Source: an uncultured bacterium (GTDB taxonomy: Bacteria > Verrucomicrobiota > Kiritimatiellia > CAIKKV01 > CAIJXV01). From it: a stretch of DNA of 64,000 nucleotides. The stretch covers positions 46,695-110,694 of the forward strand of contig CAIJXV010000006.1 in NCBI GenBank assembly GCA_903824675.1. The letters run 5' to 3'. Shown here piece by piece: positions 1-64,000 of the stretch. A program made the position numbers and the translations under genes. The notes beneath the pieces were generated by a model. It was not told where the DNA came from. It saw only the letters and a program-made list of their open reading frames with translations, and ran no database searches. Each line of letters begins with the position of its first letter. Positions within the stretch are counted from its first letter, which is position 1.

Positions 1-595
1 TCAAGTTCTGGAAGGACAAGGGTTGGCTTTAGCGTTCCCCATAGCCGACACGAATTCTCTTTGTGAAATCGGCGAAAACGCCTCCTCCACTGTGCGTTGT
101 GCGTCTGTCCTTCTTGTCTTTCTTATCGATCGGGATTCCTCGAATTTGTTGCGTTTCGTCGAACAACTGAATGCCGCCCTGCAAGTGGTAAAGCTAAATG
201 GATCACAACAGCAGTGGTAGATATGTTTCTGATGTGTGATTCTGACAAGGATCCGAATTCACGCAAGGTCGTTGCGGCTTTGCTGGCGACAGCAAGAGGC
301 GATTGGAGTAGCAAGATGAGACTTCATGATCTTCTCCAATCTTGGCGTGAGTGTTCACATGCCCCGCTCCACCAGGCTACAGAGGCGGGAGTGTTGGACG
401 CTAACGCTTAGGGTAAGTAGTTGGATCATGGCCAACAATAACGGGTATGATAGTCTCGCGCTTCTGCGTACCTTGGCAGATGTGGCGCACTTTCTCGATT
501 GGTCCAAAGAGTTCGATTCCTAATGAATGGGCATAAATATTTGTCGAACCCAAGTCTGACACATACCCTTGTATCCCGACAGATTGCCTTGCGAG

Positions 596-1171
596 TTAGT
601 AATTATCTTCCTTGATCTCGAAATACCCCTGGGGATGGAGACAGGCCGGGCATTTCTGGAGGGCTTCAACCCCTTCGTGTACATAACCACATTTGCGGCA
701 TTTCCATTTGACCGGGACCGGTTTCTTGAAAACAAGGCCCTTTTCAATATTATCCAGAAGTTTTCGGTATCTTAGTTCATGCTGGATTTCGACTTTGGCG
801 ATGACCCGGAAACAGGCGGCAACATCCTTAAAACCTTCTTTTTCCGCAACGTCCGCAGAATCCGGATAAAGCTTGGTATGTTCAAGCCGTTCGCCATCGG
901 CCGCGGCTTTCAGGCATTCTGCCGTCGTACCGATCACTCCGGCGGGATACGCGGCCGTGATTTCCAGTTCGCCGCCCTCCAGGAATTTAAAAAACCGCTT
1001 GGCATGGGACACTTCATTGTCCGCCGTTTCGGTGAACAGGGCCGAGATCTGTTCATAACCTTCTTTTTTGGCTACGCTTGAGAAATAGGTATACCGGTTG
1101 CGCGCCTGCGATTCGCCGGCAAAAGCCGCCAGCAGATTTTTTTCCGTCTGAGTGCCTTTTAATGATGCCAT
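596..1171 (-). CDS. rbr: Rubrerythrin: ferritin-like diiron domain plus C-terminal rubredoxin-like CxxC...CxxC
   Basis: 191 aa. Diiron E..EXXH-type helices in the N-terminal part; C-terminal CRKCGY...CPAC rubredoxin-like zinc ribbon. Typical length. Confidence 0.88.
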   Translation of the reverse strand: MASLKGTQTEKNLLAAFAGESQARNRYTYFSSVAKKEGYEQISALFTETADNEVSHAKRFFKFLEGGELEITAAYPAGVIGTTAECLKAAADGERLEHTKLYPDSADVAEKEGFKDVAACFRVIAKVEIQHELRYRKLLDNIEKGLVFKKPVPVKWKCRKCGYVHEGVEALQKCPACLHPQGYFEIKEDNY

Positions 1172-1298
1172 GAGGGGTCTCCTTTTAGAAAGTATGTATC
1201 AAAAGCCGATGGGGAGTGCAACTCGGGTTCGATTTGCCGTCGGCCAGATGAGATCCGTCGCAGGGTCGCCTATCCGGACGGATAGGCGACGGACGGCA

Positions 1299-1592
1299 TC
1301 ATATTCGAGGGTTGGGGCCGTCTCCGGCCGGGAGCCGGATCATCGTCCGATCCTTGCCGGCGCCGCGGAGGAGGGTTTGGCGCGGGACGGTGATCGTCCG
1401 GGTGACGGGATATGTTTTCGCCGCAAATTCGAGGATCCCTCCGCCGTTCCGTTCAATGGCCTGGAGCGCGGCGGCAATGGCATCGTCGACGTTCGGTGTG
1501 GCGGCCAGATAGTCATCCACCCGGAACCGGGTGGTGGGCCATGGTTTTTCCTTTTGAATGGCAACCGCCCTGAAGGATTTGAGCGATGTCAT
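1299..1592 (-). pseudogene. Fragment of a pectate-lyase-superfamily (right-handed beta-helix) protein, N-terminal 97 aa only
   Basis: The motif DDAIAAALQAI...GGGILEFAAKTYPV...TLRGAG resembles the N-terminus of pectate-lyase / GH28-like beta-helix proteins. The ORF is only 97 aa and sits in a ~700 bp region with no intact gene. Confidence 0.3.
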
Positions 1593-1875
1593 TGCCGTCC
1601 TGACGCTGCTGGCCGAATACCTGGTTTCCCATCCGGAACGGGTACGGGCCGCCGACTTCTATCCGTCGGCGAGTTTGGTCTCAAGCGTGCGGTGCCGAAT
1701 GCTGGTCTCGCGCATCTTCGAGGCCTATACCGTTCATCCGCATTGGGTTTTGCGATCGCAGGAGATCATTGGGCAACGCATTCGCTGGTGGCTCAAAGGA
1801 ATCGATTGCGAATTGCGGGGGGTGCCTCCCCCCGGGGCGGTCTGATCGTTTCTAGCCCTGAGGGCCAGACCTCGT

Positions 1876-3570
1876 TTACGCATTCTGGCTGACCCGCACG
1901 AAATCCGGTTTGAGCCGGTTTTCGCTCGGAAGGAACTGCTTGGCATAGGGTTGATACCACTCGGGCATCATGAACGTCGGAATAAAAATATGCCGCAGAA
2001 TGCCGAGTCCGTAGACGACGCGCCAGAGTCGTTCGGATAGGGCCAGTCGTTTTTCGATCAACGGTAGAACCGGGTCGATGTCCGTTCGGCTCTGCCAGTT
2101 TTTGCCGGACCCGATTCGATGGTCGAGCGCCATCAAGTCGGCTTTGAGGGCCAGGTGCTCGAACGCCCAGGGTTGCTGTTCGGGCACGGTGATCAAGGGA
2201 CGCAGCCGGGCGAGTTCATTCGCCCAACCTTCCGCCTTTTCGGGTTCCAGATACTCCATTTCCTGAAGAATGCCGGCCAGCGTGTCCAGATTTTTTCCAC
2301 TCAACCCGTACATTTGACGACAGTAGTCACATGTCAGTTCGCGAGGGTCTGCCTCCGGTTCGCAGGCCAGCCGGGTGCAGAGGAATTGGTTGTAATGATC
2401 CCCGAAACTCTCGTTATAGGTAATGAATCCGCAGGACCCTTGTTCCTCGAGTCCCCCGATGACCTTTTGAATGCGGAGTGGCGCCGAGTGAATGCCCGAG
2501 GTCAGGTACACATCGCGTTTGTCGTGCGAATACCCGATATGGAAAAAAATGCTCTGGGGAAAGCCTTTCAGAACCGATTCGGCCTTCGAACCGCCGAAGG
2601 CTTCATAGGCCACGCTCACTTGGAATGTACGGAACCAGTCTTTAGCCGGGCCTTTCACGAATTCGGCGATCTGCCGGATTTCATCGTCCTCCATCCACCA
2701 GCCACATAAATCGGCTTTGATGTTCGGGAAATAACGCTGTGCGACCGCATGAATCTCGGGGAGCATCTTCAGAAAAGTGGGGAAATACGGCTGGCATTTG
2801 TCGCAGGCACATCCGCCATCGTCATAGGGATTATAGAACACGGTGTTTAACTCGATGCCCGACTCCGCTAGGTCGGCAAATAAGTTCTCGTGATTCCGCA
2901 GGCAGACGGCGCGGGCTTCCGGGATGGAAGGGCAGAGGACCTGACCTTGTACGCGGTGCTTCAAACTGCGCACGCCCATCCACTCGGGTCGCATCTGGTC
3001 AACAAATCCGACATTGTGGGCCACACACAGGCTGGTATCCAGACCGAGTCGGTTGGCCTGTCGGAGAAACTCCTTCTTTCGCTGCCAGAGTGTCATGGAG
3101 GTACTGCAATAGACGTGGGGAGAGAAGGGATCGGGCATGTCGTTGGGGTCAAACCAATCGGCATAGCCACTCGCCCCCCAGAGGGCCAGATCGTCCAGAT
3201 AATGTTGCATTTCTCCGGGCCAGGCCACCTCGAAGGGATTGCCGAAATGGCCCGGCATATAATGGATTCGATGCGGGAATCGCGGGGTTTTGGTGTATTG
3301 CCCCGCCGGCCATTGCCCCGTATCGGACGAGGCGCGTATAATCGTCAACAAGAGCCCGACTCCGGCAATGAAGTCCCGGGTTCCGGCCGCCCCAATGCGT
3401 ACGTTTTCTGCGCCTACGTCCAGGCGAAATCCATCGCGGCTCTCCCGTATAAAATCCAATTGCAGCGTCTCGGGCGAGTCGTTTTCACCGGTGAGGGGGC
3501 GCAGCCGTTCGGTTGCAATCCGCGCCGCTTCCTTTGCCTGGGGGCAATAGGAATGGATGATCGTTTTCAT
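1876..3570 (-). CDS. Hypothetical protein, possibly carbohydrate-active (TIM-barrel-like)
   Basis: Long uninterrupted ORF. Likely start is MKTIIHSY at 3570 with GGAGAG 8 nt upstream; the ORF track extends it to 3648. No motif I can assign firmly. Confidence 0.55.
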   Translation of the reverse strand: MKTIIHSYCPQAKEAARIATERLRPLTGENDSPETLQLDFIRESRDGFRLDVGAENVRIGAAGTRDFIAGVGLLLTIIRASSDTGQWPAGQYTKTPRFPHRIHYMPGHFGNPFEVAWPGEMQHYLDDLALWGASGYADWFDPNDMPDPFSPHVYCSTSMTLWQRKKEFLRQANRLGLDTSLCVAHNVGFVDQMRPEWMGVRSLKHRVQGQVLCPSIPEARAVCLRNHENLFADLAESGIELNTVFYNPYDDGGCACDKCQPYFPTFLKMLPEIHAVAQRYFPNIKADLCGWWMEDDEIRQIAEFVKGPAKDWFRTFQVSVAYEAFGGSKAESVLKGFPQSIFFHIGYSHDKRDVYLTSGIHSAPLRIQKVIGGLEEQGSCGFITYNESFGDHYNQFLCTRLACEPEADPRELTCDYCRQMYGLSGKNLDTLAGILQEMEYLEPEKAEGWANELARLRPLITVPEQQPWAFEHLALKADLMALDHRIGSGKNWQSRTDIDPVLPLIEKRLALSERLWRVVYGLGILRHIFIPTFMMPEWYQPYAKQFLPSENRLKPDFVRVSQNA

Positions 3571-3732
3571 GGTCGGGCTCTCCAGGTGTCCGGGTGATGC
3601 CGGAATTCGAGGAACGGTAGGAGAAACGGGCGGCGATGGAAAGAACAAATGTTGACACCGATTTTTTTAGTGTGATACTCGAAAGACTTTGTCAATAATG
3701 GCGCGATGTATCGACGCTAAAAGGACTTGAGC

Positions 3733-6093
3733 ATGAAACCTAAAAAACTGGATGAACGCCGTCGCAATATCGAAATGATGCCCGAGGCCTATGCTCCCGA
3801 ACCCTTGGATCTTCAGGCTCACCTGGCCCGGCAGAATCCGCAGTGGGCAGGGGAGAAGGGCTACGTTGCCTATTGGGGCGAGGGGGCTCCCTTGGGGAAC
3901 GGCGATTTCGGCGCCATGGTGTATGGCAGTCCTGAAAATCTATCGCTGGTGCTGGGAAAAAATGATCTTTGGCTGCGAACCACCGACCGGAGTTATTTCC
4001 CCGGCAAAAATTTCGAAGATATTTTGGGGATATTCCGTCGGCAGGATCAAAAGGCGTACGACCAGTTGCAGCCCTCGGATCCGAACTGGTGGGATCGCTA
4101 TCGGCCGAGCACGTTGGTGCAGGGTGGTTTTTTGCGGTTTCACCTGGCTGAAGCGGCGGCGATCAAGCAGATGAGTCAGGACCTGCATTTGCATGAGGGC
4201 ATCTGGACGGCGGCTTTTGAGGCCCAGGGATTTGATAACGTGTGGTCGGTGTCGCCGGATTTCACGCTCGAGTCGTTTTGCTCGGCGGTGGATGAGGTGT
4301 TGGTGTTCCGGGTTTCCCGGCATCAGCGACCGATCCGTTCTTTCACCTGGCGGCTGGGGCGGGAGTCGCATGAATTGATGCCGGCGCCGATCACTGATAC
4401 GCAGGGTGCACTGAGTTGGTTTGAGCAGGATCTGGTGACGGGTGACCGTTATGCCGTAGCCCTTTTACAGGAGGGGTTGCCGGTCGAGACCACCCTGGCC
4501 GGGCGGTCGGTAATCGGCGAGTGTGCCGGGGCGGGATCGGAGGCTGTGTGGTATGTGGCGATGGCCACCACCCGCGACGCTTCGGATCCGCTGGATCTGG
4601 CGGTGGAGCGGGTGAAAGCGGCGGCCCGGCGGGGAATCGATAAGGTTCGGATCGATCATGTGGCTCATTGGTCTGATTTTTGGAAGCGGTCCTGGGTGAC
4701 TTGCGCGGAACCCGTAGTGGAGCGGTCATGGGCGGTATCGATGTACCTGGCGGGATCGACGTTGCGGCCCGGCAAAGTTTCGCCCGGCTTGCAAGGGATG
4801 TGGTGTCGGGAAAACTTTCCCGCCTGGAGCGCGGACTTCCACGGGAATATCAACATCCAAGCCATCTACCAGGAGTTATTCGGATCGAATCATCTCGATT
4901 TATTTGAGCCCTGCACCTCGTTGTATGCCGGGATGCGGCCGCAATGCGAGCAGGACACCCGGACGTATTTCGGTTGCGACGGGGTCCGCTATCCGCATGC
5001 CGGTTCGATCGACGGCCATGAATTGACCGAGCAGAATTACCTGGCCCTGGCACCCTCGTTTGCCCCGAGCGTTTGGATTGCACGGTTGTATTGGTGGTAT
5101 TACACCCACAGTGGCGATCAGGCCTATTTGAAGGACACCGGTTATCCGATGTTGCGGGATGTGGCCCGTTTTTACAGGGGAATCCTGGAAAAAACCGGAA
5201 AAGATGCGGATGGACTGTACCAGGTCGAGCCCTCAATTTGGGGTGAACATGAAGCCACCCGGTTGACCGCGTGGGGCCGAAATTCCAGTTATGATGTGGC
5301 GGCCTTTGGCGCCGGGTTCGAGCAGGCGATTGCCGCCTCGACGATTTTGGGGATCGATGAGGGGGAGCGTGCGGTGTGGCAGGAGATGCTGGATCATCTG
5401 CCTCCCCTGGCGGCGGACGCGGAAGATATCTGGTTGTATTTCCCGGAGCCCCAGCCGAACAATATGCGGTATACCAGCGGATCCTTCTTCCATGCGGTCT
5501 TTCCGTGTGAACGGGTCAGTCTTTATCACGGGTCTGAAACCCTTCAAAAACAAGCGCGGGCGACGTGGCACTATTGTTCGTCGACCGGAAAGCCGAATGC
5601 CTGGTGCGGCGGGGTGCCGACGGCGGCTGCCGTTATGATGGGGGATACCGATACGGCTTGGGCTTCGATTATAGCCGGCATATCCCGGAACGGGTTGACC
5701 GGGTCCATGCCTTCCGGCTTTTTCCAGGCTGATCACGGAACGGGATTTGCCTTTGGGATCAATACGTCCTGCGTATTCTCGATCGATGGCAAACTGCTCT
5801 TATTTGGCGGGGTACCGACCGGGGTGGATTGTGCTTTTCATTCCTTACGGGCGGGCGGGGCGGTCCTGGTGAGTGCGGCGCAAAGAGGGGGACGGGTGCG
5901 ACGGGTTTCCATCCAAGCCCTGGTGGAGGGGACCCTGTGCCTATTGAATCCGTTTGGACCGGAGGGTGGGGCCGACAGGATTCAGGTTAAAGGATCGGAT
6001 GGCGCGACCTTCGATTTCAAGGCCGTCAGTTATCGCGCGCCCTTGGACTGGCCTGCCAAAGCCGGCGTAGTCTATGAGATTCGAGAGACTTAA
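3733..6093 (+). CDS. GH95-like (alpha-L-fucosidase family) six-hairpin glycoside hydrolase
   Basis: The N-terminal WGEGAPLGNGDFGAMVYG...LVLGKNDLW matches the GH95 N-terminal signature (LP[IL]GNG+[LF]GAMVFG...LNE..LW). Length of about 786 aa is typical of GH95. ATG at 3733; the track used TTG at 3727. Confidence 0.55.
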   Translation: MKPKKLDERRRNIEMMPEAYAPEPLDLQAHLARQNPQWAGEKGYVAYWGEGAPLGNGDFGAMVYGSPENLSLVLGKNDLWLRTTDRSYFPGKNFEDILGIFRRQDQKAYDQLQPSDPNWWDRYRPSTLVQGGFLRFHLAEAAAIKQMSQDLHLHEGIWTAAFEAQGFDNVWSVSPDFTLESFCSAVDEVLVFRVSRHQRPIRSFTWRLGRESHELMPAPITDTQGALSWFEQDLVTGDRYAVALLQEGLPVETTLAGRSVIGECAGAGSEAVWYVAMATTRDASDPLDLAVERVKAAARRGIDKVRIDHVAHWSDFWKRSWVTCAEPVVERSWAVSMYLAGSTLRPGKVSPGLQGMWCRENFPAWSADFHGNINIQAIYQELFGSNHLDLFEPCTSLYAGMRPQCEQDTRTYFGCDGVRYPHAGSIDGHELTEQNYLALAPSFAPSVWIARLYWWYYTHSGDQAYLKDTGYPMLRDVARFYRGILEKTGKDADGLYQVEPSIWGEHEATRLTAWGRNSSYDVAAFGAGFEQAIAASTILGIDEGERAVWQEMLDHLPPLAADAEDIWLYFPEPQPNNMRYTSGSFFHAVFPCERVSLYHGSETLQKQARATWHYCSSTGKPNAWCGGVPTAAAVMMGDTDTAWASIIAGISRNGLTGSMPSGFFQADHGTGFAFGINTSCVFSIDGKLLLFGGVPTGVDCAFHSLRAGGAVLVSAAQRGGRVRRVSIQALVEGTLCLLNPFGPEGGADRIQVKGSDGATFDFKAVSYRAPLDWPAKAGVVYEIRET

Positions 6094-6261
6094 TCGGGAC
6101 GCAGGAGGGTGAGTACAGCCGGGCGTATCGCACGGCTGATCTTTTCGCTTGAGGCGACGTTCCATTGAGATGCGTCGAAGGGGCGAAAATGGGCTCTTTG
6201 GGCTTGCTGGAGGGGGTGTTTTCTGGCATATTAAATAGCCCTTATTAACAACGAGGTTCCT

Positions 6262-7656
6262 TTGAAGATTTTGTTTATTTATACCGATATCAATGTCCGG
6301 GGCGGCGCCCTGAGTTATCAGTTCGGCATTGGCCAACTGAGTTCCGTCTTAAAGAAACACGGACATGAGACCCGTTTGCATCATATGTTCGGCGCTTACG
6401 ACGTGGAGCCGCTCCGGGCCACCCTGGCGGCCTACTCGCCGGACGTGGTCGCGTTTTCGATCGTCTATCCCCAATACCGGTATGTTCGCCAGATTCTGAA
6501 AGAATTAAGCCCTTGGAAAGCCTTTACCATTGCGGGCGGCGCTCATCCCACGGTGTTCCCGTCCTGCATTGAAGAAATGCCCGACATGAATGCCATTTGT
6601 GTCGGGGAAGGGGAATATCCCTTCCTGGGCCTGTTGGACGCTTTAAAAGAAGGCCGGCCGATCGACGCCATACCCAGCCTTTGGGTGCGGACGCCCAGCG
6701 GCGCCATTGTCCGCAACGATCCTTGCCCGTTCATCGAAAATCTGGATGAACTGCCGCCGATGGATCGCGAGATCTGCGATTACCAGGCCATTGTCGACTC
6801 GGATTTCAAGACCGCCACATTCCAATTCGGACGGGGATGTCCCTTTGATTGCACCTATTGCAGCAATCACATCATTCGTGCCCGCCAGAAGGGACCTTAT
6901 GTCCGTTTCCGGAGTGTGGATTTGTGTCTGGATGAAATCCGGGAAGTCACGACCCGGTATTCGGTCCAGAACCTGTATTTGAACGACGATACGTTCATGG
7001 TCAAGAAGAGTTGGTTCGAGGAGTTTTGCGAAAAATATCCGCGTCAATTTTCGTTACCGATATTGGTCAATGCCCGGCCGGAACAGATTAACGAAAGCGT
7101 TTGTAAGCTTCTAGCGCAGGCCCATTGTACCCGGGTCACGATGGGGATTGAGCATGGGAATGAAAAATACCGGGCGGACGTTCTGCGGCGGCGGATGACC
7201 AATGAGAGCATTGTCCGGGCGTTCAAGCTATGTCGGGACTTCGGATTCAAAACCAAATCCCATAATCTGGTGGGGTTGCCGGATGAGACTCCTGAATTGC
7301 ACCGGGATACCGTGAAAATCAACGCCGATATCTATCCGGACAGCTTTAATTTGCATATCTTCGAGCCCTATCCCGGGACCCATCTGGGGGACCGGTGTGA
7401 ACGGGAAGGCCTGATCGACCCCGAACGACGGGAAAAGGTTTTTGTGGGCCAGACCGACACGATTCTGAAGATGCCTCAATTTACTCGGGAACAAATTTTG
7501 AAGTGCTTTCGGCGATTTCCCTATGAAGTCTACAAAAAACACTCCCTGTTCAAAGCCATCCCCTATTTGATTTATTATTCGCGATATGGCGAAAAAATCA
7601 TTCGGATGATCCAGCCGATCAAGCGATTTATCCGAAAATTCGCGATGGGAGTCTGA
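6262..7656 (+). CDS. Cobalamin-binding (class B) radical SAM protein
   Basis: N-terminal Rossmann-like B12-binding region (KILFIY...), then the CxxxCxxC motif GRGCPFDCTYCSN. Size about 460 aa. Confidence 0.85.
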   Translation: MKILFIYTDINVRGGALSYQFGIGQLSSVLKKHGHETRLHHMFGAYDVEPLRATLAAYSPDVVAFSIVYPQYRYVRQILKELSPWKAFTIAGGAHPTVFPSCIEEMPDMNAICVGEGEYPFLGLLDALKEGRPIDAIPSLWVRTPSGAIVRNDPCPFIENLDELPPMDREICDYQAIVDSDFKTATFQFGRGCPFDCTYCSNHIIRARQKGPYVRFRSVDLCLDEIREVTTRYSVQNLYLNDDTFMVKKSWFEEFCEKYPRQFSLPILVNARPEQINESVCKLLAQAHCTRVTMGIEHGNEKYRADVLRRRMTNESIVRAFKLCRDFGFKTKSHNLVGLPDETPELHRDTVKINADIYPDSFNLHIFEPYPGTHLGDRCEREGLIDPERREKVFVGQTDTILKMPQFTREQILKCFRRFPYEVYKKHSLFKAIPYLIYYSRYGEKIIRMIQPIKRFIRKFAMGV

Positions 7657-9720
7657 GTGTTGGAATTTTGTTACAGGCAGTGGAAGATCCTTGCGGGGGC
7701 TCTCCTGCTCGCCGGTTTGGCCTTGCGTCTATCCCTGTTTGTCACCGGGTTGAACCATCTGCCGGTCTCAACGGACGAAAGCATCACAGCCCTCCAGGCG
7801 ATCGGGGTGACGCAGTCCACCTCCCATCCGGCCTATGAGGCCAAACAAAATCCCCGTGGGGTGGTGGGGCGGTTCCCCCTGCTTTTCATGGCTCAACCTT
7901 ATTTGTTCCCATTGGAATCCTATTTGATGGCGCCGGGAATGCCCTTCCTGCCTGCAACCGCCTTCGGGGCCCGCTGGATGGCCGGCTTGCTGGGCTTGCT
8001 GGGGGTTCTGTTCACCTTGCTCTTGTTGCGCCGATGGGGTGGACGGGGCGTCTGGGTTGTGGGGGGATTGCTGGTGTTGTTTCCCTCGGCCTATTTACTG
8101 ATCTATCAGGCGGGATATGCCCTGCCGAGTTATCCTGTCTTGCTGGCGTTTTCCGCCGGGATTTTCTGGCTGACCCAGTCTTCGGTACGGGATGAACGGC
8201 CACGACCGGTTTGGGTGGCGTTGGCGGGTTTGAGCGCAGGATTGGCAATGGCCGTCAACCTGTTGGCTCTTCCGGTCGCCCTGGCAGCTGTTGCCTGGGG
8301 CGGCTTGGGGCGCAACCGCCGGCAGGCTTTGATTCACCTCCCGGTGTTTGTTGTCTTTTTCCTGATGGGATTCAGCCCGTATTTCGTGGCCCAACAGCTG
8401 TATCCAGGGGCGTTTGGTGCCGTTTCGACCCTGATTCCCTGGGGACACGCGGTTCGTAAATTATGGGATCCGATGTTGTCGTTTACCCTGCCGGTGGCAT
8501 GCGGGGCGGAACCCAGTTACTGGCCCGACAATCGGGAAACCCTGGTGTTGATTCCTGGGTTCAGAATGATCTTTGCCGTTCTCTGGTTGGGATTATTGCT
8601 GGTGGCTGTCACGACCTGTATCGTGCGTTTTGGGCGCCGGTTGCGGGAGCATCGGTGGCCGGTGTTGGAAGCCTTGGATGCAGTGGTCGTCGTGAATGGG
8701 GTCGCCCTGCTTCTCTTTGCGACCAACAGCCGGTCGCTGGGCGATTCTTTCCGGTATTTGTTGCAGGTGGTCTGGACCTGGCCGCTCCTGGTGGCGGGTC
8801 TATATCGGTTGGCTCCTCGGCCTGGGCGTTGGTTTCTGGGGGCTTTAACCGGCCTGCTGGTGCTGGTCAATCTCGCCGGTGCCGTGGGGGTGATCCGCCA
8901 GTGGCGCCGTCCCGATTTTGCCGCGAATGAAGCCTGGCTTGGGGATTTGGGGCCGGTGATCGAACGGCTGGATCGCGAAGGGATTCGGCACTGCTATGCA
9001 TCCTATCATCTGGCCTATCGCATCACGTATGCGACCCGGGAACGGATTCTGGGCGCACAATTTTTCAACGAGCGGTTTCCGGGTTGGCCGCTCCCGTACA
9101 AGCACGCGGTGGATCAAGCCGCATCGGTGGCCTTTGTGTTCTCTCCGCGCTTTTCGCTGAAAGTGGAAGATGTGGCGCGGGACCTCACGGATTGTGGGAT
9201 CCAGTTTCAGCAGGCGCAGGTGGGAGAATACCAGATTTTGTATCGGTTCAAGGGGGCCGCCAGTTCACTGGCGTTTCCGGCACTGACGGGGAGCACCGCC
9301 CGAGTGAGCCATCAGCCGGACCAGGCGGGCTCGCTGACGGATGGCAATCTGGACACCCATTGGCGCGCGGGTGCAGTGCAAAGCACCCGGATGTGGGTGG
9401 AATGCCGCCAACGGACGCCCCAATGGGTGCAAGGGATCCGGCTGGACACCACGGGATATCCGTATGATAACGCGCGCGCGGTGCGGATTCTGATTTGGGA
9501 GCAGGGGGGGTGGCAGGAGGTGTTGCCCTCGACCCCGCATGGGTGGGATGCCGTGGCTTGGGAAAACGGGCATCCAGCCCTGGGTTTTGCCCGGCAAACC
9601 CTGGTTTGGCCCAAAGCTCGATTGACCGATGCCGTACGCATTGAAGTCACCGATCCGAATCCAGCTCGCGATTGGACTTTGAGTGAAATCGTTTTGCTGG
9701 CTCCGCCAGTTGCCCTCTGA
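7657..9720 (+). CDS. Polytopic membrane protein (GT-C / ArnT-PMT-like?) with C-terminal F5/8 type C (discoidin) domain
   Basis: About 12 hydrophobic helices in the first ~430 aa. The C-terminal motif DGNLDTHWRAG...ARAVRI...LSEIVL fits a discoidin domain. Starts immediately after the rSAM gene stop. Confidence 0.6.
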   Translation: MLEFCYRQWKILAGALLLAGLALRLSLFVTGLNHLPVSTDESITALQAIGVTQSTSHPAYEAKQNPRGVVGRFPLLFMAQPYLFPLESYLMAPGMPFLPATAFGARWMAGLLGLLGVLFTLLLLRRWGGRGVWVVGGLLVLFPSAYLLIYQAGYALPSYPVLLAFSAGIFWLTQSSVRDERPRPVWVALAGLSAGLAMAVNLLALPVALAAVAWGGLGRNRRQALIHLPVFVVFFLMGFSPYFVAQQLYPGAFGAVSTLIPWGHAVRKLWDPMLSFTLPVACGAEPSYWPDNRETLVLIPGFRMIFAVLWLGLLLVAVTTCIVRFGRRLREHRWPVLEALDAVVVVNGVALLLFATNSRSLGDSFRYLLQVVWTWPLLVAGLYRLAPRPGRWFLGALTGLLVLVNLAGAVGVIRQWRRPDFAANEAWLGDLGPVIERLDREGIRHCYASYHLAYRITYATRERILGAQFFNERFPGWPLPYKHAVDQAASVAFVFSPRFSLKVEDVARDLTDCGIQFQQAQVGEYQILYRFKGAASSLAFPALTGSTARVSHQPDQAGSLTDGNLDTHWRAGAVQSTRMWVECRQRTPQWVQGIRLDTTGYPYDNARAVRILIWEQGGWQEVLPSTPHGWDAVAWENGHPALGFARQTLVWPKARLTDAVRIEVTDPNPARDWTLSEIVLLAPPVAL

Positions 9721-9745
9721 TAGAGTTTGAACAAGGATACAGACC

Positions 9746-10624
9746 ATGCGGATTATATTAACCGGTTCACGGGGCCAGTTGGCTCACGATGTGGGAGATC
9801 GATTGGGACTCGGGAACGAAGTTCGGGGGGTTGATTTGCCGGAGGTGGATATTACCCGGCCGGAGTCGGTTCGTGAATTGATGGACGGTTTTCGTCCTCA
9901 GGTCGTGGTGAATTGTGCCGCTTTTACCCAGGTGGATGCTTGTGAGACTGAGCGGGATCTGTCTTTCGCCGTGAATGCGGTCGGGCCGGGGCTATTGGCC
10001 GAAGAAGCGAAGCGGGTCGGGTCTTACCTGGTTCACATATCCACCGATTACGTCTTTGACGGACAGCGGCCGGCATCGCGCGCCTACATTGAAACCGATT
10101 CGACCGGACCCTTGAGTTGGTATGGCCGGACCAAACTCGAAGGGGAGCAGCGAGTGTTGAATTCAGGCGTTTCGGCGGCGATTCTGCGTACGGCTTGGTT
10201 GTATGGGCGGAAGGGGAAAAATTTCCCCAAGACGATGCTGCGTCTGGCCCTTCGGAATCCGGAACGCGAGTTGAAAGTCGTGGATGATCAGCAGGGGTCG
10301 CCCACCTGGTCCTGGCGCCTGGCGGAACAGATCGAGGCGGTCATCGGTGCGCGGTGCGAAGGGATTTTTCATTCCACCGCGGAAGGGCAGACGGATTGGC
10401 ATGCGTTTGCCCGGTTCTTTTTGGAGGGAATGGCGGTGCCGTTCCAGATGCGGCCGTGTCCGTCATCCGACTATCCGACTCCGGCCCATCGACCGGCCAA
10501 TTCGATCCTGGAAAACAGTCGGTTGAAGGCCCTGGGCTTGAACCGGTTTATCGATTGGCGGGAAGATCTGCAGGAATTTATTCGACGATATCGTATGGAG
10601 TTGATTGAGGAGGCACGGGCATGA
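9746..10624 (+). CDS. rmlD: dTDP-4-dehydrorhamnose reductase
   Basis: [14 protein letters not shown]-terminus, the STDYVFDG motif and a length of 292 aa are characteristic of RmlD/RfbD. Confidence 0.85.
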
Positions 10625-11688
10625 ACGTATTAATGGTCACGGGGGGGAGCGGATTTATTGGGAGCAATTTCATTCGCCATGTTTTCGAAGATACCGGCTT
10701 CCAAGGACGGGTGATCAATCTCGACTTGCTGACGTATGCCGGGAATCCTGAGAATCTTGCGGATTTGGCCGGGCGGGTGGGGGATCGGTATGTATTTGAG
10801 CGGGGCGACATTTGCGATCGAGAGGCGACGGGCCGGTTGATGGATCGGTACGACGTGGATACCGTGTGTCATTTTGCCGCCGAATCGCACGTGGACCGAT
10901 CCATTGTGGCGCCCGATGAATTTGTTCGGACGAATATTGTGGGAACCCATACCCTGCTGCAACTGGTTCGGGAACGGGCCGGCCGGATCGGCCGGTTCCA
11001 TCACGTCAGCACGGATGAGGTTTACGGGAGCCTGGGCGCGACCGGTTTGTTTACCGAGAGTACCCCGTATCATCCGAATAGCCCCTATTCGGCCTCCAAA
11101 GCCTCGTCGGACCATTTGGTGCGAGCCTACCATGCCACCTATGGCGTGCCGGTGACAATTTCCAACTGCTCGAACAACTACGGGCCGTATCATTTCCCTG
11201 AGAAACTGATCCCGCTGGTGATCTTGAATGCCCGGGCTGGGCGCCCCCTGCCGGTTTATGGGGACGGAATGCAGGTGCGGGACTGGCTGTATGTTCAGGA
11301 TCATGGTCGGGCCATCTGGACGTTGCTCGAAAAGGGGCAGGTGGGCGAAACCTATAACATCGGCGGCCGGTGTGAGATGCCCAACCTGCGGGTGGTGGAG
11401 ATGATTTGCGATCTATTGGACGAACGGTTGGGCTTATTGAAGGGGGCACCGCGTCGGAACCTGATCACGTTTGTCAAGGATCGCCCCGGGCATGATCGAC
11501 GGTATGCGATCGACAGCACCAAAATCGAACGCGAAACGGGGTGGCGTCCGGCGGAAACCTTCGACACCGGGTTGCGAAAAACGGTCGATTGGTATCTGGA
11601 GCATACCGCCTGGGTGGATCGGGTGATCAGCGGTGCCTATCAGGATTGGATTCGAAACCAGTATGGAACTGAAACGCGGTCAAAATGA
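10621..11688 (+). CDS. rmlB: dTDP-glucose 4,6-dehydratase
   Basis: [11 protein letters not shown] Rossmann motif and the [15 protein letters not shown] catalytic YxxxK region. 4-nt ATGA overlap with rmlD. Confidence 0.9.
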
Positions 11689-13058
11689 GCAATAAAACAA
11701 TCTTCTGTATCGGTGCGGGGTATGTCGGGGGGCCGACCATGGCCATGATTGCCCACAAATGCCCTGACTACAAGGTCATCGTGGGGGATATCGATGATGC
11801 CCGGATCCAGGCTTGGCAATCGGGCCAGCCGCCGATTTACGAGCCGGGCCTGGCAGAGTTGACCCGATCATCCATCGGTCGCAATTTGTTTTTCACGACC
11901 GATATCGCCAAGGGGATTCGGGATGCGGACATTATTTTTGTCTGCATCAACACTCCGACGAAGAGTTTTGGGATGGGCGCCGGTCGGGCGTCGGATCTCC
12001 AATATTGGGAAAAAACCGCGCGTGAAATTTTAGAGCATGCGACCACCGACAAGATCGTGGTGGAAAAAAGCACTTTGCCGGTGCGCACGGCCGAGGCCAT
12101 GGAGCGCATCCTGCGGTCGCGGGGGGGGAAGGTTCGTTTCGAAGTGCTCTCGAATCCGGAATTCCTGGCCGAAGGCACCGCCGTTCACGATTTGGAGATG
12201 CCGGATCGGGTTTTGATCGGTGGGCACGAAACCGAACAGGGCCAGGCCGCGGTTCGGGAATTGGCAAAAATCTATTCGCGCTGGATTCCCCAGGAACGGA
12301 TCCTGACAACGAATGTGTGGTCGAGTGAATTGTCAAAACTGGCGGCCAATGCCTTTCTTGCTCAGCGGATCAGTTCGATCAATAGCTTGTCCGCCCTGTG
12401 CGAAGAGACCGAAGCCGACATTAACGAGATCGCCCGCGCGATCGGGATGGACCAGAGGATTGGCGCGAAGTTTTTGAAGGCCGGGGTTGGATTTGGCGGA
12501 TCGTGTTTCAAAAAAGATATCCTCAACATGGTCTATCTCTGCGAATTTTATGGTTTGCAGGAGGTCGCCGATTACTGGGCGCATGTGGTGGAGATCAATG
12601 ACTACCAGGTCGATCGGTTTGTGCGGAACCTGCTGGTGCATTTATTCAATACCGTGGCGGACAAACGCATTGCCGTTTTGGGTTTTGCCTTCAAGGCCGA
12701 TACCGGGGATACCCGGGAAAGTCCGGCGATTCGGGTGTGCCGGAAATTGGTAGAAGAACGGGCCCGTTTGGTCATCAGTGATCCCCAGGCCCTGGAGAAT
12801 GCCCGACGCGATTTGGCGGATGTGGCCGACCGGATTGAGTTTGAACCCGATCCGTATGTGGCCACCCAGGATGCTCATGCCATTGCCCTGTTGACGGATT
12901 GGGCCGAGTACCGTCATCTCGATTACGAACGTATCTTCAAGGGAATGGTCCAGCCGGCCTTTGTGTTTGACGGGCGGAATTTGCTGGATCATCACAAACT
13001 CTACGAAATCGGATTCAACGTCTATCCCACCGGCAAGGCGCCGATGAGTCATTTATAA
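11685..13058 (+). CDS. ugd: UDP-glucose 6-dehydrogenase
   Basis: GAGYVGG N-terminus and the [10 protein letters not shown] catalytic-cysteine motif. 457 aa. ATGA overlap with rmlB. Confidence 0.9.
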
Positions 13059-13106
13059 CCCAAAACTCCGGCGGCGTGACGCCGATCAGAGGAAAAGGAG
13101 CGACGA

Positions 13107-14003
13107 ATGAAAGGTATTATTCTGGCCGGTGGATCAGGAACCCGGCTCTTTCCCATTACCCGGGCGGTCAGCAAACAATTGTTGCCCATCTATGACAAGC
13201 CGATGATTTATTATCCCTTGTCGGTTCTCATGCTGGCGGGCATTCGCGATATTCTGATCATTTCAACCCCGGAGGATTTGCCGCGGTTCGAAACCCTGTT
13301 GGGCGACGGGGCGGCCCTGGGGTTGCGATTCGAATATGCGGTCCAACCGCGGCCGGAAGGATTAGCCCAGGCGTTCATCATCGGGCGCTCGTTCATCGGG
13401 GACGGCCCGGTGGCCCTGGTGCTGGGGGATAATATCTTTTATGGCCATGGTCTTTCGCAGTTGTTGCGGAGGGCCGGAGACTTGCGCCAGGGCGGCCAGA
13501 TCTTCGGTTATTATGTCAGCGACCCAGAACGGTATGGGGTGGTGGAATTTGATCCGCACGGGACGGCCTTGAGTATCGAAGAAAAACCGACCCAGCCGAA
13601 ATCCAACTATGCGGTGCCGGGCCTGTATTTTTACGATTCCGAAGTCGTATCGATTGCCGCGGCCCTCAAACCGTCGCCCCGGGGAGAATTGGAAATCACC
13701 GATATCAACCGAGTTTATCTGGCGCGGAAAACGTTGCGGGTTGAATTGCTGGGGCGCGGTCTGGCTTGGTTGGATACGGGGACGCATGAGTCGCTCCTGC
13801 AGGCTTCCAACTTTGTGCAGACCATCCAGGAGCGACAGGGATTGAAGGTCGCCTGTATTGAAGAAATTGCCTTCCGTTCGGGTTTTATCGGGGTGGATCA
13901 ATTGAAACAGTTGGCCGAGCCGATGCGCAAGAACGAATATGGTCGCTATTTGATGAAATTAGCGGATCAACCCCATTTACTCGGGGATATTCGAGATTTT
14001 TAA
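13107..14003 (+). CDS. rmlA: Glucose-1-phosphate thymidylyltransferase
   Basis: [18 protein letters not shown] signature; 298 aa. Confidence 0.9.
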
Positions 14004-14017
14004 GGGAGACGTTATAT

Positions 14018-14563
14018 ATGACGGAACTGGCAAAAATCACGGTGGGGCTGGGATCCCTGATCGTGCTCCTCCGGATGCCTTTTGTGCTGGCGCCCAGCCT
14101 GGCCCGGCAAGCCCTTTACGGTTTTCCCCGCAATCGGTGGGCGGCCGGATGTTTGGCGGCCATTGATCTGGGCTGGGTATCCTGGTTGTTGATGGGATTA
14201 CAACTGGGCTGGTTCGAGCCCTATAAGATGGCGCTGTACCTGATGGCCCCGGTGGCCTGGGTTTTACTGATGGTGTTCGTGGATGAATTGCTGGCCGTTC
14301 GGGCCCTCGGCGGACTGTTGATCCTGATTCCTTCGCCGGTGTTGGATGCCGCGCGCTGGCATCTTTCGCCGGGACGGTATGTGATGATTGTCCTGGCTTA
14401 TGTCATGGTCATTGTGGGCGTTGTTCTGGTCACGCAACCACACCGGTTTAAACGCGTGGCCCGGTTTTTTCTTCAGGACCGCGATGACTTGACCCGCTGG
14501 TTTGGCCTGGCCGGGGTAATCGTCGGAGCGCTGTTGGTGGTTTTGGGAATCGGCGTCTTTTAG
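14018..14563 (+). CDS. Small polytopic membrane protein, unknown function
   Basis: 181 aa with 4-5 hydrophobic segments, located in the glycan operon. Confidence 0.5.
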   Translation: MTELAKITVGLGSLIVLLRMPFVLAPSLARQALYGFPRNRWAAGCLAAIDLGWVSWLLMGLQLGWFEPYKMALYLMAPVAWVLLMVFVDELLAVRALGGLLILIPSPVLDAARWHLSPGRYVMIVLAYVMVIVGVVLVTQPHRFKRVARFFLQDRDDLTRWFGLAGVIVGALLVVLGIGVF

Positions 14564-14637
14564 GAGCTGTCCTTACGCGCTCCTCCCTCCCCCCGGCGAG
14601 GGGAAGGGCGGGGGTGAGGGGAGGACCGCCATTTGCT

Positions 14638-15591
14638 ATGGATCGAATTCGTAATCTATTGATCCTGCGTGGCGGTGCTTTAGGCGATTTTATTCTGACG
14701 CTTCCGGTCGTGTCTGCCTTACACCGTCATTTGCCGGCCATCACCATCGATCTGGCGTCCGATCCACGGTTTGCAGAATTAGCCATCGGGTCAGGATGGG
14801 TGCGGAAGGTGCATTCGTTGGATGCCGCGCTCATGGCCCAGATGTATGTTCCCGATGAAGCGCGGAATCCCGCCCTGGCAGATAGTTGGCGCGGATATGA
14901 TGCGGCCCTCTGTTATCTGGAGGATCCCGATCAGACCATCGCACACACCCTGGACGATGCCGGGATCCGACGGCGCGTATTTGTTTCACCCCGAAAGATC
15001 TGTGGGCATGCCATCGATCATTTCATGGGGGGGCTATGCTCGCTTGGCCTGGAAATGATAGCGGACGATTCCCTGGTATTGAATCTGCAGCCCAAAGGGA
15101 CGCGGTCTGCCCTCACGGTCCGGGTATCTCCACAAAGGCCTTTTTTTGTGATTCACCCGGGGAGCGGGAGCGCCCGGAAAAACTGGCCGCTGGATCGGTT
15201 TGTCCGCTTGGCCGAACGAATCCGGAATGAGAGGGCCCTTCTCCCCGTATTTCTTTTGGGCGAAGCTGAAGCCGGATTTGAAAATATTTTAAAGAAAACA
15301 TTGCCCTCCGCCTTATGTCTGACGGAGTTGGGGCTGTCAGACGTGGCTGCGGTTTTGAAACAGGCGCAATTTTATGTCGGAAACGATTCGGGCATCACCC
15401 ATTTGTCGGCCTCCCTGGGCGTGCCCACCTGGGCCTTATTCGGACCGACTGATCCGGAACAATGGGCGCCCCGGGGACGGCAGGTATACGTGGTGCGGTG
15501 TTCCGGTAATGGACTTCATTCGATGGAGGATATGTCCGACGATGCCGTCTGGCGGGCGCTCAAAATTGGAGATGGTTGTCCCCGGTCGTGA
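14638..15591 (+). CDS. GT9-family glycosyltransferase (LPS heptosyltransferase-like)
   Basis: LLILRGGALGDFILTLPV N-terminus, plus the GNDSG and FGPTDP motifs typical of ADP-heptose:LPS heptosyltransferases. ATG at 14638 has GGGAGGA upstream; the track start was GTG at 14614. Confidence 0.65.
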   Translation: MDRIRNLLILRGGALGDFILTLPVVSALHRHLPAITIDLASDPRFAELAIGSGWVRKVHSLDAALMAQMYVPDEARNPALADSWRGYDAALCYLEDPDQTIAHTLDDAGIRRRVFVSPRKICGHAIDHFMGGLCSLGLEMIADDSLVLNLQPKGTRSALTVRVSPQRPFFVIHPGSGSARKNWPLDRFVRLAERIRNERALLPVFLLGEAEAGFENILKKTLPSALCLTELGLSDVAAVLKQAQFYVGNDSGITHLSASLGVPTWALFGPTDPEQWAPRGRQVYVVRCSGNGLHSMEDMSDDAVWRALKIGDGCPRS

Positions 15592-15774
15592 GAAATGGCG
15601 AAGGATCGCCTTGTCCAGTGGCCGTCTTGGCCGTATCTCCGCTAACACCCCACAGAAGTTTCAGCAAAACGGAATATTCATAAAATGCCTTTATCTTATG
15701 TGTTGAAAATGGCGATGTGTGCGGCGATGTGCATAACTGGTTTCTTGACAAACATCTCAAGATAACTGTATTTC

Positions 15775-16308
15775 TTGCTCTGTGAGTGTTATTTTTATGG
15801 GGGTGCCGTGTCGAATATTTCAATTTCTATTTCCCTGATAGAGGATCTTAGTCAGGCATTGCAGGGAGGGGTGCTTGCATCTGCGCCCGCAATTCGGCAA
15901 GTGGCCTCGGCTGAAAGGCGCTGGCGACCTGATTTTGGCGATATTTTCTGGGGAGTATTGGCACGGTTCAATCGTCATCAGAAACACTACGGGATGGTTG
16001 CGGACGATCATCTGGAATGCCCGCCAGTCCGGGTTCCTGTCCAGGGCGAACGTCCGGCTGTGGTCTTCGCTCCCATCACTTCGCTTCGGAATTCCAATCC
16101 CAAAACGATGGTTTTGCCTCCCGGCACCTTGCCGGCTAAAAAAACCGGTAAAAACACCCATGCCGAGGTCAATTCCTATCTCCTTCTGGCCTTGCGCATG
16201 CTCGTGGGTGTGAAAACCGTTACCTCGCAATTCGAACGGGTACGGCGGTTGCCCGATAATTGCATACAAGATGCGCGCCGTGTTCTCAAACGGGATACCC
16301 TCAAATGA
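15775..16308 (+). CDS. Possible small leading ORF of the island operon (hypothetical)
   Basis: Its TGA stop overlaps the ATG at 16305 of the next gene in an ATGA arrangement, suggesting translational coupling. No recognisable motif and the start is uncertain. It could be non-coding leader sequence. Confidence 0.25.
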   Translation: MLCECYFYGGAVSNISISISLIEDLSQALQGGVLASAPAIRQVASAERRWRPDFGDIFWGVLARFNRHQKHYGMVADDHLECPPVRVPVQGERPAVVFAPITSLRNSNPKTMVLPPGTLPAKKTGKNTHAEVNSYLLLALRMLVGVKTVTSQFERVRRLPDNCIQDARRVLKRDTLK

Positions 16309-17399
16309 CTCAGTCTGACGTCGAAACATCCCGGTCTCTGCCGATACGTGCTTGGTTAGAACGACTTATTGACCACGGCGAGGTTGATGAGGTCTTTTAT
16401 GGAGTTTTGATCGAACAGGTTGGGTATATGACCCGGACAACGGCTAGACATATCCGGACAGAAACCACTGAAGATCTGGTTTCGCCGGAAGATTTGGCCG
16501 GCGATTTCCTGCTTCACTTAAAAGCGGAAAACAAGCGCGAAATTCAAACTTTGTCCGGGCTAAAAAGGGAGTTCTCCAAGTTTTTGACCGACCGGAACGA
16601 TCCCGAATCGAAGGAGCTTTGGGAGATCATCAGCGATGCTTTGCACCAGGGAGGGCGTGAAGGGTGGGCTCGGCGCTTGGATGACTTGCATAGTGAAAAG
16701 AATCATAACCAGGCCGTTTGGACATCGGCTTTGCCGGGATGTGATCAAAAAACGTTGGATTTGGCCCAATTCGAACAGAGGGCAAAAAAGATTCCCTGCT
16801 TTTATCCCGGCCGGACAGCGGGACGAATTCTCCCTCCGTCTGATGCGGTTGAATTGATAAGGCGCCTTTTGAAAGAAGCCCAAGTTCCGATTGTATTTAG
16901 CATTCTCTTTAACGAAGCCCGACGCCATGTAGTATTTGGACTCAGATGGGCGGAGGAACTTGGGGAGGAAAGTGAGGCCGAAGATGGCGAAAAACCTCAA
17001 ATCCAACATGCAGATCGAAGTTGGGAGGTGGTGCAATGGGCCAGGGAAGAATCGGCGGAAAGGGGTGATCGGATTTGGTGTGCCATCCAAGCCCTGAAAA
17101 CTGAAAAAGTGCTTTGCCTTTATATACTTCCCAAGCATTTTCTGGGACAGAAACCGACTTTGTCCGGTATGGGCGATTTCCGCCGGACCAGTGAAAATAG
17201 TCTAGAAATCATGTCGATTCTTGCGCAAGAGCTTAAAGTGGAACGACTTAAATCTGATGCGGCACATCAACGGCCTGATGTTATTGACGAGCAAGACGAT
17301 GATTTTATCAAAGCGTGGACGGTAATGATTCACTTTGTAGCCGAACGGCTTTTGGTGAAATGTTCGGAAAAAGGGTTCAACCCGGCCTTATCATCATAA
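16260..17399 (+). CDS. Hypothetical protein (gene A of island operon); acidic patches, no recognisable domain
   Basis: Long ORF of intermediate GC. An alternative start at 16305 (MTQSDVETS) is coupled to the upstream ORF. Glu/Asp-rich segments EEESEAEDGE and DEQDDD. Confidence 0.6.
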   Translation: MHTRCAPCSQTGYPQMTQSDVETSRSLPIRAWLERLIDHGEVDEVFYGVLIEQVGYMTRTTARHIRTETTEDLVSPEDLAGDFLLHLKAENKREIQTLSGLKREFSKFLTDRNDPESKELWEIISDALHQGGREGWARRLDDLHSEKNHNQAVWTSALPGCDQKTLDLAQFEQRAKKIPCFYPGRTAGRILPPSDAVELIRRLLKEAQVPIVFSILFNEARRHVVFGLRWAEELGEESEAEDGEKPQIQHADRSWEVVQWAREESAERGDRIWCAIQALKTEKVLCLYILPKHFLGQKPTLSGMGDFRRTSENSLEIMSILAQELKVERLKSDAAHQRPDVIDEQDDDFIKAWTVMIHFVAERLLVKCSEKGFNPALSS

Positions 17400-17413
17400 C
17401 GGGGGGATTTGAC

Positions 17414-18343
17414 GTGAAAAGTCAGCCTATTCGGCAATTAGAAGGATTATTGAACAGGGTATTGCCGTCCAAAGGCACTCTGGAATCTGTCGAAAACATA
17501 CAAAACATTGGTCCCGGACAAATGTGGTCGACGAAAGCCATCTTGGATTATCCGATTCATTTTGGGGAGCATGAACTGTTTTGGGTCCTGGTAGTTCAAT
17601 CCCGAGTAATGACGCTGAATAAAGAAAGGGTCCATTTGGTTGCCCCACTTTTATCCGATCCGCATCTGGCGGGACCAGAGGATATCATTTTGCCGAAAGA
17701 AATCATGGGGCATCGGGTGGCATTGGCGTGGGGCAGTCGGATAACGGTATTGGAGAAAAGTCTGGACCGGTGTGAGGGTAAACTCCCTAAAAAGTGGTGC
17801 GATGTTGTGGCGCAACTATCCGCAAATGTGGATTTTCATGTTCTCCGGACCTCCGGCATTGAAATGGGATTTGATTATCTGGACAACCATGATATCCGAT
17901 TTGCCTATCATGAGAACTTGGTGGACCGATTGAGTTACCTGCAATCGCCAGTTATACAGGTTGTCTGGCATGAACAAGCGGATGTGATCCGCATGGACAA
18001 ATGGTTCTCCCGAATAGAGCGGGCGAAATGCCAGTCCTTGGCTGCGGCGACGGGAAGTGCTTTCGAAGAAAGTCTCTATTACCGGGTAGTCGGCAAAAAA
18101 CTGGTCATCAAGGTTGTGCTGGCAAGCGACTGGACCCACGTTCAACTGTTGATCCTGAATGAGAAGGGGGAACTCGCCCCTGAACTGGATGGGTGCCAAG
18201 TGGTCAATACGGAAGGCAAGGCTGTCGGAAAGCCCATCAATGATGCGCAGGTATTAATCGATCTAAACGAAATGCGGTGGGGATGGAGTCTGGTGGACAA
18301 AGATGAGACGAGCCGTAAAATCGAGTATCTGCCAAGCCCATGA
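17414..18343 (+). CDS. Hypothetical protein (gene B of island operon)
   Basis: GTG at 17414 preceded by a GGGGGG SD 7 nt upstream; the track's earlier ATG at 17315 would overlap gene A. The stop TGA overlaps the ATG of gene C (ATGA). Confidence 0.55.
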   Translation: MKSQPIRQLEGLLNRVLPSKGTLESVENIQNIGPGQMWSTKAILDYPIHFGEHELFWVLVVQSRVMTLNKERVHLVAPLLSDPHLAGPEDIILPKEIMGHRVALAWGSRITVLEKSLDRCEGKLPKKWCDVVAQLSANVDFHVLRTSGIEMGFDYLDNHDIRFAYHENLVDRLSYLQSPVIQVVWHEQADVIRMDKWFSRIERAKCQSLAAATGSAFEESLYYRVVGKKLVIKVVLASDWTHVQLLILNEKGELAPELDGCQVVNTEGKAVGKPINDAQVLIDLNEMRWGWSLVDKDETSRKIEYLPSP

Positions 18344-20400
18344 AATTCCCTCCCTTCAGTTATGCCGCTTTACACGAAGAATTACGACTCCACCCTGACT
18401 CCGTATCCGTTTTTACGACAATGGAACTGAAGCACTTGACGCGGATTCCCCCTATCGATCATTCACTTGCCGAGGTGCTAACCGCCGAGGCCATCTATCG
18501 GGAATCAATCAGTCGGTTCTCGGGTGAGTTTATGAGCGAGATCGAGCGTTTGTCGTGCGTGGATGATTATCAACGCATTAAAACAGCCTGGGGTGTAAAA
18601 GGCGAACCCAAATTGGAACATTTCGGGGACTGTCTGCGGGGCCTGGTGTCGGATCCGGTCGCACAGAGAGCCGGAGAACGCCTAGCCACCTTTTGGATGG
18701 CCGACGGGTTGATTCCCGTAGTTTGTAAGCGAGCCGGTGCTTGCGAAGCAATCCCCATCCCGTTTTGTTTACGGTTTGAGACAAGTGTGCACCCGGGAGC
18801 GATTGATTTGGCGGAATGTCCGATTCCGAAATGGGAGCAGGGAGTCCGGGTTTTACGCAAAGAACTGAAGGAACCGGGATTGGTCATTCAAGTATTGCAT
18901 GCGTTGGGACCGCGCGTGAACAACTTGCATGGAAACAGCTTCCAGTTACCGGTTTGTCTGGCGTATGCCCAGAAAAAGGGACGGGTGTCCGGTCGGGAAG
19001 TATTTCACTTTTTGGCCACTGGGGCGGTAAGTGCCGGGTGTATTCGCAAGGTCGACGCACTGGATGAAAAGTTGATCTTGGCGCGGAAACTGGGGCTTGT
19101 CTTTGTGGGTCCGGGGCTGGCGGAGGGCGAGGGCTTGTTCCCGATACAATCTGGGGCTCCATTGATTGCCGTTTGGTCCGCTTTAGGACAAAACGCATTG
19201 AGCGTTGGGCGCGTCAGGATTACGGGGCCCGCGTTAATGGACCTGATCCGGTGTTTGAGGGATGATTTGCATAATGGTGCGGTTTCATTGAAGGACGCAT
19301 CCCGAAAATGGGCTGTTTATACCCGGTATCTGAGCAAACTGGAGGCGGATTCGCCCTACCGCCAGGAAGCTCAACTGGAGCTGGTGCTTTTGAAAGGGGT
19401 AATTCAAACCCATTCAGGAAGTGCGTCCAAAGCTGTTCGCAGCCTGGCAAAGGCGTTTAAAACTGCGATCACATCAGGTGTTGATAATTTAAGCCTGATC
19501 AAGTTGATGGCCCATCAGATTGTCGCCTTAACCGACATCGGTCGATTTGAAGCAGCTGAGGTTTGGGGTTGTCGCGCCCGCCGAGAGTTGGGAAAAAAAT
19601 TCCGAGGGAAGGCGGAGGACCGTATCCGAGCGAAAATGACGCTAAATGGCGTATTGGGAGGGCAGGTGTTTCTGCAAAAAGGCTTACTGAAGTCTGAATA
19701 TGCGTCCCAAAGCCGAGTAATGTTGGTAAAGGCGCTGGAAGATGCTTGTCACCTACGGGAAACCCGAGAAATTCTGCGGGACAGGGTGCAACTCTATTTA
19801 TGGGAAGCTCTTTATAGGCCGGCCGATGCCCTATTGAATTATAGGGGGGTGGAGCAAGATTTATTAAAAGTGACTCCTGACGACCGATGGATGGCGCATC
19901 AATATCTGAAACGGCATCGCTGGCTGGCGGCCTATCGCCTGATTTTAAGCGGACTGAAAACGGAAGGACAACCTGAAGAATGGGATCTTCCGGAACCTAT
20001 GGTGGGGCCAGCCGGTTGGATTCGAGCGACGGCCTTGAAATATAGAGCCACTTGGCGAGCACGGTTGGGCGACTATGTCGGGGCCAAGACCGATTTTGAT
20101 GCGAGTCTTGGGCCTTGGACGCACATGATCGGCAAAAGGCGAATCATCATTTGCCGGGAGCCCTTGATTAGGTTCATTTCAGGCACCATTGCACATGAAG
20201 CGTGTCGATCCTTATCCGACTCAAATGCCAGGGCGAGCCGAGAATACCGAGATATTGCCGACATGCTATTCGAAGGGTGCATTCCAGCCCGACTAAAGGG
20301 ACCATTTTCGGCTCGACAATGGCAGGTAATGAATGCAAAAGAGTGGGTAAATCGGTCGCAGCCTGTTCGGCCGGATTTGCGCTGCCAAATAGTCTATTGA
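18340..20400 (+). CDS. Protein with Lon-like (S16) Ser-Lys protease domain, no ATPase motif, long helical C-terminal region
   Basis: Residues ~198-255, HGNSFQLPVCLAYA...GREVFHFLATGAVSAGCIRKVDALDEKLILARKLGLVFVGP, align with the Lon proteolytic core DGPSAG...[36 protein letters not shown]. Ser200 is at nt 18937-18939 and Lys244 at nt 19069-19071. No Walker A in the protein. 686 aa. Confidence 0.6.
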   Translation: MKFPPFSYAALHEELRLHPDSVSVFTTMELKHLTRIPPIDHSLAEVLTAEAIYRESISRFSGEFMSEIERLSCVDDYQRIKTAWGVKGEPKLEHFGDCLRGLVSDPVAQRAGERLATFWMADGLIPVVCKRAGACEAIPIPFCLRFETSVHPGAIDLAECPIPKWEQGVRVLRKELKEPGLVIQVLHALGPRVNNLHGNSFQLPVCLAYAQKKGRVSGREVFHFLATGAVSAGCIRKVDALDEKLILARKLGLVFVGPGLAEGEGLFPIQSGAPLIAVWSALGQNALSVGRVRITGPALMDLIRCLRDDLHNGAVSLKDASRKWAVYTRYLSKLEADSPYRQEAQLELVLLKGVIQTHSGSASKAVRSLAKAFKTAITSGVDNLSLIKLMAHQIVALTDIGRFEAAEVWGCRARRELGKKFRGKAEDRIRAKMTLNGVLGGQVFLQKGLLKSEYASQSRVMLVKALEDACHLRETREILRDRVQLYLWEALYRPADALLNYRGVEQDLLKVTPDDRWMAHQYLKRHRWLAAYRLILSGLKTEGQPEEWDLPEPMVGPAGWIRATALKYRATWRARLGDYVGAKTDFDASLGPWTHMIGKRRIIICREPLIRFISGTIAHEACRSLSDSNARASREYRDIADMLFEGCIPARLKGPFSARQWQVMNAKEWVNRSQPVRPDLRCQIVY

Positions 20401-20409
20401 GGTTCAGCG

Positions 20410-21255
20410 ATGAAAGATCAGTCCGATCCCAAGGTGCTGGTGCCCGAAAGTTTTCGATTAGCATCAGACTACATGTATGGAATTGAGATTGCGTTGCGAG
20501 AATTGATCATCGAAGTAATGGATGCAGATCCAAGCCATGGTCGACTATGGTATCTAAAGTTGGAACCTGCACGTGACGTAGTGAAAAAGATGCGAGAAGC
20601 GAGAACCGATCAACTTCGCAACCGGCATATCCAATTCATCGCCTATCACCCCATCTATTACACGGATTTTCCCGATTTGCGAAAATTGTTTGAAAGTAGA
20701 CTTGTCTGGCCTCGATTTGAGCGATATTTATGGGGAAAAGAAGCATTTCTTGGCGACTTGGAAAAACTTGAACCAATTCGGAATTCGATAGCCCACCATC
20801 GTCCGGTTCCACATTCAACGGTCGAAATTATTGCTCCTGTATGGAATATGCTAAAAAATCGACTGGGTGAAGAGAAGATAAAACTCTGGGTACAGAGGCC
20901 GACGGTTGTTGAAAATATTAGGGAGAAATTAAACCACATCAACCAAGAAATTCACAAAACATGGGAAGTGATCTCCCAGAAAGAGTGCCAACTGCCGGAT
21001 ATATTAGAAGTCCGAGACTGTGTAGCTGCTTGGTGGTTCACACGGGAGTACTTGCTGCCAGATAAGGAAGAAATACCGGAATTTGATAGTATTTTAAAAT
21101 ATTTCAATAAATTGTCGGAATATAATCAAAACATTCCCTTCCATGAACGAGGATACGTCATCAAGATTCGCAAATGGGTCGGCGAAAACAAAATTGACGA
21201 ACTTGTTACTAATGCCGAATCCGTAATGGTGGAGGCCCTTAATGGCTGGGGGTGA
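20410..21255 (+). CDS. HEPN-domain protein, Abi_2 (AbiD/AbiF)- or Swt1-like
   Basis: LEPIRNSIAHHRPV contains the Rx4HH HEPN RNase motif (R124, H129, H130; nt 20779-20799). 281 aa, similar in size to Abi_2 proteins. AGG-rich SD upstream. Confidence 0.6.
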   Translation: MKDQSDPKVLVPESFRLASDYMYGIEIALRELIIEVMDADPSHGRLWYLKLEPARDVVKKMREARTDQLRNRHIQFIAYHPIYYTDFPDLRKLFESRLVWPRFERYLWGKEAFLGDLEKLEPIRNSIAHHRPVPHSTVEIIAPVWNMLKNRLGEEKIKLWVQRPTVVENIREKLNHINQEIHKTWEVISQKECQLPDILEVRDCVAAWWFTREYLLPDKEEIPEFDSILKYFNKLSEYNQNIPFHERGYVIKIRKWVGENKIDELVTNAESVMVEALNGWG

Positions 21256-21258
21256 AAG

Positions 21259-24048
21259 ATGAATATTTCGGACTTTGAAAAAAACAATAATACAATAGAA
21301 AATGATTTAACAAGGGCAATTAAAGAAACCCCTAACCCCTTTAATCCACATTCGCCAGTTGAAGATCCCGAATTACTAGTCGGCAGGCAAGCGTTATTGC
21401 TGGAAATTGACATGCAGTTGAAAGAGTGTCATGAAACAAGACGTTTTCGACATGTCATTGTTTCAGGGGAGCGCGGATCAGGTAAAACCAGTCTTATGCA
21501 GGTGATTGCGCAAAAGTATTATAAGAAACAGTGTTTATGCCAAATTAAAATTGAATCCGACACGAGCCTGCGCGATCCGCTTTTGTTTCGGCAGATATTT
21601 CGCAAATTAATTGAAAGTCTTTTTAGTCAGACGTCGGAACGTTCGCGCGATATATCATCAATATTTCGCGGAAAGACTGATAAAGTATTTCAAAGAACCA
21701 TTAGTGATCTCGAAAAATATAGTCCCGGAATAAAGGACCAGGTTTTTGCCTTTCCAGAAATATACTTCGAAACCAAGGACATACAGGCAGATGCAATGTT
21801 TGAGATTAAAAAAGCCCTTAAAGCGGATATTGCCATTATCGCTGATAACTTGAATGTCCCACTTTTTATTCTGGTAGACGCTTTTGGAGGGGCCGAAACA
21901 AATGCTGAATTTATTTGCATTCTAGTGTCCCTATTTGAAAAGGTCAATAACGTTTGCCTTTTGACTATTGCTTCTGCTGAAACGATTCAGGTGTTGCACA
22001 ATAAATCAGAAACGCTCATTCGAACCGCAAAGAAATATGACATGCCTCCCTTGACGGCTGATGATATTCGCGCCTTATTTGTAAAAACTTTACTTCAAAA
22101 AGATTTATTTAGAGAATCCATTCAAAAAGCTTTGGCGACGACGAAATGGGATGTCGCCAGTTGTGTGGAATTTTCGCCGTTTTGGGGTGAGTTCAAGTAT
22201 CAAATAAAACCCGAATTAATCGCGCAATGTGCGCAGGGCAACCCATATCTTACAATGATGATGCTTTATGTTGCCTTCAAGAAAGCGAAGGCGACAGATA
22301 ACAAGGTAATTGCTTTTGATGCTGAGGTCTTAAAGGATGTTTTTGTTGAATTGCAATACGATCAGAAATATCAACCTTATCAAAAAACCTTTACGTGGAT
22401 CAAATCATTGGGTTCTCGTAAGCGACTTCTTTTAAGTTTTTTGCTGCAAATTAGGACGCCCATTAAACTCGAAGATCTTTTTGCATTTGAACTTTTGATT
22501 CACCATGAGGATTTTGTCGTCAGGAACGAACTTCTTACGGCATACAGAGATTTCTGCCGACAAGGTGCTATACGCGAGAATACGGACGGCACATTTAGTG
22601 TGATGCTGAATAGCATTGAATGCGCCTATTTGACCCTATTTCAAGCTAACGACTTGAATGATTTTCGATTTTATAAAAACTTGACTGATTTTGTTTCCTC
22701 GGAATTACTTGGCCAACTACTTCGCCCTAAGTCTTCGTCGCTGATAAGTCGAAGAACCCAGTTTGAGGAATTCATCGAATTGCTAGAACGTGAAGCCCAA
22801 TTTCACCCTGACTTTATCCCCCTCATTAGTAAAGTTAGATATAAAGATGCTCTAGATGTGCTGTCTATGGATATAGATCAATCTGGGAATTCCAATATTC
22901 CTTTGCACACTGCTTCTGGCCGTTGTGCAATCTTGGCGTTCCCTAGGTGGACAGAATCAGTAAACCATCCCAAATCAAATTATAAAGATATACCCTTTGC
23001 TCAGGCTCTCTCTCAGATTCGAAATTCGGCAGACTGCAAAAACTTAATGCGCAGTAATCTTTGGGGTTTAAAATGGTGCATCGAGTATGAACGCCTGGAA
23101 GATGAAGCTGGGGTTCGTTCGGAAATCCCGTGGCTTCTCCCTTTTTTGTATTTATCATTGCAGATGCCTCGCATTCCAGTTCTGACAATTAAAGCGAGCT
23201 TTTCAGAGCGTCGCATTGAAATCGTCGCGAGTTGGATGGCGGCTTTACAAGGTGAAGAATCAATAGAGGATTCCATTCAGCCTCGCCTTGAGCAGCTTAA
23301 GGCTAATGCACTGTTAGCCAGTGTGGAGTTGTCTTGCTCATGGGAATATTATGAACCATTGTATCTACATGATCTACCGGATTCATTTTATGAGATGTCA
23401 CTCTATCACCCAGAGTATGAGAAGTACCACAATAATTCAAAGCGGGAAGGCCCTTTTGTCAAGGAACAACTATACCATTTCGGGGCACTCCTGGCTGATT
23501 CGTGGGTTCATATCTGCGCACAACGAAAGTTTCGTGAGATAGAGATCTTCTTGACGCACTACTCAAGACTTATAATTCTTCCGGACGTCCAAAGATATCT
23601 TAGCTTTCAAGAATATGATAAGTCTTTGCTCACCTGTCAGATCGAGTTCTCATTAATTGTTGCGGGTCGGTATGACTTGGCGACTGAACTTATTTCTGTC
23701 TTGTTGCCACATTTCAAGGATCCCGTGTTTTTGGCTCTAACACATTATGGGCTAGCATTAATTGCATTGTGCCAAAGCAAATTCGATGTCGTAGTTTCGG
23801 AATTAGCTGAAATCCGCTGTCTTATTTCTTTGCACGCTAATGATTTTAAGCGATTCACTGAGGCCGTTTCAGCTCATGACTTCGCCAAATATTCGTCCGC
23901 CAAAGAAGGTTGTTTCAGCACATATTTCTTTATTCCTCTTCCTAAGGTCGAAAACGGCGAGATCGTTTTTGCTATTTCTAATGCCGCGGACTTCACGGCC
24001 GTTTGTGATTCGGTCGATACGGCAGTTAGAAGGAAGCCAGCTCGATAA
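21259..24048 (+). CDS. STAND / AAA_16-type P-loop NTPase with ~650 aa helical C-terminal (sensor-like) region
   Basis: ELLVGRQALLLEIDMQL...HVIVSGERGSGKTSLMQ is an AAA_16-style N-terminus with Walker A at aa 70-77. The Walker B-like motif is VPLFILVDAFGG. 929 aa, conspicuously AT-rich coding sequence. Confidence 0.7.
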   Translation: MNISDFEKNNNTIENDLTRAIKETPNPFNPHSPVEDPELLVGRQALLLEIDMQLKECHETRRFRHVIVSGERGSGKTSLMQVIAQKYYKKQCLCQIKIESDTSLRDPLLFRQIFRKLIESLFSQTSERSRDISSIFRGKTDKVFQRTISDLEKYSPGIKDQVFAFPEIYFETKDIQADAMFEIKKALKADIAIIADNLNVPLFILVDAFGGAETNAEFICILVSLFEKVNNVCLLTIASAETIQVLHNKSETLIRTAKKYDMPPLTADDIRALFVKTLLQKDLFRESIQKALATTKWDVASCVEFSPFWGEFKYQIKPELIAQCAQGNPYLTMMMLYVAFKKAKATDNKVIAFDAEVLKDVFVELQYDQKYQPYQKTFTWIKSLGSRKRLLLSFLLQIRTPIKLEDLFAFELLIHHEDFVVRNELLTAYRDFCRQGAIRENTDGTFSVMLNSIECAYLTLFQANDLNDFRFYKNLTDFVSSELLGQLLRPKSSSLISRRTQFEEFIELLEREAQFHPDFIPLISKVRYKDALDVLSMDIDQSGNSNIPLHTASGRCAILAFPRWTESVNHPKSNYKDIPFAQALSQIRNSADCKNLMRSNLWGLKWCIEYERLEDEAGVRSEIPWLLPFLYLSLQMPRIPVLTIKASFSERRIEIVASWMAALQGEESIEDSIQPRLEQLKANALLASVELSCSWEYYEPLYLHDLPDSFYEMSLYHPEYEKYHNNSKREGPFVKEQLYHFGALLADSWVHICAQRKFREIEIFLTHYSRLIILPDVQRYLSFQEYDKSLLTCQIEFSLIVAGRYDLATELISVLLPHFKDPVFLALTHYGLALIALCQSKFDVVVSELAEIRCLISLHANDFKRFTEAVSAHDFAKYSSAKEGCFSTYFFIPLPKVENGEIVFAISNAADFTAVCDSVDTAVRRKPAR

Positions 24049-24197
24049 GGGGCTCCGTATTGGCCTCGCTGGCCCTTTGATTGTTCGGGATATGATTCTC
24101 CTTCTCCGCCAACTTTCTTGAATGGTGCTAATGTGATATACACAATTAGCATACATGGAGACGGCGACAGTAAACCCATTGTGCCACACTGATGGAA

Positions 24198-26336
24198 TTA
24201 CGAATAATTGAATGGCAATAAACGGGCGATGTCGCTGGCCGACGAAATATCCGAACCTTTGAGGATATCTGAAAACTGGTCTATCCCGCCCCATGCTTTC
24301 AGGTACGATGCAAATGGCGTGGACTGTGCGATGAGGCTTTCTGTCCAAGACAGGCATTCCTGGAAGTGTTTTGCATGCGATTGATTGTCTCCGCGAATCT
24401 TGTTGATGACGGTGATCAATCCCAATTGGGATAAACCAATGGTTTGCACCGTAAAGTGTAACTTCTTGGATATGCTGACACCTTGAGCCAAGATCTGAGT
24501 AGCAGATTCATATTGTTGGGCTTGTAAAAACAAATACCCGATCCACTTGCAGAGATGTTCGCATGGATGATCTTCGAATATGCGGGTCTTCCACGTATCC
24601 CAAATGGCTGCCGTCATGTTTTTGTCAATAGGGATGACGTCAGCGGCCACTGCGTCGCAATGGGCCGAAGCGATTCGAAGATAATTGATCGCATTGAATG
24701 GGGAGAGATTCGGGGTTGTCATGATTTCAGGTAGTCTCGAAACTAAATCTGCCGGAGTTGCAACAGGATTATTCCCTGAATGCCTGTTCATTTCAGCGCA
24801 GGCGCGGTTGAGATCGTCCGATTGCCAGGCCAGGGTTGCCAGATAGTTTGCCGACATTGAATAATATGAAATACCAGAGGGGAAATGTTTGATGCTTTTT
24901 TCGAAATATGCGCGAGCCATGTCTCCCCAGGCGGGATCCGTCCGCGCTAGAAAAGCGCAGGCTTGGCCCAGTGATCCTTGCATTTGGCCCAGAAGTTCAT
25001 CAGGTTCATCCGCTGGCACTTCGGCTTCGCGGCGGTCGACATCATCGCTGAACGTGGTTAGCACCTCTTCGAATCGGTAATCATTGAAAAGATAATTGAG
25101 ATTTCGGTTTCGGATTTCCAGTAAACGTTCTTTTCGCGTGTTGTGAGTTCCGGGTAGTAAATTCATCTGTTGTTGAAGCAATGTTGTCAGGCGGGTTTCA
25201 ATGTCTTTTTGCGGATTAACGTTGCCTTGGTGATTATGGCAGGCGGCAAGATCACTCAGACCATCTGCCAGATAATTTGCCCAAACACGTTGATTTTCGA
25301 TGGAACCCTTCGCCCTCAGGTTGGCCTCGGCGATGTCGGTCAATTGATGAAGGAGTTTCTTTGCACCATCCAGATTTCCGGGTTCACGAGTGCGGCTAGC
25401 GATGAGAAAGCGGGTATAGGCGAGTAATGCGGATGTTTCGCGCATGAGTATCTGACTGTCGTCTTCGCGTTTTAGAGCCTGGATCAAGCGGGAATAATCG
25501 GGATGCCCTTCTGTAGTCGGTAAATAACGCCGCAAATAATCGGCGGTCGTTGCGTACTGTTTGTTCTCCAAAAGGCGCGCGACTTCGTGATCGTAATGCC
25601 GGCGATAGTCGCCAAACATGAATTCATCGGGATTAGTTCGCTCGACTATTGTCCCGTCTGGTGTTTTTTTGCCGCCGCGCAGAAGACAGCATACGAAGTC
25701 CGCTGCGATGAGGCCTGGATTCCGATCCCCAATACCCCACCGTAATAATAATCGATTTTCGGCATTCAATCTTCTGGTGAATGAGATGGCTGGCGAGTCG
25801 CCAGAAAGGATCTGGTCTTTGATATAGTCCAATAGGCGAGGCATGTAGTCGGGATAGTTTGAGTTGATGGTTTCTGCGATGGTTCGTTGTGCAACCATTA
25901 TTTCCACAGAATCAGCATTTGGGCATCGCGTGAAGAGTGTTTCCAGAGCCTTTCGCGTAGCGGCAACCAAATTCAAGACATAAGTGGCCTGCGGAGAAGT
26001 CTCAAATCGCTTGCCGGTATTTCTTGATGCGAAAAAAAAAGCACTTGAACCGCAGATGCCTGTAAAAACGGCATTTGTGAAGGCTTCGAGATCCCGCCTT
26101 GACACTGGGCCGGCGACTCGGAGGTGGCCTTCTAACAACTTGCCGCAATGATAATGATCGGGATAGATGAATTTAATGCGGGAATTTGAGTTAAAAGCTG
26201 AAAGTTGGTCGACATGCAATGCCTTCCACGCCTGATCATCAAGGGTGCTACAGATGCCCCCTACAAGAGAAGATGCCTTTCGAGTGATCCCTTCATCAAA
26301 GGAGCCGCTCTCGTCTATGAAAATGAAATATTTCAC
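24198..26336 (-). CDS. DUF3800 N-terminal domain protein with long TPR-like helical C-terminus
   Basis: The N-terminus MKYFIFIDESGSFD matches the characteristic DUF3800 start (M.Y..IDESG). 712 aa, AT-richer than flanking genes, convergent with the STAND gene. Confidence 0.55.
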   Translation of the reverse strand: MKYFIFIDESGSFDEGITRKASSLVGGICSTLDDQAWKALHVDQLSAFNSNSRIKFIYPDHYHCGKLLEGHLRVAGPVSRRDLEAFTNAVFTGICGSSAFFFASRNTGKRFETSPQATYVLNLVAATRKALETLFTRCPNADSVEIMVAQRTIAETINSNYPDYMPRLLDYIKDQILSGDSPAISFTRRLNAENRLLLRWGIGDRNPGLIAADFVCCLLRGGKKTPDGTIVERTNPDEFMFGDYRRHYDHEVARLLENKQYATTADYLRRYLPTTEGHPDYSRLIQALKREDDSQILMRETSALLAYTRFLIASRTREPGNLDGAKKLLHQLTDIAEANLRAKGSIENQRVWANYLADGLSDLAACHNHQGNVNPQKDIETRLTTLLQQQMNLLPGTHNTRKERLLEIRNRNLNYLFNDYRFEEVLTTFSDDVDRREAEVPADEPDELLGQMQGSLGQACAFLARTDPAWGDMARAYFEKSIKHFPSGISYYSMSANYLATLAWQSDDLNRACAEMNRHSGNNPVATPADLVSRLPEIMTTPNLSPFNAINYLRIASAHCDAVAADVIPIDKNMTAAIWDTWKTRIFEDHPCEHLCKWIGYLFLQAQQYESATQILAQGVSISKKLHFTVQTIGLSQLGLITVINKIRGDNQSHAKHFQECLSWTESLIAQSTPFASYLKAWGGIDQFSDILKGSDISSASDIARLLPFNYS

Positions 26337-26609
26337 GGATTAAACACCTTATATCTTTGTTAGTTACTGATATTGCGGAATTCCCCTTCCCAGCGCAAGT
26401 TCGTTCTTTGAACCCTCTATACAACGGGACGAATTTCCAAGGAGGATTATTTGGGCAATTTCATCGGAAAAGTTGTTAGACGTCGGCTTCCAGTAATTTG
26501 CAACGTCTGCGATTGAATTCTAGCTACAAATGAAGATTTACCTGATGAAAACGATTTTAGGCCTTGGTTTCTGGTTCGGGTTGGTGGCGTTGTTGGTTTG
26601 GGAGGAACT

Positions 26610-28862
26610 GTGAAAAACGTATCTTCATATCGAGAAATACTGATCAATAAGACATGCCTGACCCGCGACCAATCGGCGATGATCGGGGCTTTGTCTCAAT
26701 TTTTTGATTCTGATCAAAGCCGGGTCTTTCTTCTCAAGGGTTATGCCGGAACGGGGAAAACCTATATCCTCCGGCAGATCGCCGAAGCCCTGTCGGTCGC
26801 GAAACTGCCGTTCTGTCTGCTGACCCCCACGGGGCGTGCGGCGCGTATCCTGGGTAAACGCACCGGCTTCCCCGCGCGGACCATTCATAGCCTGATGTAT
26901 GCCATGAACCAGGTACGGGAATATGAAAAAGATGAGGAGCGCTTTCAACTCCACTTCGAATTGTCCGATCCCAGTGGGATCGATAGCCGGATGGTTTTTC
27001 TGGTGGATGAGTCGTCCCTGATTGGCGATCGGGAAGGTGAACAGGAATTCTTGCGGTTTGGGTCGGGTCGCTTGCTCAAGGATTTTATTGATTATACGCG
27101 GGTGGGAGTGTCAGGGCTGGAAACGCGGATCGTATTTGCGGGGGATCCGGCCCAATTGCCGCCGGTGAATGATAACATTTCGCCGGCATTGTCGTCCGAA
27201 TATTTGAAGAAGACGCACAATTTGGTGGCCCAAACAGCGGAATTAACCGAGGTGGTGCGGCAGAAGGGTGGAAGTCCGGTTCTGCGCGTGGCTACGGAAT
27301 TGCGCAATAGTCTAGCGAATGGCCGGGTTAACAAGCTGGCGGTACCGGAGGAACCACCGGCCATCCGGTCAATCCAGCCCGCGGACGCCTCGAAATTGAT
27401 CGCGGAGGCATGTCGGGTGGATGCGATGGCGGAGGAGGTGCTGGTGACCTACAGCAATGAACTGGCGTTGAAATACAACCAGGCGGTGCGCGGTCATCTG
27501 TATGGGAATGAACAGGCTTCGGTACGGGTGGGGGACCGGGTGATGGTGAACACCAACAATCCGTGTTGGGGCCTGATGAACGGTGATTTTGCGGCGTTGC
27601 TAGGTGTCGCGCCTGAGCCCGAGATCCGTCAGGTTGCAGTTCGGGGGCAGGACGTCCAGGCGCTCATCTTCCGACGGGTGACGGCGGGTTGGCTGAATGC
27701 GGAGAACCAGCCGGTGCGACTGGAATGCTTGGTGATGGAAAATCTGCTGGATTCGCGCGAGCGGGATTTGACCCGGCCGGAAATGATGGCGCTCTACGTG
27801 GATTTCAAGAATCGGAATCCAGATCTGAAGCCACACACGCGCGATTTTGAGACGGCGCTACGGGCAGATGAGTATTTCAACGCGTTACGGGTGAAATATG
27901 GTTATGCGGTGACCTGCCACAAGGCGCAGGGTGGGGAGTGGGACCGGGTGATCGTGGACTTTCGGACCGGGGGAGGGTGGTCAAATCCCGCGTATTTTCG
28001 CTGGTGCTATACGGCTATAACGCGGGCCCGGAGTGAATTGCTGACGATCAATGCGCCGCAGTTTGTCCATTCCTGGGTGGGAATTCGGCGGGTGGGGGTG
28101 GGGAAAGGGGAGGGGAAGTTGTTGGTTGCTGCGGTGTTGGTTGATAGCGGGGAGGATGAAGGGATGGAGCGGAAGCCAAAGTGCTCGGTGGATGAAGCGA
28201 GCGGTGAGATCAGTGCGGGAACGCCCGGCTGTACCGGGGAACAACAAGATGAAGACAAGGCCGGCTGGCCGGGGGTCAAGTGGGCAGAGGGACATGAGCC
28301 GTTGAAACTTAAAGCCAATTGCTTTGCGGCGATGTTGCGGGCACAGGGTTTCGAGGTGGGTGTGCTGGAGCATGGCAACTATTTTGAACGGTACACAATT
28401 ATGGACGGCGCGAGACCGATCAAAATCCAGGTCTATTACGATGGAAGGATGCGATTCCGTGTACCCCAGCCGATGCCCCGCGGCAAGGTTTCGGTGGATG
28501 ATCCGGCTTTTAAGAAAATCGCAGCGTTATTCCTGTCGGCGATCCCCGAGGATGGCGGAATGGCTGAGGAAGGGGCCAAACCCCAAGCGGTTGAGTTGCG
28601 GGCAAAACTGGAGGAATTGCGGGCGCAGGGAGTGGATGTGTTGCGGCTGGATAGCGGGGAATATGTGGATCGGGTGACCTTGCGTCGGGAAACGTCGGTG
28701 GCTGAGGTGGATTTTTATCATGATCGCAAAGGGCGTTATACATCCTGGCAGATCATGCCGACCCGCGATCCTGAATTTCGGGGATGGTTGACCGGCCGGA
28801 TCGAGGATTTACTGATGACGCCGGAACAAAGTGCCGTGCAAGGTGTGGATTTACTGGAATGA
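26610..28862 (+). CDS. RecD/TraA-like SF1B DNA helicase (AAA_30 + UvrD_C_2) with ~270 aa C-terminal extension
   Basis: Walker A LLKGYAGTGKTY, Walker B FLVDESSLIG, motif FAGDPAQLPPV, and VTCHKAQGGEWDRVIV. Start uncertain (GTG at 26610 with GGAGG upstream; the track used TTG at 26598). Confidence 0.8.
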   Translation: MKNVSSYREILINKTCLTRDQSAMIGALSQFFDSDQSRVFLLKGYAGTGKTYILRQIAEALSVAKLPFCLLTPTGRAARILGKRTGFPARTIHSLMYAMNQVREYEKDEERFQLHFELSDPSGIDSRMVFLVDESSLIGDREGEQEFLRFGSGRLLKDFIDYTRVGVSGLETRIVFAGDPAQLPPVNDNISPALSSEYLKKTHNLVAQTAELTEVVRQKGGSPVLRVATELRNSLANGRVNKLAVPEEPPAIRSIQPADASKLIAEACRVDAMAEEVLVTYSNELALKYNQAVRGHLYGNEQASVRVGDRVMVNTNNPCWGLMNGDFAALLGVAPEPEIRQVAVRGQDVQALIFRRVTAGWLNAENQPVRLECLVMENLLDSRERDLTRPEMMALYVDFKNRNPDLKPHTRDFETALRADEYFNALRVKYGYAVTCHKAQGGEWDRVIVDFRTGGGWSNPAYFRWCYTAITRARSELLTINAPQFVHSWVGIRRVGVGKGEGKLLVAAVLVDSGEDEGMERKPKCSVDEASGEISAGTPGCTGEQQDEDKAGWPGVKWAEGHEPLKLKANCFAAMLRAQGFEVGVLEHGNYFERYTIMDGARPIKIQVYYDGRMRFRVPQPMPRGKVSVDDPAFKKIAALFLSAIPEDGGMAEEGAKPQAVELRAKLEELRAQGVDVLRLDSGEYVDRVTLRRETSVAEVDFYHDRKGRYTSWQIMPTRDPEFRGWLTGRIEDLLMTPEQSAVQGVDLLE

Positions 28863-28876
28863 CGGGATGATGAGCG

Positions 28877-30802
28877 ATGAACGAGGTAAAAACCATATTT
28901 CAGATGCGCCGTGAGGGACGATTGGCTGAAGCCCTTGAAATGGCTCGAACCTTTTGCGTCGCGAACCCGGCGGATTCCTGGGGTGTGAAGGCGCTGGCCT
29001 GGGTTCTGCGCGACCTTATTCTCGGTTGCCTGAAAGCGAAGGATCGGTCCGGTGCAACGGATTTATATCTGGAATTCGCACAATTACCCATTGGGGAAGA
29101 TGATATCGTCTTGGTCCAGACGGCCGATTGGCTGAAGAGTGCCGTGGACGATCCGGTGCGGCCGCTGTTGGACCAGGCAAAGCAATCTCAGGAAGCGGGC
29201 GATTTGGGTGCAAGTCTCGCGATTCTGCGGGATGTGGTTAGGCAGTATCCGCAATCGGAGCAGGCCCGGTCAGCGTTGGGGTGGGCGATTTACCGGGTCT
29301 TACACGCGATGGGACGGGAAGAGCATCCTGACCGACAGGCGGTTCTATCCTATTTGCGGGAATATCGAGCATTGTTTCCCCAACCCAAACCAGGCACGTT
29401 ACACTCGGCGATTCTGAATGCCGCCACCAAGCTGAGCGATGACTTGCCGCAATTTCCCCGTTTCTTTTTGTGGTGGGGTCCGGATAACTTTCAGACGGAG
29501 GATGCCCGGCCATTTTGCCCAAAGGATTCAGATCAGACATTTCCGAGCCTGGTTGAAAAAACGATCAAGGCGCTGTATCGCACCTGTAAAGGGCTTGAGG
29601 ACCTGGAAGTCGTGGGGCGGTGTGCTGATTTTGTAAAACTCTGGTTGCCGCGGTTTCCTGAGCAAGAATGGTTTGGGTATTATTACGGCCGGATGCTTAT
29701 TTTCGCGGGGCGGCTGGAGGAGGCGCGGGGGTACTTGATGCCGATCATTCGCAAGAAGCAGTCGGAATTCTGGGCTTGGGCGGCACTGGCCGACACCTTT
29801 GGGGAAGCGGCTCATGAAGAGCGGGTGACGTGTCTCTGTCAGGCGGCCCGGTGCCCTATTCATGACGAGTCCTTCAAAGTTGGGGTCCACACGGCGCTGG
29901 CTGAATTGCTGGCCCGGATGAATAAGAAGTCCGAAGCCCGTTGGGAACTCCAGACGGTGGTGAAGATCCGCGCCGAGAAGTGGTGGAAAATAACATCCGA
30001 AATTCAGGCGATGCAGGCAGCTGATTGGGCGGTGGGTGAGCCGGCGGATGACGGGAATCAGTCCTTATACGAGGAGTATGGGGCTCGGGCCTCATCCATT
30101 TTATGCGAAGGGTTGCCGTGGGAAAATGCCATCGTATTGGAAGTGTCAGAGGCCCGACCGTCTGATGGGCCGGAGCGGCGAGCCGTGCCGCCACTGGTGA
30201 TGATTGGATTAGGGAAAGGACCGCGTTTGACGACGCTCCGATTAAAACAGAATTTTTCGAGGGCAACGCGTGACGCACGGGTGGGGATGCCGGTGCGGAT
30301 CCGGCAAGATCAGGCGATGGAACACCCGTCCGTGATGGCGTTCGAATCGCGGGTCGGTACGGATTGGGATCTGCTTCCCGAACGGGCAGGGATCGTATTG
30401 TCGAATTCGGATGAGCGAGGGCTGACGATCATTTATCTCGGAGGCGATGAAGTAGTTTTTCTTTACCATGATCGGCTGCCGGAAGTCCAGGCCTATGAAG
30501 TGGGTGAATTTGTGAAAGTGCGGGTGATTTGGAATGAGCGGTCCGCTCGATTCAAGTGGCTGACCGTGGCTCTGGATTTGACTCCCTCGCCGGTGGCATG
30601 GTGCCGTGAGTTTGCGGACTCGGTTCGCCTGTCGGCCAACGGGGGGTTTGGCTTTGCGGGGGATGTATTTATCCAGCCCGGCTTGGTCAGCGAACAGGGG
30701 GTGACGGATGGATGCCAGGTGCGGGGAAGAGCGATTTTGCGCAAGAAACCGAACCGGGGCGAGTTGGGTTGGCAGGCGGTGACTGTGGCGGTGAAAGCGT
30801 AA
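28877..30802 (+). CDS. Large helical-repeat (TPR-like) protein with C-terminal beta-rich (OB-like?) region, unknown function
   Basis: 641 aa ORF starting 14 nt after the helicase stop. The N-terminal 400 aa are predicted helical repeats. No catalytic motif recognised. Confidence 0.5.
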   Translation: MNEVKTIFQMRREGRLAEALEMARTFCVANPADSWGVKALAWVLRDLILGCLKAKDRSGATDLYLEFAQLPIGEDDIVLVQTADWLKSAVDDPVRPLLDQAKQSQEAGDLGASLAILRDVVRQYPQSEQARSALGWAIYRVLHAMGREEHPDRQAVLSYLREYRALFPQPKPGTLHSAILNAATKLSDDLPQFPRFFLWWGPDNFQTEDARPFCPKDSDQTFPSLVEKTIKALYRTCKGLEDLEVVGRCADFVKLWLPRFPEQEWFGYYYGRMLIFAGRLEEARGYLMPIIRKKQSEFWAWAALADTFGEAAHEERVTCLCQAARCPIHDESFKVGVHTALAELLARMNKKSEARWELQTVVKIRAEKWWKITSEIQAMQAADWAVGEPADDGNQSLYEEYGARASSILCEGLPWENAIVLEVSEARPSDGPERRAVPPLVMIGLGKGPRLTTLRLKQNFSRATRDARVGMPVRIRQDQAMEHPSVMAFESRVGTDWDLLPERAGIVLSNSDERGLTIIYLGGDEVVFLYHDRLPEVQAYEVGEFVKVRVIWNERSARFKWLTVALDLTPSPVAWCREFADSVRLSANGGFGFAGDVFIQPGLVSEQGVTDGCQVRGRAILRKKPNRGELGWQAVTVAVKA

Positions 30803-30932
30803 GATTCCACATTCTCAACCACGACCTATCAACTTGTCGCCGTCCATCTTTAGCTTCATCCAGTGGCGGTCCCCGGCCGTGAGAATGATGGGGGGGTACC
30901 GTGTCCAGATGGAGTTTTTTGTCCGGTGTCAT

Positions 30933-30963
30933 AAAAAAACAGCCGGGCTATAATGCCCGGCTG
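30933..30963 (-). terminator. Rho-independent terminator for the minus-strand gene ending at 31002
   Basis: Perfect 9-bp inverted repeat CAGCCGGGC / GCCCGGCTG with loop TATAAT, followed on the minus strand by T7 (A7 on the plus strand at 30933-30939). Confidence 0.55.
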
Positions 30964-31001
30964 TACTTTGCACTCTATGCTGTTTGTGCGCTGGAAAGCG
31001 A

Positions 31002-31454
31002 TTACTTATCGAAACGGTGTTTGCCTTTGCCGGAACCGCCGCCCTTGGAACCCATCCTCGCCAGTTTGTTTTCCAGTTGTGAAATAGTGGCGCCGTCGTT
31101 CAATTCTTTGCGAACTCGCTGCATTTCTTCGTCTGAGGCTGGCCGCCCGGTGAATTTTCGAAAAGTATCGTTGATGACGAGTCCGGCTTCCGGACTGAAG
31201 GCGATCATTTTTCGGACCATTTCCGTCGATGTTCCCTGCTCGAGAGCGTCGCCGTAAAGTTTATAGGCTTGTTCATCGGCCGGGTGATTCAGAATATCGC
31301 GATAGAGCTGATCGACCACCATCCGCGATCCAACCCGTTTTTTAAGGCCATCGCCGCCACCCCCGCCTGCTTGTGCCGGGGTGGACAACCCCATGACGGC
31401 CCATACCAAAACCAACGGAATTGCAAGACGAAACGCCTGCTTAAAAAGTTTCAT
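31002..31454 (-). CDS. Secreted small protein with DUF4214-like domain
   Basis: N-terminal signal peptide (LAIPLVLVWAVMGLSTPAQA). DQLYRDILNHPADEQAYKLYGDAL...MVRKMIAFSPE resembles the DUF4214 consensus. Gly-rich tails. Confidence 0.45.
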   Translation of the reverse strand: MKLFKQAFRLAIPLVLVWAVMGLSTPAQAGGGGGDGLKKRVGSRMVVDQLYRDILNHPADEQAYKLYGDALEQGTSTEMVRKMIAFSPEAGLVINDTFRKFTGRPASDEEMQRVRKELNDGATISQLENKLARMGSKGGGSGKGKHRFDK

Positions 31455-31861
31455 GAAATACCTCCTGTAGTAAGTTGGTTAAAAGCTATCATTTTCAAGG
31501 GATCGGGGCAATTTCATTTTTGCCCGCCGCACCCCCGCGTGGATTGTATAAGTTAAATGCCGCACAAGTTTTCCTGATCTCCGACAGTTTTCACTCGATG
31601 TCGGCCCGCCCTCGGTGGCGGGCGTCTGGTGATGGAGGGGATTGGATCAGCGGACGCCGGGCGCAGAGGTCCGGCCTACAACAACATGAGATCCCTCGCC
31701 TTCGCCTGCCCAGAGGATGTCGAAGGGCTCGGGATGACAATGGGTAGGACGAGATCTCCGAGCGAGCCGGATCTGAATATAAGAGGGCTCACAGCACGCA
31801 GTTATAAAGCGGCATTTCACATTGCAATTCTGTCCCGCCGCATCCCCGATCCTCGACAACT

Positions 31862-32167
31862 CTACCGTAATTCGTTGTCGCGAGGGGGATTTCGTTTGAA
31901 ACGGTTAATAAAGCTTCGAAGGGCTTCACGGGCGAGCCGTTTCCCCTCCGGTCCAGCCATCCAGAGACCGAGGCCGAGCATGGCCCACGACAGGGCATAA
32001 CCGCCGAATCCGACGGCTTCCCAGAGGACGCGATGGGTTTTGGCGAACAAGGCGGCCCCCACGCCGACGCTGGCATAGCCAAACGGAATGTTGATGATCA
32101 GGAGCAGGACCCCGACACGGAATCGGAGGGTTGCGGGTGGGGGTGATTCGGGAGAGGGGATTGTCAT
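31862..32167 (-). CDS. Small membrane protein, hypothetical
   Basis: 101 aa with two hydrophobic helices. Could be spurious. Confidence 0.3.
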   Translation of the reverse strand: MTIPSPESPPPATLRFRVGVLLLIINIPFGYASVGVGAALFAKTHRVLWEAVGFGGYALSWAMLGLGLWMAGPEGKRLAREALRSFINRFKRNPPRDNELR

Positions 32168-32187
32168 TTTTTGGGGAATGGGTCGAA

Positions 32188-33057
32188 TCAGGTGGATTGT
32201 GACCAGCGGGCGAAGAAACCGGAGGGAAGGGGAGAGGCTTCGGGATGGGCGGAGAGCAACATGGTTCCGTATTCCAGTTTCCCGCCGAACCGTTTGATCC
32301 AGGGCGCCATCAGGTTTTTCATGAGGACCGGTGAAAAGCCCAGCGTATGGCAGGTGAACAGGACGAAGCGGGGGGGGTCGGCCGCGAGACGGGGGAGCAG
32401 ATTGAGGAACGGGACGAGGTGTTCATCGAGGATCCATTTCTCACAATTAGGTCCGTTGCCATAGCTGGGCGGATCGAAAATCAGGCCTTCGTAAAAACGT
32501 TGCCGGCGGATTTCACGGGCGGCGAATTTTTGGGCATCATCCGTGATCCAGCGGATAGGCGCGGCTTCCAAGTGGCTGGCCCGGGAATTTTCCCGGGCCC
32601 ATTCATTGATGTCGGCGACGGCATCGACATGGCAGACGGTGGCACCCGCCTGGGCGGCATGAAGGGACATGGCGCCGGTATAGGCGAAAAGATGGAGAAT
32701 ACGGCAGGGAGCGGATTGGACACGAATTTGGGATTCCACCCAGTCCCAATGGCAGGCGTGTTCCGGGAAAAGCCCGACATGGCCGAAACCGGTGGGTTTG
32801 ATTCGGAATTGCAATCCCCGCCATTGGATCGACCAGGCGGCCGGGAGGGGCCGGTTCATTCGCCAGCGGCCGTTTCCATCGCGTTGGCGCTCGAAAACTC
32901 CATCGGCCCGTTCCCACAATTCCGGTTTTTCTTTTTTCCAGATGGCGGCGGCCGCAGGGCGGGCGAGGATGTAGGCCCCCCACCGTTCGAGGCGTTGCCC
33001 GTTGCCGGCATCAAGAAATTCATAATCGTCGGCGTTGGGCGCAGTCAATTCCATCAT
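32188..33057 (-). CDS. Class I SAM-dependent methyltransferase, RlmI/YccW-like
   Basis: LFAYTGAMSLHAAQAGA (SAM-binding motif I) and the FDPPSYG motif. 289 aa. Confidence 0.6.
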   Translation of the reverse strand: MMELTAPNADDYEFLDAGNGQRLERWGAYILARPAAAAIWKKEKPELWERADGVFERQRDGNGRWRMNRPLPAAWSIQWRGLQFRIKPTGFGHVGLFPEHACHWDWVESQIRVQSAPCRILHLFAYTGAMSLHAAQAGATVCHVDAVADINEWARENSRASHLEAAPIRWITDDAQKFAAREIRRQRFYEGLIFDPPSYGNGPNCEKWILDEHLVPFLNLLPRLAADPPRFVLFTCHTLGFSPVLMKNLMAPWIKRFGGKLEYGTMLLSAHPEASPLPSGFFARWSQST

Positions 33058-33075
33058 AAGCGGGTCCGATCAGGA

Positions 33076-34590
33076 TCAGGCAGTAATGCCGGTGATAACT
33101 TTGAACCGGGCGTAGGCGCGGTCCCAGGAAGGGATGTCACGGGGTTGATAATCCGTGATGGGGAAGGCTCGACGGATGATCGGCTGGGCTTCCGTCAGGG
33201 AGTGGATCAGGCCCAGCCCCAAGGCTTGGACCATGATGTTTCCGACCGCCGTTGCCTCTTCAGGCCCCGCGACGACCGGCAGACCGAGCGCGTTGGCGGT
33301 GAACTGGTTGAGGAGAATATTACGACTGCCGCCGCCCACGATATGGACTTTGCGCGTTGTTTTCCCGCACGCTTTGCAGATTTGCTCGTTGACCCGCCGA
33401 TAGGTGAGCGCCAGACTTTCGTAAACGGCACGCAGGTAAAGGCCGCGATCACTCGGTTGGGGTTGGCCGGTTCGATGGCAATACTCATCGATGGCGGTCT
33501 GCATGTTCGTGGGATTATAGAACGACGGGTCATCGGGATTGACGAAGATCTGGAAGGGCGGGGCCTCATGGGTCAGGGCATCCAATTCCTTCCACGACGT
33601 TTCCTGCCCATCGGCATTGCGCCAGACCCGGCGCAATTCCTGAACGAGCCAACCGCCCATGCAGTTTTTGAGAAGGCGAATGTTGCCGATGCCGCCTTCG
33701 TTGCTCAAGTTCATGGCCATCGCGGCGGGGGAGGTGACCGGTTCGGGGACCAGTTTGCCGACCAGCGACCACGTTCCGGAACTGATGATCAGGGCTTCGT
33801 CCGGGTTGTCCACCGGGGCGGCGGCATACGCACTGGCCGTGTCGTGCGACCCGACGGCAATCAGGCGTGCGGGATTGATGCCCGCTTCGGCGGCGATCGG
33901 GCCATGCAATTGTCCGATCAAGGTTCCGGGGGCGACAATTTCCGGCATGACCTCGGCGGGGATCCGGAGTTTTTTGAGGATCTCGGGGCTCCACGTCCGC
34001 AGGCGGGCATCCATTAACTGGGTGACGCTGGCCCAGGACGAATCGATTTTACACACCCCGCCTAGATAGAAGTTAAAGAGGGCGGGAATGGGTAAAAACC
34101 GGCTATCCTTGCGCAGAAGTTCCTTGCGGTTGAGTACGAACCAATGGAGCTGATTGCTGATATTGAAGGGCTGGAAATGGATTCCCGTCAACGAGTAAAT
34201 CTTTTTGGGACTGACCCGTTTTTTGATCACCTCGACCATGTGGTCCAGCCGATGATCCCGGTAGGCATAGACTTTGCCGAGTAAATCGCCATCGGCGGTG
34301 ACGAATTGTCCATCCGAACCCCAGGTATCGATTCCGATCGCATCCAATTCCGGCCCGACCTGACGCCGATAGGCATGCAGGCCGAGCAGGATATTTTGAT
34401 ACAGGAAGGTATCGTCCCAATAACGCCGTTCGATCAGGGTCCCGCTGCGATCCGGGAGATGGAAAGGGATATTTTCATGGGCGAAGCGGTGAACTTCGCG
34501 CATGGAAAAGGAGCCCTCTTCAAAAAGACCGGCAAAGCATTTTCCGCCGGATGCCCCGAAATCGATTGCCAAAACGCGCGTGGTGGCCAT
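33076..34590 (-). CDS. rhaB: Rhamnulokinase-like FGGY carbohydrate kinase
   Basis: Colinear matches to E. coli RhaB: AIDFGASGG, IHRF, GIDTWG, AYRD, GIHFQPFN, GSHDTASA, SSGTWSL, LKNCMGGWL and HIVGGG. 504 aa. Confidence 0.8.
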   Translation of the reverse strand: MATTRVLAIDFGASGGKCFAGLFEEGSFSMREVHRFAHENIPFHLPDRSGTLIERRYWDDTFLYQNILLGLHAYRRQVGPELDAIGIDTWGSDGQFVTADGDLLGKVYAYRDHRLDHMVEVIKKRVSPKKIYSLTGIHFQPFNISNQLHWFVLNRKELLRKDSRFLPIPALFNFYLGGVCKIDSSWASVTQLMDARLRTWSPEILKKLRIPAEVMPEIVAPGTLIGQLHGPIAAEAGINPARLIAVGSHDTASAYAAAPVDNPDEALIISSGTWSLVGKLVPEPVTSPAAMAMNLSNEGGIGNIRLLKNCMGGWLVQELRRVWRNADGQETSWKELDALTHEAPPFQIFVNPDDPSFYNPTNMQTAIDEYCHRTGQPQPSDRGLYLRAVYESLALTYRRVNEQICKACGKTTRKVHIVGGGSRNILLNQFTANALGLPVVAGPEEATAVGNIMVQALGLGLIHSLTEAQPIIRRAFPITDYQPRDIPSWDRAYARFKVITGITA

Positions 34591-34628
34591 GGACGAGCCT
34601 CCTGGTTCTGACTATTTAGAGACAACCC

Positions 34629-35282
34629 TTACTGGGCGGCCTGCATCATCTTGACGCGGTGCTTGGGGCCTTCCAAGGCCATCAGATCGCGAATGTTTTG
34701 TTCTGAAAGGAAGCGCGGCTTGCCGGTGATACAGGCGGCGACGAGGGAGATGGCGGCATCTTCAACCACCTGACAGCGATAGAAAGCCTGTTTCATGACC
34801 GCGCCGGTGGCCAGAACCCCGTGGTTGACCATGAAAATCGTATCGTGATCCTTGGCGCAGGCGGACATGGCATCGGCCAGATCCTGGGTGGTGGGGGTGA
34901 CATAGGGAACCGTGGCGGTGCGTCCGAGGTCGTTGACGAATTCCGCAAACATCGCCTTGAGTTCAACACCCGAACTGATGACGCCGGAGGCCCAGGCGGA
35001 ATGGGTGTGGAAGATGGCATTGACATCCGGCCGGACCCGGTAGATGTCCAGATGCATGTTGACTTCCGAGGTGGGCTTGTTTTTTCCTTGGACCTGCTGT
35101 CCCGAAGTCAGATCGATGCCGCAGAGATCCTCGGGAGACATTTCATCCATGGCGAAGCCGCTGGGCTTCATCCAGATGATGTTTTTGTCGCGAGCGCTGA
35201 TATTGCCCCCGGCTCCGGCGACGAGTCGGGCGCGGGCGATTTTGATGCCGTAATTGACGAGATCTTCGCGTACTGAGGCCAT
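34629..35282 (-). CDS. Class II aldolase/adducin-family protein (FucA/RhaD-like)
   Basis: 217 aa. The GNISAR, HTHS and HG motifs are typical of L-fuculose-phosphate aldolase-type enzymes. Confidence 0.8.
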   Translation of the reverse strand: MASVREDLVNYGIKIARARLVAGAGGNISARDKNIIWMKPSGFAMDEMSPEDLCGIDLTSGQQVQGKNKPTSEVNMHLDIYRVRPDVNAIFHTHSAWASGVISSGVELKAMFAEFVNDLGRTATVPYVTPTTQDLADAMSACAKDHDTIFMVNHGVLATGAVMKQAFYRCQVVEDAAISLVAACITGKPRFLSEQNIRDLMALEGPKHRVKMMQAAQ

Positions 35283-35306
35283 GATTTGACTCCTTGATTC
35301 AGTGGG

Positions 35307-36353
35307 TTAGGGCTTGATGACGACTTTCAGGGAACCCGAGGCGGGATTCGCCTGGACTTTGACCGCTTCGTCGAACTGGGCGAGCGGGAAGGTGTGGGTG
35401 ACGAGTTTGCGCCCGTCGATTTTGCCGTTGACCAGGAAGTCGCGGGCCGTGAGGTATTCGGCGAGGGCGGAGCTGTTGGCCCCGTGCAAATTGAGTTCCA
35501 AGTAGTGGATCAGGTTCAGGTCGGTCAGTTCCGTGGGATCCGATTTGGGCATTCCCGCGAAAATCGAGAGATGACCGGACCGTTTGAGGAGCTTGATTCC
35601 GACGGTGACCAGTTGCTTGACGGAAGCGGCTACGACGACGGCGTCGACCCCCCGGCCGCGCGTGGCGGATTTGACCCACTCGTCCGGCTTGTGCTCCCGG
35701 CTGCTAACGAAGTCATCAAACGGCAGGCCGATCTTTTGCAGGAGATTCAAGCGGTCGGTTGAAACGTCCATGATGGTGATCCGGCGGGCGCCCCGGGCGC
35801 GGGCCACGAGACCATTGAGGACCCCGATGATGCCGCCCCCGAAAATCAGGACGTGTTCCGCGGTTTCCATGGGAATGTATTTCATGCCATTCACACAGCA
35901 ACTTAACGGCTCAATGAGCGTTCCGAGTTCAGGCGATAAATCCTGGGGGATCGGGATCAGGCAGCCCTGGTCGACCGCCTTTTTGGGCATGATCATGTAT
36001 TCCGCGAATCCGCCGTTCCACTGGTATCCGATGGCCTTGAACCCCTTTTCGCAGAGGTTTTCGCGATGGAGGGCACACATCGGACATTCGCCGCATCCGA
36101 CCACCGTTTGAACGATGTAGCGCTCGCCGGGTTTAAATTGGGTGACGCCCGCGCCGACGGCGGTGACACAACCGGTGATCTCGTGGCCGACGATGGGCAC
36201 ATCGACATGCTTTTCGCCGGAGAGGACCCGTTGATCGGTTCCGCAGAGGGCGCACGCTTCGACTTTCAACAACACATCTCCCGGGCCGGGGGTGGGGATG
36301 GGCAGATCCTGGATGGCAATGACGCCGGGTTTGAGAATGACGGCTGCTTTCAT
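35307..36353 (-). CDS. Zinc-dependent medium-chain alcohol dehydrogenase
   Basis: GHEITGCV catalytic-Zn motif, CGECPMCA structural-Zn cysteines and a GxGxxG Rossmann motif. 348 aa. Confidence 0.85.
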   Translation of the reverse strand: MKAAVILKPGVIAIQDLPIPTPGPGDVLLKVEACALCGTDQRVLSGEKHVDVPIVGHEITGCVTAVGAGVTQFKPGERYIVQTVVGCGECPMCALHRENLCEKGFKAIGYQWNGGFAEYMIMPKKAVDQGCLIPIPQDLSPELGTLIEPLSCCVNGMKYIPMETAEHVLIFGGGIIGVLNGLVARARGARRITIMDVSTDRLNLLQKIGLPFDDFVSSREHKPDEWVKSATRGRGVDAVVVAASVKQLVTVGIKLLKRSGHLSIFAGMPKSDPTELTDLNLIHYLELNLHGANSSALAEYLTARDFLVNGKIDGRKLVTHTFPLAQFDEAVKVQANPASGSLKVVIKP

Positions 36354-36380
36354 GATGATCAGAGACTCCGGGTTTTGGGG

Positions 36381-37169
36381 TTAACGCATTTCCTGGCCAC
36401 CCGTTACATTGATGGCCTGGCCGGTCATGTAACTGGAGAGGTCCGAGGCGAGAAAGACCATCACATTGCAGACGTCCTCATAAGCGCAGGGACGCTTCAT
36501 CGGGACTTGGTCGATGTATTTTTGGCGGACGGCTGCTTCCGTGATGCCCTGGTTTTGGGCGTATTGCTTGAATAGGCTGTCTTTCCAAAGGGGGGAATCG
36601 AGAAGGTTGCCGGGACAGATGGCGTTGACGCGGATTTTCTTCTCCGCCATTTCGAGGGCCGCGCTCTGGACCAGGCCGATGGCGCCAAATTTCGAGGCGG
36701 CATAGGCCGAATTTTTGAAAGACCCTTTTTTGCCCGACTTGGAATTGATCTGGATGTAACTTCCCGCCCCTGCGGCGTCCATGACTTTCAGGGCGTGCTT
36801 CATGCACAGCATCTGGCCGACGAGATTGACCTCGATGACCTTGCGCCATTTCCCGACATCAAATTCAGTGAGAGGGCCGGAAATCAGGATGCCGGCATTG
36901 GCGATAAAAATGTCAATGCCGCCGAATGTTTTTTGGGCCTGATCCACCAAGGCCTTGACTTCAGGTTCCTGGGTGACATCACAGCGGGCCGTGAGCAAGG
37001 TCCGACCGGGATATCGGGATTTGAGTTCTGCGGCCGTTTCGCCGAGTTGGGTTTCCTGCATGTCGCCGGCGAGCACCTGGCAACCTTCCGCCAGCAGACG
37101 TTCGACCAAGGCCTTGCCCAATCCCTGGGCTGCACCGGTGATGACGGCTCGTTTCTCTTTTAAGAGCAT
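36381..37169 (-). CDS. Short-chain dehydrogenase/reductase (SDR)
   Basis: RAVITGAAQGLGKAL (TGxxxGxG) and the YAASKFG (YxxxK) motif. Likely start is MLLKEKR at 37169; the track extended it to 37241. Confidence 0.85.
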   Translation of the reverse strand: MLLKEKRAVITGAAQGLGKALVERLLAEGCQVLAGDMQETQLGETAAELKSRYPGRTLLTARCDVTQEPEVKALVDQAQKTFGGIDIFIANAGILISGPLTEFDVGKWRKVIEVNLVGQMLCMKHALKVMDAAGAGSYIQINSKSGKKGSFKNSAYAASKFGAIGLVQSAALEMAEKKIRVNAICPGNLLDSPLWKDSLFKQYAQNQGITEAAVRQKYIDQVPMKRPCAYEDVCNVMVFLASDLSSYMTGQAINVTGGQEMR

Positions 37170-37209
37170 ATGGTCGGGTCTCCTTTGCCGCCGCGTCGGG
37201 CGGATGAGT

Positions 37210-38568
37210 TCAGGGGGTCCACTGGGCTCTGCGCAGAGCATCCTGGATTTTGGTGAAAGCGCGATCGGGCCCGACTTCTCGCAATCGGGCGGCGTCGTTC
37301 TCGGTGAGGGGCGGGAGAGCGCCGATCATTGCAAAAAAACGATTGCGGGCCTTACGATTGGCGCCGAATTCCGCATCGGCTTGCGGGCCTATATAGGAAT
37401 AACCGGCGTAACGGAGAAGTATCGAATGGCCGACCATGATTTGGGCGCCACGGGTGAATATCTCGCGGTAGGGTTTAAGTTCCGGGCCGGAGAGATCATC
37501 GACAAAAGGCAACCCATCCCGATTCATTTCCGTGCCGATATTGACCGGAAGGGCGCGGGCTTCGCAGGCCTCGACATAGCGGGCCAGATGCGCGGTTTTG
37601 ACGGCTTTCTGAGCCGGGTCAGTGATATTCCAGTTGCGATCGGGGATGATATTGACGGCGGCGGCGCCTTGCGCCGTAAGGCAGTCGAGCATGGCGTTCG
37701 GAACGGCCTCTCCCGCGCAGGTTCCGTCGAGCCAGGTGATCATGGGGATGGCGGAACAGGCGCGGACCCAACGGATGAATTCGCTGGCGGGAGGGAATGT
37801 GTCGGGGGTCGGTTGAAGATACCCGAACCCGCCTTTCTTGGCGAATTTGGCGCGAACCCGTTCTTCGAGAGCGGGAAGCCGGTCGATCAGTTTTTCAATT
37901 TCTGTCGCATCGCGTCCCAGCAGGCGAGCCCAAACGGAAATCCGGGCGGTGCGGTCGGCATAACGAGTGGTGGCCTGATTCACGTAGGCGCGGATGATAT
38001 GTCGTTCGGTGGGACAGCGACCGGGGGAAAGGGGGACGACATCGCGGTCATAATCGATGGCGAGATCGGCGACGTGGGGATTGATGCGGGCGACCAATTC
38101 GCGGTTGCGTCGGGCGGCATGGTTTCGGTAGCTCAAGAGCGTCTTGGCTTCGGGCGAATCGGTTGGAAGCGAACGCGCAAACCCGGCCCCCATGATATAG
38201 GTGACTCCCGGCTCGCCCGGAGAATTGATTTCAGCCTGGGCGAATTCGGGGAGAAAAGCGCGGGTTTCGAGATGAACCGCGGTTCGCAGCCCGAGGCAAA
38301 GCCCGGCATCCAGAAACTCATCCAGCCCATCCAGCACATCGAAATCGCAAAGAGCGGTGGCATACAAGCCTTGGCGGCGGGATTCCCAGGCCAGATGGAC
38401 CGGGGAGAAGCCCCGCGCGTTATATGAGAAAAAGGAGTGCAGGTGCATGTTGACGTTGTTGCCGATGGCGGGCAACAACTCCGGCGCGGCGGCCAGTGCC
38501 CGCAGGGCCTGATTTCGTTGGACGAAATCAAAATCATCGAGCTGGGTTTCAAGAGCGGATAAATTCAT
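37210..38568 (-). CDS. PHP-domain metal-dependent phosphoesterase-like protein
   Basis: N-terminal NMHLHSFFSYNA...ALCDFDVLDG resembles the PHP HxH...DHD signature. 452 aa. Confidence 0.45.
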   Translation of the reverse strand: MNLSALETQLDDFDFVQRNQALRALAAAPELLPAIGNNVNMHLHSFFSYNARGFSPVHLAWESRRQGLYATALCDFDVLDGLDEFLDAGLCLGLRTAVHLETRAFLPEFAQAEINSPGEPGVTYIMGAGFARSLPTDSPEAKTLLSYRNHAARRNRELVARINPHVADLAIDYDRDVVPLSPGRCPTERHIIRAYVNQATTRYADRTARISVWARLLGRDATEIEKLIDRLPALEERVRAKFAKKGGFGYLQPTPDTFPPASEFIRWVRACSAIPMITWLDGTCAGEAVPNAMLDCLTAQGAAAVNIIPDRNWNITDPAQKAVKTAHLARYVEACEARALPVNIGTEMNRDGLPFVDDLSGPELKPYREIFTRGAQIMVGHSILLRYAGYSYIGPQADAEFGANRKARNRFFAMIGALPPLTENDAARLREVGPDRAFTKIQDALRRAQWTP

Positions 38569-38719
38569 GGTGCACCTGTCGGAAGGGAAGACCCTCGTAA
38601 TTTGAAGTAAAAAACTGCCCCCTGATGAGGGGAGAGCTTTGCCGGGGGAATCAAGTAATCGGGCGGGCGTGGCCGAAACGAACCGGCCAACGAACCCGCC
38701 CTCTATCCGTCACGCCGGA

Positions 38720-39136
38720 TTAATGCTTGGTGGATTTCGAACCCGACTTGGATTTGTATTTGCTGGAGGAACTCTTACTGCTGGTCGAGGATTTGGTTGC
38801 GCTTTTGGCGGCAGGAGCCGGGGCGACCTTGGCCTTGTTCAGAGCTTCGAGCTTGGACATATATTGGGCTTTCCAATCCATGGCCACTTTGCGCAGTTCT
38901 TCAGCAGCCTGAATTTTACGCTCAATATCAGCTTCCCGGGCCTGCATGTTGATCAGGGCCTGGTCATATTCCTGACGCAGCTGCTCAAAATTATGTTTGG
39001 CAACGGTTAATTCACCGCCGCGCCGGGTGGCCATGGTCGAAGCGATAATGGCCCAAGCCAGAGCTAAGACGAGCAGAATCCAGAGCGCAACGGTCATCGG
39101 ACTTTTAGTAGCAGCATATTCCTGTTCGCCGTTCAT
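38720..39136 (-). CDS. Membrane-anchored coiled-coil protein with Lys/Ser-rich C-terminal tail
   Basis: N-terminal TM helix (VALWILLVLALAWAII), a central coiled-coil, and a C-terminus of the form KSATKSSTSSKSSSSKYKSKSGSKSTKH. Confidence 0.4.
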   Translation of the reverse strand: MNGEQEYAATKSPMTVALWILLVLALAWAIIASTMATRRGGELTVAKHNFEQLRQEYDQALINMQAREADIERKIQAAEELRKVAMDWKAQYMSKLEALNKAKVAPAPAAKSATKSSTSSKSSSSKYKSKSGSKSTKH

Positions 39137-39250
39137 AGAAAAAACCCTTTCGTATTTGGTTAGGTGTGTTTAAACATAGGACGAAAAACATTGCACTGCA
39201 AGCACTAAAATGAACACAGAACACGGTCGTCGGGAGGGTGAATCCCAGGA

Positions 39251-40021
39251 CTAGGTGCGTTGGGTTTGATGGACAAACGCCCCGATCGTGCCCACCGTGT
39301 CAATCCAGATGCCATTGGCCGGGTCCCGGCAGTAAGCGCAAATGGCTTCCAGCGTGGAGGTCTTGGTCGTTTGGGCGCGATCTTCAGCGCCGATATCGTG
39401 CCCCGCCAACACCAGCCAGTTTCCGGTTTTTGCCGCCTGGTCGATCTGAGGACGGACGTGTTCAAAATCCAGTCCATCGAACTCTACGCCGGCCAGTTGA
39501 GCGAGATCGCAGCGATCGGGGGCGTTGAAGTATTCGTCCCGCCAGCCGCGACCGGTCAGATAATGGCGGGCGATCAGCGGCACATAGCTGTGAAGTTGTT
39601 TGCCCCGGCCGACAAACTTCTGCCCGCAGGGGTAGGCAAAACTCACCGGCCGGACGCCGACGAGTTCTTCAATTTGCCGGTTGGATTCGATGAGTTCCGC
39701 CTCCATCATCTCCAAGGTCATGTTCTCCAGCGACTGAGGCCGTGAAGAGGAGAATCCGAAGTTGCAGGTGCAGGGATGCGAGAGGGTGTGGCCGGCGGCT
39801 TCATGGCCCGTGGCTACGGCGCGTCGCCAGGCTTCGTGCTGTTGTTTGACCACCGCCGGCATGACGTAAAATGTGGCATGGACCCCAAACCGGTCGAAGA
39901 GCGGAACCCCCTGTTCGACCTGGCTTGGACGGGAATCATCAAAGGTCAGACTCAAGGCGCCGCGCACCCCCGATGGCCAGGCGAAAGCGGGATTTGCGAC
40001 GGGGGATACGGCAGGGGACAT
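39251..40021 (-). CDS. Polysaccharide deacetylase (CE4 / NodB-homology) family protein
   Basis: FDDS and FYVMP motifs and the HTLSHP His motif are typical of the NodB domain. 256 aa. Confidence 0.65.
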   Translation of the reverse strand: MSPAVSPVANPAFAWPSGVRGALSLTFDDSRPSQVEQGVPLFDRFGVHATFYVMPAVVKQQHEAWRRAVATGHEAAGHTLSHPCTCNFGFSSSRPQSLENMTLEMMEAELIESNRQIEELVGVRPVSFAYPCGQKFVGRGKQLHSYVPLIARHYLTGRGWRDEYFNAPDRCDLAQLAGVEFDGLDFEHVRPQIDQAAKTGNWLVLAGHDIGAEDRAQTTKTSTLEAICAYCRDPANGIWIDTVGTIGAFVHQTQRT

Positions 40022-40062
40022 AGTTGCCTCATTTCTTCATTCGTGACGGGTCGGTCGGGACT

Positions 40063-40920
40063 TCATTCCCCCGGGAAATAAAGGGCGAGTTTGCTTTTGA
40101 CATCGGCCTCGAAATGACGGATGTACTCCGTGACAAAATCAGCCACATTGCGGGTGTCGTTCGCGATCAGCGGCGTCAGATCCATGGCGAAAATCAATTC
40201 CTGAGCCTGATCGACCCCGTGGGCTTCAAAATAGGTGGCATTCGCGCGACGCCGACCCAACGTGGCCAGATCATAGCGCTTTCCGCCGGCGACTTGGGAG
40301 TCGAAAAGGGCGGTCAGGGCCATCCCCAGGTTTTCGTGGCCGGTCACATACAGGGCCGACTTCTCCTTGTCGTCCATCCAATCCAGGCCGCGCCAGACTT
40401 CGCATCCGAGCAGACGTTTGGGCCGGGCGGTCAGGGGCAGGGACCGAATGGCTTTGAGGGTGGCGGCAAAAATAGCCACATGGGTGGGATGTTTATCGGC
40501 TGGATTATGGGTGTAGATGGTTTCCGGCTGGGTGGCTTCCAGGATTTGGCGGAGATCATGGACGAGGTCGGTGTTGGCCGGATTTTTGGATTCCTTGCTG
40601 GAATAGTCGAGTTGGATCATGGCGGCATATCCGCCGACCGACGCGGCTGAACGTTGTTCGACATGGCGGACCCGGGTCATGTCGGCGTCGGAATACTCGG
40701 CATAGACTCCCGCGCGAGCGCTGCCGGCGCCGTCCGTGCAGGTGATGCCGGTGAACCATTGGTCCCGGCGTCCATGACAGGCGGCGACCCCTTGGAAGGC
40801 CATGATTTCGAGATCATCCTGATGGGCGCCGATCCCGAGGTGAGTGGTTCGGGCCAGGGCCGAAGCGAGATCGATGCCATCGGGGACGAAAAGATCAACG
40901 GTCGGTTTGTGTAATTTCAT
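40063..40920 (-). CDS. PIG-L / LmbE-family N-acetylglucosaminyl deacetylase
   Basis: GAHQDDLEI (the HxDDE motif), plus the THNPADKHPTH motif. 285 aa. Confidence 0.75.
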   Translation of the reverse strand: MKLHKPTVDLFVPDGIDLASALARTTHLGIGAHQDDLEIMAFQGVAACHGRRDQWFTGITCTDGAGSARAGVYAEYSDADMTRVRHVEQRSAASVGGYAAMIQLDYSSKESKNPANTDLVHDLRQILEATQPETIYTHNPADKHPTHVAIFAATLKAIRSLPLTARPKRLLGCEVWRGLDWMDDKEKSALYVTGHENLGMALTALFDSQVAGGKRYDLATLGRRRANATYFEAHGVDQAQELIFAMDLTPLIANDTRNVADFVTEYIRHFEADVKSKLALYFPGE

Positions 40921-40944
40921 GGTGGGTTCCTCCGGTTGGGGTTA

Positions 40945-42354
40945 TCAGGAGAGCGCGGGCAAACTGGCGGCGGCGACGGCTTGTCCGACGCGGCGGCTTT
41001 TCTCGTCGGGGACATGGATCGTGACGCGGCTGGCGACATCCGGAAATTCTCGGGCGAGCACTTCCCTCGCCTTATTCAGGATGATTTCGCCGCCCTGACC
41101 GGAGGTGACCCGGCCGAGGATCAGCAGGTTTTCCAAATCGTAGAAGTCGGCATAATGGGGGATGGTATAGCCGAGATAGACGCCGATGGTATCGAAAATC
41201 TTTGCCGCCTGGGGATCACCTGCATCGCATCGTTTTTGCACGTCCTTCAGTCGTTCCGGCAGTTTCTGGTCGGACGGGAACGAAAACCCGGCGGCGGGCG
41301 CCAATTTATTGGTTGCCTGCTGGGAGAAATAGAGGGCGCCGACGCCGATATCGCCGGACCATTCGTCGGCAACGGTGGACGGGTTGAAATCGACCGGGGC
41401 GAAGGCCAGTTCATTGAGCCAGCCGAGGATGCGGCCCTGCCGGTCGAGATAGCCGCCTGCTTCGCTGGATCCCATGGCAACGCCCAACATGGCGTTTCGG
41501 CCCAGAGAAAGCGCACCGGCCAAGGCGGTGACATCGCCATCGTTCGCCACTTCAAAGGGGATCTTCCATTCAGCCTTGAGCCGGTGAAACAGCGTTTTCC
41601 CTTCGCGCTCGAACTTGTCCTGGGGAACGGCGCGGAAGAGGGATGCGACTTTGATTTCATTATTGATGATAATGCCGGCGGAACTGCCTCCGATGGCGTC
41701 CACCCGGGGCATATGCGTGGCGGCCAGTTTCAAGCCTTCGTTGAGTTTGGCATAATGGTAGGCCGGATCGGCCTCCACGGAGGGAGTCCAGGGCAATTCC
41801 GTGGTGAAAACTTCCTGGCCGTCGATCACCGCGGCGATTTTATAATCACTGGCGCCGAGATCGAACCCGATGCGGCATCCCTCCAAGTGGCCGCCAATGG
41901 AGATGACGGCTTCTTTCGTGGCGGGGAGCGACGCGGGATCGGAGCAGATTGTTTCGAAGGGAAGATCGAAGGACTTCCGCATTAGATCGGCATCGAAGGC
42001 ACGAGCCCCATGTGCCGAATAAAGCGCCCGGAGAGGATCGGCGAAGGCCCGGGGCCCGCCGAGATGCAGTCGAAATCCGCCGCGGGCATAGAGCAGGAAT
42101 TTGATGGAGCGTTCAAGATACCGGAGGGTGTCGGCATCACGAGCAGATCCCGGGGGCAAAATCTCCAAGGTCAGGCGCGTGACCAGACCATTATTGCGTT
42201 CGAGAGCGATGGGGAAGGGAATGCCCTTCCCGGAGGCCGCCACGGCGCGCCGGTAATTCCGGGTGGCCAGCGCGGCCGGGCGGTAGCCTGGATCGAGAAC
42301 GGCAGGCAGGGCGGGGGCAACATCGAGCAAAGAACAAGGTTGTGCTGTGGACAT
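40945..42354 (-). CDS. ROK / BadF-type sugar-kinase-like ATPase with N-terminal extension
   Basis: RIGFDLGASDYKIAAV and ANDGDVTALAGA resemble the ROK/ASKHA fold phosphate-binding motifs. 469 aa. Confidence 0.45.
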   Translation of the reverse strand: MSTAQPCSLLDVAPALPAVLDPGYRPAALATRNYRRAVAASGKGIPFPIALERNNGLVTRLTLEILPPGSARDADTLRYLERSIKFLLYARGGFRLHLGGPRAFADPLRALYSAHGARAFDADLMRKSFDLPFETICSDPASLPATKEAVISIGGHLEGCRIGFDLGASDYKIAAVIDGQEVFTTELPWTPSVEADPAYHYAKLNEGLKLAATHMPRVDAIGGSSAGIIINNEIKVASLFRAVPQDKFEREGKTLFHRLKAEWKIPFEVANDGDVTALAGALSLGRNAMLGVAMGSSEAGGYLDRQGRILGWLNELAFAPVDFNPSTVADEWSGDIGVGALYFSQQATNKLAPAAGFSFPSDQKLPERLKDVQKRCDAGDPQAAKIFDTIGVYLGYTIPHYADFYDLENLLILGRVTSGQGGEIILNKAREVLAREFPDVASRVTIHVPDEKSRRVGQAVAAASLPALS

Positions 42355-42402
42355 GGGATCGCTTCCTGCCGGGTTAAAGGTCGGGCCTATAAAAGGGACG
42401 GA

Positions 42403-43344
42403 TTACTTGGCCGGCTGAACCGCCATCCCTTTTTCGATTTTCTTGGCGCCTTCCTGAGGCTCGGCGTAAGAGATCTTTTCCTTGACCGAAGTGATTTTTA
42501 CGGTAGCCATCTTGGTCATGTCGCTGTCGAGCAATTCACCGGTGTCGGGGTCACGGACTTCTTCGGTTTGCCCGACATCCAACAGCAGTCCTTCCGAGAC
42601 GCCTTCACGGGATCCGCGATTGATGGTGACTTTGTCGCCCTTCACCGCGACAACACTGCCTTCCCAAGGGATGGACTCGAGTTGTTTGGTCAGGAATTCA
42701 ACGGCCTGATTGACGGCGTCGGAGGTTGCCTTGCCGACATTGTCCTTCATGAACCCGCCCATATCGCCGGTCAAGCCGCCGAGGGCCGAACCGCTATAGC
42801 CCAGGCGAAGCCCTTTGCGGCCAGCTTTGCCGACGACATTTTTCGAGGCCTTAACCTGGCCGGTGGTGGAATCAACGACATAGATCGTGACATTGATTTC
42901 CGCCGTATCCTTGTTGCCGCCAATGCTGATCCCTTTGAAGTTCAGGCCTCCGCCCCCGCCGGTGGTGCTGTCCTGCACATGGGTAATCGCTCCTTTGACG
43001 AGAAGCTGGGCGGGCGTCATCTGTCCGGTTTTAGGTGCTTTTTTGCCGCCAGCCATTCGCCCGGTGGTGGCGAGATCCTGCTCCGCCATGGCTTCCTGGC
43101 GCATATCGGCTTCACCGAGGACAACGAATTTGCCAGATTGCTGAAGCTGGTCTGTCAAGACGGTCCCCCACGCATCCCCGATGTCCCACTGGCCGCTCCA
43201 ACCGGCTTTGTTTTCGAATTTACTGACGGTAATGGTGTATCGCAGGTTGCCTTTGCCGGTTTCCTCATCGGCCTGGGCGGGGGGGAGGGATGCGGTTCCG
43301 ATACCGATCAGCAGGGCGGTCATCGCTAGGGCTTTGGCGTACAT
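42403..43344 (-). CDS. CsgG-family (curli secretion-like) outer-membrane lipoprotein
   Basis: Signal peptide MYAKALAMTALLIGIGTASL, ITVSKFENKAG and a Gly-rich central region fit CsgG-like proteins. Start at 43344 is internal to the track ORF. Confidence 0.6.
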   Translation of the reverse strand: MYAKALAMTALLIGIGTASLPPAQADEETGKGNLRYTITVSKFENKAGWSGQWDIGDAWGTVLTDQLQQSGKFVVLGEADMRQEAMAEQDLATTGRMAGGKKAPKTGQMTPAQLLVKGAITHVQDSTTGGGGGLNFKGISIGGNKDTAEINVTIYVVDSTTGQVKASKNVVGKAGRKGLRLGYSGSALGGLTGDMGGFMKDNVGKATSDAVNQAVEFLTKQLESIPWEGSVVAVKGDKVTINRGSREGVSEGLLLDVGQTEEVRDPDTGELLDSDMTKMATVKITSVKEKISYAEPQEGAKKIEKGMAVQPAK

Positions 43345-43557
43345 TGCGGCCTCCGGATTGTGAGTGTGGATCATTACCTCTGGTTTATTCAATACAACTC
43401 TCTAGTTATAGAAAAGATGGGGGGGCGGGTCAACGTTTTTTCAGTTGTTTCCGTGGAAGGAGACAGAACAAACAAGATCTTCATTGCCCATTTCGGATAA
43501 TATTATGATTGATGGTAATGGGGGAAAAGATTATTATGAGAACGAAAGGTTTTCTTT

Positions 43558-44349
43558 GTGAAAATAAGACCTATTTTAAAACGAAACCGCCGGGCCGGAA
43601 TGACGCTCGTTGAAGTGATGGTGGCGTCTTTTCTGCTCGCGCTTTTTATCGGGGGGGTTTACACCGGTTTAATCACCGGGATGCGGATGAATTATGCTAC
43701 CGCCCAACGATTGGCAGCCTTCGGGCTGTGTGCGGAGCGGCTCGAACAAATGCGCGGATGCGATTATTCGACCATTACGGTTAATAATTTCCCCACCGAA
43801 ACCAATAAGCTGACGCATCTCGGCGGAAGCCAACGCGTTCCCCTCAACTGCATCCGATCCAATATCATTGTTAGTCTGAGCAATCCCGCGCGCAAGGCGA
43901 TCGCCATCAAAGTCAATTGGGTCTATCGCGGCAAAGACTACAACGAATCGATCAATGGCACTATTTTCTTCAAGGAGGAATCCGCCTCTCCTGTGTTTCG
44001 GGGTGCCATTGACGGTTGGGTCAACATTAATCCCAATAACAGTTCAGACAATGAGTTTTCAGTCGAAACCCCGGGGGGTACCATCAATCGGGACGATCTT
44101 ACCCAGGATTCTGCAGGATATTACGGCCCGGCGACACTGGTCCATGTTAAACCCAAAGGGAATGGCAATCAGAACAATCTGACGATGAATGGGGAATTAT
44201 TCACGCTTTTCAATTCCAGCACCTACGATATTGCCGCGGATGACATGACGGTTTGGATCAAAAACGACAAGATCAACCCCCAAGGCAAGGCCATTGGCAA
44301 ATGGTGGATCTGGATTTCGTCCGGCGACGGAACATTAACCATCAATTGA
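43558..44349 (+). CDS. Prepilin-type N-terminal cleavage/methylation domain protein (pseudopilin)
   Basis: RRAG|MTLVEVMVASFLLALFI is a class III signal peptide (G/MTLVE motif with a hydrophobic helix). Confidence 0.6.
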   Translation: MKIRPILKRNRRAGMTLVEVMVASFLLALFIGGVYTGLITGMRMNYATAQRLAAFGLCAERLEQMRGCDYSTITVNNFPTETNKLTHLGGSQRVPLNCIRSNIIVSLSNPARKAIAIKVNWVYRGKDYNESINGTIFFKEESASPVFRGAIDGWVNINPNNSSDNEFSVETPGGTINRDDLTQDSAGYYGPATLVHVKPKGNGNQNNLTMNGELFTLFNSSTYDIAADDMTVWIKNDKINPQGKAIGKWWIWISSGDGTLTIN

Positions 44350-44356
44350 GGTTTCC

Positions 44357-44944
44357 ATGGTTGCTCCCCTTCGCAAATCCCGCTTCCGTCGGCGACCTTC
44401 CCGGGGATTCACCTTGGTGGAGGTTCTCCTCGCTGCGGCCCTTTCAACTTTTATCGTGGCGGCGGCGTTTGCGGTGTTTTTTACCGCGGCCCGCCTGACC
44501 CGGGCCGGCAGTTATCAAGTCCGGTTCACGGCGATGGCGCGCAAATCCATTCAACGCATCTCCCGCCATATCGAGCGGGGCAAGGCGGTGGGCGTTTCCA
44601 GTAATGGTCTCGATATTATTTTTATCAATTTGACCAGTGGGCGGTTTGTCTACCGGGACGAAGACAACAATCCCGCCACGGTTGCCGATAATAAATTGAT
44701 TTTTTATCCCAACATCACCCAGACCAATATCTCGGAAACCATTTGTACTCATGTCAGCCCCATTGGGGTCGAACCCATGTTTGCCGTGATCGCGGCCAGT
44801 CCCAATGCGGCCCGACTTAGTTTTCATGTCGGCGACGGTACGAATAAGGTGGACGCCGCGTTCTCGGGAACCGGTCAAGGGTATCAGGGTGTTGAAGTCC
44901 GCTTTAGTGCGACCCCCCGCAATTTGCAACGCTGGTATGACTAA
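44357..44944 (+). CDS. Prepilin-type N-terminal cleavage/methylation domain protein (pseudopilin)
   Basis: SRG|FTLVEVLLAAALSTFIV class III signal peptide. Confidence 0.6.
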   Translation: MVAPLRKSRFRRRPSRGFTLVEVLLAAALSTFIVAAAFAVFFTAARLTRAGSYQVRFTAMARKSIQRISRHIERGKAVGVSSNGLDIIFINLTSGRFVYRDEDNNPATVADNKLIFYPNITQTNISETICTHVSPIGVEPMFAVIAASPNAARLSFHVGDGTNKVDAAFSGTGQGYQGVEVRFSATPRNLQRWYD

Positions 44945-46805
44945 AATAGAGGATACAACCATGGGGCATCTCATCCCTGAAAAACGACAGTCCGGCAGCG
45001 TTATTGTCGGTGCGGTCATTTTTCTGCTCATCGGCTTTATGCTGGTTTCCAGTTATCTGGCCCTCTCGTCCAACGACACCCGCCTGACCCGCCTGGCCAT
45101 CGATAATCAAAAAGCACGGATCGTGGCTGAAGCGGGATTGGAATATGGGGTGCTCAAGCTACGCGATGCCGTCTTTCAATATCACTTGTCCCCTAATGTC
45201 AGCACCAGCGCCTTGCAGGTTACGCTTGATTCGATTCCCCCTCCCTCCAATATGCCGCCGTATATCTATGTCACCCCCGGCGGCGCCTCCGCCTTCCGCC
45301 TCAAGATCGAATCGGCGGCGATGGACGGCACGATCTCCAACGGGACGGCGTGTCGGGGATCCTATGGCAGTGTTCAGCTTTTTTCAGTCACCGTCGGGTG
45401 TCTCAATACAAACAATGGGAAAGGCGCGGTCCTCAAGCAAACCGTTCAGGCGGTCGGTCTCTGTCTGATCCGTTTCGGTGTATTTTACGACGAGGACCTG
45501 GAAATCGTCCCCGGTGCTAACATGAACTTTTCAGGTGCGGTCCATGCCAATGGGAACATCTACCTCGGGGGGCCATTGACGTTCTCGGACCGATTGACTG
45601 CGCATGGCAATATTTACCACAAGCGAAAAGATAAAAACAGCATTGAGGGTGAAGCCAAAGCGGAGAACGCCGACAATGTTCTGCAATCCTTCAAACTCTC
45701 CAATGGAACCTGGCTGGATTGCTATAATTCGGACTGGATGGTCCAATCTCTGACCCGGTGGGGTGGCACCGTCATGTCGGCCGCCCATGGGGTGCCCCGG
45801 CTGGCTCCCCCGATTAATCCCATCGATACGCCGCACGATATCATCGAACGGCCGCTCCTGACCAATAATCCCGCCTATAGCTCGATGACCGAAAATGAAA
45901 AATTTGCCAATAAGGCCGCATTGCGGCTCTATTTTTCCTCCACCGGCACGTTGACGGCAACCGATTATTTTACCAATAATGTCACGGCTGCCTTTTCAAA
46001 TGCGGTCATCAAGAAAAGTGGAACGACTTTTCTTAAAGACAATTATTCCAACTATATTATGAGTGTCACCGGGGTCTACGATGTCACTCAGACCGGATTC
46101 AAAGACGCCCGACAGGTCACCAATATGGCCCCGATCGATATTTATGTCGATCGTTTGATCAAAGCTTACCCTTCCCTGTATACCGGGTATACGGATAAAC
46201 AAGGTCGTGGAGTGATTTATATTACTCGGGATGATCCCGACGGAGTCTCAAATGGGGTCATGCCTTGTATCCGGCTTCGCAATGGACGCGAAATACCGGC
46301 GGCCTTAGGCGTGTCTATTGTTTCTGATCTGCCGGTTTACATCGAGGGGGATTACAATACCGTCACCACCAAAACATCCTTGGTGGCAGGCGATGCGGTT
46401 ACCTTCCTGTCCAAAAACTGGCAGGATAAAAATAGTTACGCAGCAGATACGGTCCGCACGGCCGTCGATACCACTTATAAAACCGTTGTGATGACCGGCA
46501 ATACCCTGACGACCGCAGGATCTTATAATGGCGGGTTGGAAAATGTGCTTCGACTTTTAGAAAACTGGACCGGAAAAACCGTTTACTATCGGGGCTCGAT
46601 CATTGATATCTGGCGCTCTGAAATAGCCAATGCTAAATGGCCCGATACGGGCACCAAAGGCGGGCTCTATCGATATAACCCGGGTACTCGGGATTGGGGC
46701 TATGACTCGTTATACCGAACCCAAAGTCCGCCGGGCATGACCTACGTATTTGGCATGGAAGAAATCGAATGGATCCGCACCACCTGGGCCGCTGCAGGCT
46801 GGTGA
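44936..46805 (+). CDS. Large PilX/minor-pilin-like protein with N-terminal TM helix
   Basis: N-terminal hydrophobic helix SGSVIVGAVIFLLIGFMLVSSYLA followed by ~600 aa of Thr/Asn/Gly-rich sequence, immediately after two pseudopilins. Confidence 0.4.
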
Positions 46806-47004
46806 CTTGAAAATAATCGAACCGACCGTATCGACCGTAAGGGTGCTTATTCATTTCAGAGAATTCTCCTCGCCTCCCTTTGGAAAGCAGTTTTTTGCTT
46901 GAGGCTGTCAATTAATCTGAGTGCGGGCTTGCAATCATTTCTGGAAAATGGCAGATAGGACGCCGCCGGCGAATGGTGCGTCAAAACGACAAAGGTGAGT
47001 CGCC

Positions 47005-47904
47005 ATGATACTTGATGGACACATTCATATTTTGAACGGGACAGATGACCGCTCTGTTTTCAGGAGCAAACTCCGCTCGACAGGAATTGACGGCGGCATC
47101 GTGATGTCCCTGCCCCCTCCGAGTTTCCCCCAGTTGGCCGAGCGGACCCCCGCCTCGATTCGGTTGTCTGGTGTACTGGACTGGTGCCGGGGGGATGCGA
47201 ACCTCTATCCTTTTTTCTGGATCGATCCACTGGAACCCACGGCCATGCGCCAAGTGACGGCTGCGGTTCGATCCGGCATCCGGGGGTTCAAGGTGATTTC
47301 CGACCGGTTCGATCCAGGCGATCCGCGGGCGATGAAAATCTTTCGGGCGATTGCCGCAACCGGGCGACCGATCCTTTTTCATTCTGGAATCTTATGGGAT
47401 GGGAAGCCTTCTTCAACTCATACCCGTCCCTTGAATTTCGAAGCCTTGATGGATGTGGATGGCCTGCGTTTCGCCCTGGCTCATATCGGGTGGCCTTGGT
47501 GCGAAGAACTGATCGCGGTTTACGGGAAGCTGTTAAATGCCCATTCGCTGCGGCGCGATCAGGCGGCCGAGATGTTCATCGATCTCACCCCCGGCACTCC
47601 CCCCATCCGCCGCGAAGAGGCGTTGACCTTGCTCTTCAAAATTGGATATGACGTGGCGTCCAATGTTTTTTTCGGCGCCGATTGCCGGGCGGGGGATTAT
47701 CAGGGTCAGTGGGTGCAGGATTGGATCCGGCGTGATAACCGGATTTATCGGAAGTTGGGTTTAAAAGCTGAAATACTCCAATCTATTTATTCCGATAATC
47801 TGTTGCGATTCATTCGAGGGGGAGCTACCACTCCCCGCCAGTTGCCCCGGCCGGATGCCGGGTCGGGGGTGCCGCAGAAGCGCCGGGGGGCCGTTTCGCG
47901 GTGA
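47005..47904 (+). CDS. Amidohydrolase-family (TIM-barrel metal-dependent hydrolase) protein
   Basis: MILDGHIHI (HxH metal ligands) and a later HSG motif. 299 aa. Confidence 0.6.
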   Translation: MILDGHIHILNGTDDRSVFRSKLRSTGIDGGIVMSLPPPSFPQLAERTPASIRLSGVLDWCRGDANLYPFFWIDPLEPTAMRQVTAAVRSGIRGFKVISDRFDPGDPRAMKIFRAIAATGRPILFHSGILWDGKPSSTHTRPLNFEALMDVDGLRFALAHIGWPWCEELIAVYGKLLNAHSLRRDQAAEMFIDLTPGTPPIRREEALTLLFKIGYDVASNVFFGADCRAGDYQGQWVQDWIRRDNRIYRKLGLKAEILQSIYSDNLLRFIRGGATTPRQLPRPDAGSGVPQKRRGAVSR

Positions 47905-47988
47905 TTTGAGTTTTTGAGAGAGGAAAGGGTGGGGCGGCCTTGGCCTCACACTCAGGATGTTAAGATTGATAATCGAAGGAGAATTCAG

Positions 47989-49263
47989 ATGACGAAGAGC
48001 GGAAAACCAAGCTGGATGAAGGGCAAGCCGATTCGGGTGGGCGTGATTGGCGTCGGGCGGGGGCAGAGTTTTACCCGGGGTGCGACGGATTTGGTGGGGA
48101 TGAAATTGGTGGCCATTTGTGACACCTGGAAGGAACGCCTCGCTCCGGTGGGCAAGCAATATAATGTGTCCACCTATACCGATTACGATAAATTTCTCGA
48201 ACATGATATGGATGCGGTGGTGTTGGCCAATTATTTCCATGAACACGCGACGTTTGCCATCAAGGCTCTGAAAGCCGGCAAGCACGTGATGAGTGAATGC
48301 TCCTGTAATTCCACGCTGGCCGAAGGGGTGGAACTGTGCCGGACGGTTGAAAAAACCGGCTTGACCTATATGCTGGCGGAGAATTATCCCTATACCGCCT
48401 TTAATATGGAAATGCGGCGGGTGTATCGCACAGGGGAAATCGGCGAGGCCACTTATGCGGATGGCGAGTATAATCACCCCATGAGTCCGGATAGCCGGAT
48501 GTCCATTGCGCCGGGAGTCAATCATTGGCGAAATTGGCTGCCCTCCACTTATTATTGCACGCATGCCCTGGCCCCCTTGATGTACATCACCGACACCATG
48601 CCCACCAAGGTCAACGGACTGTCGATCCTCTCACCCGGGATTGAGGATCAAACCGCGCGGCGGGCTGATCCCGGCTCGGTCATTCTGTGCCGGATGGATA
48701 ACGGTGCCGTGTTCCGGTTGTTCGGGCTGATCCTGCCGGGGCACAGCAATTGGTATCGCATCCATGGGAGCAAAGGCGCCATGGAACTCACCCGGGGCCT
48801 GGGCTATTTCGGCAACGGCCAAGTGCGGATCTGGCATGAGGAATGGGATATCAAGCCGGGAACTCCGCTGGAGCGGACCTATCTTCCCGACTGGCCGGAA
48901 TATGGCGAACTGGCCCGCCAGGCCGGTCATGGGGGCGGCGATTTCTGGACTAACTTTGAGTTTTCACGTGCGATCAAGACCGGCCGGCCGCCCTTTCTGG
49001 ATGTCTACCGCGGGGTGGCGATGTCGTCTGTCGGGATATTGGCCTGGAAGAGTGCCCTGGAAGAGGGTCGGCCCTTCGATATGCCTGACTTCCGCAAGGA
49101 ATCCAGTCGCAAAAACGTCGATCAGGACCGCTGGTCTCCCTGGCCGAAGGATGCGGCGGCGGGCCAGCCCCCGCCGAGTCTTCGCGGTAATGTCGCTCCT
49201 TCTGCCGCCGGGATGGCCGCCGCGAAAAAAGTTTGGAAAAAAATCGGATATCGGGGTAAATGA
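47989..49263 (+). CDS. Gfo/Idh/MocA-family NAD(P)-dependent oxidoreductase
   Basis: IRVGVIGVGRGQS Rossmann N-terminus and the EHAT...KAGKHVMSE motif. GAAGGA SD upstream of the ATG at 47989. Confidence 0.8.
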   Translation: MTKSGKPSWMKGKPIRVGVIGVGRGQSFTRGATDLVGMKLVAICDTWKERLAPVGKQYNVSTYTDYDKFLEHDMDAVVLANYFHEHATFAIKALKAGKHVMSECSCNSTLAEGVELCRTVEKTGLTYMLAENYPYTAFNMEMRRVYRTGEIGEATYADGEYNHPMSPDSRMSIAPGVNHWRNWLPSTYYCTHALAPLMYITDTMPTKVNGLSILSPGIEDQTARRADPGSVILCRMDNGAVFRLFGLILPGHSNWYRIHGSKGAMELTRGLGYFGNGQVRIWHEEWDIKPGTPLERTYLPDWPEYGELARQAGHGGGDFWTNFEFSRAIKTGRPPFLDVYRGVAMSSVGILAWKSALEEGRPFDMPDFRKESSRKNVDQDRWSPWPKDAAAGQPPPSLRGNVAPSAAGMAAAKKVWKKIGYRGK

Positions 49264-50336
49264 AAGTGACGCATCGAGAGCGAATTTTGACGGCCTATCG
49301 CCGGCGGACGCCCGACCGGCTTCCGTGGAGCCTCGGAATGACGCCGCCGGTTCTCGAGATGTTTCGGAAACAAACCGGGGCATCGGACCCCGCCCGATAT
49401 TATGACTTCGATGCGGTCTGGTTGGGAGTGAATGCGGCATCGCGCCCGACGGATTGGTCGCCCTATTATGCCGATCGGTCCTTCGAAGGACCGGTGAATT
49501 TCGAATCCGATTGGGGTTTTGCGATGGTGCAGAAAGAGCCCGGGAGCCATTTCCGCCATTATGAAAGCCCTTTTGATTCAAAGGATTTCACGCCCGATGA
49601 CGCCCGCCGTTATCCCCTGCCGGATTTCCGCGATCGGGCGCGCTATGCAGGGCTGGCCGATGCGAATCGGAAAATTCAGGCCCAGGGATATGCGACTCAA
49701 TATGTCATTGGATTTTCGACCTTTGATTTCTCCTGGTTGATCCGCGGGTTTGAGCCGTTTTTGGCCGACCTGGCAACGGAAGAGGAATCCGCCCGTATCC
49801 TGATGGATCGGGTATCTGACACGGTGGCCGATGTGCTGGAAAATGTGGCGGCCTGCGGGGCGGACATCGTGGGATGCGGCGAGGATGTCGGCATGCAAAA
49901 CGCCTTGATCATGGGGCCTGACATCTGGCGGCGCGAGATTAAGCCGCGATTCCGAAAGATCATCTCCCGGGCCAAACGGGCCAAACCGGACGTGCTCTTT
50001 TTTTATCACAGCGACGGCAACATCGCAGAGATTATTCCGGATCTGATCGAGATCGGGGTGGATATCTTGAATCCGATTCAGCCGGAATGTATGGATGCGG
50101 CGGCGGTCAAAGCGCAGTATGGCGATCGATTGTCGTTTAATGGAGCGATCGGGACCCAGACGGTGATGCCGCGGGGCACGCCGGACGACGTTCGGGCGGC
50201 GGTGCAGGCGGCCTTTGAGACGATGGGGCGGGGGGGCGGCTATTGTTGTGCTCCCAGCCACACGTTGGAACCCGAAGTGCCATGGGAGAATATTGTGGCC
50301 TTTGTCGAAGCCTGTCAGGCCTGCATTTATAGATGA
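49260..50336 (+). CDS. Uroporphyrinogen decarboxylase (URO-D) family protein
   Basis: N-terminus MKVTHRERILTAYRRRTPDRLPW and overall URO-D-like layout. ATGA overlap with the upstream gene. Confidence 0.6.
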   Translation: MKVTHRERILTAYRRRTPDRLPWSLGMTPPVLEMFRKQTGASDPARYYDFDAVWLGVNAASRPTDWSPYYADRSFEGPVNFESDWGFAMVQKEPGSHFRHYESPFDSKDFTPDDARRYPLPDFRDRARYAGLADANRKIQAQGYATQYVIGFSTFDFSWLIRGFEPFLADLATEEESARILMDRVSDTVADVLENVAACGADIVGCGEDVGMQNALIMGPDIWRREIKPRFRKIISRAKRAKPDVLFFYHSDGNIAEIIPDLIEIGVDILNPIQPECMDAAAVKAQYGDRLSFNGAIGTQTVMPRGTPDDVRAAVQAAFETMGRGGGYCCAPSHTLEPEVPWENIVAFVEACQACIYR

Positions 50337-50538
50337 TCGGGCTGACTTTCGCGCCATCCCACGGAATCGGTTTACGGGTTCACCACCTTGTCAGAAAAAG
50401 AACGTCGGACGGCCTGTTCTGGACCCTGTGTTGCGGCAGTTGAATTGCGCTCCCATTGACTCCCATCGATCCATCAAGAAAAACCTTGCGCGTTTGCGGC
50501 GACTTCATTAGAATGCGCGCTCTTTTTGGTCAAGGAAT

Positions 50539-50613
50539 GCGCCCATCGTCTATCGGTCAGGACACTAGGTTTTCATCCTAGTAAGCCGGGTTCGACTCCC
50601 GGTGGGCGCGCCA
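50539..50613 (+). tRNA. tRNA-Glu (anticodon UUC)
   Basis: Cloverleaf: 7-bp acceptor stem GCGCCCA/TGGGCGC, D-arm GTCTATCGGTCAGGACA, anticodon stem CTAGG/CCTAG with loop TTTTCAT (anticodon TTC), T-arm CCGGGTTCGACTCCCGG, and a 3' CCA. Confidence 0.85.
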
Positions 50614-50659
50614 GTTCGGATTTGGGGTTTCTACATCTGTTTTGGGATGGAGGTATCGC

Positions 50660-51277
50660 ATGGCAAAGGTAATTAAAAATAAAAAAACCGGCAAGGTAGC
50701 CAAACCCGCGGCCCGCGTCGCGCCAAAGTCCGCTCCCAAGGCGGTCCGAAAGCCGATTTCTCGCAAAGCTGTGCCCGCACCCAAGACGTCCAAAACCGTC
50801 CGTCCGATTTCAGTTCAGAACAAACCCGCTCCGGTCGAAGATGTCAAAAGCATCTATTCGGCTGCGGAACTCGGAGTTTTCCAGACACCGTTGATCAAAT
50901 TACGCGATCAAATCAATCGCCGTATTCATACCATGGCCAATGATTCCCTGAAAAATGTCGACGATACGCCGTCTGAAGATCGGACCGATGATTTTGACCG
51001 GGAATTTGCCCTTAACCTGGTCAGTTCCGAGCATGATGTCCTTTTCGAGATCGACGATGCTTTGCGCCGGATTCATTTGAAGTCCTATGGGAAATGCGAC
51101 GGATGCAGCAAGCGGATCGAGAAGATTCGTCTGCGCGCCTTGCCGTTTGCCCGTATGTGCGTGAAATGCCAGTCGGAATCGGAACGCGGCCGTTCCCGTT
51201 TCCGGCCTTTTGGCGAGACCCTGTCACAGGGAGTCGAGTCCGCGACCGAGCCGGCTGAGGTTGAAGAAACTGAGTAA
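50660..51277 (+). CDS. DksA/TraR-family C4 zinc-finger protein with Lys/Ala/Pro-rich histone-like N-terminal tail
   Basis: C-terminal CDGCSKRIEKIRLRALPFARMCVKCQ (CxxC-17-CxxC). The N-terminus is KKTGKVAKPAARVAPKSAPKAVRKP. GGAGG SD upstream of 50660. Confidence 0.7.
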   Translation: MAKVIKNKKTGKVAKPAARVAPKSAPKAVRKPISRKAVPAPKTSKTVRPISVQNKPAPVEDVKSIYSAAELGVFQTPLIKLRDQINRRIHTMANDSLKNVDDTPSEDRTDDFDREFALNLVSSEHDVLFEIDDALRRIHLKSYGKCDGCSKRIEKIRLRALPFARMCVKCQSESERGRSRFRPFGETLSQGVESATEPAEVEETE

Positions 51278-51319
51278 GGGGTGGCCCTGTCGCAATCCGG
51301 GCTGACGGGGAGGGTGATC

Positions 51320-51820
51320 ATGATGTGGGCGCTGGTGCTGTCGATTGTCGTATTGGACCAGATCACCAAATCATTGGTTATCTTAAGCTTTGCGCTCAAT
51401 GAGAGCCGTCCGGTTATCCCCGGTTTATTTCATTTTACCTATGTCCGCAATACCGGCGCGGCCTGGGGCATGTTCGGCGGATTTAATGCCTGGTTGGCGT
51501 TTTTTTCGGCGGTGGTTCTCTGCGTTTTGATCCTTTTTCGCCGCTCGCTCCTGGGTAACGGTCCACTTGCCCGTTGGTCGTTTGCCTTGTTAGTGGGTGG
51601 AATTTTAGGAAACTGCCTGGATCGTGTTCGGTGGTTTTACGTGGTCGATTTTCTCGATTTTTTCTGGAAAGAGTCGCATTTCCCCGCATTCAATATCGCC
51701 GATTCGGCCATTTTTTGCGGAGTTTGTCTGTTGTTTTTCTCCTCCTGGTCCCAATCGCACCAATGGCAACGCGATTCAGACCCGATGAAGGTTGAACCCT
51801 CGCCTCCGTCGGCCGGGTAA
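51320..51820 (+). CDS. lspA: Lipoprotein signal peptidase (signal peptidase II)
   Basis: LDQITK, NTGAAWG and FNIADSAI motifs, with 4 TM helices. Confidence 0.8.
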   Translation: MMWALVLSIVVLDQITKSLVILSFALNESRPVIPGLFHFTYVRNTGAAWGMFGGFNAWLAFFSAVVLCVLILFRRSLLGNGPLARWSFALLVGGILGNCLDRVRWFYVVDFLDFFWKESHFPAFNIADSAIFCGVCLLFFSSWSQSHQWQRDSDPMKVEPSPPSAG

Positions 51821-51825
51821 TCGCA

Positions 51826-52785
51826 ATGGAAACGGTGCCCATCCAGGTGTTGGTCGGGCCGACCGCGGCTGGAAAAACAGACGTTATTCATCATTTGGCC
51901 CGCGAGCGGCAGGCCCTTATTCTCTCTGCTGATTCCATGCTGGTTTACCGGGGCATGGATATTGGGACGGCGAAACCCACTCCTGCGGAACGTGCCGGCC
52001 TGACCTATCGAGGGATTGATCTGGTGGAGCCCGGTGAACCCTTCAGTGTGGTTGATTTTTTAAAAGAGGCACGACGGGCCCTGGCGGATTGTATCCGGGA
52101 CAACCGACCCTTGTTGATCGCCGGGGGGACGGGGTTGTATGTGCGGTGCCTTCTGGAAGGCCTGCGAACTGAGCCTGGCGCCGATCGGGTGGGGCGGGCG
52201 GCGCGCGAAAAAATGGTCGATGCCGGTCGGATCGAAGATCTTCAGGAAGAGTTGCGACGACGCACTCCGGAGGTGTGGGCCACTCTCCCGGTGGCGGATC
52301 GCAGCAATCCCCGTCGGCTGATCCGCATTCTGGAGAAAGTGGATGCGGGCATGGGTCAAATTTGTCGATCCTGGGCGGTTGATCCCCATCTACAGCCTGA
52401 AGTGGCGGGGTTGAATATGCCACGTGCGGTCCTGCACGAAGCGATCCATGAACGCATTCGCCGGATGTATGAGGGCGGACTGTTGGAAGAGGTGCGTGCC
52501 CTGTTGGCGGCGGGTCTGGCGTCGGATTCCACGGCCTGGCAGGCCATTGGATATGCCGAGGCGGCCGCCTGTCTGCGCGGTGAACTGACTCGTGAATCGG
52601 CGATGGAGCGCACGCTCTTTCGTACCCGTCAACTGGCCAAGCGGCAGATGACGTGGTTTCGCGGGCAATTGCGGGTCCGATGGGTGGATCGGGAATCCGG
52701 CGAATCTCCTGCGGTGACGGCGGCACGGGTGGCGGCCGTCTGGGCTGAAATCGGTTCGGTGCGATTAAAAGGCTTGGACGCTTAA
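51826..52785 (+). CDS. miaA: tRNA dimethylallyltransferase
   Basis: VLVGPTAAGKT P-loop and the ILSADSMLVYRGMDIGTAKP motif. 319 aa. Confidence 0.9.
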   Translation: METVPIQVLVGPTAAGKTDVIHHLARERQALILSADSMLVYRGMDIGTAKPTPAERAGLTYRGIDLVEPGEPFSVVDFLKEARRALADCIRDNRPLLIAGGTGLYVRCLLEGLRTEPGADRVGRAAREKMVDAGRIEDLQEELRRRTPEVWATLPVADRSNPRRLIRILEKVDAGMGQICRSWAVDPHLQPEVAGLNMPRAVLHEAIHERIRRMYEGGLLEEVRALLAAGLASDSTAWQAIGYAEAAACLRGELTRESAMERTLFRTRQLAKRQMTWFRGQLRVRWVDRESGESPAVTAARVAAVWAEIGSVRLKGLDA

Positions 52786-52837
52786 ACCCATCGAGGGGTT
52801 GGGGGTGTTTGGAAATCCAGGGTGAAGGGGGGAGATC

Positions 52838-53590
52838 ATGGGGCGGGCAGATGCGGAGTATGTGATCGAATCGGCGGTGCAGCGGGTTTGCGATATGCCG
52901 GCACGGTACCGTCCGAGAGAAGAAGTGGATCGGGTGGGTTTCTCGAACGCTTCGGATGACCTGTTGCTGGCGCTCCTGCTCCGGCATGGGATACCGGGGC
53001 TGAACGTGGTGCAATTGGCGCGTCGCCTACTGCATGAGGACTATGGCTCGTTAAACGATCTGGCCGCGGAGCCCGTGGAAGAATTGGCTCGCCGGCGGGG
53101 AATGGGGCGGGTCAAGGCGCAGATTATAAAGGCGGCATTGGAATTGGGGCTTCGCCTGGCGCGCGAGATCAAACCGGCCGGAACCCGGGTCAGGGCTCCG
53201 CAGGATGCGGCGGACCTTTTACGGGACCGGGTCCGGGGGTTGGAGGAGGAGGTTTTCTGGGTGTTGTTATTGAATGCGCGTAATCGATTGAAAGTTGAAC
53301 CGCAAGAGATCACCCGCGGTATTTTGGATGCCAGCCTGATTCATCCGCGCGAGGTGTTTCGCCGGGCGATTCGCCATGCCTCGGCGGCGGTGATTGTGGC
53401 CCACAATCATCCCTCGGGCGATCCGACCCCGTCGGCCGAGGATTTGTCTGTCACCCGGCAGATGATCGAGGCGGGAAAGGTCGTGGGCATTCCCGTGCTG
53501 GATCATGTTATTTTGGGCGCGGCGCGGGCGGGTCAAGAAAACGACTTCCTGAGTTTGCGAGAAAGTGGTATGGTCATTTTTAATTCTTGA
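52838..53590 (+). CDS. radC: RadC-family JAB-domain protein
   Basis: C-terminal HNHPSGDPTPSAEDLSVTRQ (JAMM motif) and a helix-hairpin-helix N-terminal region. Confidence 0.85.
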   Translation: MGRADAEYVIESAVQRVCDMPARYRPREEVDRVGFSNASDDLLLALLLRHGIPGLNVVQLARRLLHEDYGSLNDLAAEPVEELARRRGMGRVKAQIIKAALELGLRLAREIKPAGTRVRAPQDAADLLRDRVRGLEEEVFWVLLLNARNRLKVEPQEITRGILDASLIHPREVFRRAIRHASAAVIVAHNHPSGDPTPSAEDLSVTRQMIEAGKVVGIPVLDHVILGAARAGQENDFLSLRESGMVIFNS

Positions 53591-53603
53591 ATGAGGGATA
53601 GAT

Positions 53604-54422
53604 ATGACGATTCATTCGACTGCCCAGATCGACCCTGCGGCCGAATTGGGTGCGGGCGTGACGGTAGGACCGTTTGCCGTGATTGAACGGGATGTGACGA
53701 TTGGGGAAGGGACCGTTATCGGTCCTCATGCCTGCATTTTACGATATACCACCTTGGGTAAAAAATGCCAGATCCATGCCGGAGCGGTTATCGGCGATCT
53801 GCCCCAGGACCTGGGATTCAAGGGCGGCGCGTCTTATGTGCGGATTGGCAATGGAACGATCATCCGCGAACATGTCACCATCCATCGCGGGACAGAGGCC
53901 GGAACCAGCACGGAAGTCGGTGATGAGTGTATGATCATGGCCACTGCGCATCTGGCCCATAATGTCCGGTTGGCCAACCGCGTGCTGGTGGTCAGCGGGG
54001 CCTTGCTGGCCGGCTATGTTCAGGTTGACGACCGGGCCTTCATCAGCGGCAATGTGGTTGTTCATCAGTTCACGCGGATCGGTCGACTGGCGATGCTTGG
54101 GGGGGCCTGCGGGGTGTCGCGCGATGTCCCGCCGTTTTGCACGGTAAGGCCTCAGGGAACAAATGAACTTTTGGGCCTCAACATCGTGGGTTTGCGACGG
54201 GGAGGGGTTATGCCGGAGGACCGGTTATCCCTGAAAAAGGCGTTTCATTTATGGTTTCGTTCGGGGCTGAGCATTCGCCAGGCCACCGCGGAAGTTCGGC
54301 GGCAACTGGGACATTGTTCGGCGGTGATGGAAATGGCCGAATTCATTGACGCGACCCGGCGGGGCATTTGTGTCTGCCGCGGGGAGGCGCCGGCGGAGTC
54401 GGCCGATGAGGCAACTGCATAA
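53604..54422 (+). CDS. lpxA: UDP-N-acetylglucosamine O-acyltransferase
   Basis: Hexapeptide-repeat left-handed beta-helix. Colinear matches to E. coli LpxA: IHPTA, EHVTIHRGT and VVHQF. 272 aa. Confidence 0.85.
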   Translation: MTIHSTAQIDPAAELGAGVTVGPFAVIERDVTIGEGTVIGPHACILRYTTLGKKCQIHAGAVIGDLPQDLGFKGGASYVRIGNGTIIREHVTIHRGTEAGTSTEVGDECMIMATAHLAHNVRLANRVLVVSGALLAGYVQVDDRAFISGNVVVHQFTRIGRLAMLGGACGVSRDVPPFCTVRPQGTNELLGLNIVGLRRGGVMPEDRLSLKKAFHLWFRSGLSIRQATAEVRRQLGHCSAVMEMAEFIDATRRGICVCRGEAPAESADEATA

Positions 54423-54444
54423 TTGACAAGGAGGACGGACGCAA

Positions 54445-54804
54445 ATGAACAATCAAAAGTTGGGTTACCGGTTTCATTGGCTGGGGGTCGCGGTTGTGGC
54501 TGTGATGCTGGTAGTGGGTTTGATGGCCTGCCGAACCGCGGATATCCGCAGCAAAACAATCAAGATTCCCGATGTGAAAAGCGAGGCCGCCCGGGTGGTG
54601 GTCAGCAATTCGCTGGCCCAACTCGAGGGTGTCATCGGTCCGTCAATCCATTTCGAAGCGGGCACGGTAACCGTGACCTATGACAGTATGAAGCTGGCGT
54701 TGAAAAACATGGAATTCGCCATCGCCGATGCCGGTTTCTCCGCTAACGATACCCCTGCGAATGCCGCCAAACGGGCCGCTTTGCCGGCCTCTCTTCGCGA
54801 TTAA
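54445..54804 (+). CDS. Small lipoprotein, hypothetical
   Basis: Signal peptide with lipobox LMAC; 119 aa. Confidence 0.4.
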   Translation: MNNQKLGYRFHWLGVAVVAVMLVVGLMACRTADIRSKTIKIPDVKSEAARVVVSNSLAQLEGVIGPSIHFEAGTVTVTYDSMKLALKNMEFAIADAGFSANDTPANAAKRAALPASLRD

Positions 54805-54837
54805 GCCGGTGGTCGCCTGTTTCGTTACGTATTTTTC

Positions 54838-55728
54838 ATGAACGCTCTGATCGATCAATTTCTGGATCATCTCATTCTGGAAGGGGGCTTAAGCCCCCGG
54901 ACCCGGTCAGCCTACGGGGCGGATTTGGTTTCTTTCTCCCGGTATTTGGCCAAAGCGGGGGTGACGTCGGTGAATGCGGTGACGCGCCATCGAATTCTGG
55001 AATATTTGGAATTTGAAAAAGATCGGGGGCTGAGCGGAAATTCACTGGCGCGACGGTTGGTGACGATCAAGGTTTGGTTTCGTTATCTGCATCAGGAAGG
55101 ACTATTGGCCCGGAATGAAACTGCGGTGATGGATTCGCCGCGGTTATGGAAAGTATTGCCCGGTTGCCTGTCTTTGAAAGAAGTGGATCGCCTTTTGGCC
55201 CAGACCCGGGGCGAGGATGCGCTGTCGGTGCGGGATCAGGCGATCCTTGAGATTTTTTACGCCTCGGGTTTACGGGTTTCGGAGGTGGCGGAGTTACGGC
55301 AGGAGGATCTGCATTTTGAAAGCGGTTATCTGAGATGCCGCGGCAAAGGCAACAAGGTACGGATTGTGCCGGTGGGCGCATCGGCGATCCGTGCCATCGG
55401 CCGATATTTAGGCGAAGTCCGGCCGAAGTTCGCGGCCCTGAGCGGGGAGCCCCGAGGAGTTTTTTTGAACCGACGCGGACGGCCCTTTACCCGGCAGGGG
55501 TTATGGAAGTTGATCCGGGGCTATGCGCGTAAGGCGGGGATCGTTCGGCGGGTTTCGCCGCACACCCTGCGCCACTCGTTTGCGACTCATTTGCTGGCCA
55601 ATGGGGCGCCGCTCCGGTTGATCCAGGAGATGCTGGGCCATGCGGATATTGCCACCACCCAGATTTACACGCACGTCGACCAGAACCGTCTGAAATCCAT
55701 CCACCATCAATACCATCCCCGCGCATGA
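54838..55728 (+). CDS. xerD: Tyrosine recombinase XerD
   Basis: The N-terminus (LDHLILEGGLSPRTRSAY) and C-terminal HTLRHSFATHLL...GHADIATTQIYTHV catalytic R-H-R-Y motifs are both present. 296 aa. Confidence 0.85.
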   Translation: MNALIDQFLDHLILEGGLSPRTRSAYGADLVSFSRYLAKAGVTSVNAVTRHRILEYLEFEKDRGLSGNSLARRLVTIKVWFRYLHQEGLLARNETAVMDSPRLWKVLPGCLSLKEVDRLLAQTRGEDALSVRDQAILEIFYASGLRVSEVAELRQEDLHFESGYLRCRGKGNKVRIVPVGASAIRAIGRYLGEVRPKFAALSGEPRGVFLNRRGRPFTRQGLWKLIRGYARKAGIVRRVSPHTLRHSFATHLLANGAPLRLIQEMLGHADIATTQIYTHVDQNRLKSIHHQYHPRA

Positions 55729-56474
55729 CCACCACTCCCTTCCAAAAAAAACTGAATGCCATTCTGGGTTTGGCGCCCGTTTCGCCCTATCGCGCTCTCG
55801 AAAAGAAAATCGGTTACCGGTTCAAGAATCCAGCCTTGCTGGAGCAGGCCATGACCCATCCATCACACCGGTTTGAAGCCCGGATCGGGCACGACAATCA
55901 GCGTCTCGAATTTTTGGGGGATGCGGTGTTGAGCCTGGTGACCGCCGCCCGGTTGTATCATTTGCCCGGCGAGCGGGATGAGGGGGATCTGACCGAATGG
56001 CGGAGTCGGCTCACGAGCGGCAAGGCGTTGACGCGGTTTGCCCGGCAATGCGAGTTGGGGACGTTTTTGAAGTTGGGCCGGGGGGAGGAGAAGACCGGGG
56101 GACGGCAGCGGGATACGGTTTTGGCGGATGCCTTGGAGGCGATTTTCGGCGCCGCGTATATCGATGGCGGCTTGAAGGCGGTTGAGAAAATCTTTGCGCG
56201 GATCATCCTGCCGGACCTGCCGGGCGCCCAGGAGTCGATCCCGACGAATCCCAAGGGCGCGTTGCAGGAGATTTTGCAGCGTCAGTTTGGACTCAATCCC
56301 CGGTACACGGTGATCGAGGAAACGGGACCCTTGCATGACCGGCATTTCACGGTGGAGGTATCGTGGGCCTCAGGGCCGACGGCTCGGGGCATGGCCTCCA
56401 GTAAACGCCAGGCCGAGGTCGAGGCCGCCGCCGAAGCCCTGCGGCAGATTTCGGGGGATTTCCCTTCCACATGA
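55725..56474 (+). CDS. rnc: Ribonuclease III
   Basis: RNase III signature ERLEFLGDAVL and a C-terminal dsRBD. ATGA overlaps on both sides. Confidence 0.9.
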   Translation: MTTTPFQKKLNAILGLAPVSPYRALEKKIGYRFKNPALLEQAMTHPSHRFEARIGHDNQRLEFLGDAVLSLVTAARLYHLPGERDEGDLTEWRSRLTSGKALTRFARQCELGTFLKLGRGEEKTGGRQRDTVLADALEAIFGAAYIDGGLKAVEKIFARIILPDLPGAQESIPTNPKGALQEILQRQFGLNPRYTVIEETGPLHDRHFTVEVSWASGPTARGMASSKRQAEVEAAAEALRQISGDFPST

Positions 56475-58018
56475 AAGCTGTTATCCCGAGACACCTGGTG
56501 CTGGCGACCATTGATGATGGGGTGCGAGCTGTTTCGATTCGCGCCTTGGGCGCCTATGCCGAATCGCGAGGGGTGCAAACGACGCTTCTGATGATCATTA
56601 AGTCGCTCGCGAGCTTTGATCATCCCATCCACTTCTCGTCCACGGAAATCGCGCAGGTGTGTGATTTTTTGCGCAGGGAGCAGGTGACCCATCTGGGGTT
56701 CTACCTCATGACGGCCAGTCTGAAACCCTATGTTCTGTTGGTCCGGGCGCTCCGCGAAAAAGGATTCAAGGGCATCATCATGGCGGGGGGCGTTCATGTG
56801 AGCCTCTGCACAGAAGAATCCCTTCCAGAGGGGGCTGATTTCGCGGTTCAAGGTCCGGGCGAGATTCCGCTGGGTCTGATTCTGGAGGGTGCGAACCCGG
56901 CCCATATTCCGGGTTTGGTTTGGCGCGACGGAGAGCGGATTGTGGTCAATGCGCAAAGTCCCATTCAAAAGACCGATTTGGATGCGTTGCCGTACCCGAT
57001 CCTCCGATTTAATCACGATTGGGTTCTTCTGAATGGCAAGCTGAGGAAGCATACTTGGGCGATTCACCGGCGTTATGCCGGATGGCATGGGCGCTACTAC
57101 GACCTGGTGACGTCGCGGGGCTGTGTCTACCGCTGTGCCTATTGCTGTAATGTGAATGGCGCTCCGGTAAGGCGGGCGAGCGTCGATCATGTGATCGGCG
57201 AACTGAAGCACCTGCGCCAATCGGTGCCGGACATCAGCGGCATCAATATTCAGGATGATAGTTTCTATGCCGGTTCTGAAGCCTGGGTGAAGGAATTTTG
57301 CGATCGCTTGCCCGTCGAAGTCGGGTTGCCGTTTATCATTCGGATAATCCCCAAGTATGTCACTCCGGCACGGTTGGAGATGTTCAAGGCGGCCGGTCTT
57401 GAATATGTGACGATGGGTCTGGAGTCCTCGAATCGGATCAATCGCCAGGTTTTCAATCGCCCGGAAACCACCACCTCTTTCATTCAGGCTGCCCGGACGA
57501 TTCTCGATGCCGGATTATTGTTGTCGATTGATTTGATCATCAATAATCCCTACGAAACCGAGAATGATCTGCGCGAAATTGCGGAGACACTCAACGCACT
57601 TCCCCGTCCGAATTGGTGGATGGTTTCCCTTTCCTTGACGCCTTTCCCCGGCACCCCGCTTTATGCGCGGTGTGTGAAGGATAAGATGTTGGATCGATTT
57701 GCCACCGATGCTTATGACGCCATGCTGGTGCCGTCGCGTCCCGGTGGCTACCAGACACCCCGATTCTGGCTCCTGCTCAACACCGTGGTTCTGCCGCGGG
57801 TCAATGCGGAAGTCGGCGCCCGCCTGATCGCCTTGGGGCCGGATAATGCGAGCGCGATGCGTTATGTCGAGACTCTCAGTACCACCATTCGACGGACCGC
57901 GCGGATGACGAGTTGGCTGCGGGACGAAACCCCTTTTTTGTATGGTCTGCTGTTTCGGGGACTTCGTTCCCTCATGAAACGCAAGCATCTCCCCAGCGGG
58001 GTCAAGGTGGTGCATTGA
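56471..58018 (+). CDS. Cobalamin-binding (class B) radical SAM protein
   Basis: N-terminal B12-binding-like region, then CxxxCxxC in SRGCVYRCAYCCN. 515 aa. Confidence 0.8.
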   Translation: MKAVIPRHLVLATIDDGVRAVSIRALGAYAESRGVQTTLLMIIKSLASFDHPIHFSSTEIAQVCDFLRREQVTHLGFYLMTASLKPYVLLVRALREKGFKGIIMAGGVHVSLCTEESLPEGADFAVQGPGEIPLGLILEGANPAHIPGLVWRDGERIVVNAQSPIQKTDLDALPYPILRFNHDWVLLNGKLRKHTWAIHRRYAGWHGRYYDLVTSRGCVYRCAYCCNVNGAPVRRASVDHVIGELKHLRQSVPDISGINIQDDSFYAGSEAWVKEFCDRLPVEVGLPFIIRIIPKYVTPARLEMFKAAGLEYVTMGLESSNRINRQVFNRPETTTSFIQAARTILDAGLLLSIDLIINNPYETENDLREIAETLNALPRPNWWMVSLSLTPFPGTPLYARCVKDKMLDRFATDAYDAMLVPSRPGGYQTPRFWLLLNTVVLPRVNAEVGARLIALGPDNASAMRYVETLSTTIRRTARMTSWLRDETPFLYGLLFRGLRSLMKRKHLPSGVKVVH

Positions 58019-58048
58019 GATTCCATCCCCGATGACAGGATAAATCGC

Positions 58049-60709
58049 ATGTCTTACCCAGCTTCTTTGCAACGGTTCAATCGTGAGGGTCTCCCCTTAT
58101 TGCATGCCCGGATGAAGGGGGAAACCCTGCTGACGGATGTGGAACAGATCCTTTCAACGGATCGGTGGAATTCATTCGACCAGTTCCACCGGACTTCGCG
58201 GTATGTTCGGGACCGCTTCGCTGAAGCCGGGGCTCGTACAGAGGTTTATCCCGTTCCAACTCGCGGACCGGATGGGTCCGGTCGCTGGCGCATCCAACAG
58301 GCTTCGGATGTCAAAGGCGCTACGCTGGACATCATTCATCCCATCCGACGGCGGGTGTTGGATTTTCAGAAAAACCCCTGGCATGTGGTGCAATGGTCGG
58401 CGGCGACTCCGCGCGAGGGCGTGGAGAGCGAATTGGTCGTCATCGACGACTGGGAAACTTTACGCCGGGTGCCGGCGGAGTCGCTACAGGGCCGCTGGAT
58501 CCTGACGCGCTTGAGTCCCTGGCATGCAACGCACGAATTTGTTCGTACCGGTGCGGATGGCCTCCTGACCGGTAATCCTATGGGGCCCGGATGCGGTCGA
58601 ACGCCCTTGGAACGCCAACTGGAGACGGCGACGGAGTGGACGAAACTGGGTTGGAGCGGGTTGCCCATGGAACAGGCCGGGTTATCGTTGGTGGCACTGG
58701 CGATTCCGGGTGATGAAAATGTTCGGCTGCGCGCGCTGATTCGTCGGCATGGCCGCGTTCGCATTCGGGCGCGGGTGGATGTGCGCCGGTATGTGGGAAC
58801 TCATGATTTGACGATGGGGGTGGTGCCGGGGTGGGGGGACCCACAGGAAGAAGTGTGGGTGTTGTCCCACAGTGCGGAACCCGGCGCTTCTGATAATGCC
58901 TCAGGAATGGCCATATGCCTTTCAGCCGCCACCGCGCTTGAGCGGGCCATTCGGGACGGCGTCCTACCCCGTCCGCGGCGCTCGATCCGCTTCCTCATCG
59001 GGTATGAGTGCTATAGTTTCTTTCACTATCTTGAGCATGGGCAACGGTTGCAACCGGCATTGGCGGGGATGGTGGCCGATAGCCTCGGATATCACCCGCG
59101 TTACTGCAAGGGCCGCTTGAACTGGCATGCGTCGATGCCGGCTTCGGCCGGGTTTATCGACGCCATCGGCGAGTCGATCCTGCGTGCGACCCTGCGGGTT
59201 GACAATCCGGGGTATCATGTGGTTCCCCAGCCGTTTGTGTCCACGGATGATACCCTGGTAGGCGATCCGAAATACGGTTTTCCCTGTCCCTGGATGAACA
59301 TGCACTACAAGGCGGATGGGGTGGCCTATGAAGTGTACCACACCTCGGCGGATGTCCCGGCCTTGATGAGTCCACGGGGATTGCGAGTTGCGGCTGCGGC
59401 TACGGCGGGCTATGTTCATTATCTTGCGGATGCGGATAGCGTTGCCATGTTGGAGATGGCACGAACCCATACGGATGAGGTGCTTGCCGATCTGGCGCTC
59501 CAGCCCCGACGGACTCGGTCCTGGGCGCAATTGCGCCGGACCCAGCATGCCGTTTCCCTGAAACGATTGCAGCGTTGGATGTGGGGCGGCGACCGGCAGA
59601 CTTACCTGCGGCAGTTGTCCGCAATGGAGGCGGAAGTCCGGCATGCGTCGAACAGCGGACGGTGTGCGTCGCATCCGATTCGTGCCTTGAAAGGTTCGAA
59701 TCGGGTGGTCTATCGCGCCCGACTGCTGGCTCCGGACCTGGAGAACATTGCGCCCGATATTCGCCAACGCCTCCGGGATTCCGGTCTGGACCGACGGCCC
59801 CTGTTTTGGGCTGACGGTGAACGCACGATCCGGCAGATTACCGAGTTACACGCGGCGCAGAGCGGTGCAGAACCGGATGTGGCACGAATGCAGGAGTATT
59901 TCGAGGCCATGGGTGCAGTGGGGTTCGTCAAGCTGGTTCCGTCGTCGATTTTATTGACCCGGAAAACGCTGACCCGGGATCTCCAGGCACTGGGACTGAG
60001 GCCCGGGATGGATGTGATAGTCCATAGCTCGTTGTCGCGAATCGGGTTTGTACGCGGCGGAGCGAACACCGTCATCAATGCCGTGCTTGAAGCGATCGGG
60101 CGGGAAGGGACTTTGTTGGCACCCTCCTTTAACCACGGAGGCGCGGCCGTCTACAACCCTCGAACCACTCCGACGACGAATGGGGTCATCGCCGATACCT
60201 TGTGGCGGCGACCGGATGCCGGGCGCAGTCTTCAGGGGACCCATGCCGTGGCCGCCATCGGGCCGCGCGCCCAGTTTTATCTGGAAGGCCATTTGGAGGC
60301 GGGTATTTGGGGAATGGATAGTCCGATTGGCCGCCTTGTCCAGCGCGGTGGCTATGTGCTTTGCCTGGGCGTGTCGCCAGAGGTGGCCACGGTTTACCAC
60401 ATCGCTGAAATGGCCTCTCCGGGCCGTTGTTTGGAGATGTTCAAAGGCCTGGATCGGCTGGTCCAAGCGGATGGCGTGGTGGTCCCGGTGCCCGGCTTGC
60501 TTTGGCGGAAGGAGAACTGCCCGGTATCGGTTTCCCGGCTGGAAGCGGGTCTGGACCGGCGCGGCCAACTGAAACGCGGGACCGTGGGCGCCGCCGCGTC
60601 CCTGCTTTTCAATGCCAAGGATTTATTTATTCAACACCGCCGCAATCTGGCAAAAGTCTGCCCGACCTGCAAAGTGCGGCCGGATCCGAGTTGGAAACCG
60701 AAGGCATAG
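58049..60709 (+). CDS. Fusion protein: DUF4910 / M28-aminopeptidase-like domain + C-terminal AAC(3)-family (Antibiotic_NAT fold) acetyltransferase-like domain
   Basis: The mid-region HSAEPGASDNASGMAICLSAATAL matches the DUF4910/M28-like metal site. The C-terminal ~270 aa align colinearly with AAC(3): GMDVIVHSSLSRIGFVRGGANTVINAVLEAIGREGTLL, THAVAAIGP, and SPIGRLVQRGGYVLCLGVSPEVATVYHIAEMASP. Confidence 0.6.
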   Translation: MSYPASLQRFNREGLPLLHARMKGETLLTDVEQILSTDRWNSFDQFHRTSRYVRDRFAEAGARTEVYPVPTRGPDGSGRWRIQQASDVKGATLDIIHPIRRRVLDFQKNPWHVVQWSAATPREGVESELVVIDDWETLRRVPAESLQGRWILTRLSPWHATHEFVRTGADGLLTGNPMGPGCGRTPLERQLETATEWTKLGWSGLPMEQAGLSLVALAIPGDENVRLRALIRRHGRVRIRARVDVRRYVGTHDLTMGVVPGWGDPQEEVWVLSHSAEPGASDNASGMAICLSAATALERAIRDGVLPRPRRSIRFLIGYECYSFFHYLEHGQRLQPALAGMVADSLGYHPRYCKGRLNWHASMPASAGFIDAIGESILRATLRVDNPGYHVVPQPFVSTDDTLVGDPKYGFPCPWMNMHYKADGVAYEVYHTSADVPALMSPRGLRVAAAATAGYVHYLADADSVAMLEMARTHTDEVLADLALQPRRTRSWAQLRRTQHAVSLKRLQRWMWGGDRQTYLRQLSAMEAEVRHASNSGRCASHPIRALKGSNRVVYRARLLAPDLENIAPDIRQRLRDSGLDRRPLFWADGERTIRQITELHAAQSGAEPDVARMQEYFEAMGAVGFVKLVPSSILLTRKTLTRDLQALGLRPGMDVIVHSSLSRIGFVRGGANTVINAVLEAIGREGTLLAPSFNHGGAAVYNPRTTPTTNGVIADTLWRRPDAGRSLQGTHAVAAIGPRAQFYLEGHLEAGIWGMDSPIGRLVQRGGYVLCLGVSPEVATVYHIAEMASPGRCLEMFKGLDRLVQADGVVVPVPGLLWRKENCPVSVSRLEAGLDRRGQLKRGTVGAAASLLFNAKDLFIQHRRNLAKVCPTCKVRPDPSWKPKA

Positions 60710-60721
60710 GAACCCGTTGCG

Positions 60722-61807
60722 ATGCAAAACAGGGAAGACCTGCTCCATCGAACTGATGGCATTTTTTACAGCGCTCCGCCCACGGTCTTTGATCCGGTGA
60801 TCGGCTACCGATGGCGGCCTCGATCGCGTATTCTTTCGCTGGCAAAAGGAGAATTGATTTATGAGAACCAACTCTTCTTCAATAATTATGGATATCACTG
60901 CGCGACCGATTACCAGCCTGAAAAGAAATCGGCCCGTACCTTTCGGATCGTGATCCTGGGTGACTCGTTCACGAACGGTGTCTGCATGCCCCAAACCTGG
61001 GCGGAATCGTTGCAGGAAGTGCTTCGAGCCCGGCCGGATCATGGGCGGGATGTCGAGGTCTATGCCTTTCCGACGGATGGGGGTGGCCTGTTGAATTGGT
61101 ACCACGTATTCATGCATCAGATCCTGCCGGTGTTTGAGTTCGATGCCTTGATCCTGGGAGACACGGTCAACGATTGCGGGAATAAGTTTATCGTGACGCA
61201 TAGTACGGACGAAGGGGCTTACATCGGATTCTTTGATTATGAACAGCGTCCGGTTTCGCAGGCCGATTTTCAACGGGTCTTCCCGAAAATGACCCGTTAT
61301 TACGATGTCATTTCTGAATCGTCCCTGAATGAGCTTTCAAAACGGGCAAAGGCCCGGCCCCCGGCGAAGATAACGGAGGCGGATTACCTTCCGAAGGATG
61401 ACGATGCCGCGGGCCTGATGCTGCCTGCCGGTGCGAACTCCGATCCTGAATCCCTGACCGAGTGGTATGGCGAACGGCGGTTGGACATGCTTCGCGAAAT
61501 GGTGGAGGCGTGTCGTCAACGCGGGGTGCCGGTCATCTATTACTCCATGCCGAATCGGAGAGCCTTGCTCCTGTCCAAACACCGCCCGGGTATCCTGCGA
61601 CAGGAGGCGGGAGCTGCGGCGATGGCGAAGCGGTTCCGACTGGAATATTTCAATGGCTACCGGGTATTCAAGGATGTGTCGACGCGCGACATCGTCGATC
61701 TCCACTGGCTTAAATATGATGGGCATTGGGCTTTGCCGGCCGCCCATTTGTTTGCGCTGAAAATGGCGGGGTGGTTGCTGCGAAAAGGTCTGATCAAGTC
61801 TCTGTAA
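60722..61807 (+). CDS. SGNH/GDSL-like hydrolase, hypothetical
   Basis: FRIVILGDSFTNG resembles SGNH block I (GDSxx). 361 aa. Confidence 0.4.
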   Translation: MQNREDLLHRTDGIFYSAPPTVFDPVIGYRWRPRSRILSLAKGELIYENQLFFNNYGYHCATDYQPEKKSARTFRIVILGDSFTNGVCMPQTWAESLQEVLRARPDHGRDVEVYAFPTDGGGLLNWYHVFMHQILPVFEFDALILGDTVNDCGNKFIVTHSTDEGAYIGFFDYEQRPVSQADFQRVFPKMTRYYDVISESSLNELSKRAKARPPAKITEADYLPKDDDAAGLMLPAGANSDPESLTEWYGERRLDMLREMVEACRQRGVPVIYYSMPNRRALLLSKHRPGILRQEAGAAAMAKRFRLEYFNGYRVFKDVSTRDIVDLHWLKYDGHWALPAAHLFALKMAGWLLRKGLIKSL

Positions 61808-63440
61808 GCTTCGCGAGGGGCCTAGCGCCCCCCCCGAGCAGCCGTTCGGCGGCGCGCATGCCGTCCAGGGCGGAACTGACGATTCCACCGGCGTAGCCTG
61901 CGCCTTCTCCGACCGGGAAGAGTCCCCGGGTATTGATGGATTCACCCTCGGAATTCCGCGCGATCCAGAGTGGACTGGAACTGCGGGTTTCGGGGGCGTA
62001 AAGCAAGGCTTCTTCAAGTTTGACGCCGTTTAATTCCTTCAACATGGCGGGTAGCGTTTTTTCCAATGTACGAGTGATAAATTCGGGGAGAAGGTCGCGG
62101 AATTCAACCGGGACGGAATTCGGGCAGGACCGTCCGTCAGGCAGTGAGGCCTGAACTTTACGGGCCAGAAAATCAACCAGTCGGATGGCCGGCACATGAT
62201 AGGCGATGCCTGCCGCAGCAAAAGCGTCACGTTCCAATTGGCGTTGGAATTCCATGCCGGCCAGGGCAGGGATTGCCTGTTCCGGATAGTCGGTCGGGCT
62301 CACCGGGACCAGAAAAGCGGCATTGCCGTGGGTTAGGGCCCGCTTCGAGTAGCTCATTCCGTTGGTCGTCAGGAACCCCGGTTCCGAGGCGCAACTGATC
62401 ACCTTGCCGCCAGGACACATGCAAAAACTATAGCAGGCGCGGATTCCATCCTCCTCCCGGCGGGTCAGGCGGAAACTGGCGGCGCCCAGTAGGGGATTTC
62501 CGGCAAAACGGCCATATTGAGCCCGATCGATGGCGGTTTGGGGTATTTCAAGGCGGACACCCACGGCAAAGGGTTTGGGTTGGAGTGCGACGCCCTGGGC
62601 GGCCAGCATGGCATAGACATCCCGGGCGCTATGCCCCACCGCCAGAACACACTGTTGACAGGCGATTTCCTGTCCATTCACCACCACGGCCCGGAGCTGT
62701 CCCGCCTCGATGACCAGTGAATCCAGTCGGGCGTTGAATCGTACCTCCCCGCCGGCTGCGATGATTTGCTCCCGCAGGCGGGGGACGATTTGAAGCAGGA
62801 TATCGCTTCCCACATGGGGTTCGGCGTCGATCAGAACTGTGTCATCCGCGCCGCAGGCATGAAGGAGTTCCATGAACATTCGGACCCGGCCGCGTTCCTT
62901 ACTGCGGGCGGTCAGCTTGCCATCGGAAAAAAGGCCGGCCCCCCCTTCGCCAAACAGGACATTGCTTTCAGGATCGAGTATCCCGCTATTCCAGAATCCA
63001 GCCACCTTCGGGGCACGGGCAGCCGCTTCCTCTCCTCGTTCAATAAGGAGAGGGTTTGCCCCCGCCAAGGCCAGTTGATGGGCGGCGAGCAAGCCGGCCG
63101 GTCCGGCTCCCACAACGATGGGGCGGGGGGCAGGAGATGGCGCATTTCCTTGTGGGTATGTGCTGTCGCGGGATGGGATGGGGGTGGCCGGCAGGGGTTC
63201 CACTGGGGAAATGATGCCCGGGGGGATGGTTTTCGGGAGGGATTTGAGGGCCAGATCAGCCTCGACGGTTAAGGCATAGACGGGTTCTGGATTTCGGGGT
63301 CGTGCATCGAGCGAACGGCGGATCAGTTTGAGGTGAGACAACAGGTTAGGGGCACACCCGAGTTTGCGAGCGGTCTGCTGAAGGATGATATTGTCATTGT
63401 ACTTAAGGGGGACATTAACCTGTTGAACTTGTATTCGCAC
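61794..63440 (-). CDS. FAD-dependent oxidoreductase, COG2509-like (uncharacterized NAD(FAD)-utilizing dehydrogenase)
   Basis: PIVVGAGPAGLLAA dinucleotide-binding motif and a C-terminal GEGAGYAGGIVSSALDG motif. 548 aa with a ~110 aa N-terminal domain. Confidence 0.7.
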   Translation of the reverse strand: MRIQVQQVNVPLKYNDNIILQQTARKLGCAPNLLSHLKLIRRSLDARPRNPEPVYALTVEADLALKSLPKTIPPGIISPVEPLPATPIPSRDSTYPQGNAPSPAPRPIVVGAGPAGLLAAHQLALAGANPLLIERGEEAAARAPKVAGFWNSGILDPESNVLFGEGGAGLFSDGKLTARSKERGRVRMFMELLHACGADDTVLIDAEPHVGSDILLQIVPRLREQIIAAGGEVRFNARLDSLVIEAGQLRAVVVNGQEIACQQCVLAVGHSARDVYAMLAAQGVALQPKPFAVGVRLEIPQTAIDRAQYGRFAGNPLLGAASFRLTRREEDGIRACYSFCMCPGGKVISCASEPGFLTTNGMSYSKRALTHGNAAFLVPVSPTDYPEQAIPALAGMEFQRQLERDAFAAAGIAYHVPAIRLVDFLARKVQASLPDGRSCPNSVPVEFRDLLPEFITRTLEKTLPAMLKELNGVKLEEALLYAPETRSSSPLWIARNSEGESINTRGLFPVGEGAGYAGGIVSSALDGMRAAERLLGGGARPLAKLTET

Positions 63441-63724
63441 GGGAGGCTTTCGTGATTAGCAATTTTGAATACCTGGTTGTGAAATTTACCTAAAAAAGGA
63501 CAACTTGCACGCCAAATCTAGTCTCTTGCACCAAAGACGGCTGTCGATAGCTGAATAAGGTTGCAGCCATTTGCTCTATTTGCATCCTTATTCTTGACTC
63601 TGTTTCTTCCGCACTTCATTATAAAACATTGAGATAACTACTTTATGGGTAAGGTGTTTATAGGGTGCGACTCTCAAAGAGTAGGGGGATGGGGAACCCG
63701 TTCGAAGTAGAAGGGGAATGAACG

Positions 63725-64000
63725 ATGGCTTGGAATGTTAAATATAATAGCGACACCAAAATCATCGAGCTGACCTATTCCGGTTTGGTTTCGCCAATAG
63801 AGTTAAAAGATGCTTTATCGGCCGCGCTATCGCTTTCGAAACAAGAAGGCACCTCGCTATTTTTAGCTGATTGCACCGATATGGTGGGGGGGCATTCAAT
63901 AACCGATCTTTACTTTTTAATTGCGCTTTATGAAGAGAGCGGCTTAAGGGGTATGAAAGAGGCGTTGGTATTGCCCGCCTTGAAATCTTCCGTGGAACAG
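63725..64000 (+). CDS. Hypothetical protein, 3'-truncated by window end
   Basis: ATG at 63725; open to the end of the window (MAWNVKYNSDTKIIELTYSGLV...). No motif recognised. Confidence 0.3.
   Translation, partial: MAWNVKYNSDTKIIELTYSGLVSPIELKDALSAALSLSKQEGTSLFLADCTDMVGGHSITDLYFLIALYEESGLRGMKEALVLPALKSSVEQ

What the first reader, a model, noticed from the sequence alone, without database searches (positions are those of the whole stretch)
15775..24048. Candidate undescribed multigene defence operon: unknowns + ATPase-less Lon-like protease + Abi_2-like HEPN + STAND NTPase
Five or six co-directional genes are joined by ATGA overlaps or gaps of 15 nt or less: 16305/16308, 18340/18343, 20400-20410 and 21255-21259. 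This implies one translationally coupled transcript. It encodes two or three proteins with no recognisable domain, a 686-aa protein whose only recognisable domain is a Lon-type Ser-Lys peptidase core without an AAA+ module, a 281-aa HEPN protein with an Rx4HH motif, and a 929-aa P-loop NTPase with an AAA_16/STAND N-terminus and a long helical C-terminus. HEPN RNases and STAND NTPases are established effectors and sensors of abortive-infection systems such as Avs and AbiD/F. Lon-like proteases occur in BREX (BrxL). I do not recognise this specific gene combination as any named system. One plausible logic is a STAND sensor controlling proteolytic activation of a HEPN RNase. The operon sits in an AT-richer block beside a DUF3800 gene and a helicase, which looks like a defence island.
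Basis: partly seen in the sequence, partly recalled or inferred. Interest (0 to 1): 0.85.

Follow-up and report, generated by a model that had tools for sequence, protein, structure and literature searches.

The report
Two defence modules, one new protease cassette
The six tightly packed genes are real, but they are two independent modules: a widespread RNase-plus-NTPase pair, and a rare unnamed four-gene cassette built around a Lon-type protease and a likely cleavable partner, which resembles a CRISPR-linked protease signalling system but has no CRISPR link.

Summary
Six co-directional genes (15808-24048) are joined by ATGA overlaps or gaps of 3-14 nt, in a low-GC block. The single-system interpretation does not hold.

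D (Swt1-family HEPN, RNxxAH invariant) and E (AAA_16/STAND-like NTPase) form an autonomous pair. In 15 of 16 genomes from about eight phyla, D is followed directly by E, and A, B, B2, C and F are never present. Their GC is 0.41-0.43, against 0.49-0.54 for A-C.

A-B-B2-C is a separate, rare cassette with no Pfam, NCBIfam or PADLOC assignment at a curated cut-off. It recurs in about ten metagenomic lineages without D-E.
- C is a Lon-fold protease (Ser200 in 139/140 aligned members, Lys244 in 123/142) followed by TPR-like repeats.
- B2 models weakly as a MazF/CcdB-like barrel, a linker with an Ala-Ala in all 11 lineages checked, and a beta-sandwich.
- B2 is fused to C in some lineages.
- In others the protease is fused to a STAND NTPase, with A-B-B2 still upstream.

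Most likely the sensor triggers cleavage of B2, as CalpL cleaves CalpT. This is inferred. The sigma-factor analogy for B is untested for the window's subtype.

Verdict: partly supported, a new variant of a known kind.

The parts
15808..16308 (+). Gene A (166 aa from GTG 15808; the ORF opens at TTG 15775). First gene of the protease cassette, subtype-1 form. Fold unknown. It has a PemK/MazF-like 'FGxI..G ... APITS ... L.pGtLP' pattern, seen by eye only.
   Evidence: Homologues sit in the same position in L010 (29% id, E 2e-13), L039 (HMM 6e-10) and L050 (1.3e-23). No Pfam, NCBIfam, PADLOC or PDB hit. hhalign to MazF sequences recalled from memory gave only E 0.03.
16305..17399 (+). Gene B (364 aa). 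All-helical protein of unknown function, 'long' subtype. It is a candidate cargo or regulator that B2 holds.
   Evidence: ATGA overlap with A. Homologues are in L010 (E 2e-28), L039 and L050 (35% id, E 2e-35). No Pfam, NCBIfam or PADLOC hit at E<=0.1 and no Pfam hit at E<=10; two chance-level PDB matches (E 2 and 3.8) with the five-sequence family profile and one (cohesin Scc3, E 0.49) with the long-B profile. The AF2 model is unusable (pLDDT 37).
17414..18343 (+). Gene B2 (309 aa). Proposed partner and substrate of the protease. It has a disordered N-terminus, a MazF/CcdB-like barrel (about aa 55-120), a helical linker and a C-terminal beta-sandwich (aa 220-309).
18041..18046 (+). Codons for Ala210-Ala211 of B2, within the motif S-L-A-A-A. 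This is the proposed cleavage site in the linker just before the C-terminal beta-sandwich.
   Evidence: The Ala-Ala pair is present in all 11 lineages checked: SLAAA, PLAAA, AKAAA, ARAAK, QLAAD, VLAAE, AIAAS (twice), ALAAS, ALAAA and GLAAK. CalpT is cut by CalpL inside 202-LAAA, which exposes an LAA degron (paper read). Cleavage here is inferred.
18340..20400 (+). Gene C (686 aa). It has an N-terminal domain, a Lon-fold Ser-Lys peptidase core (about aa 185-265), TPR-like helical repeats (about aa 300-686) and a conserved C-terminal Tyr. It has no AAA+ module and no SAVED domain.
   Evidence: 242 cluster representatives match at E<=1e-3 among 1.84 billion. The family profile aligns to Lon catalytic domains (5e7s, 4ypm, 2x36 and others) at E 1e-3 and to TPR proteins. 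There are weak PADLOC hits to SAVED-Lon and CRISPR-Lon at aa 194-258. 107 of 119 family members end in Tyr.
18937..19071 (+). Segment from the codon of the catalytic Ser200 (18937-18939) to the codon of Lys244 (19069-19071) in C.
   Evidence: S200 is present in 139 of 140 aligned relatives and K244 in 123 of 142. Both are invariant in the 50-sequence alignment A2 and align with the Lon dyad.
20410..21255 (+). Gene D (281 aa). Swt1-family HEPN RNase (aa 1-140) plus a conserved C-terminal domain that is probably an adaptor to E. First gene of the autonomous HEPN-NTPase pair.
   Evidence: 70 non-self homologues; 63 of them carry a precomputed PF18731. PADLOC PDC-M34B at 3e-10. R124, N125, A128 and H129 are invariant in 29 sequences; the motif lies at nt 20779-20796. 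GC is 0.429.
21259..24048 (+). Gene E (929 aa). AAA_16/BrxC_BrxD/NACHT-like P-loop NTPase with a long helical C-terminal half. It is the invariable partner of D.
   Evidence: Pfam: AAA_16 at 3.4e-7, BrxC_BrxD at 23.8 bits (cut-off 22.2), NACHT at 23.2 bits (below cut-off). Homologues of 740-840 aa follow D directly in L004-L006 and in 15 of 16 genome loci. Walker A G70-S78 (nt 21466-21492) and Walker B D207 are conserved. The window protein has Ala208 where 12 homologues have Glu. GC is 0.411.
24198..26336 (-). Gene F (712 aa, convergent). It is possibly linked to the protease cassette or to the neighbouring TOTE-type system. Its N-terminus reads 'FIFIDESG' and a relative has TPR-like repeats. 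Its assignment is open.
   Evidence: A full-length homologue (28.5% id, E 5e-60) lies directly after C in L008. F-like genes are absent from the other C loci. No Pfam or PADLOC hit. The L008 copy shows TPR_12 at 5.7e-4.

Best explanation
The six genes are probably co-transcribed here, but they are two independent conflict modules placed head to tail in a defence island.

Module 1 (A, B, B2, C; 15808-20400) is a rare, unnamed cassette. C is a Lon-fold Ser-Lys protease whose C-terminal half is TPR-like repeats. B2 is its dedicated partner. B2 has a MazF/CcdB-like barrel, a linker with an Ala-Ala pair present in every lineage checked, and a C-terminal beta-sandwich.

The proposed mechanism has three inferred steps. 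First, the repeat region senses an infection or stress cue; in relatives a STAND NTPase plus repeats fills this role. Second, the protease becomes active and cuts B2 in the Ala-Ala linker. Third, the cut destabilises or releases the MazF-like half, which frees or activates what it held. That cargo would be A and/or B, acting as a regulator or a toxin. This parallels CalpL cutting CalpT to free CalpS.

Module 2 (D, E; 20410-24048) is an autonomous pair. E is an AAA_16/STAND-like NTPase that would act as the sensor or switch. D is a Swt1-family HEPN RNase that would act as the effector, giving abortive infection by RNA cleavage. This is inferred from known HEPN-STAND fusions and from Avs logic.

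Shown here: gene order, conservation, modularity, catalytic-motif conservation and the fusions. Inferred: every biochemical step.
For: Modularity:
- D homologues are followed directly by E homologues in L004, L005 and L006, in unrelated contexts.
- The same holds in 15 of 16 genome loci from Chloroflexota, Acidobacteriota, Cyanobacteria, Deltaproteobacteria, Calditrichota, Rhizobiales, Eremiobacterota and Archaeoglobaceae. None of these loci has a hit to A, B, B2, C or F.
- A-B-B2-C, or size-matched equivalents, recur in L008, L009, L010-12/37, L039/43/44, L048/49, L050 and L051. L013/14 has B plus a B2-C fusion. None of these has D-E.
- GC is 0.41-0.43 for D-E, against 0.49-0.535 for A-C.

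Protease:
- S200 and K244 are conserved.
- The family profile aligns to Lon catalytic domains at E~1e-3.
- There are weak PADLOC hits to SAVED-Lon and CRISPR-Lon.

Partner:
- B2-C fusions exist.
- Ala-Ala is present in all 11 lineages checked.
- CalpT has a MazF domain plus a small C-terminal domain and is cut in LAAA.

Sensor logic:
- The same N-terminal protease module is fused to NACHT, nSTAND1 or AAA_16 with WD40, Sel1 or TPR repeats.
- Those fused forms keep A-B-B2 upstream.

Defence context:
- Window: TOTE / PDC-M16.
- L010: SLFN_AlbA_2 plus NACHT.
- L013: HEPN-MNT.
- L009: an ankyrin protein resembling PDC-M72A.
- L005: a type I restriction-modification system next to D-E.

D and E motifs. 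HEPN-STAND-TPR fusions are described in Anantharaman 2013.
Against: - No biochemical step was tested.
- C does not match CalpL in the PDB sequence search. It has no SAVED domain.
- The window's B shows no sigma-factor signal, and its model failed.
- A and B of the two cassette subtypes are not detectably homologous to each other. Only B2 and C are therefore demonstrably universal.
- The 9-nt C/D junction and the lack of any detectable terminator leave open a functional coupling of the two modules in this genome.
- Window E lacks the Walker B Glu that its homologues have, so it may be impaired.
- The cassette abuts sugar and LPS genes here and in L049. This allows a non-defence reading.
Confidence: 0.6

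Rival explanations
1. All six genes form one integrated system. A-C would be a sensing and proteolytic front end. D-E would be the interchangeable effector cargo placed in the variable slot after C.
For: The C/D (9 nt) and D/E (3 nt) junctions are tight and on the same strand, and no terminator stands out above chance. The gene after C differs between loci and is often defence-like: F-like in L008, an ankyrin protein resembling PDC-M72A in L009, SLFN_AlbA_2 in L001 and a zinc-ribbon protein in L013. In relatives the protease domain is fused to STAND NTPases.
Against: D-E occurs without A-C in at least 18 loci. A-C occurs without D-E in about 10 lineages. No locus other than the window has both. 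D-E carries its own NTPase sensor and has a distinct GC. L010-12 has no conserved gene after C.
Confidence: 0.15
2. Module 1 is a housekeeping regulated-proteolysis or transcription-control cassette, for example for envelope or polysaccharide genes. On this reading it is not an immune system.
For: In the window it lies directly downstream of dTDP-sugar, UDP-glucose dehydrogenase and heptosyltransferase genes. In L049 it lies directly upstream of GNAT-oxidoreductase and DegT aminotransferase genes. The short-B subtype gives its only PDB hit to the sigma-4 domain of SigF (E 0.31).
Against: Most other contexts are defence islands or mobile elements: L008, L009, L010, L013 and L050 with IS66. The protease module is fused to NLR-like STAND proteins. 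The cassette is very rare and patchy, with singleton clusters, and it lies in a low-GC block.
Confidence: 0.15
3. Module 1 is a protease-gated toxin system. The MazF-like barrel of B2, and perhaps of A, would be a latent RNase toxin that C unleashes by removing an inhibitory C-terminal domain. No transcription factor would be involved.
Against: The matches are weak and no MazF catalytic residues were evaluated. In the closest characterised analogue, CalpT, the MazF-like domain is a non-toxic anti-sigma scaffold. This model leaves B and A without a role.
Confidence: 0.2

Closest known systems
CalpL-CalpT-CalpS (type III CRISPR SAVED-Lon protease, MazF-like anti-sigma factor, ECF-like sigma factor)
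   Different: C has no SAVED or cA4 sensor; it carries TPR-like repeats instead, and relatives carry a STAND NTPase. There are no CRISPR or cas genes and no repeat array in the window. No ECF sigma factor was detected for the window's B. There is no sequence-level homology to CalpL, CalpT or DUF2080. The cassette has four genes rather than three.
Craspase accessory module (TPR-CHAT protease Csx29, Csx30, Csx31, CASP-sigma) of type III-E CRISPR
   Same: Both have a TPR-bearing protease and a dedicated cleavable partner that holds a regulator, in a four-gene layout. This comparison rests on the introduction of the paper read.
   Different: The protease there has a caspase-like CHAT fold, not a Lon fold. 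It is activated by a crRNA-guided complex. No homology was tested or found here.
Avs / bacterial NLR-like STAND proteins and HEPN-STAND-TPR fusions (Anantharaman 2013; Gao 2022, from my own knowledge)
   Same: For D-E, a P-loop STAND-like NTPase with a helical-repeat C-terminus is coupled to an active Swt1-type HEPN effector. For relatives of C, the protease sits as the N-terminal effector of a NACHT or nSTAND protein with WD40, Sel1 or TPR repeats.
   Different: In the window the HEPN and the NTPase are separate genes. E scores below the NACHT and AAA_16 cut-offs and hits no Avs model at E<=0.1. C has repeats but no NTPase.
PADLOC candidate PDC-M34
   Same: D and its homologues match PDC-M34B, at 3e-10 for D and down to 1.6e-23 for homologues.
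   Different: E and its homologues do not match any PDC-M34A model. Only the HEPN component is shared. PDC-M34 is itself an untested candidate, and I found no paper on it.
BrxL (BREX Lon-like protease) and canonical LonA/LonB
   Same: They share the S16-type Ser-Lys catalytic core.
   Different: C has no AAA+/ATPase module, no BrxL hit in PADLOC and no Lon_C hit in Pfam. There are no BREX genes nearby.

Membership tests
Lon / peptidase S16 catalytic domain | Ser-Lys dyad in the G-x-S ... K-x-x-x-A context, alignable to Lon protease domains | tested here: met
   S200 is present in 139/140 and K244 in 123/142 aligned relatives. The family profile aligns to Lon catalytic domains across both residues at E 1.2e-3.
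Lon / peptidase S16 catalytic domain | Match to the curated Pfam or NCBIfam Lon models at their cut-offs | tested here: not met
   No Pfam or NCBIfam hit for C at E<=0.1. There are only weak PADLOC Lon-type hits at E 2e-3 to 4e-2.
Canonical Lon / BrxL | AAA+ ATPase module fused to the protease | tested here: not met
   C has no P-loop or AAA hit in Pfam, NCBIfam or PADLOC. The C-terminal half matches TPR proteins.
CalpL-CalpT-CalpS | SAVED (cyclic-oligoadenylate sensor) domain on the protease | tested here: not met
   There is no SAVED match. The PADLOC SAVED-Lon hits cover only aa 194-258, the protease core.
CalpL-CalpT-CalpS | Partner with a MazF-like domain plus a small C-terminal domain (DUF2080), cleaved in an Ala-rich linker | tested here: inconclusive
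CalpL-CalpT-CalpS | ECF-like sigma factor as third component | tested here: inconclusive
   The window's B has no sigma hit in Pfam, NCBIfam or PDB, and its model is unusable. The short-B subtype in other loci gives its only PDB hit to the SigF sigma-4 domain at a non-significant E of 0.31. The two B subtypes are not detectably homologous.
CalpL-CalpT-CalpS | Association with a type III CRISPR-Cas locus | tested here: not met
   None of the nine genes scanned against PADLOC (15775-30802) reaches a curated-quality cas assignment; C's only hits are weak (E 2e-3 to 4e-2) matches of its protease core (aa 194-258) to the CRISPR-Lon, CARF-Lon and SAVED-Lon models, and E has a marginal AAA-region hit (E 0.043) to RtcR_PspF1--CARF_AAA_HTH. 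There is no tandem repeat array in the 64-kb window. The neighbours listed in related loci include no Cas families.
HEPN, Swt1 family (PF18731) | Conserved R-x4-H (RNxxAH) catalytic motif | tested here: met
   R124, N125, A128 and H129 are invariant in 29 sequences.
HEPN, Swt1 family (PF18731) | Profile match to the family | tested here: met
   63 of the 70 non-self homologues carry a precomputed PF18731. D matches PADLOC PDC-M34B at 3e-10. D itself falls below the reporting threshold for PF18731 in hmmscan and gives only Abi_2 at 17.9 bits, under the 25.6 cut-off.
AbiD/AbiF (Abi_2) | Pfam Abi_2 at the gathering score | tested here: not met
   17.9 bits against a cut-off of 25.6, covering only aa 18-66.
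STAND NTPase / Avs | P-loop NTPase with conserved Walker A and B | tested here: met
   Walker A G70, R72, G75, K76, T77, S78 and Walker B D207 are conserved in 13 sequences. The window protein has Ala in place of the following Glu.
STAND NTPase / Avs | Match to a STAND-specific model (NACHT, NB-ARC, nSTAND, Avs) at its cut-off | tested here: not met
   NACHT 23.2 (cut-off 26.7), AAA_16 31.3 (cut-off 32.6) and nSTAND3 20.8 (cut-off 27.2). Only BrxC_BrxD passes, at 23.8 against 22.2. No PADLOC Avs hit.
STAND NTPase / Avs | C-terminal repeat sensor (TPR, WD40 or LRR) | tested here: inconclusive
   The homologue in L004 has weak or faint TPR_MalT and TPR_12 hits on record. Window E has a long helical C-terminus but no repeat hit. 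No structure was predicted.
PADLOC PDC-M34 | Both components (A and B) present | tested here: not met
   The B component matches D. No PDC-M34A hit was found for E or for three E homologues.
DUF3800 (the label given to neighbour F) | Pfam PF12686 match | tested here: not met
   No hit at E<=10 for F or for its L008 homologue.

The most novel reading that the evidence does not exclude
Module 1 would represent an undescribed class of stand-alone, CRISPR-independent protease signalling immune systems. A TPR sensor, or in sister lineages an NLR-like STAND sensor, would switch on a Lon-fold protease. That protease would cut a dedicated MazF-fold 'CalpT-like' partner at an Ala-Ala linker and so release a regulator or toxin (A and/or B). 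This would be a bacterial NLR-to-protease-to-substrate cascade with its own private substrates.
Probability: 0.3. Interest if true: 0.8.

Novelty: new variant of a known kind. Interest (0 to 1): 0.62.

Why it matters
If the model holds, the CalpL-CalpT type of proteolytic signalling is not confined to type III CRISPR. It would be a portable output module that can be wired to TPR or NLR-like STAND sensors. That gives a tractable system of four genes with clear point mutants: S200A and K244A in C, and the Ala-Ala linker in B2. It could be used to ask how bacterial NLR-like sensors drive a protease cascade and what such a cascade releases.

The analysis also shows how tight gene packing in defence islands can fuse unrelated modules into apparent operons. 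Finally, it documents a widespread but untested two-gene module of a Swt1-HEPN RNase and a STAND-like NTPase.

Tried and rejected
- **Word-indexed homologue searches.** These found almost nothing for C (2 hits) or for the B family (2 hits). Only the exhaustive profile search recovered the C family.
- **The search for related loci with broad C alignments.** This failed because no stretch was conserved enough. With A4 it found no genome-collection member. The family was not found in the species-representative genomes with those patterns, nor in IMG/VR. D was also not found in IMG/VR.
- **Structure of B.** pLDDT was 37, which is unusable, so I ran no fold search on it.
- **Foldseek of the B2 model against PDB.** Nothing at E<=0.001. 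The afdb50 library was unavailable.
- **PDB profile searches.** The B2 family and A subtype 1 gave no hits; the five-sequence B-family profile and the long-B profile gave only chance-level matches (E 0.49-3.8).
- **hhalign of A against B2.** No relation.
- **hhalign of the B family against an E. coli RpoE sequence recalled from memory.** Not significant.
- **hhalign of A and B2 against MazF, EndoA and Kid sequences recalled from memory.** Only pairwise E of 0.02-0.03. I treat this as a hint only.
- **PDC-M34 as the identity of D-E.** Rejected, because the A component does not match.
- **BrxL/BREX and AbiD/F.** Rejected.
- **Flanking direct repeats around D-E as an insertion signature.** None found.
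- **Promoter and terminator scans.** Not above shuffled expectation.
- **Literature.** Searches for TOTE, PDC-M16, PDC-M34 and Lon/MazF/TPR cassettes returned nothing that describes module 1.

Full report
**1. Observation**

ORF listing and direct reading confirm six co-directional genes on the + strand.

| Gene | Coordinates | Length | Note |
|---|---|---|---|
| A | 15808-16308 | 166 aa | GTG start after GGGGG; the ORF opens at TTG 15775 |
| B | 16305-17399 | 364 aa | |
| B2 | 17414-18343 | 309 aa | GTG start after GGGGGG |
| C | 18340-20400 | 686 aa | |
| D | 20410-21255 | 281 aa | |
| E | 21259-24048 | 929 aa | |

The junctions are as follows:
- A/B: ATGA overlap.
- B/B2: 14 nt.
- B2/C: ATGA overlap.
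- C/D: 9 nt.
- D/E: 3 nt.

The window is a stretch of a 185-kb JGI metagenome contig, and its own gene calls agree, apart from later starts for B2 and C. The block is AT-richer than its surroundings: GC is 0.41-0.535, against 0.55-0.57 for the flanks. Consensus promoter and terminator scans are at chance level. Co-transcription is plausible but was not shown.

**2. What profile libraries say**

- A, B, B2 and C have no Pfam or NCBIfam hit.
- C has weak PADLOC hits at aa 194-258 to the SAVED-Lon, CARF-Lon and CRISPR-Lon models (E 2e-3 to 4e-2).
- D gives a sub-threshold Abi_2 hit and PADLOC PDC-M34B at 3e-10.
- E gives AAA_16, NACHT and nSTAND3 below their cut-offs, and BrxC_BrxD just above its cut-off.
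- Downstream, G (26598-28862) and H (28877-30802) are a TOTE / PDC-M16 system (E 9e-197 and 6.6e-103).
- The convergent gene F (24198-26336) has no hit.

**3. D-E is an autonomous two-gene module**

D has 70 non-self homologues in the 5.8-billion-protein search; 63 of them are annotated PF18731 (HEPN_Swt1).

Three look-ups gave the same picture: a HEPN gene of 266-318 aa is followed immediately by an AAA_16 NTPase of 747-779 aa. The contexts were unrelated: next to a type I restriction-modification system, inside a purine operon, and among housekeeping genes. E aligns with the L004 NTPase over 420 residues (E 5e-16).

A scan of species-representative genomes with the D alignment returned 22 loci.
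- In 15 of the 16 loci with a full-length D homologue, an E homologue of 620-840 aa follows directly. In the sixteenth, the contig ends.
- None of these loci has a hit to A, B, B2, C or F.
- The hosts span Chloroflexota, Acidobacteriota, Cyanobacteria, Deltaproteobacteria, Calditrichota, Rhizobiales, Eremiobacterota and Archaeoglobaceae.

The motifs are conserved.
- R124, N125, A128 and H129 of D are invariant in 29 sequences. So is a set of C-terminal residues (W208, W209, F210, D211, R247, G248), which suggests a conserved adaptor domain.
- In the E family, Walker A (G70...K76-T77-S78) and Walker B D207 are conserved. The window's E has Ala208 where all 12 homologues have Glu.

Anantharaman et al. 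2013 already list Swt1-type HEPN domains fused to STAND ATPase-TPR-S1 proteins. The pair is thus a split version of a described architecture.

It is not PDC-M34, because no PDC-M34A model matches E or its homologues. I found no experimental study of it.

**4. A-B-B2-C is a separate conserved cassette**

The word-indexed search found only one relative of C. An exhaustive profile search of 1.84 billion cluster representatives found 242 at E<=1e-3 and 61 at E<=1e-30. Most are 640-700 aa. All ten clusters I inspected are tiny metagenomic clusters.

Neighbourhoods of C relatives, with BLAST and HMM comparison, show the same layout again and again.

| Locus | Genes upstream of and including C (aa) |
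|---|---|
| L008 | 188 - 480 - 397 - 680 |
| L009 | 162 - 288 - 324 - 687 |
| L010, L011, L012, L037 | 157 - 375 - 322 - 670 |
| L039, L043, L044 | 152 - 399 - 318 - about 670 |
| L048, L049 | 153 - 285 - 355 - 694 |

Most of these genes are joined by 4-nt overlaps.

The window's A, B, B2 and C match the L010 proteins at E 2e-13, 2e-28, 1e-20 and 9e-67. They match the L050 proteins at E 5e-9, 2e-35, 4e-26 and 3e-13. No locus other than the window contains D-E.

Two subtypes exist.
- Subtype 1: window, L010, L039 and L050.
- Subtype 2: L009, L013, L048 and L051, with L008 nearest to it.
- Their first two genes are conserved within a subtype but are not detectably homologous between subtypes (hhalign probability <=0.2).
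- B2 and C are homologous throughout.

**5. Anatomy of C**

- In a 50-sequence alignment, S200 and K244 are invariant. Across 149 sequences, S200 is present in 139/140 and K244 in 123/142 aligned positions.
- The family profile aligns to the catalytic domains of solved Lon proteases at E about 1e-3. GgSfaLPvllA aligns with GPSAGITMATA, and TGai...V.gl.aK..lA aligns with TGEV...IGGVKEKLLAA.
- The C-terminal half aligns to TPR proteins.
- There is no AAA+ module and no SAVED domain.
- 107 of 119 members end in Tyr.

**6. Anatomy of B2 and its link to C**

B2 is fused N-terminally to C in proteins of 783-1010 aa: P0077 (L013/14), P0105, P0112 and P0108. This is a Rosetta-stone argument for a direct physical or functional link.

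An AlphaFold2 model of the window's B2, built on a 9-sequence alignment, has mean pLDDT 64.
- aa 1-53 are disordered.
- aa 56-120 form a beta-rich domain (pLDDT 58-81).
- A helical linker follows.
- aa 220-309 form a well-predicted beta-sandwich.

An Ala-Ala pair lies about ten residues before the C-terminal sandwich, usually preceded by Leu. It is present in all eleven lineages examined, including the fusion proteins and the STAND-linked loci.

According to Smalakyte et al. (bioRxiv 10.1101/2024.05.08.593097, read):
- CalpL cuts it between A204 and A205 of an LAAA motif.
- The cut exposes an LAA degron, and degradation then frees the sigma factor CalpS.

B2 has the same size (about 34 kDa), the same domain order and the same linker motif.

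**7. The protease module is also an NLR effector**

Longer relatives of 816-1905 aa share only the first 300 or so residues of C. They continue into NACHT, AAA_16, NPHP3_N or nSTAND1 NTPase domains, with WD40, Sel1 or winged-helix parts.

The two that I looked up keep the same three genes upstream.
- L050: 172 - 372 - 312 - 1261 aa, subtype 1.
- L051: 157 - 279 - 371 - 1544 aa, subtype 2.
- HMM E-values range from 1e-23 to 1e-50.

The unit 'A-B-B2 plus Lon-like protease' is thus constant, while the sensor attached to the protease varies between TPR alone and STAND plus repeats. This is the strongest argument that the cassette is a sensor-protease-substrate conflict system.

Its neighbours point the same way:
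- TOTE in the window.
- SLFN_AlbA_2 plus NACHT in L010.
- HEPN-MNT and an AAA protein in L013.
- DUF2357 and PDDEXK upstream, and an ankyrin protein resembling PDC-M72A plus IS110 downstream, in L009.
- IS66 in L050.
- SLFN_AlbA_2 in L001.

**8. What remains open**

- The window's B is all-helical. Its model failed (pLDDT 37), and it has no sigma-factor signal.
- The short-B subtype gives a single PDB hit, the sigma-4 domain of SigF, aligned end to end. At E 0.31 this is not significant.
- A shows a PemK-like 'APITS' pattern by eye. It gets no profile support and only a marginal pairwise hhalign score against MazF sequences I recalled from memory.
- F has a full-length homologue directly after C in L008 (E 5e-60) but in no other C locus. 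In both cases a large TPR and AAA_16 or TOTE-type gene is adjacent. F's allegiance is therefore unresolved.
- The cassette abuts sugar-nucleotide and LPS genes in the window, and sugar-modifying genes in L049. This keeps a non-defence regulatory role possible.

**9. Mechanism**

For module 1, I propose three steps, all inferred. A cue is sensed by the TPR half of C. The Lon-fold protease becomes active, perhaps by oligomerisation as in CalpL. It then cuts B2 at the Ala-Ala linker, which releases or activates A and/or B. I give this about 0.45.

For module 2, I propose that the NTPase E acts as a ligand-gated switch for the HEPN RNase D, leading to RNA cleavage and growth arrest. I give this about 0.6 by analogy. 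The caveat is that the window's E lacks the Walker B glutamate.

That the six genes are two modules rather than one system I hold at about 0.85.

**10. Novelty and score**

- D-E is a new member of a known kind: the HEPN-STAND association has been described, but the pair is unnamed and untested.
- Module 1 has no name in Pfam, NCBIfam or PADLOC, and I found no paper on it.
- Mechanistically it looks like a CRISPR-independent variant of the CalpL-CalpT type of protease signalling with TPR or STAND sensors.

I therefore rate it a new variant of a known kind, with a 0.3 chance that it is a distinct class worth high interest.

Noticed in passing
window 26598-30802 (+): This is a complete two-gene TOTE / PADLOC PDC-M16 system. 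The first gene is an SF1 RecD-like helicase with a TBP-TOTE domain (PDC-M16A, E 9e-197). The second is a TPR/DUF7017 protein with S1CSD-TOTE-2 (PDC-M16B, E 6.6e-103).
   Followed up: partly
window 24198-26336 (-): F is a 712-aa protein with no Pfam or PADLOC hit. Its N-terminus 'MKYFIFIDESG' looks DUF3800-like by eye only. A full-length homologue (28.5% id) follows the C gene directly in L008 (10178-12241), where a gene of at least 1295 aa follows; Pfam detects only an AAA_16 domain near its C-terminus, and TPR-like and cold-shock/S1-like parts were read by eye only. It is unclear whether F belongs to the protease cassette or to TOTE-like systems.
   Followed up: partly
window 21880-21882 (E codon 208): The window's E has Ala directly after the Walker B Asp207 (LVDAF). 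All 12 aligned homologues have Glu there (DEC). E is also 90-190 aa longer and only 20-27% identical to them. It may bind nucleotide without hydrolysing it, or it may be decaying.
   Followed up: no
window 20395-20397 (last codon of C) and the C family: 107 of 119 full-length C-family proteins end in a Tyr preceded by a PQxxFxY-like tail. A conserved extreme C-terminus suggests a docking or autoinhibitory role.
   Followed up: no
window 10621-15591 (+): The island lies directly downstream of a sugar-nucleotide and LPS cluster. The cluster includes dTDP-glucose 4,6-dehydratase-like, UDP-glucose 6-dehydrogenase, glucose-1-phosphate thymidylyltransferase, a DUF2065-like membrane protein and a GT9 heptosyltransferase. 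In L049 the same cassette type precedes GNAT-oxidoreductase and DegT aminotransferase genes (8281-11992).
   Followed up: partly
P0124 (1154 aa): In this C-family member the protease-TPR part (aa 494-1076) is fused behind a UvrD/REP helicase rather than behind B2.
   Followed up: no
L045 960-2078 (-): Here a B2 homologue lies on the opposite strand, just after a partial C gene. This is an exception to the usual B2-then-C order. The contig is only 2.1 kb, so the context is unknown.
   Followed up: no
window 50539-50613 (+) and 43000-47000: This is the single tRNA-Glu(TTC) gene, and the only Rfam hit in the window. A second, milder GC dip (0.49-0.54) lies at about 43-47 kb and was not examined.
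   Followed up: no
window 15820-16329 (-) and 16560-17138 (-): Long antisense ORFs of 169 and 192 aa overlap A and B. They have no support from homologous loci and are probably spurious.
   Followed up: no

Follow-up and report, generated by a model that had tools for sequence, protein, structure and literature searches.

A previously unannotated family of Lon-fold serine-lysine proteases without an ATPase motor, predicted from a bacterial gene cassette

That bacterial immunity includes signalling by proteolysis has been recognised only recently, with CalpL, Craspase, SAVED-CHAT and the protease heads of Avs proteins as examples. In CalpL, an N-terminal Lon protease domain is activated through sensor-driven oligomerisation and cuts the partner protein CalpT (PMC11417357). 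TPR-CHAT (Csx29), cited in the same source, is a protease on a repeat scaffold that is switched on by binding and cuts a dedicated partner (PMC11417357). In bacterial NLR-like proteins the N-terminal slot holds nucleases and proteases, and the protease heads described to date are caspase-like or trypsin-like (PMC13581612). Finally, TPR-DUF3800 proteins, whose DUF3800 domain is predicted to adopt an RNase H fold, adjoin a sub-branch of Cas12a2, in some cases along with another TPR protein and a UvrD helicase (PMC10910872).

Here we analyzed a 64,000-nucleotide stretch of DNA from an uncultured bacterium (hereafter the window) carrying a gene, C, whose product is predicted from sequence and structural modelling to be an ATP-independent endopeptidase of Lon fold, with the peptidase placed between a small helical N-terminal domain and a repeat domain of ~390 residues (Table 1). 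Like CalpL, C would combine an N-terminal Lon-fold Ser-Lys protease lacking an AAA+ motor with a C-terminal sensor and dedicated partner proteins. Unlike CalpL, its putative sensor is a helical-repeat domain with no SAVED or CARF module, no CRISPR or cyclase genes lie nearby, its partners B and A have no detectable sequence similarity to CalpT and CalpS, and the set has one further partner, the paralogous F, whose head is DUF3800-like. The family usually sits in a cassette of the order g0-A-B-C, often with F.

Table 1. Features of the gene C cassette, in window coordinates
Feature	Coordinates	Strand	Description and basis
g0, 166 aa	15808..16308	+	First gene of the operon; gene call on source contig; ORF open from 15775
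Gene A, 364 aa	16305..17399	+	Positional equivalent of A genes elsewhere; gene call
Gene B, 327 aa	17360..18343	+	Predicted obligate partner of the Lon-like protease; B-family HMM; ORF open from 17315
Gene C, 686 aa	18340..20400	+	Helical N-domain, Lon-fold Ser-Lys peptidase domain, helical-repeat domain; no ATPase
N-terminal helical domain, C residues 1-120	18340..18699	+	AlphaFold2 secondary structure; conservation
Lon protease-fold domain, C residues 122-290	18703..19209	+	
Helical-repeat (TPR-like), family-specific domain, C residues 296-686	19225..20397	+	Conservation; weak TPR-type matches
Ser200 codon (G198-x-S200), predicted nucleophile	18937..18939	+	Aligned on catalytic Ser of Lon GPS; translation checked
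Thr227 codon (A-T-G motif), supporting residue	19018..19020	+	Corresponds to Thr of Lon MTGE by alignment
Lys244 codon, predicted general base	19069..19071	+	Aligned on second Lys of Lon KEK
Gene D, 281 aa	20410..21255	+	HEPN-like, locus-specific cargo; R124-NSIA-H129; profile matches
Gene E, 929 aa	21259..24048	+	STAND-type P-loop NTPase, locus-specific; Walker A GERGSGKT at residue 70
Gene F, 712 aa	24198..26336	-	DUF3800-like head and a helical-repeat domain that is a paralogue of the one in C; LPFxY[AS]-COOH end

The ATG start codon of C overlaps the stop of B (ATGA). A database version of the protein (P0001, 659 aa) begins at M28; since homologue alignments begin at residue 7, we favour the longer start. 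The N-terminal domain carries conserved E50, R54, W/F56 and L57 within a GExLxRxWLY motif, and the peptidase domain the motifs G198-N-S200, A226-T227-G228 and D242-E-K244.

The first-pass annotation had proposed, from the sequence alone, a colinear alignment with E. coli Lon preserving both dyad residues. Judged from single-sequence searches, the Lon relationship is weak: Pfam Lon_C (PF05362), the model suggested at the time, gave no match to C at E ≤ 1 and did not reach its gathering score, Pfam Birna_VP4 reached E = 0.1 over residues 194-262, and the PADLOC SAVED-Lon, CARF-Lon and CRISPR-Lon models reached E values of 0.002–0.04 over residues 194-258, i.e., the Lon core only. Across 46 family N-domains, Pfam matches were likewise all below curated thresholds (Lon_C in 1/46 at E 0.097; ChlI in 7/46, best 7e-5; Birna_VP4 in 7/46, best 2e-3). 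From family-level searches and the structural model, yet, the relationship is clear. A 90-sequence family profile matched Lon proteases in the PDB with E values from 2e-5 to 1e-3 (CalpL, 1.6e-4; E. coli Lon, 0.046) in the very register of the original alignment, with GxS on GPS, TG on MTG and K on the second K of KEK. An AlphaFold2 model of residues 1-305, built from a 46-sequence alignment, reached a pLDDT of 89.7 and a pTM of 0.89, and when it was compared to the PDB with Foldseek, Lon-fold domains made up all 50 of the top 50 matches, in agreement with the fold that had been anticipated.

Two other Lon-like groups differ from C. Similarity to BrxL of BREX type I was lower than to Lon or CalpL; unlike C, BrxL has an AAA+ domain and is encoded in BREX operons, of which no genes occur here. 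Birnavirus VP4 is part of a viral polyprotein from which it excises itself, and it acts on specific exposed sites without an unfoldase; comparison of C with viral structures returned weak VP4 matches only.

The expected absence of an ATPase module also held: C has no Walker A/B pattern and no AAA Pfam match, and among 90 relatives a Walker pattern occurred in two, at unrelated positions consistent with chance matches. C thus shares with canonical Lon (LonA, LonB, LONP1; MEROPS S16) the proteolytic-domain fold, the register of the Ser-Lys dyad and the Thr of MTG, and differs from it in having no AAA+ module or Walker motifs, in scoring below the Pfam Lon_C threshold and in its other flanking domains. 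Overall, sequence profiles and the model confirm C as a real Lon-type serine-lysine protease without an ATPase motor, its activity being predicted.

A Lon fold could also be catalytically silent, serving in oligomerisation or nucleic-acid handling as in RadA/Sms and ComM, whose dyad-less Lon-like domains are joined to recombination ATPases or helicases. The RadA and ComM domains, in which catalysis is lost, are indeed among the best structural matches of C. Across representatives of the family, however, Ser200 is found in 134/135 and Thr or Ser at position 227 in 140/141, while Lys244 occupies the same column in 118 of 135 and lies one residue earlier in the other 17, which are divergent, so that allowing for this shift it is present in 135/135. 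This conservation of Ser and Lys argues for selection on catalysis by the Lon domain; near-invariance of all three residues in ~135 representatives of 50% identity clusters would be unexpected for a purely structural role. As the best alignments of the family profile are also with Lon and CalpL sequences that are catalytically active, dyad on dyad, we regard a silent domain as highly improbable.

The C-terminal half of C is predicted to be helical, as had been noted from the sequence. The family profile gave weak matches of TPR type, to a designed helical repeat (1.5e-9), IFIT1 (0.015) and a TPR sensor (0.016), while Pfam TPR models gave no match to C; a full-length model built from a 2-sequence alignment had a pLDDT of 41. 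Conserved polar motifs occur within the repeat domain (N357-H358-x-G360, D399, G440-G-Q442, K567-Y568), and the protein ends in a conserved tail, [ND]PQ[LR]x[FY]xY-COOH, whose terminal Tyr is present in 84 of 90 members. In an hhalign comparison, the repeat domain and the C-terminal domain of F prove to be homologues (probability 89%, E 2.3e-6).

The most constant neighbor of C is B: in 12/12 loci the ORF that directly precedes the C-family gene was matched by the B-family HMM, and B is fused to C in four representatives (P0006, P0034, P0041 and P0037). No relatives of B were found in Pfam or the PDB, CalpT entries included. A by-eye pattern in B resembling ‘RPVYVLVL...LVAPF’ had suggested a MazF/CalpT-like protein; this was not supported at the sequence level (hhalign probability 0.3%, against three MazF/Kid/EndoA sequences). 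Upstream of B, a gene of 275-514 aa occupies the A position in all seven loci examined (L004, L005, L006, L008, L009, L017 and L018). These genes are of a short type (L006, L008, L009, L017, L018) or a long type (L004, L005, L011); the A gene of the window matched neither, nor anything in Pfam, PADLOC, NCBIfam or the PDB. At the g0 position, genes of 156-211 aa in L004, L005, L011, L017 and L018 form one family to which the g0 of the window has no detectable similarity. The stop codon of the window g0 and the ATG of A overlap (ATGA at 16305-16308).

This gene order could be read as a proteolytic transcription switch of the CalpL/CalpT/CalpS type, with A as a sigma or HTH regulator, B as its inhibitor and C as the protease that frees it. 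The order A-B-C and the obligate pairing of B and C do resemble sigma/anti-sigma/protease logic (PMC11417357), and the short A family has a stretch resembling the helix-turn-helix of sigma region 4, placed by hhalign in register with RpoE region 4.2. The alignment to RpoE is however not significant (probability 0.3%, E 0.19), A profiles found no sigma factor in the PDB, B resembles neither MazF nor any PDB chain, and the A of the window is unrelated in sequence to the short family in which the stretch was seen. We therefore consider a transcription switch quite unlikely.

A second companion is F, which adjoins C in seven loci, with homologues next to C in L004, L005, L006, L011, L012 and L016. 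From these occurrence patterns, the conserved partners of C are B, always present and sometimes fused, and F. Because each occurs without the other (F in L014 and L015; C in L008 and L009), F is not obligatory for C. Of 10 F N-domains, 6 match DUF3800 (PF12686, N-terminal motif DE(S/T)G) below threshold, the best at E 2e-4, whereas the copy in the window gives no match; D8, E9, G11 and D213 are invariant in this domain. Pfam TPR matches to the F repeat domain, also sub-threshold, were obtained for two of four members scanned. In combining a DUF3800-like domain with repeats, F is similar to the TPR-DUF3800 proteins beside Cas12a2, and one C variant is fused to a UvrD helicase; unlike at those loci, no Cas genes occur at F, and the likeness is one of domain make-up based on DUF3800 matches below threshold. 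An Rfam scan of window positions 15400-27000 for a known RNA near F found nothing, and promoter and terminator scans gave counts not above chance.

In the window, C and F are separated by D and E. D is plausibly a HEPN protein, with an R124-x4-H129 motif, a match to PADLOC PDC-M34B (E 3e-10) and a below-threshold match to Pfam Abi_2 (E 0.004), while E matches AAA_16 (3e-7), BrxC_BrxD and NACHT in Pfam. The first-pass annotation had suggested that C and D would form a Lon-HEPN effector-activation module, in which C activates the adjacent toxin D, or A or B, by cleavage. In favour of this reading, C, D and E follow one another closely on the same strand, 9 and 3 nt apart, and D has the Rx4H motif and the PADLOC match given above. 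Yet no homologue of D or E was detected in the other loci searched, including all 12 with a C-family gene; D and E have a GC content of 0.43 and 0.41, respectively, compared to 49–53% for g0-A-B-C and F; and a SLFN-AlbA_2 gene is found at or near the D-E place in L001 and L008. Moreover, F directly follows C in L004, L005, L011 and L012, so that D-E seems to have been inserted between these two at a later time. HEPN gene D accordingly appears to be a local insertion and is not a conserved partner of C, and we judge the proposed pairing very unlikely.

The C family comprises 242 clusters at 50% identity and is covered by neither Pfam nor PADLOC, i.e., it was previously unannotated and is currently missed by annotation pipelines. 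It was revealed only by an exhaustive HMMER scan, word-indexed searches for C or B returning almost nothing. Searches of plasmid and phage collections found no relatives of C, and searches of E. coli genomes no match to the cassette DNA (window 15700-26400). In four representatives (P0095, P0096, P0116 and P0119), the N-helical domain and Lon module form the N-terminus of NACHT/AAA_16 NTPases, two of which (P0095 and P0116) also carry WD40 repeats. The N-helical domain moves with the Lon domain in these STAND fusions (profile positions 1-300 matched), and the dyad is retained in all of them. At locus level, the g0-A-B genes are kept both in L017, where a STAND NTPase carries the Lon module, and in L018, where the module is joined to a UvrD helicase.

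In domain order, the Lon module here replaces the N-terminal effector of STAND NTPase proteins, the position held by the protease heads of STAND/NLR-like proteins such as Avs, bNACHT and Apaf-1-like proteins; unlike these, the C of the window has no NTPase. We found no description of a Lon-fold head of an NLR-like protein in the literature searched, nor any of a Lon-fold protease with TPR, STAND or DUF3800 partners. This placement in an effector slot with an intact dyad would also fit a killing or arrest effector that degrades host or phage proteins broadly once activated, as protease heads do in some Avs/NLR-like proteins, instead of making a single regulatory cut in a partner. Against such broad degradation, Lon-fold CalpL acts without an unfoldase on specific exposed sites (PMC11417357), the strict linkage to B and the B-C fusions point to a dedicated protein partner, and the cassette already has other effector-like proteins (F, and D in the window). 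On this balance we consider a broadly degrading effector unlikely.

By analogy, and with slightly more confidence than doubt, we favour a reading of C as an ATP-independent protease that is gated by a signal and belongs to an undescribed conflict system, with a function analogous to that of CalpL or TPR-CHAT. The helical-repeat domain would be the sensing or assembly part, a role that the STAND NTPase with WD40 repeats would take in the fused variants. The trigger would probably be a partner protein or a molecule derived from an invader; it would induce binding or oligomerisation and thereby switch on the Lon domain, which would make a limited, site-specific cut in a partner, with B as the first candidate, followed by F or the conserved tail of C itself. 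This cut would release or activate a downstream response, for which the possible outputs in the window are the DUF3800-like F and the pair inserted at this locus, HEPN (D) and STAND (E). The proposed logic is that of CalpL, a SAVED-Lon protein cutting CalpT, and of TPR-CHAT in the type III-E Craspase, with a different sensor and partners. C would share with TPR-CHAT a repeat-domain scaffold joined to a binding-triggered protease, while in TPR-CHAT the protease is a caspase-like CHAT, the TPR comes first and activation is by a CRISPR effector complex.

A more far-reaching version is possible, although we hold it to be doubtful: g0-A-B-C(+F) may be an undescribed immune or conflict system with two paralogous repeat sensors bearing a Lon protease (C) and a DUF3800 (F) head, in which C is held with its obligate partner B and sets off a proteolytic step that unleashes the nuclease-type head or other cargo; the same module would also have been taken up by bacterial NLR-like STAND receptors as a new type of effector head. 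If the signalling role of C is true, the family would represent a second class of ATP-independent signalling proteases of Lon fold, one that is independent of CRISPR and has a sensor domain of its own, an uncharacterised obligate partner (B) and a paralogous companion with a DUF3800 head (F), and a Lon-fold head would be added to the NLR-like receptor repertoire. With clear catalytic residues (S200, K244) and partner genes already defined, the family is open to direct testing.

A defence role for the cassette is suggested by its neighbourhood, i.e., its location in defence islands. None of the PADLOC models was matched by the conserved cassette proteins, and no cas genes were found among the annotated neighbors of C loci. 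The GC content of the cassette is lower than that of flanking host genes. Other C loci carry TIR, SLFN-AlbA_2, HEPN-NTase and deaminase genes and a PD-(D/E)XK nuclease beside an AAA_5 ATPase. In the window, the adjacent genes G, with matches to PF22721 TBP-TOTE (1.7e-20) and PADLOC PDC-M16A (E 9e-197), and H, with matches to DUF7017 (5e-39) and S1CSD-TOTE-2 (7e-16), encode a TOTE conflict system, i.e., a TBP-TOTE protein and a TPR-S1/CSD protein, and are taken here as neighbors of the Lon cassette. A TOTE system adjoins the cassette again in L018.

Gene C, the Lon-like protease gene, encodes a 686-aa product; its ATG shares bases with the stop codon of the gene before it (ATGA). We preferred this start to M28, at which the public entry P0001 (659 aa) begins, because residues 7–30 fall on conserved columns in alignments of homologues. 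The product carries the motifs G198-N-S200, A226-T227-G228 and D242-E-K244, i.e., the GNS, ATGAV and DEK stretches in which a first-pass annotation had seen a Lon-type peptidase core, and neither a Walker A nor a Walker B pattern was found in it, as that annotation had also held. In the helical half, invariant polar positions (N357-H358-x-G360, D399, G440-G-Q442, R533 and K567-Y568) exceed the needs of a generic repeat scaffold, and the family profile gave weak TPR-type matches there. The terminal Tyr is kept in 84/90 members of the family.

Features of the Lon cassette, its neighbors and related loci (window positions unless residues or a locus are named)
Feature	Location	Strand	Description
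g0	15808-16308	+	upstream gene
A	16305-17399	+	upstream gene
B	17360-18343	+	upstream gene
C	18340-20400	+	Lon-like protease gene
C, helical domain	residues 1-120		conserved motif GExLxRxWLY
C, Lon-fold domain	residues 122-290		AlphaFold2 model
C, helical part	residues ~296-686		many invariant polar positions
C, domain homologous to F	19357-20193
C, C-terminal tail	20374-20397		[ND]PQ[LR]x[FY]xY-COOH, conserved
D	20410-21255	+	HEPN-like; Rx4H at 124-129; PADLOC PDC-M34B 3e-10; Pfam Abi_2 0.004
E	21259-24048	+	STAND-type P-loop NTPase
F	24198-26336	minus	DUF3800-like; converges on g0-A-B-C-D-E
F, domain homologous to C	24435-25286	minus
F, C-terminal tail	24201-24218	minus	LPFxY[AS]-COOH, aromatic, 4/4
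G	26598-28862	+	TOTE, with H
H	28877-30802	+	TOTE, with G
Short A gene, L006	7384-8223
Short A gene, L009	9159-10004
Short A gene, L008	2073-2900
Short A gene, L018	5131-6030
Short A gene, L017	6036-6875

From the single sequence alone, the evidence that C resembles Lon is weak: Pfam returned no Lon_C match at E ≤ 1 and only Birna_VP4 (E 0.1) in the N-terminal part, in PADLOC four models for Lon proteases linked to CRISPR covered residues 194–258 at E 0.002–0.04, and a word-indexed protein search found one relative only. When 1.84 billion cluster representatives were scanned exhaustively with HMMER, 242 relatives emerged at E ≤ 1e-3 (171 at E ≤ 1e-10), mostly 640–700 aa long and with the same layout as C. 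Across a 90-sequence alignment, G198, S200, L203, A208 and G228 were nearly invariant, and T227 and K244 strongly conserved. Ser200 was present in 134/135 representatives covering the site; the Lys occupied the aligned column in 118 of the 135 and lay one residue earlier in the remaining 17. Compared to the PDB, the family profile matched Lon proteases at E 2e-5 to 1e-3 (including LonA of Meiothermus, M. jannaschii Lon, human LONP1 and A. fulgidus LonB), CalpL at E 1.6e-4 and the E. coli Lon P-domain at E 0.046. The register was the same in every Lon or CalpL match, pairing GxS with GPS, TG with MTG and K244 with the second Lys in KEK, exactly as in the alignment of the first-pass annotation. 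Pfam matches of 46 family N-domains were all sub-threshold and all to Lon-fold models, namely ChlI (7 domains, best E 7e-5), Birna_VP4 (7 domains, best E 2e-3) and Lon_C (one domain, E 0.097), and we therefore consider the family a Lon relative outside Pfam coverage. The Lon_C search that the annotation had named as a check thus gave nothing for C itself and one sub-threshold match in its family.

Structure prediction pointed the same way. An AlphaFold2 model of C residues 1–305, built on a 46-sequence alignment, reached a pLDDT of 89.7 and a pTM of 0.89, and its best 50 Foldseek matches in the PDB were all Lon-fold domains (RadA, LonA, LonB, LONP1, ComM; E from 3.6e-5). The fold-comparison values were 14.5 for ComM, 14.2 for BsLonBA, 13.9 for CalpL, 13.3 for RadA, 13.2 for MtaLonC, 12.6 for the E. 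coli Lon P-domain, 10.3–11.1 for birnavirus VP4 and 10.4 for the BrxL C-terminal domain, with the first non-Lon fold at 5.9. The predicted N-terminal structure is thus compatible with a Lon protease domain and, together with the profile register, bears out the proposed core: C holds a Lon-fold domain in which the S200/K244 dyad is conserved, and it has no ATPase.

A module of the N-terminal helical domain and the Lon domain (profile positions ~1–300) also forms the N-terminal domain of P0095, P0096, P0116 and P0119, proteins of 1260–1900 aa with NACHT/NPHP3_N/AAA_16 NTPase domains and, in P0095 and P0116, WD40 repeats; GxS, TG and K are kept in every one of them. The repeat domain of C is interchangeable with a STAND NTPase, and the N-terminal position is the effector-domain slot in bacterial NLR-like receptors (PMC13581612).

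We read 12 further loci that carry a C-family gene and searched them with local profiles. Linkage of C to B was obligate: a B-family gene lies directly upstream in 12/12 loci, also where the Lon module forms part of a fusion, with a STAND NTPase of 1544 aa in L017 and a UvrD helicase in L018, and B is fused to C in P0006, P0034, P0041 and P0037. Besides its regular upstream B, L008 has a second ORF resembling the B N-domain (5967–6731; E 2e-7) immediately 3′ of the C-family gene. One g0 family is common to L004, L005, L011, L017 and L018, and one short A family to L006, L008, L009, L017 and L018; no link to either was found for g0 and A of the window or the long A genes of L004, L005 and L011. 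F homologues (28–42% identity along the full length) adjoin C in L004, L005, L006, L011, L012 and L016, on the same strand and directly 3′ of C in L004, L005, L011 and L012; L014 and L015 hold F without C. In L013, an IS21-type element (rve transposase and IstB; 127–2512) lies directly upstream of the F homologue, which could explain the absence of a C gene. Relatives come mostly from metagenomes, with named sources including Victivallales, Verrucomicrobia and Desulfobacterium. In L001, a full-length homologue (571–2610) is interrupted by a frameshift or a fault of assembly, given that tblastn of C spans 634–2553; P0002 (475 aa), the closest relative from the first search, is its front part.

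Within the window, g0 to E share one strand, with boundaries that overlap or leave gaps of 3–9 nt, in an island of GC below its flanks: 0.49–0.53 for g0-A-B-C and F and 0.41–0.43 for D and E, compared to 0.55–0.57 for host genes and G/H. The first-pass annotation had paired C with the HEPN-like D as an effector-activation module. This pairing was not supported: no homologue of D or E was found in the 12 C-family loci and the GC of both is distinct. We therefore regard D-E (20410–24048) as specific to this locus and inserted between C and F; it looks like a two-gene module acquired independently. Adjoining F is a complete TOTE system (26598–30802), in the order RecD/PIF1-like helicase with a TBP-TOTE domain (PDC-M16A, 9e-197), then TPR-DUF7017-S1CSD-TOTE-2 protein. 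Its GC is host-like (0.57), unlike that of the Lon cassette, and its position could reflect either co-location in an island or a functional link. A second, homologous TOTE pair occurs in L018 (12108–15839), separated by 1.6 kb from the UvrD-Lon-TPR gene that precedes it. Other neighbors encode SLFN-AlbA_2 (L001, L008), TIR (L005), large proteins with a C-terminal AAA_16/ATPase_2 P-loop (L004, L011), and HEPN-NTase and kinase proteins (L009). Overall, the Lon cassette sits among defence genes, and a defence role is suggested by this neighborhood only.

Gene F is a frequent neighbor of C and carries a sensor-type domain paralogous to that of C. By hhalign, the helical domains of C (340–618) and F (351–634) are homologous (probability 89%, E 2.3e-6, 245 columns), sharing NHxG and G(S/T)LGQ-type motifs, and the two proteins are therefore paralogous scaffolds that differ in their catalytic heads. 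Among ten F N-domains, six matched Pfam DUF3800 (best E 2e-4), with D8, E9, G11 and D213 invariant. An RNase H fold has been predicted for DUF3800, and TPR-DUF3800 proteins have been observed adjacent to a Cas12a2 sub-branch, in some cases accompanied by a UvrD helicase and another TPR protein (PMC10910872). The conserved aromatic C-terminal tails of both paralogues suggest that free C-termini are recognized, e.g., by a repeat domain or an active-site cleft; the tails of C and F might, more speculatively, dock there themselves.

Taken together, C may be a gated, site-specific protease, in which the repeat domain, or the STAND module in fusions, would sense a trigger or assemble oligomers, and the Lon domain would then cleave a partner, B being the likeliest, and so set off the response. 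The closest working precedent is CalpL, whose N-terminal Lon domain, once activated by sensor-driven oligomerization, cleaves CalpT and thereby releases the sigma factor CalpS (PMC11417357). Profile comparisons of B with MazF/CalpT and of A with sigma factors were not significant, and the parallel to CalpL therefore lies in logic rather than membership. The short A family has a conserved L-S/N-x-R-E-R/K ... A-G-x-K-K-S-V-L stretch that reads like sigma region 4 or a LuxR-type helix-turn-helix, a reading for which profile comparisons were not significant; similarity of the window's A to this family was not detectable.

C differs from ATP-dependent Lon, which the AAA+ module defines, from CalpL, with its SAVED domain and CRISPR context, and from BrxL, with its AAA+ module and BREX context, in having none of these, and it falls below the Pfam Lon_C threshold. 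We found no match to the conserved cassette proteins in PADLOC, no relatives of C in plasmid and phage collections, no match to the cassette DNA in E. coli genomes and no description of a C-type protease system in the searchable literature. We rate C as a putative sensor-coupled, ATP-independent Lon-fold protease, new in its partners. Rfam returned no known RNA family in the island (15400–27000), and its only match in the 64-kb window was a tRNA gene (50539–50610, +).

Follow-up and report, generated by a model that had tools for sequence, protein, structure and literature searches.

A divergent Swt1-like HEPN protein and its partner P-loop NTPase form a putative mobile phage-defense cassette

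The question raised by this locus is whether a short, AT-rich gene in a 64,000-nucleotide stretch of DNA from an uncultured bacterium of the Kiritimatiellia (hereafter the window) encodes a HEPN ribonuclease, and how its product might act together with that of the NTPase gene that follows it. The gene (20410-21255; like all other features given below, on the + strand) is an ATG-start open reading frame of 281 codons with a two-domain product, separated by 9 nt from the ORF at its 5' side and by 3 nt from the one at its 3' side. Reading from the sequence, a ribosome-binding-like GAGG (20399..20402) stands 7 nt before its ATG and overlaps the TGA stop (20398-20400) of an upstream 686-aa ORF, while a similar ribosome-binding-like run, GGGGG (21248..21252), lies 7–11 nt before the ATG of the NTPase gene; that this run falls within the end of the HEPN gene suggests translational coupling of the two. 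Promoter and terminator scans did no better than on shuffled sequence. An earlier note on this DNA had judged the gene by eye to be AT-richer than the core genome, and composition bears this out: the window as a whole has 55.3% GC, whereas the HEPN gene has 42.9% and the NTPase gene 41.1%, and GC3 drops from ~0.67 in three flanking core genes to 0.43 and 0.40, respectively. The three-ORF block upstream was considered as a further member of the system and rejected, tblastn with its 686-aa protein giving 0 matches in 48 loci; this protein has a single distant homologue and belongs to no Pfam family.

Profile comparisons identify the gene product as a real but divergent Swt1-like HEPN protein with predicted ribonuclease activity. 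A phmmer search yielded 70 homologues (E 4e-32 to 3e-9), 41 of which were aligned and are 26–37% identical to the window protein. All 41 match HEPN_Swt1 (PF18731; best E 2.6e-12) and several homologues are named ‘Swt1 family HEPN domain-containing protein' by NCBI, whereas the window protein itself has no match to PF18731 at E ≤ 1 and stays below every Pfam gathering threshold. It is matched by the PADLOC Swt1-type HEPN model PDC-M34B (E 3e-10), models of this name matching 42/42 aligned sequences (best E 1e-25), and the family profile, which includes the window sequence, scores it at 255 bits. Abi_2 (PF07751) scores the window protein at 17.9 bits where 25.6 would be required (E 0.004, with its best stretch at residues 18–66 only) and is matched at E ≤ 0.01 by 14 of the 42 family members; the ‘Abi_2/Swt1-like' label of the earlier note is thus upheld in its Swt1-like half and given up in its Abi_2 half, the protein belonging with the Swt1-like family. 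NCBIfam DS-11 gives E 0.058 over residues 86–133, around the Rx4H motif, and three family homologues had no match in NCBIfam. Altogether the family counts ~240 clusters at 50% identity, from bacteria and at least one archaeon, and the best 150 representatives are all 149–340 aa in length, so that none of these is fused to an NTPase.

The AF2 model of the 281-aa protein (pLDDT 90.4) predicts an all-alpha, up-down helical bundle for the N-terminal domain, as in the HEPN superfamily. Its closest structural match is the solved AbiF HEPN dimer (PDB 8vz6), bound to its ncRNA; Foldseek with the full model against the PDB gave nothing significant, and neither the protein nor the family profile retrieved anything relevant from PDB sequences. 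The HEPN domain (20446..20865; residues ~13–152) comprises helices 13–39, 55–70, 110–128 and 135–152, with a conserved insert between the second and third. Helix 1 carries the conserved patch IExxLRE (20485..20502), in which E26, R30 and E31 are invariant in the alignment, and the family's most conserved block is HxPIYYxDFPDL...NW..F (residues 79–103; 20644..20718), with Y83, D86, F87, W100 and F103 invariant and valine in the window protein at the otherwise invariant N99. The catalytic-type motif R124-N-S-I-A-H129-H-R131 (20779..20802) consists of Rx4H and then an invariant arginine. The stretch LEPIRNSIAHHRPV, encoded in the HEPN ORF with R124 at nt 20779-20781 and H130 ending at nt 20799, had been read in the earlier note as RNxxAH(H). 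The core of that reading is confirmed, since R124, N125, A128, H129 and R131 are invariant in the 42 aligned sequences; its second histidine is not, position 130 being Asn in most homologues, so that an ‘HH' doublet is no feature of the family. Strict RNxxAH occurs once in the six frames of the window and loose Rx4H 422 times, a frequency at which the Rx4H motif alone proves nothing; its weight lies in its conservation across 42 sequences. Of the 17 positions at which the other 41 sequences never vary, the window protein retains 16; its Rx4H site is intact, and it would probably act as an RNase. Two of the points on which the earlier note had staked the HEPN assignment, a profile search and the conservation of the motif, thus speak for it: homologues match PF18731 and the motif core does not vary.

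The protein also has a second, C-terminal domain, which the earlier note had not mentioned. It spans residues 153–281 (20866..21252), carries conserved WWFD and LPRxRGxG motifs, and is predicted to fold into a four-helix bundle. This domain is conserved in the family and has no informative relative elsewhere; we propose that it serves as a docking or regulatory module for the NTPase.

The partner gene (21259..24048) starts 3 nt after the TGA of the HEPN gene and encodes a 929-aa P-loop NTPase that is AAA_16/ORC-Cdc6/STAND-like. An NTPase gene lies directly downstream of the HEPN gene in 28/28 related loci examined as well as in the window. The coupling to a downstream STAND NTPase that had been proposed for this locus therefore holds as far as coupling goes, whereas ‘STAND' is an approximate label because the STAND-type Pfam models stay below threshold: AAA_16 scores 31.3 bits (cut-off 32.6; E 3e-7), NACHT 23.2 bits (26.7; E 7e-5) and nSTAND3 20.8 bits (27.2; E 3e-4). 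The sole Pfam model above its cut-off is BrxC_BrxD (23.8 bits; cut-off 22.2), and what the NTPases matched in PADLOC was limited to the P-loops of BrxD, SngB and mad8, each weakly. In 19 of 23 genome loci with full-length relatives the next ORF begins at −59 to +18 nt, many loci having gene overlaps of 4–59 nt. By blastp the downstream ORFs match the window NTPase in every genome locus but L021, with E values of 1e-9 to 1e-21 for 19 of these ORFs and weaker ones for the truncated ORFs of L013 and L008; in L021, 61 downstream residues remain before the contig ends, and these match by tblastn. Six metagenome loci (L001, L002, L049, L050, the near-identical L051/L052, and L053) show the same pairing. 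Partner ORFs of the genome loci that are intact and do not run off a contig measure about 740–840 aa, the intact NTPases of the related loci as a whole being put at ~740–790 aa; L007, L051/L052 and L053 combine an intact HEPN gene with an NTPase gene that is truncated or broken into at least two ORFs. The two proteins co-diverge (r = 0.92; Mantel, 0/2000 permutations).

Residues 20–443 of the window NTPase are matched by an HMM of 18 partners encoded at other loci (E 5.5e-37). Upstream of the P-loop, the partner alignment reveals an N-terminal motif, NPYDFxNPV in the family and NPFNPHSPV in the window (residues 26–34; 21334..21360). Walker A, GERGSGKTS (residues 70–78; 21466..21492), is intact, with G70, R72, G75, K76, T77 and S78 invariant. 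In Walker B, ILVDA (residues 204–208; 21868..21882), D207 is kept and the catalytic glutamate, present in 16/16 aligned partners, is replaced by alanine (E208A). A GxP motif is a mark of STAND proteins, and a motif of this type, GGRPYE in the family and QGNPYL in the window (residues 326–331; 22234..22251), has P329 and Y330 invariant and G327 conserved at ≥90%. One public gene model of the window NTPase starts at M80 and so loses the P-loop. The middle of the protein (residues ~444–786; 22588..23616) appears divergent and expanded in the occupancy profile, has no match to the partner middle-region HMM, and makes up most of the extra ~180 aa over the partners. A weak TPR-like region (residues 787–843; 23617..23787) follows, which lines up with the TPR portion of the partners and scores 13.3 bits against the partner C-terminal HMM (≤ 0 for 20 shuffles). 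Pfam TPR matches at E ≤ 0.001 were found in 8 of 10 partners scanned, with TPR_2, TPR_12 and TPR_10 above cut-off in five, and PDB profile searches with the partner family returned TPR repeats, P-loop noise, and ORC4/Cdc6 at E > 0.02. The window NTPase shares 18% identity with the other partners, against 38% among these, and keeps 22 of 50 family-invariant positions. A word-based homologue search with it brought up nothing beyond alternative gene calls for that protein, and among 5.8 billion clusters there is no close relative except for alternative calls and a fragment in its own 90%-identity cluster. With the Walker B glutamate and 28 of the 50 invariant positions lost, the window copy may signal differently or be impaired.

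The hosts of the cassette include Chloroflexota, Acidobacteriota, cyanobacteria, a deltaproteobacterium, Alphaproteobacteria, Calditrichota, Eremiobacterota, Dormiibacterota and one Archaeoglobaceae archaeon. Housekeeping genes are neighbors at many loci (pur operon, mur/mraZ, secDF), and in L050 the pair sits within the purine biosynthesis operon. The window cassette is found in a 16-31 kb island adjoining a TOTE/PDC-M16A system, L002 adjoins a type I R-M system and a reverse transcriptase, and L051 and L052 have ParE toxins nearby. Among the flanking ORFs of 21 loci are strong matches to SIR2, PDC-M70A/B, DruE-like and R-M models, given here as raw occurrences. A scan of IMG/VR viral contigs found no relative of the cassette, and validated defense-system models matched neither protein above noise. 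By its distribution, its setting in L050 and its composition in the window, the cassette is a mobile two-gene unit, which the window lineage would have acquired horizontally.

Most likely, then, the pair constitutes an uncharacterized abortive-infection phage-defense module of familiar design. We think it reasonably probable that this module is a split Avs-like one, composed of a sensor NTPase and a HEPN effector. Gene 1 (20410-21255) would encode its effector, a HEPN endoribonuclease of the Swt1-like kind whose C-terminal four-helix domain is specific to the family, and gene 2 (21259-24048) its sensor or switch, a P-loop NTPase in which the middle varies and a TPR-like region lies toward the C-terminus. 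In the envisaged sequence of events, an infection cue would be recognized by the variable and TPR parts of the NTPase, which would then change its nucleotide state and oligomerize; HEPN protomers bound through their C-terminal domain would thereby be brought together or released, two Rx4H sites would combine into the kind of composite active site that characterizes HEPN RNases, and the active enzyme would cut cellular and/or phage RNA, aborting the infection. The ‘toxin' of the earlier note is better read as a regulated effector, there being no antitoxin-type partner (MNT, ncRNA) at the locus. A bolder version, which we hold possible but doubtful, is that of an unnamed two-component immune system in which the WWFD/LPRxRGxG adaptor docks on the NPYDFxNPV peptide of the NTPase for Avs signaling in trans, the window copy being a deep, fast-evolving branch with a hydrolysis-dead, binding-only switch (E208A) and a new ~340-residue sensor insert.

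The same parts could also operate with the activation logic reversed, the NTPase silencing the HEPN RNase in a PARIS-like or toxin-antitoxin-like manner until a cue or loss of the NTPase frees it to dimerize and cleave RNA. Strict pairing, often with translational coupling by gene overlap, and the co-divergence of the two proteins would fit such sequestration, as would the consideration that a free HEPN RNase would need a neutralizer where MNT and ncRNA are absent. We nevertheless regard it as unlikely: a broken NTPase beside an intact HEPN gene, as in L007, L051/L052 and L053, would hardly be expected if the NTPase were an essential antitoxin and the HEPN copies concerned were active, and a TPR sensor combined with a P-loop switch is more machinery than a simple antitoxin calls for. 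Far less probable still, and largely refuted, is that the HEPN protein works alone in the manner of AbiD/AbiF, with a cis-encoded ncRNA and the NTPase as an unrelated neighbor. The structural match to the AbiF dimer with its ncRNA and the weak Abi_2 matches described above are what this idea has to offer; against it, the Abi_2 score falls short of the gathering cut-off, AbiF was not found by the profile search of PDB sequences, and the NTPase gene accompanies and co-diverges with the HEPN gene at every related locus. Moreover, the intergenic spaces around the gene are a mere 9 and 3 nt, and at E ≤ 1 neither RF03085 nor another Rfam family was matched in 15–31 kb, apart from an unrelated weak sRNA at 30.9 kb.

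Whether the cassette need be immune at all can be questioned as well, since it might be a regulated RNA-processing or stress module (cleaving cellular RNAs in an NTP-state-dependent way, for instance) or a selfish addiction module of no benefit against phage. The many loci among housekeeping genes, the lack of relatives on the IMG/VR viral contigs and of a validated defense homologue would agree with this. It is improbable in our estimation given the patchy spread across phyla and into an archaeon, the base composition foreign to the window, the decay at some loci, and the adjoining R-M, TOTE, SIR2 and PDC-M70 genes, traits that mark mobile defense or conflict cassettes rather than conserved housekeeping functions. 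Somewhat less improbable, though still not likely, is that the window copy in particular is a decaying or rewired relic, in which the HEPN protein is intact and the NTPase no longer hydrolyzes NTP and may no longer regulate its partner. E208A, the contrast in invariant positions kept between the NTPase and the HEPN protein, the low identity to other partners, and the lack of close relatives outside its own cluster all point in this direction. A stop-free frame of 929 codons in DNA of 41% GC, in turn, speaks for purifying selection; the window NTPase has also kept Walker A, the aspartate of Walker B, R255 and the GxP motif, and NTP binding without hydrolysis might suffice for such a switch to signal.

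If the preferred reading of a split defense module is correct and the cassette does defend against phage, it would show control of a HEPN RNase in trans by a STAND/ORC-like sensor, and would add a compact, widely distributed module to the catalogue of defense systems. The principle is not new, for HEPN effectors and STAND sensors, as well as fusions of the two, had already been predicted in 2013. The pair should be tractable for the study of effector recruitment, the adaptor domain and the N-terminal motif of the NTPase being short and sharply conserved. For annotation, the lesson is that a clear HEPN_Swt1 relative can escape Pfam thresholds.

How, finally, does the cassette relate to known systems? 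A HEPN-MNT (HepT/MntA) toxin-antitoxin pair was considered and rejected, as neither neighbor matches a nucleotidyltransferase in Pfam. Identity with PDC-M34 was likewise rejected: the component B models (147–192 positions) cover the HEPN domain only and also match R-M-linked and methyltransferase-fused HEPN proteins, and so act as generic Swt1-type HEPN models, and no PDC-M34A was found in the window neighbors, 10 partner NTPases or ten proteins scanned from other Swt1-HEPN loci, which were HEPN proteins and a few of their neighbors. Literature searches returned no papers on PDC-M34 and none joining Swt1, HEPN, defense system and phage. DS-11 is a single-protein CBS+HEPN system whose phage defense depends on HEPN and requires its catalytic residues (DefensePredictor, PMC13092281); the likeness of the window protein to it is not significant, and regulation of DS-11 comes from a fused CBS domain instead of a separate NTPase. 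AbiD/F are phage-defense-associated HEPN ribonucleases (PMC12165695), to which (Abi_2; PDB 8vz6) the window protein has a weak profile likeness, the cassette having a different partner and no ncRNA (RF03085; PMC12165695).

Nearer relatives in design are found among fused proteins. Swt1-like HEPN domains occur fused to STAND-ATPase, TPR and S1 modules and to DUF499 ATPases (PMC3710099, PMC12839542). The HmaC/DUF499 ATPases of Hma (‘type 1 BREX-related'; Ava_2192; PMC3710099, PMC12839542) carry a Swt1-like HEPN domain at the N-terminus of an ORC-Cdc6/STAND-type AAA+ ATPase, a combination seen here as well, and the BrxC_BrxD match of the window NTPase, its only one above threshold, adds to the likeness. 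In contrast to HmaC/DUF499, the cassette has no methyltransferase or helicase partners and no DUF499 match, its ATPase bears TPR repeats instead of wHTH/RRM modules, and HEPN and ATPase are encoded by separate genes. STAND proteins activate N-terminal effectors through oligomerization (PMC13581612), and the HEPN-STAND-ATPase-TPR(-S1) fusions (Npun_F6454, MED222_16016, Desac_1927; PMC3710099; compared by description) and Avs (PMC13581612) have the same parts and the same expected logic of sensor-driven oligomerization. PADLOC Avs models match neither the window NTPase at E ≤ 1 nor 10 partners at E ≤ 0.01, and while an Avs protein is a single polypeptide of N-terminal effector, STAND NTPase and C-terminal sensor, the effector is encoded apart from the NTPase in the window and at all related loci, and has an adaptor-like domain of its own. 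As for Swt1-like HEPN proteins at large (PF18731; Abi2/Swt1 clade, Anantharaman et al. 2013, PMC3710099), eukaryotic Swt1 combines a PIN domain with a probably inactive HEPN domain (PMC3710099), and the present family shares with the clade the profile matches of its homologues, the Rx4H motif with Asn after Arg, and the predicted helical bundle. What sets this subfamily apart from other Swt1-like HEPN proteins is the extra conserved 130-residue C-terminal four-helix domain, together with the strict pairing with an NTPase gene.

The HEPN gene occupies positions 20410–21255 of the forward strand, a clean reading frame of 281 codons with an ATG start, and is preceded by a GAGG 7 nt before the ATG that overlaps the stop codon of the gene upstream. 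The peptide LEPIRNSIAHHRPV, in which the earlier note had recognised a catalytic signature, is present in this frame with R124 at nt 20779–20781. Across the six frames of the window the loose Rx4H pattern occurs 422 times, and is thus meaningless by itself, while the strict RNxxAH pattern has a single occurrence. The P-loop NTPase gene (21259–24048, forward strand, 929 aa) starts 3 nt after the HEPN stop codon, and the G-run 7–11 nt ahead of its ATG lies within the 3′ end of the HEPN gene, both in keeping with the tight coupling claimed for the two genes. The HEPN gene is also AT-rich as proposed: GC is 42.9% (NTPase gene, 41.1%) versus 55.3% for the window, and GC3 is 0.43 (NTPase gene, 0.40) versus about 0.67 for three flanking core genes. 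Frame, motif, coupling and composition having all been checked, every element of the original observation is thereby confirmed.

The family label, Abi_2/Swt1-like HEPN of the Rx4HH type, held in part. The Pfam scan of the window HEPN protein returned Abi_2 (PF07751) alone, below its gathering threshold (17.9 versus 25.6 bits, E 0.004), and no match to HEPN_Swt1 (PF18731); NCBIfam gave DS-11 alone, faintly (E 0.058), and PADLOC gave PDC-M34B over residues 22–139 (E 3e-10). Among 5.8 billion protein clusters, 70 homologues were found at 26–39% identity (E 4e-32 to 3e-9), most of which carry PF18731 and some of which bear the NCBI name 'Swt1 family HEPN domain-containing protein'. All 41 aligned homologues, scanned singly, match PF18731, the window protein being the exception, and by transitive homology its HEPN domain belongs to the Swt1-like family. 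Abi_2 membership was dropped, the score lying below the gathering threshold and the ncRNA being absent: Rfam detected no family around the cassette in the window, AbiF-associated RF03085 included. In the 42-sequence alignment 16 positions are invariant, comprising E26, R30, E31, D56, Y83, D86, F87, W100 and F103 in the N-terminal part and R124, N125, A128, H129, R131, P243 and G248 in the motif and C-terminal part. The HEPN fold has an intact, invariant Rx4H site, but the second His of the proposed signature falls away, position 130 being mostly Asn. A full HMMER scan of 1.84 billion representatives gave 241 clusters at E ≤ 1e-30; the 150 that score highest are all 149–340 aa long and hence not fused to a larger protein. 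At E ≤ 1e-3 it gave 4960 matches, a reflection of the wider Swt1-type HEPN domain. Residues 153–281 form a second conserved domain (motifs WWFD and LPRxRGxG) for which Pfam has no model; modelled alone it is a four-helix bundle (pLDDT 88.7) with structure matches to generic bundles only, HEPN proteins being absent from the top matches.

In the 23 genome loci surveyed with full-length HEPN relatives, an ORF directly follows the HEPN gene. In 19 of the 23 the spacing lies between −59 and +18 nt, and the ORF is about 740–840 aa long where it is intact and uncut by a contig end. By blastp these ORFs match residues ~26–460 of the window NTPase, or part thereof, with E 1e-9 to 1e-21 in 19 loci; the truncated ORFs of loci L013 and L008 match more weakly, and that of L021 (61 residues before the contig end) is an exception that matches by tblastn. 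The same gene order recurs in six metagenome loci (L001, L002, L049, L050, L051/L052 and L053), the near-identical pair L051/L052 counting as one. HEPN and NTPase pairwise identities correlate across 17 loci with r = 0.92 (Mantel 0/2000), from which it follows that the two genes are inherited together and transferred together; the P-loop/TPR partner is obligatory and co-evolving. The 686-aa ORF located 9 nt upstream of the window HEPN gene was dropped as a cassette member, this near-orphan having no relative in the 48 related loci searched. At some loci the HEPN gene is intact and the NTPase gene is split between separately called ORFs (L051/L052 9774–12010, 495 + 250 aa; L053 9815–11886, 347 + 210 + 82 aa) or truncated (L007, 495 aa), and at L022 the HEPN match itself is spread over two frames; frameshifts or cassette decay are the probable cause.

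The window NTPase has an intact Walker A (GERGSGKTS), the Walker B Asp D207, the conserved Arg R255, a GxP-type motif QGNPYL and, as NPFNPHSPV, its version of a sharply conserved N-terminal peptide (consensus NPYDFxNPV). The evident candidates for an interface are this peptide and the HEPN protein's C-terminal bundle, likewise conserved. Pfam places AAA_16, NACHT, nSTAND3 and ATPase_2 each slightly under threshold and BrxC_BrxD slightly over, and finds TPR matches (E ≤ 0.001) near residues 600–700 in 8 of 10 partners scanned. An HMM built solely from the partners recovers the window NTPase module (E 5.5e-37) and, weakly, the TPR region (13.3 bits versus ≤ 0 for shuffles), and does not recognise the middle region (~444–786). 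One public gene model, P0072 (850 aa), begins at M80 and therefore lacks the conserved N-terminal motif and Walker A loop (region 21259–21496); a 929-aa model, P0207, exists as well. Partner homology starts at residue ~20–26, which supports the long model.

Of the 17 positions at which the other 41 sequences are invariant, the window HEPN protein retains 16 and differs at one (N99V). Its NTPase keeps 22 of the 50 positions invariant in 16 partners, with 28 changed, an asymmetry that includes Walker B (21868–21882, ILVDA), where the Glu of the D-E found in 16/16 aligned partners is Ala. It is ~180 aa longer than the other partners, shares 18% identity with them versus 38% among those, and has no close database relative apart from other gene calls for, or a fragment of, the protein itself. 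The NTPase might be drifting; the intact 929-codon frame favours instead a deep branch that appears rewired, possibly into a binding-only switch with a new sensor.

The cassette lies within a lower-GC island at about 16–31 kb (GC 0.40–0.53 over 16000–27000 versus 0.55–0.60 in the flanks), between rhamnose/UDP-glucose (nucleotide-sugar) and heptosyltransferase genes at 9.7–15.6 kb and sugar-kinase/aldolase genes at 32–35 kb. Neither border holds a tRNA, the sole tRNA gene of the window being at 50.5 kb, and Pfam found no integrase domain in the island ORFs scanned, a set without the short ORFs at 31–32 kb. The island also contains a two-gene TOTE conflict system (26598–30802, forward strand). 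Its first gene encodes a RecD-like SF1 helicase (754 aa) that carries a TBP-TOTE domain (PADLOC PDC-M16A, E 9e-197), and its second a protein of 641 aa in which DUF7017, TPR and S1CSD-TOTE-2 domains are found. Three forward-strand ORFs that overlap or lie close together immediately upstream of the HEPN gene (16260–20400; 379, 342 and 686 aa; intermediate GC, 49–53%) match no Pfam or NCBIfam family and may be another orphan defence-island module; the 686-aa protein has faint Lon/SAVED-type PADLOC matches only (E ~2e-3) and a single distant homologue in 5.8 billion clusters. Convergent with the NTPase gene is a 712-aa reverse-strand ORF (24198–26336), which Pfam, PADLOC and NCBIfam assign to no family. 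At the N-terminus of its product, MKYFIFIDESGSF resembles the DUF3800-type 'IDESG' start, a likeness that the Pfam scan did not bear out.

Cassettes occur in Chloroflexota, Acidobacteriota, Nostocales, a deltaproteobacterium, Alphaproteobacteria, Calditrichota, Eremiobacterota, Dormiibacterota, Aerophobus and an Archaeoglobaceae archaeon; a scan of IMG/VR contigs found no relative. Neighbourhoods are wholly unlike from locus to locus: a type I R-M system and reverse transcriptase at L002, ParE toxins and a resolvase fragment at L051/L052, mraZ/mur genes at L053. The cassette is mobile, and L050 is a clean example, the cassette (9001–12067) sitting within an otherwise contiguous purine biosynthesis operon with purL-like genes upstream and SAICAR synthase, AIRC and GARS downstream. 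In the 122 ORFs that flank 21 of the loci, PADLOC gave a handful of strong matches (type I MTase and specificity subunit, SIR2 at 1e-152, PDC-M70A/B, DruE-like, type II MTases), counts without a background rate and hence supportive, not quantitative. Three Nostocales loci illustrate the branch of Swt1-type HEPN domains that is linked to R-M: in L027 (2931–6465) and L043 (2470–6016) a HEPN-domain-only relative stands third, after a type I-like methyltransferase and specificity subunit, and in L033 (3940–6462) HEPN is fused to a methyltransferase C-terminus (840 aa).

The active site of HEPN RNases is a composite one formed in the dimer (PMC3710099, PMC13092281); STAND/Avs proteins activate effectors by ligand-induced oligomerisation (PMC13581612). 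On the strength of this knowledge we propose that the NTPase would sense an infection cue and cause HEPN dimers to assemble or to be released; RNA would then be cleaved and abortive infection would follow; that the cassette is a defence effector system we consider reasonably probable. The logic could be reversed within the same framework, with the NTPase sequestering HEPN, which we regard as unlikely; truncated or split NTPases beside intact HEPN genes (L007, L051/L052, L053) speak mildly against an essential antitoxin role.

The earlier reading was right in substance: the window pair is a divergent representative of a two-gene HEPN + NTPase cassette that is conserved but uncharacterised. The PADLOC PDC-M34B models also match R-M-linked and methyltransferase-fused HEPN proteins and are in effect generic Swt1-type HEPN models. 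The PDC-M34A partner was not found by PADLOC among the window neighbours and partner NTPases, and assignment of the cassette to PDC-M34 was therefore dropped. The split cassette is undescribed in PADLOC, NCBIfam or the literature searched, coverage of the latter being limited and a description elsewhere possible. It is well suited to experimental validation, and the adaptor hypothesis is tidy. Its principle is not new and will not surprise the specialist, the cassette being a variation on a well-known design: Swt1-type HEPN, STAND/ORC-like ATPase and TPR are already known as fusions (Npun_F6454 and others), and the HEPN-DUF499 ATPases of Hma/BREX-related systems present the same combination (PMC3710099, PMC12839542).
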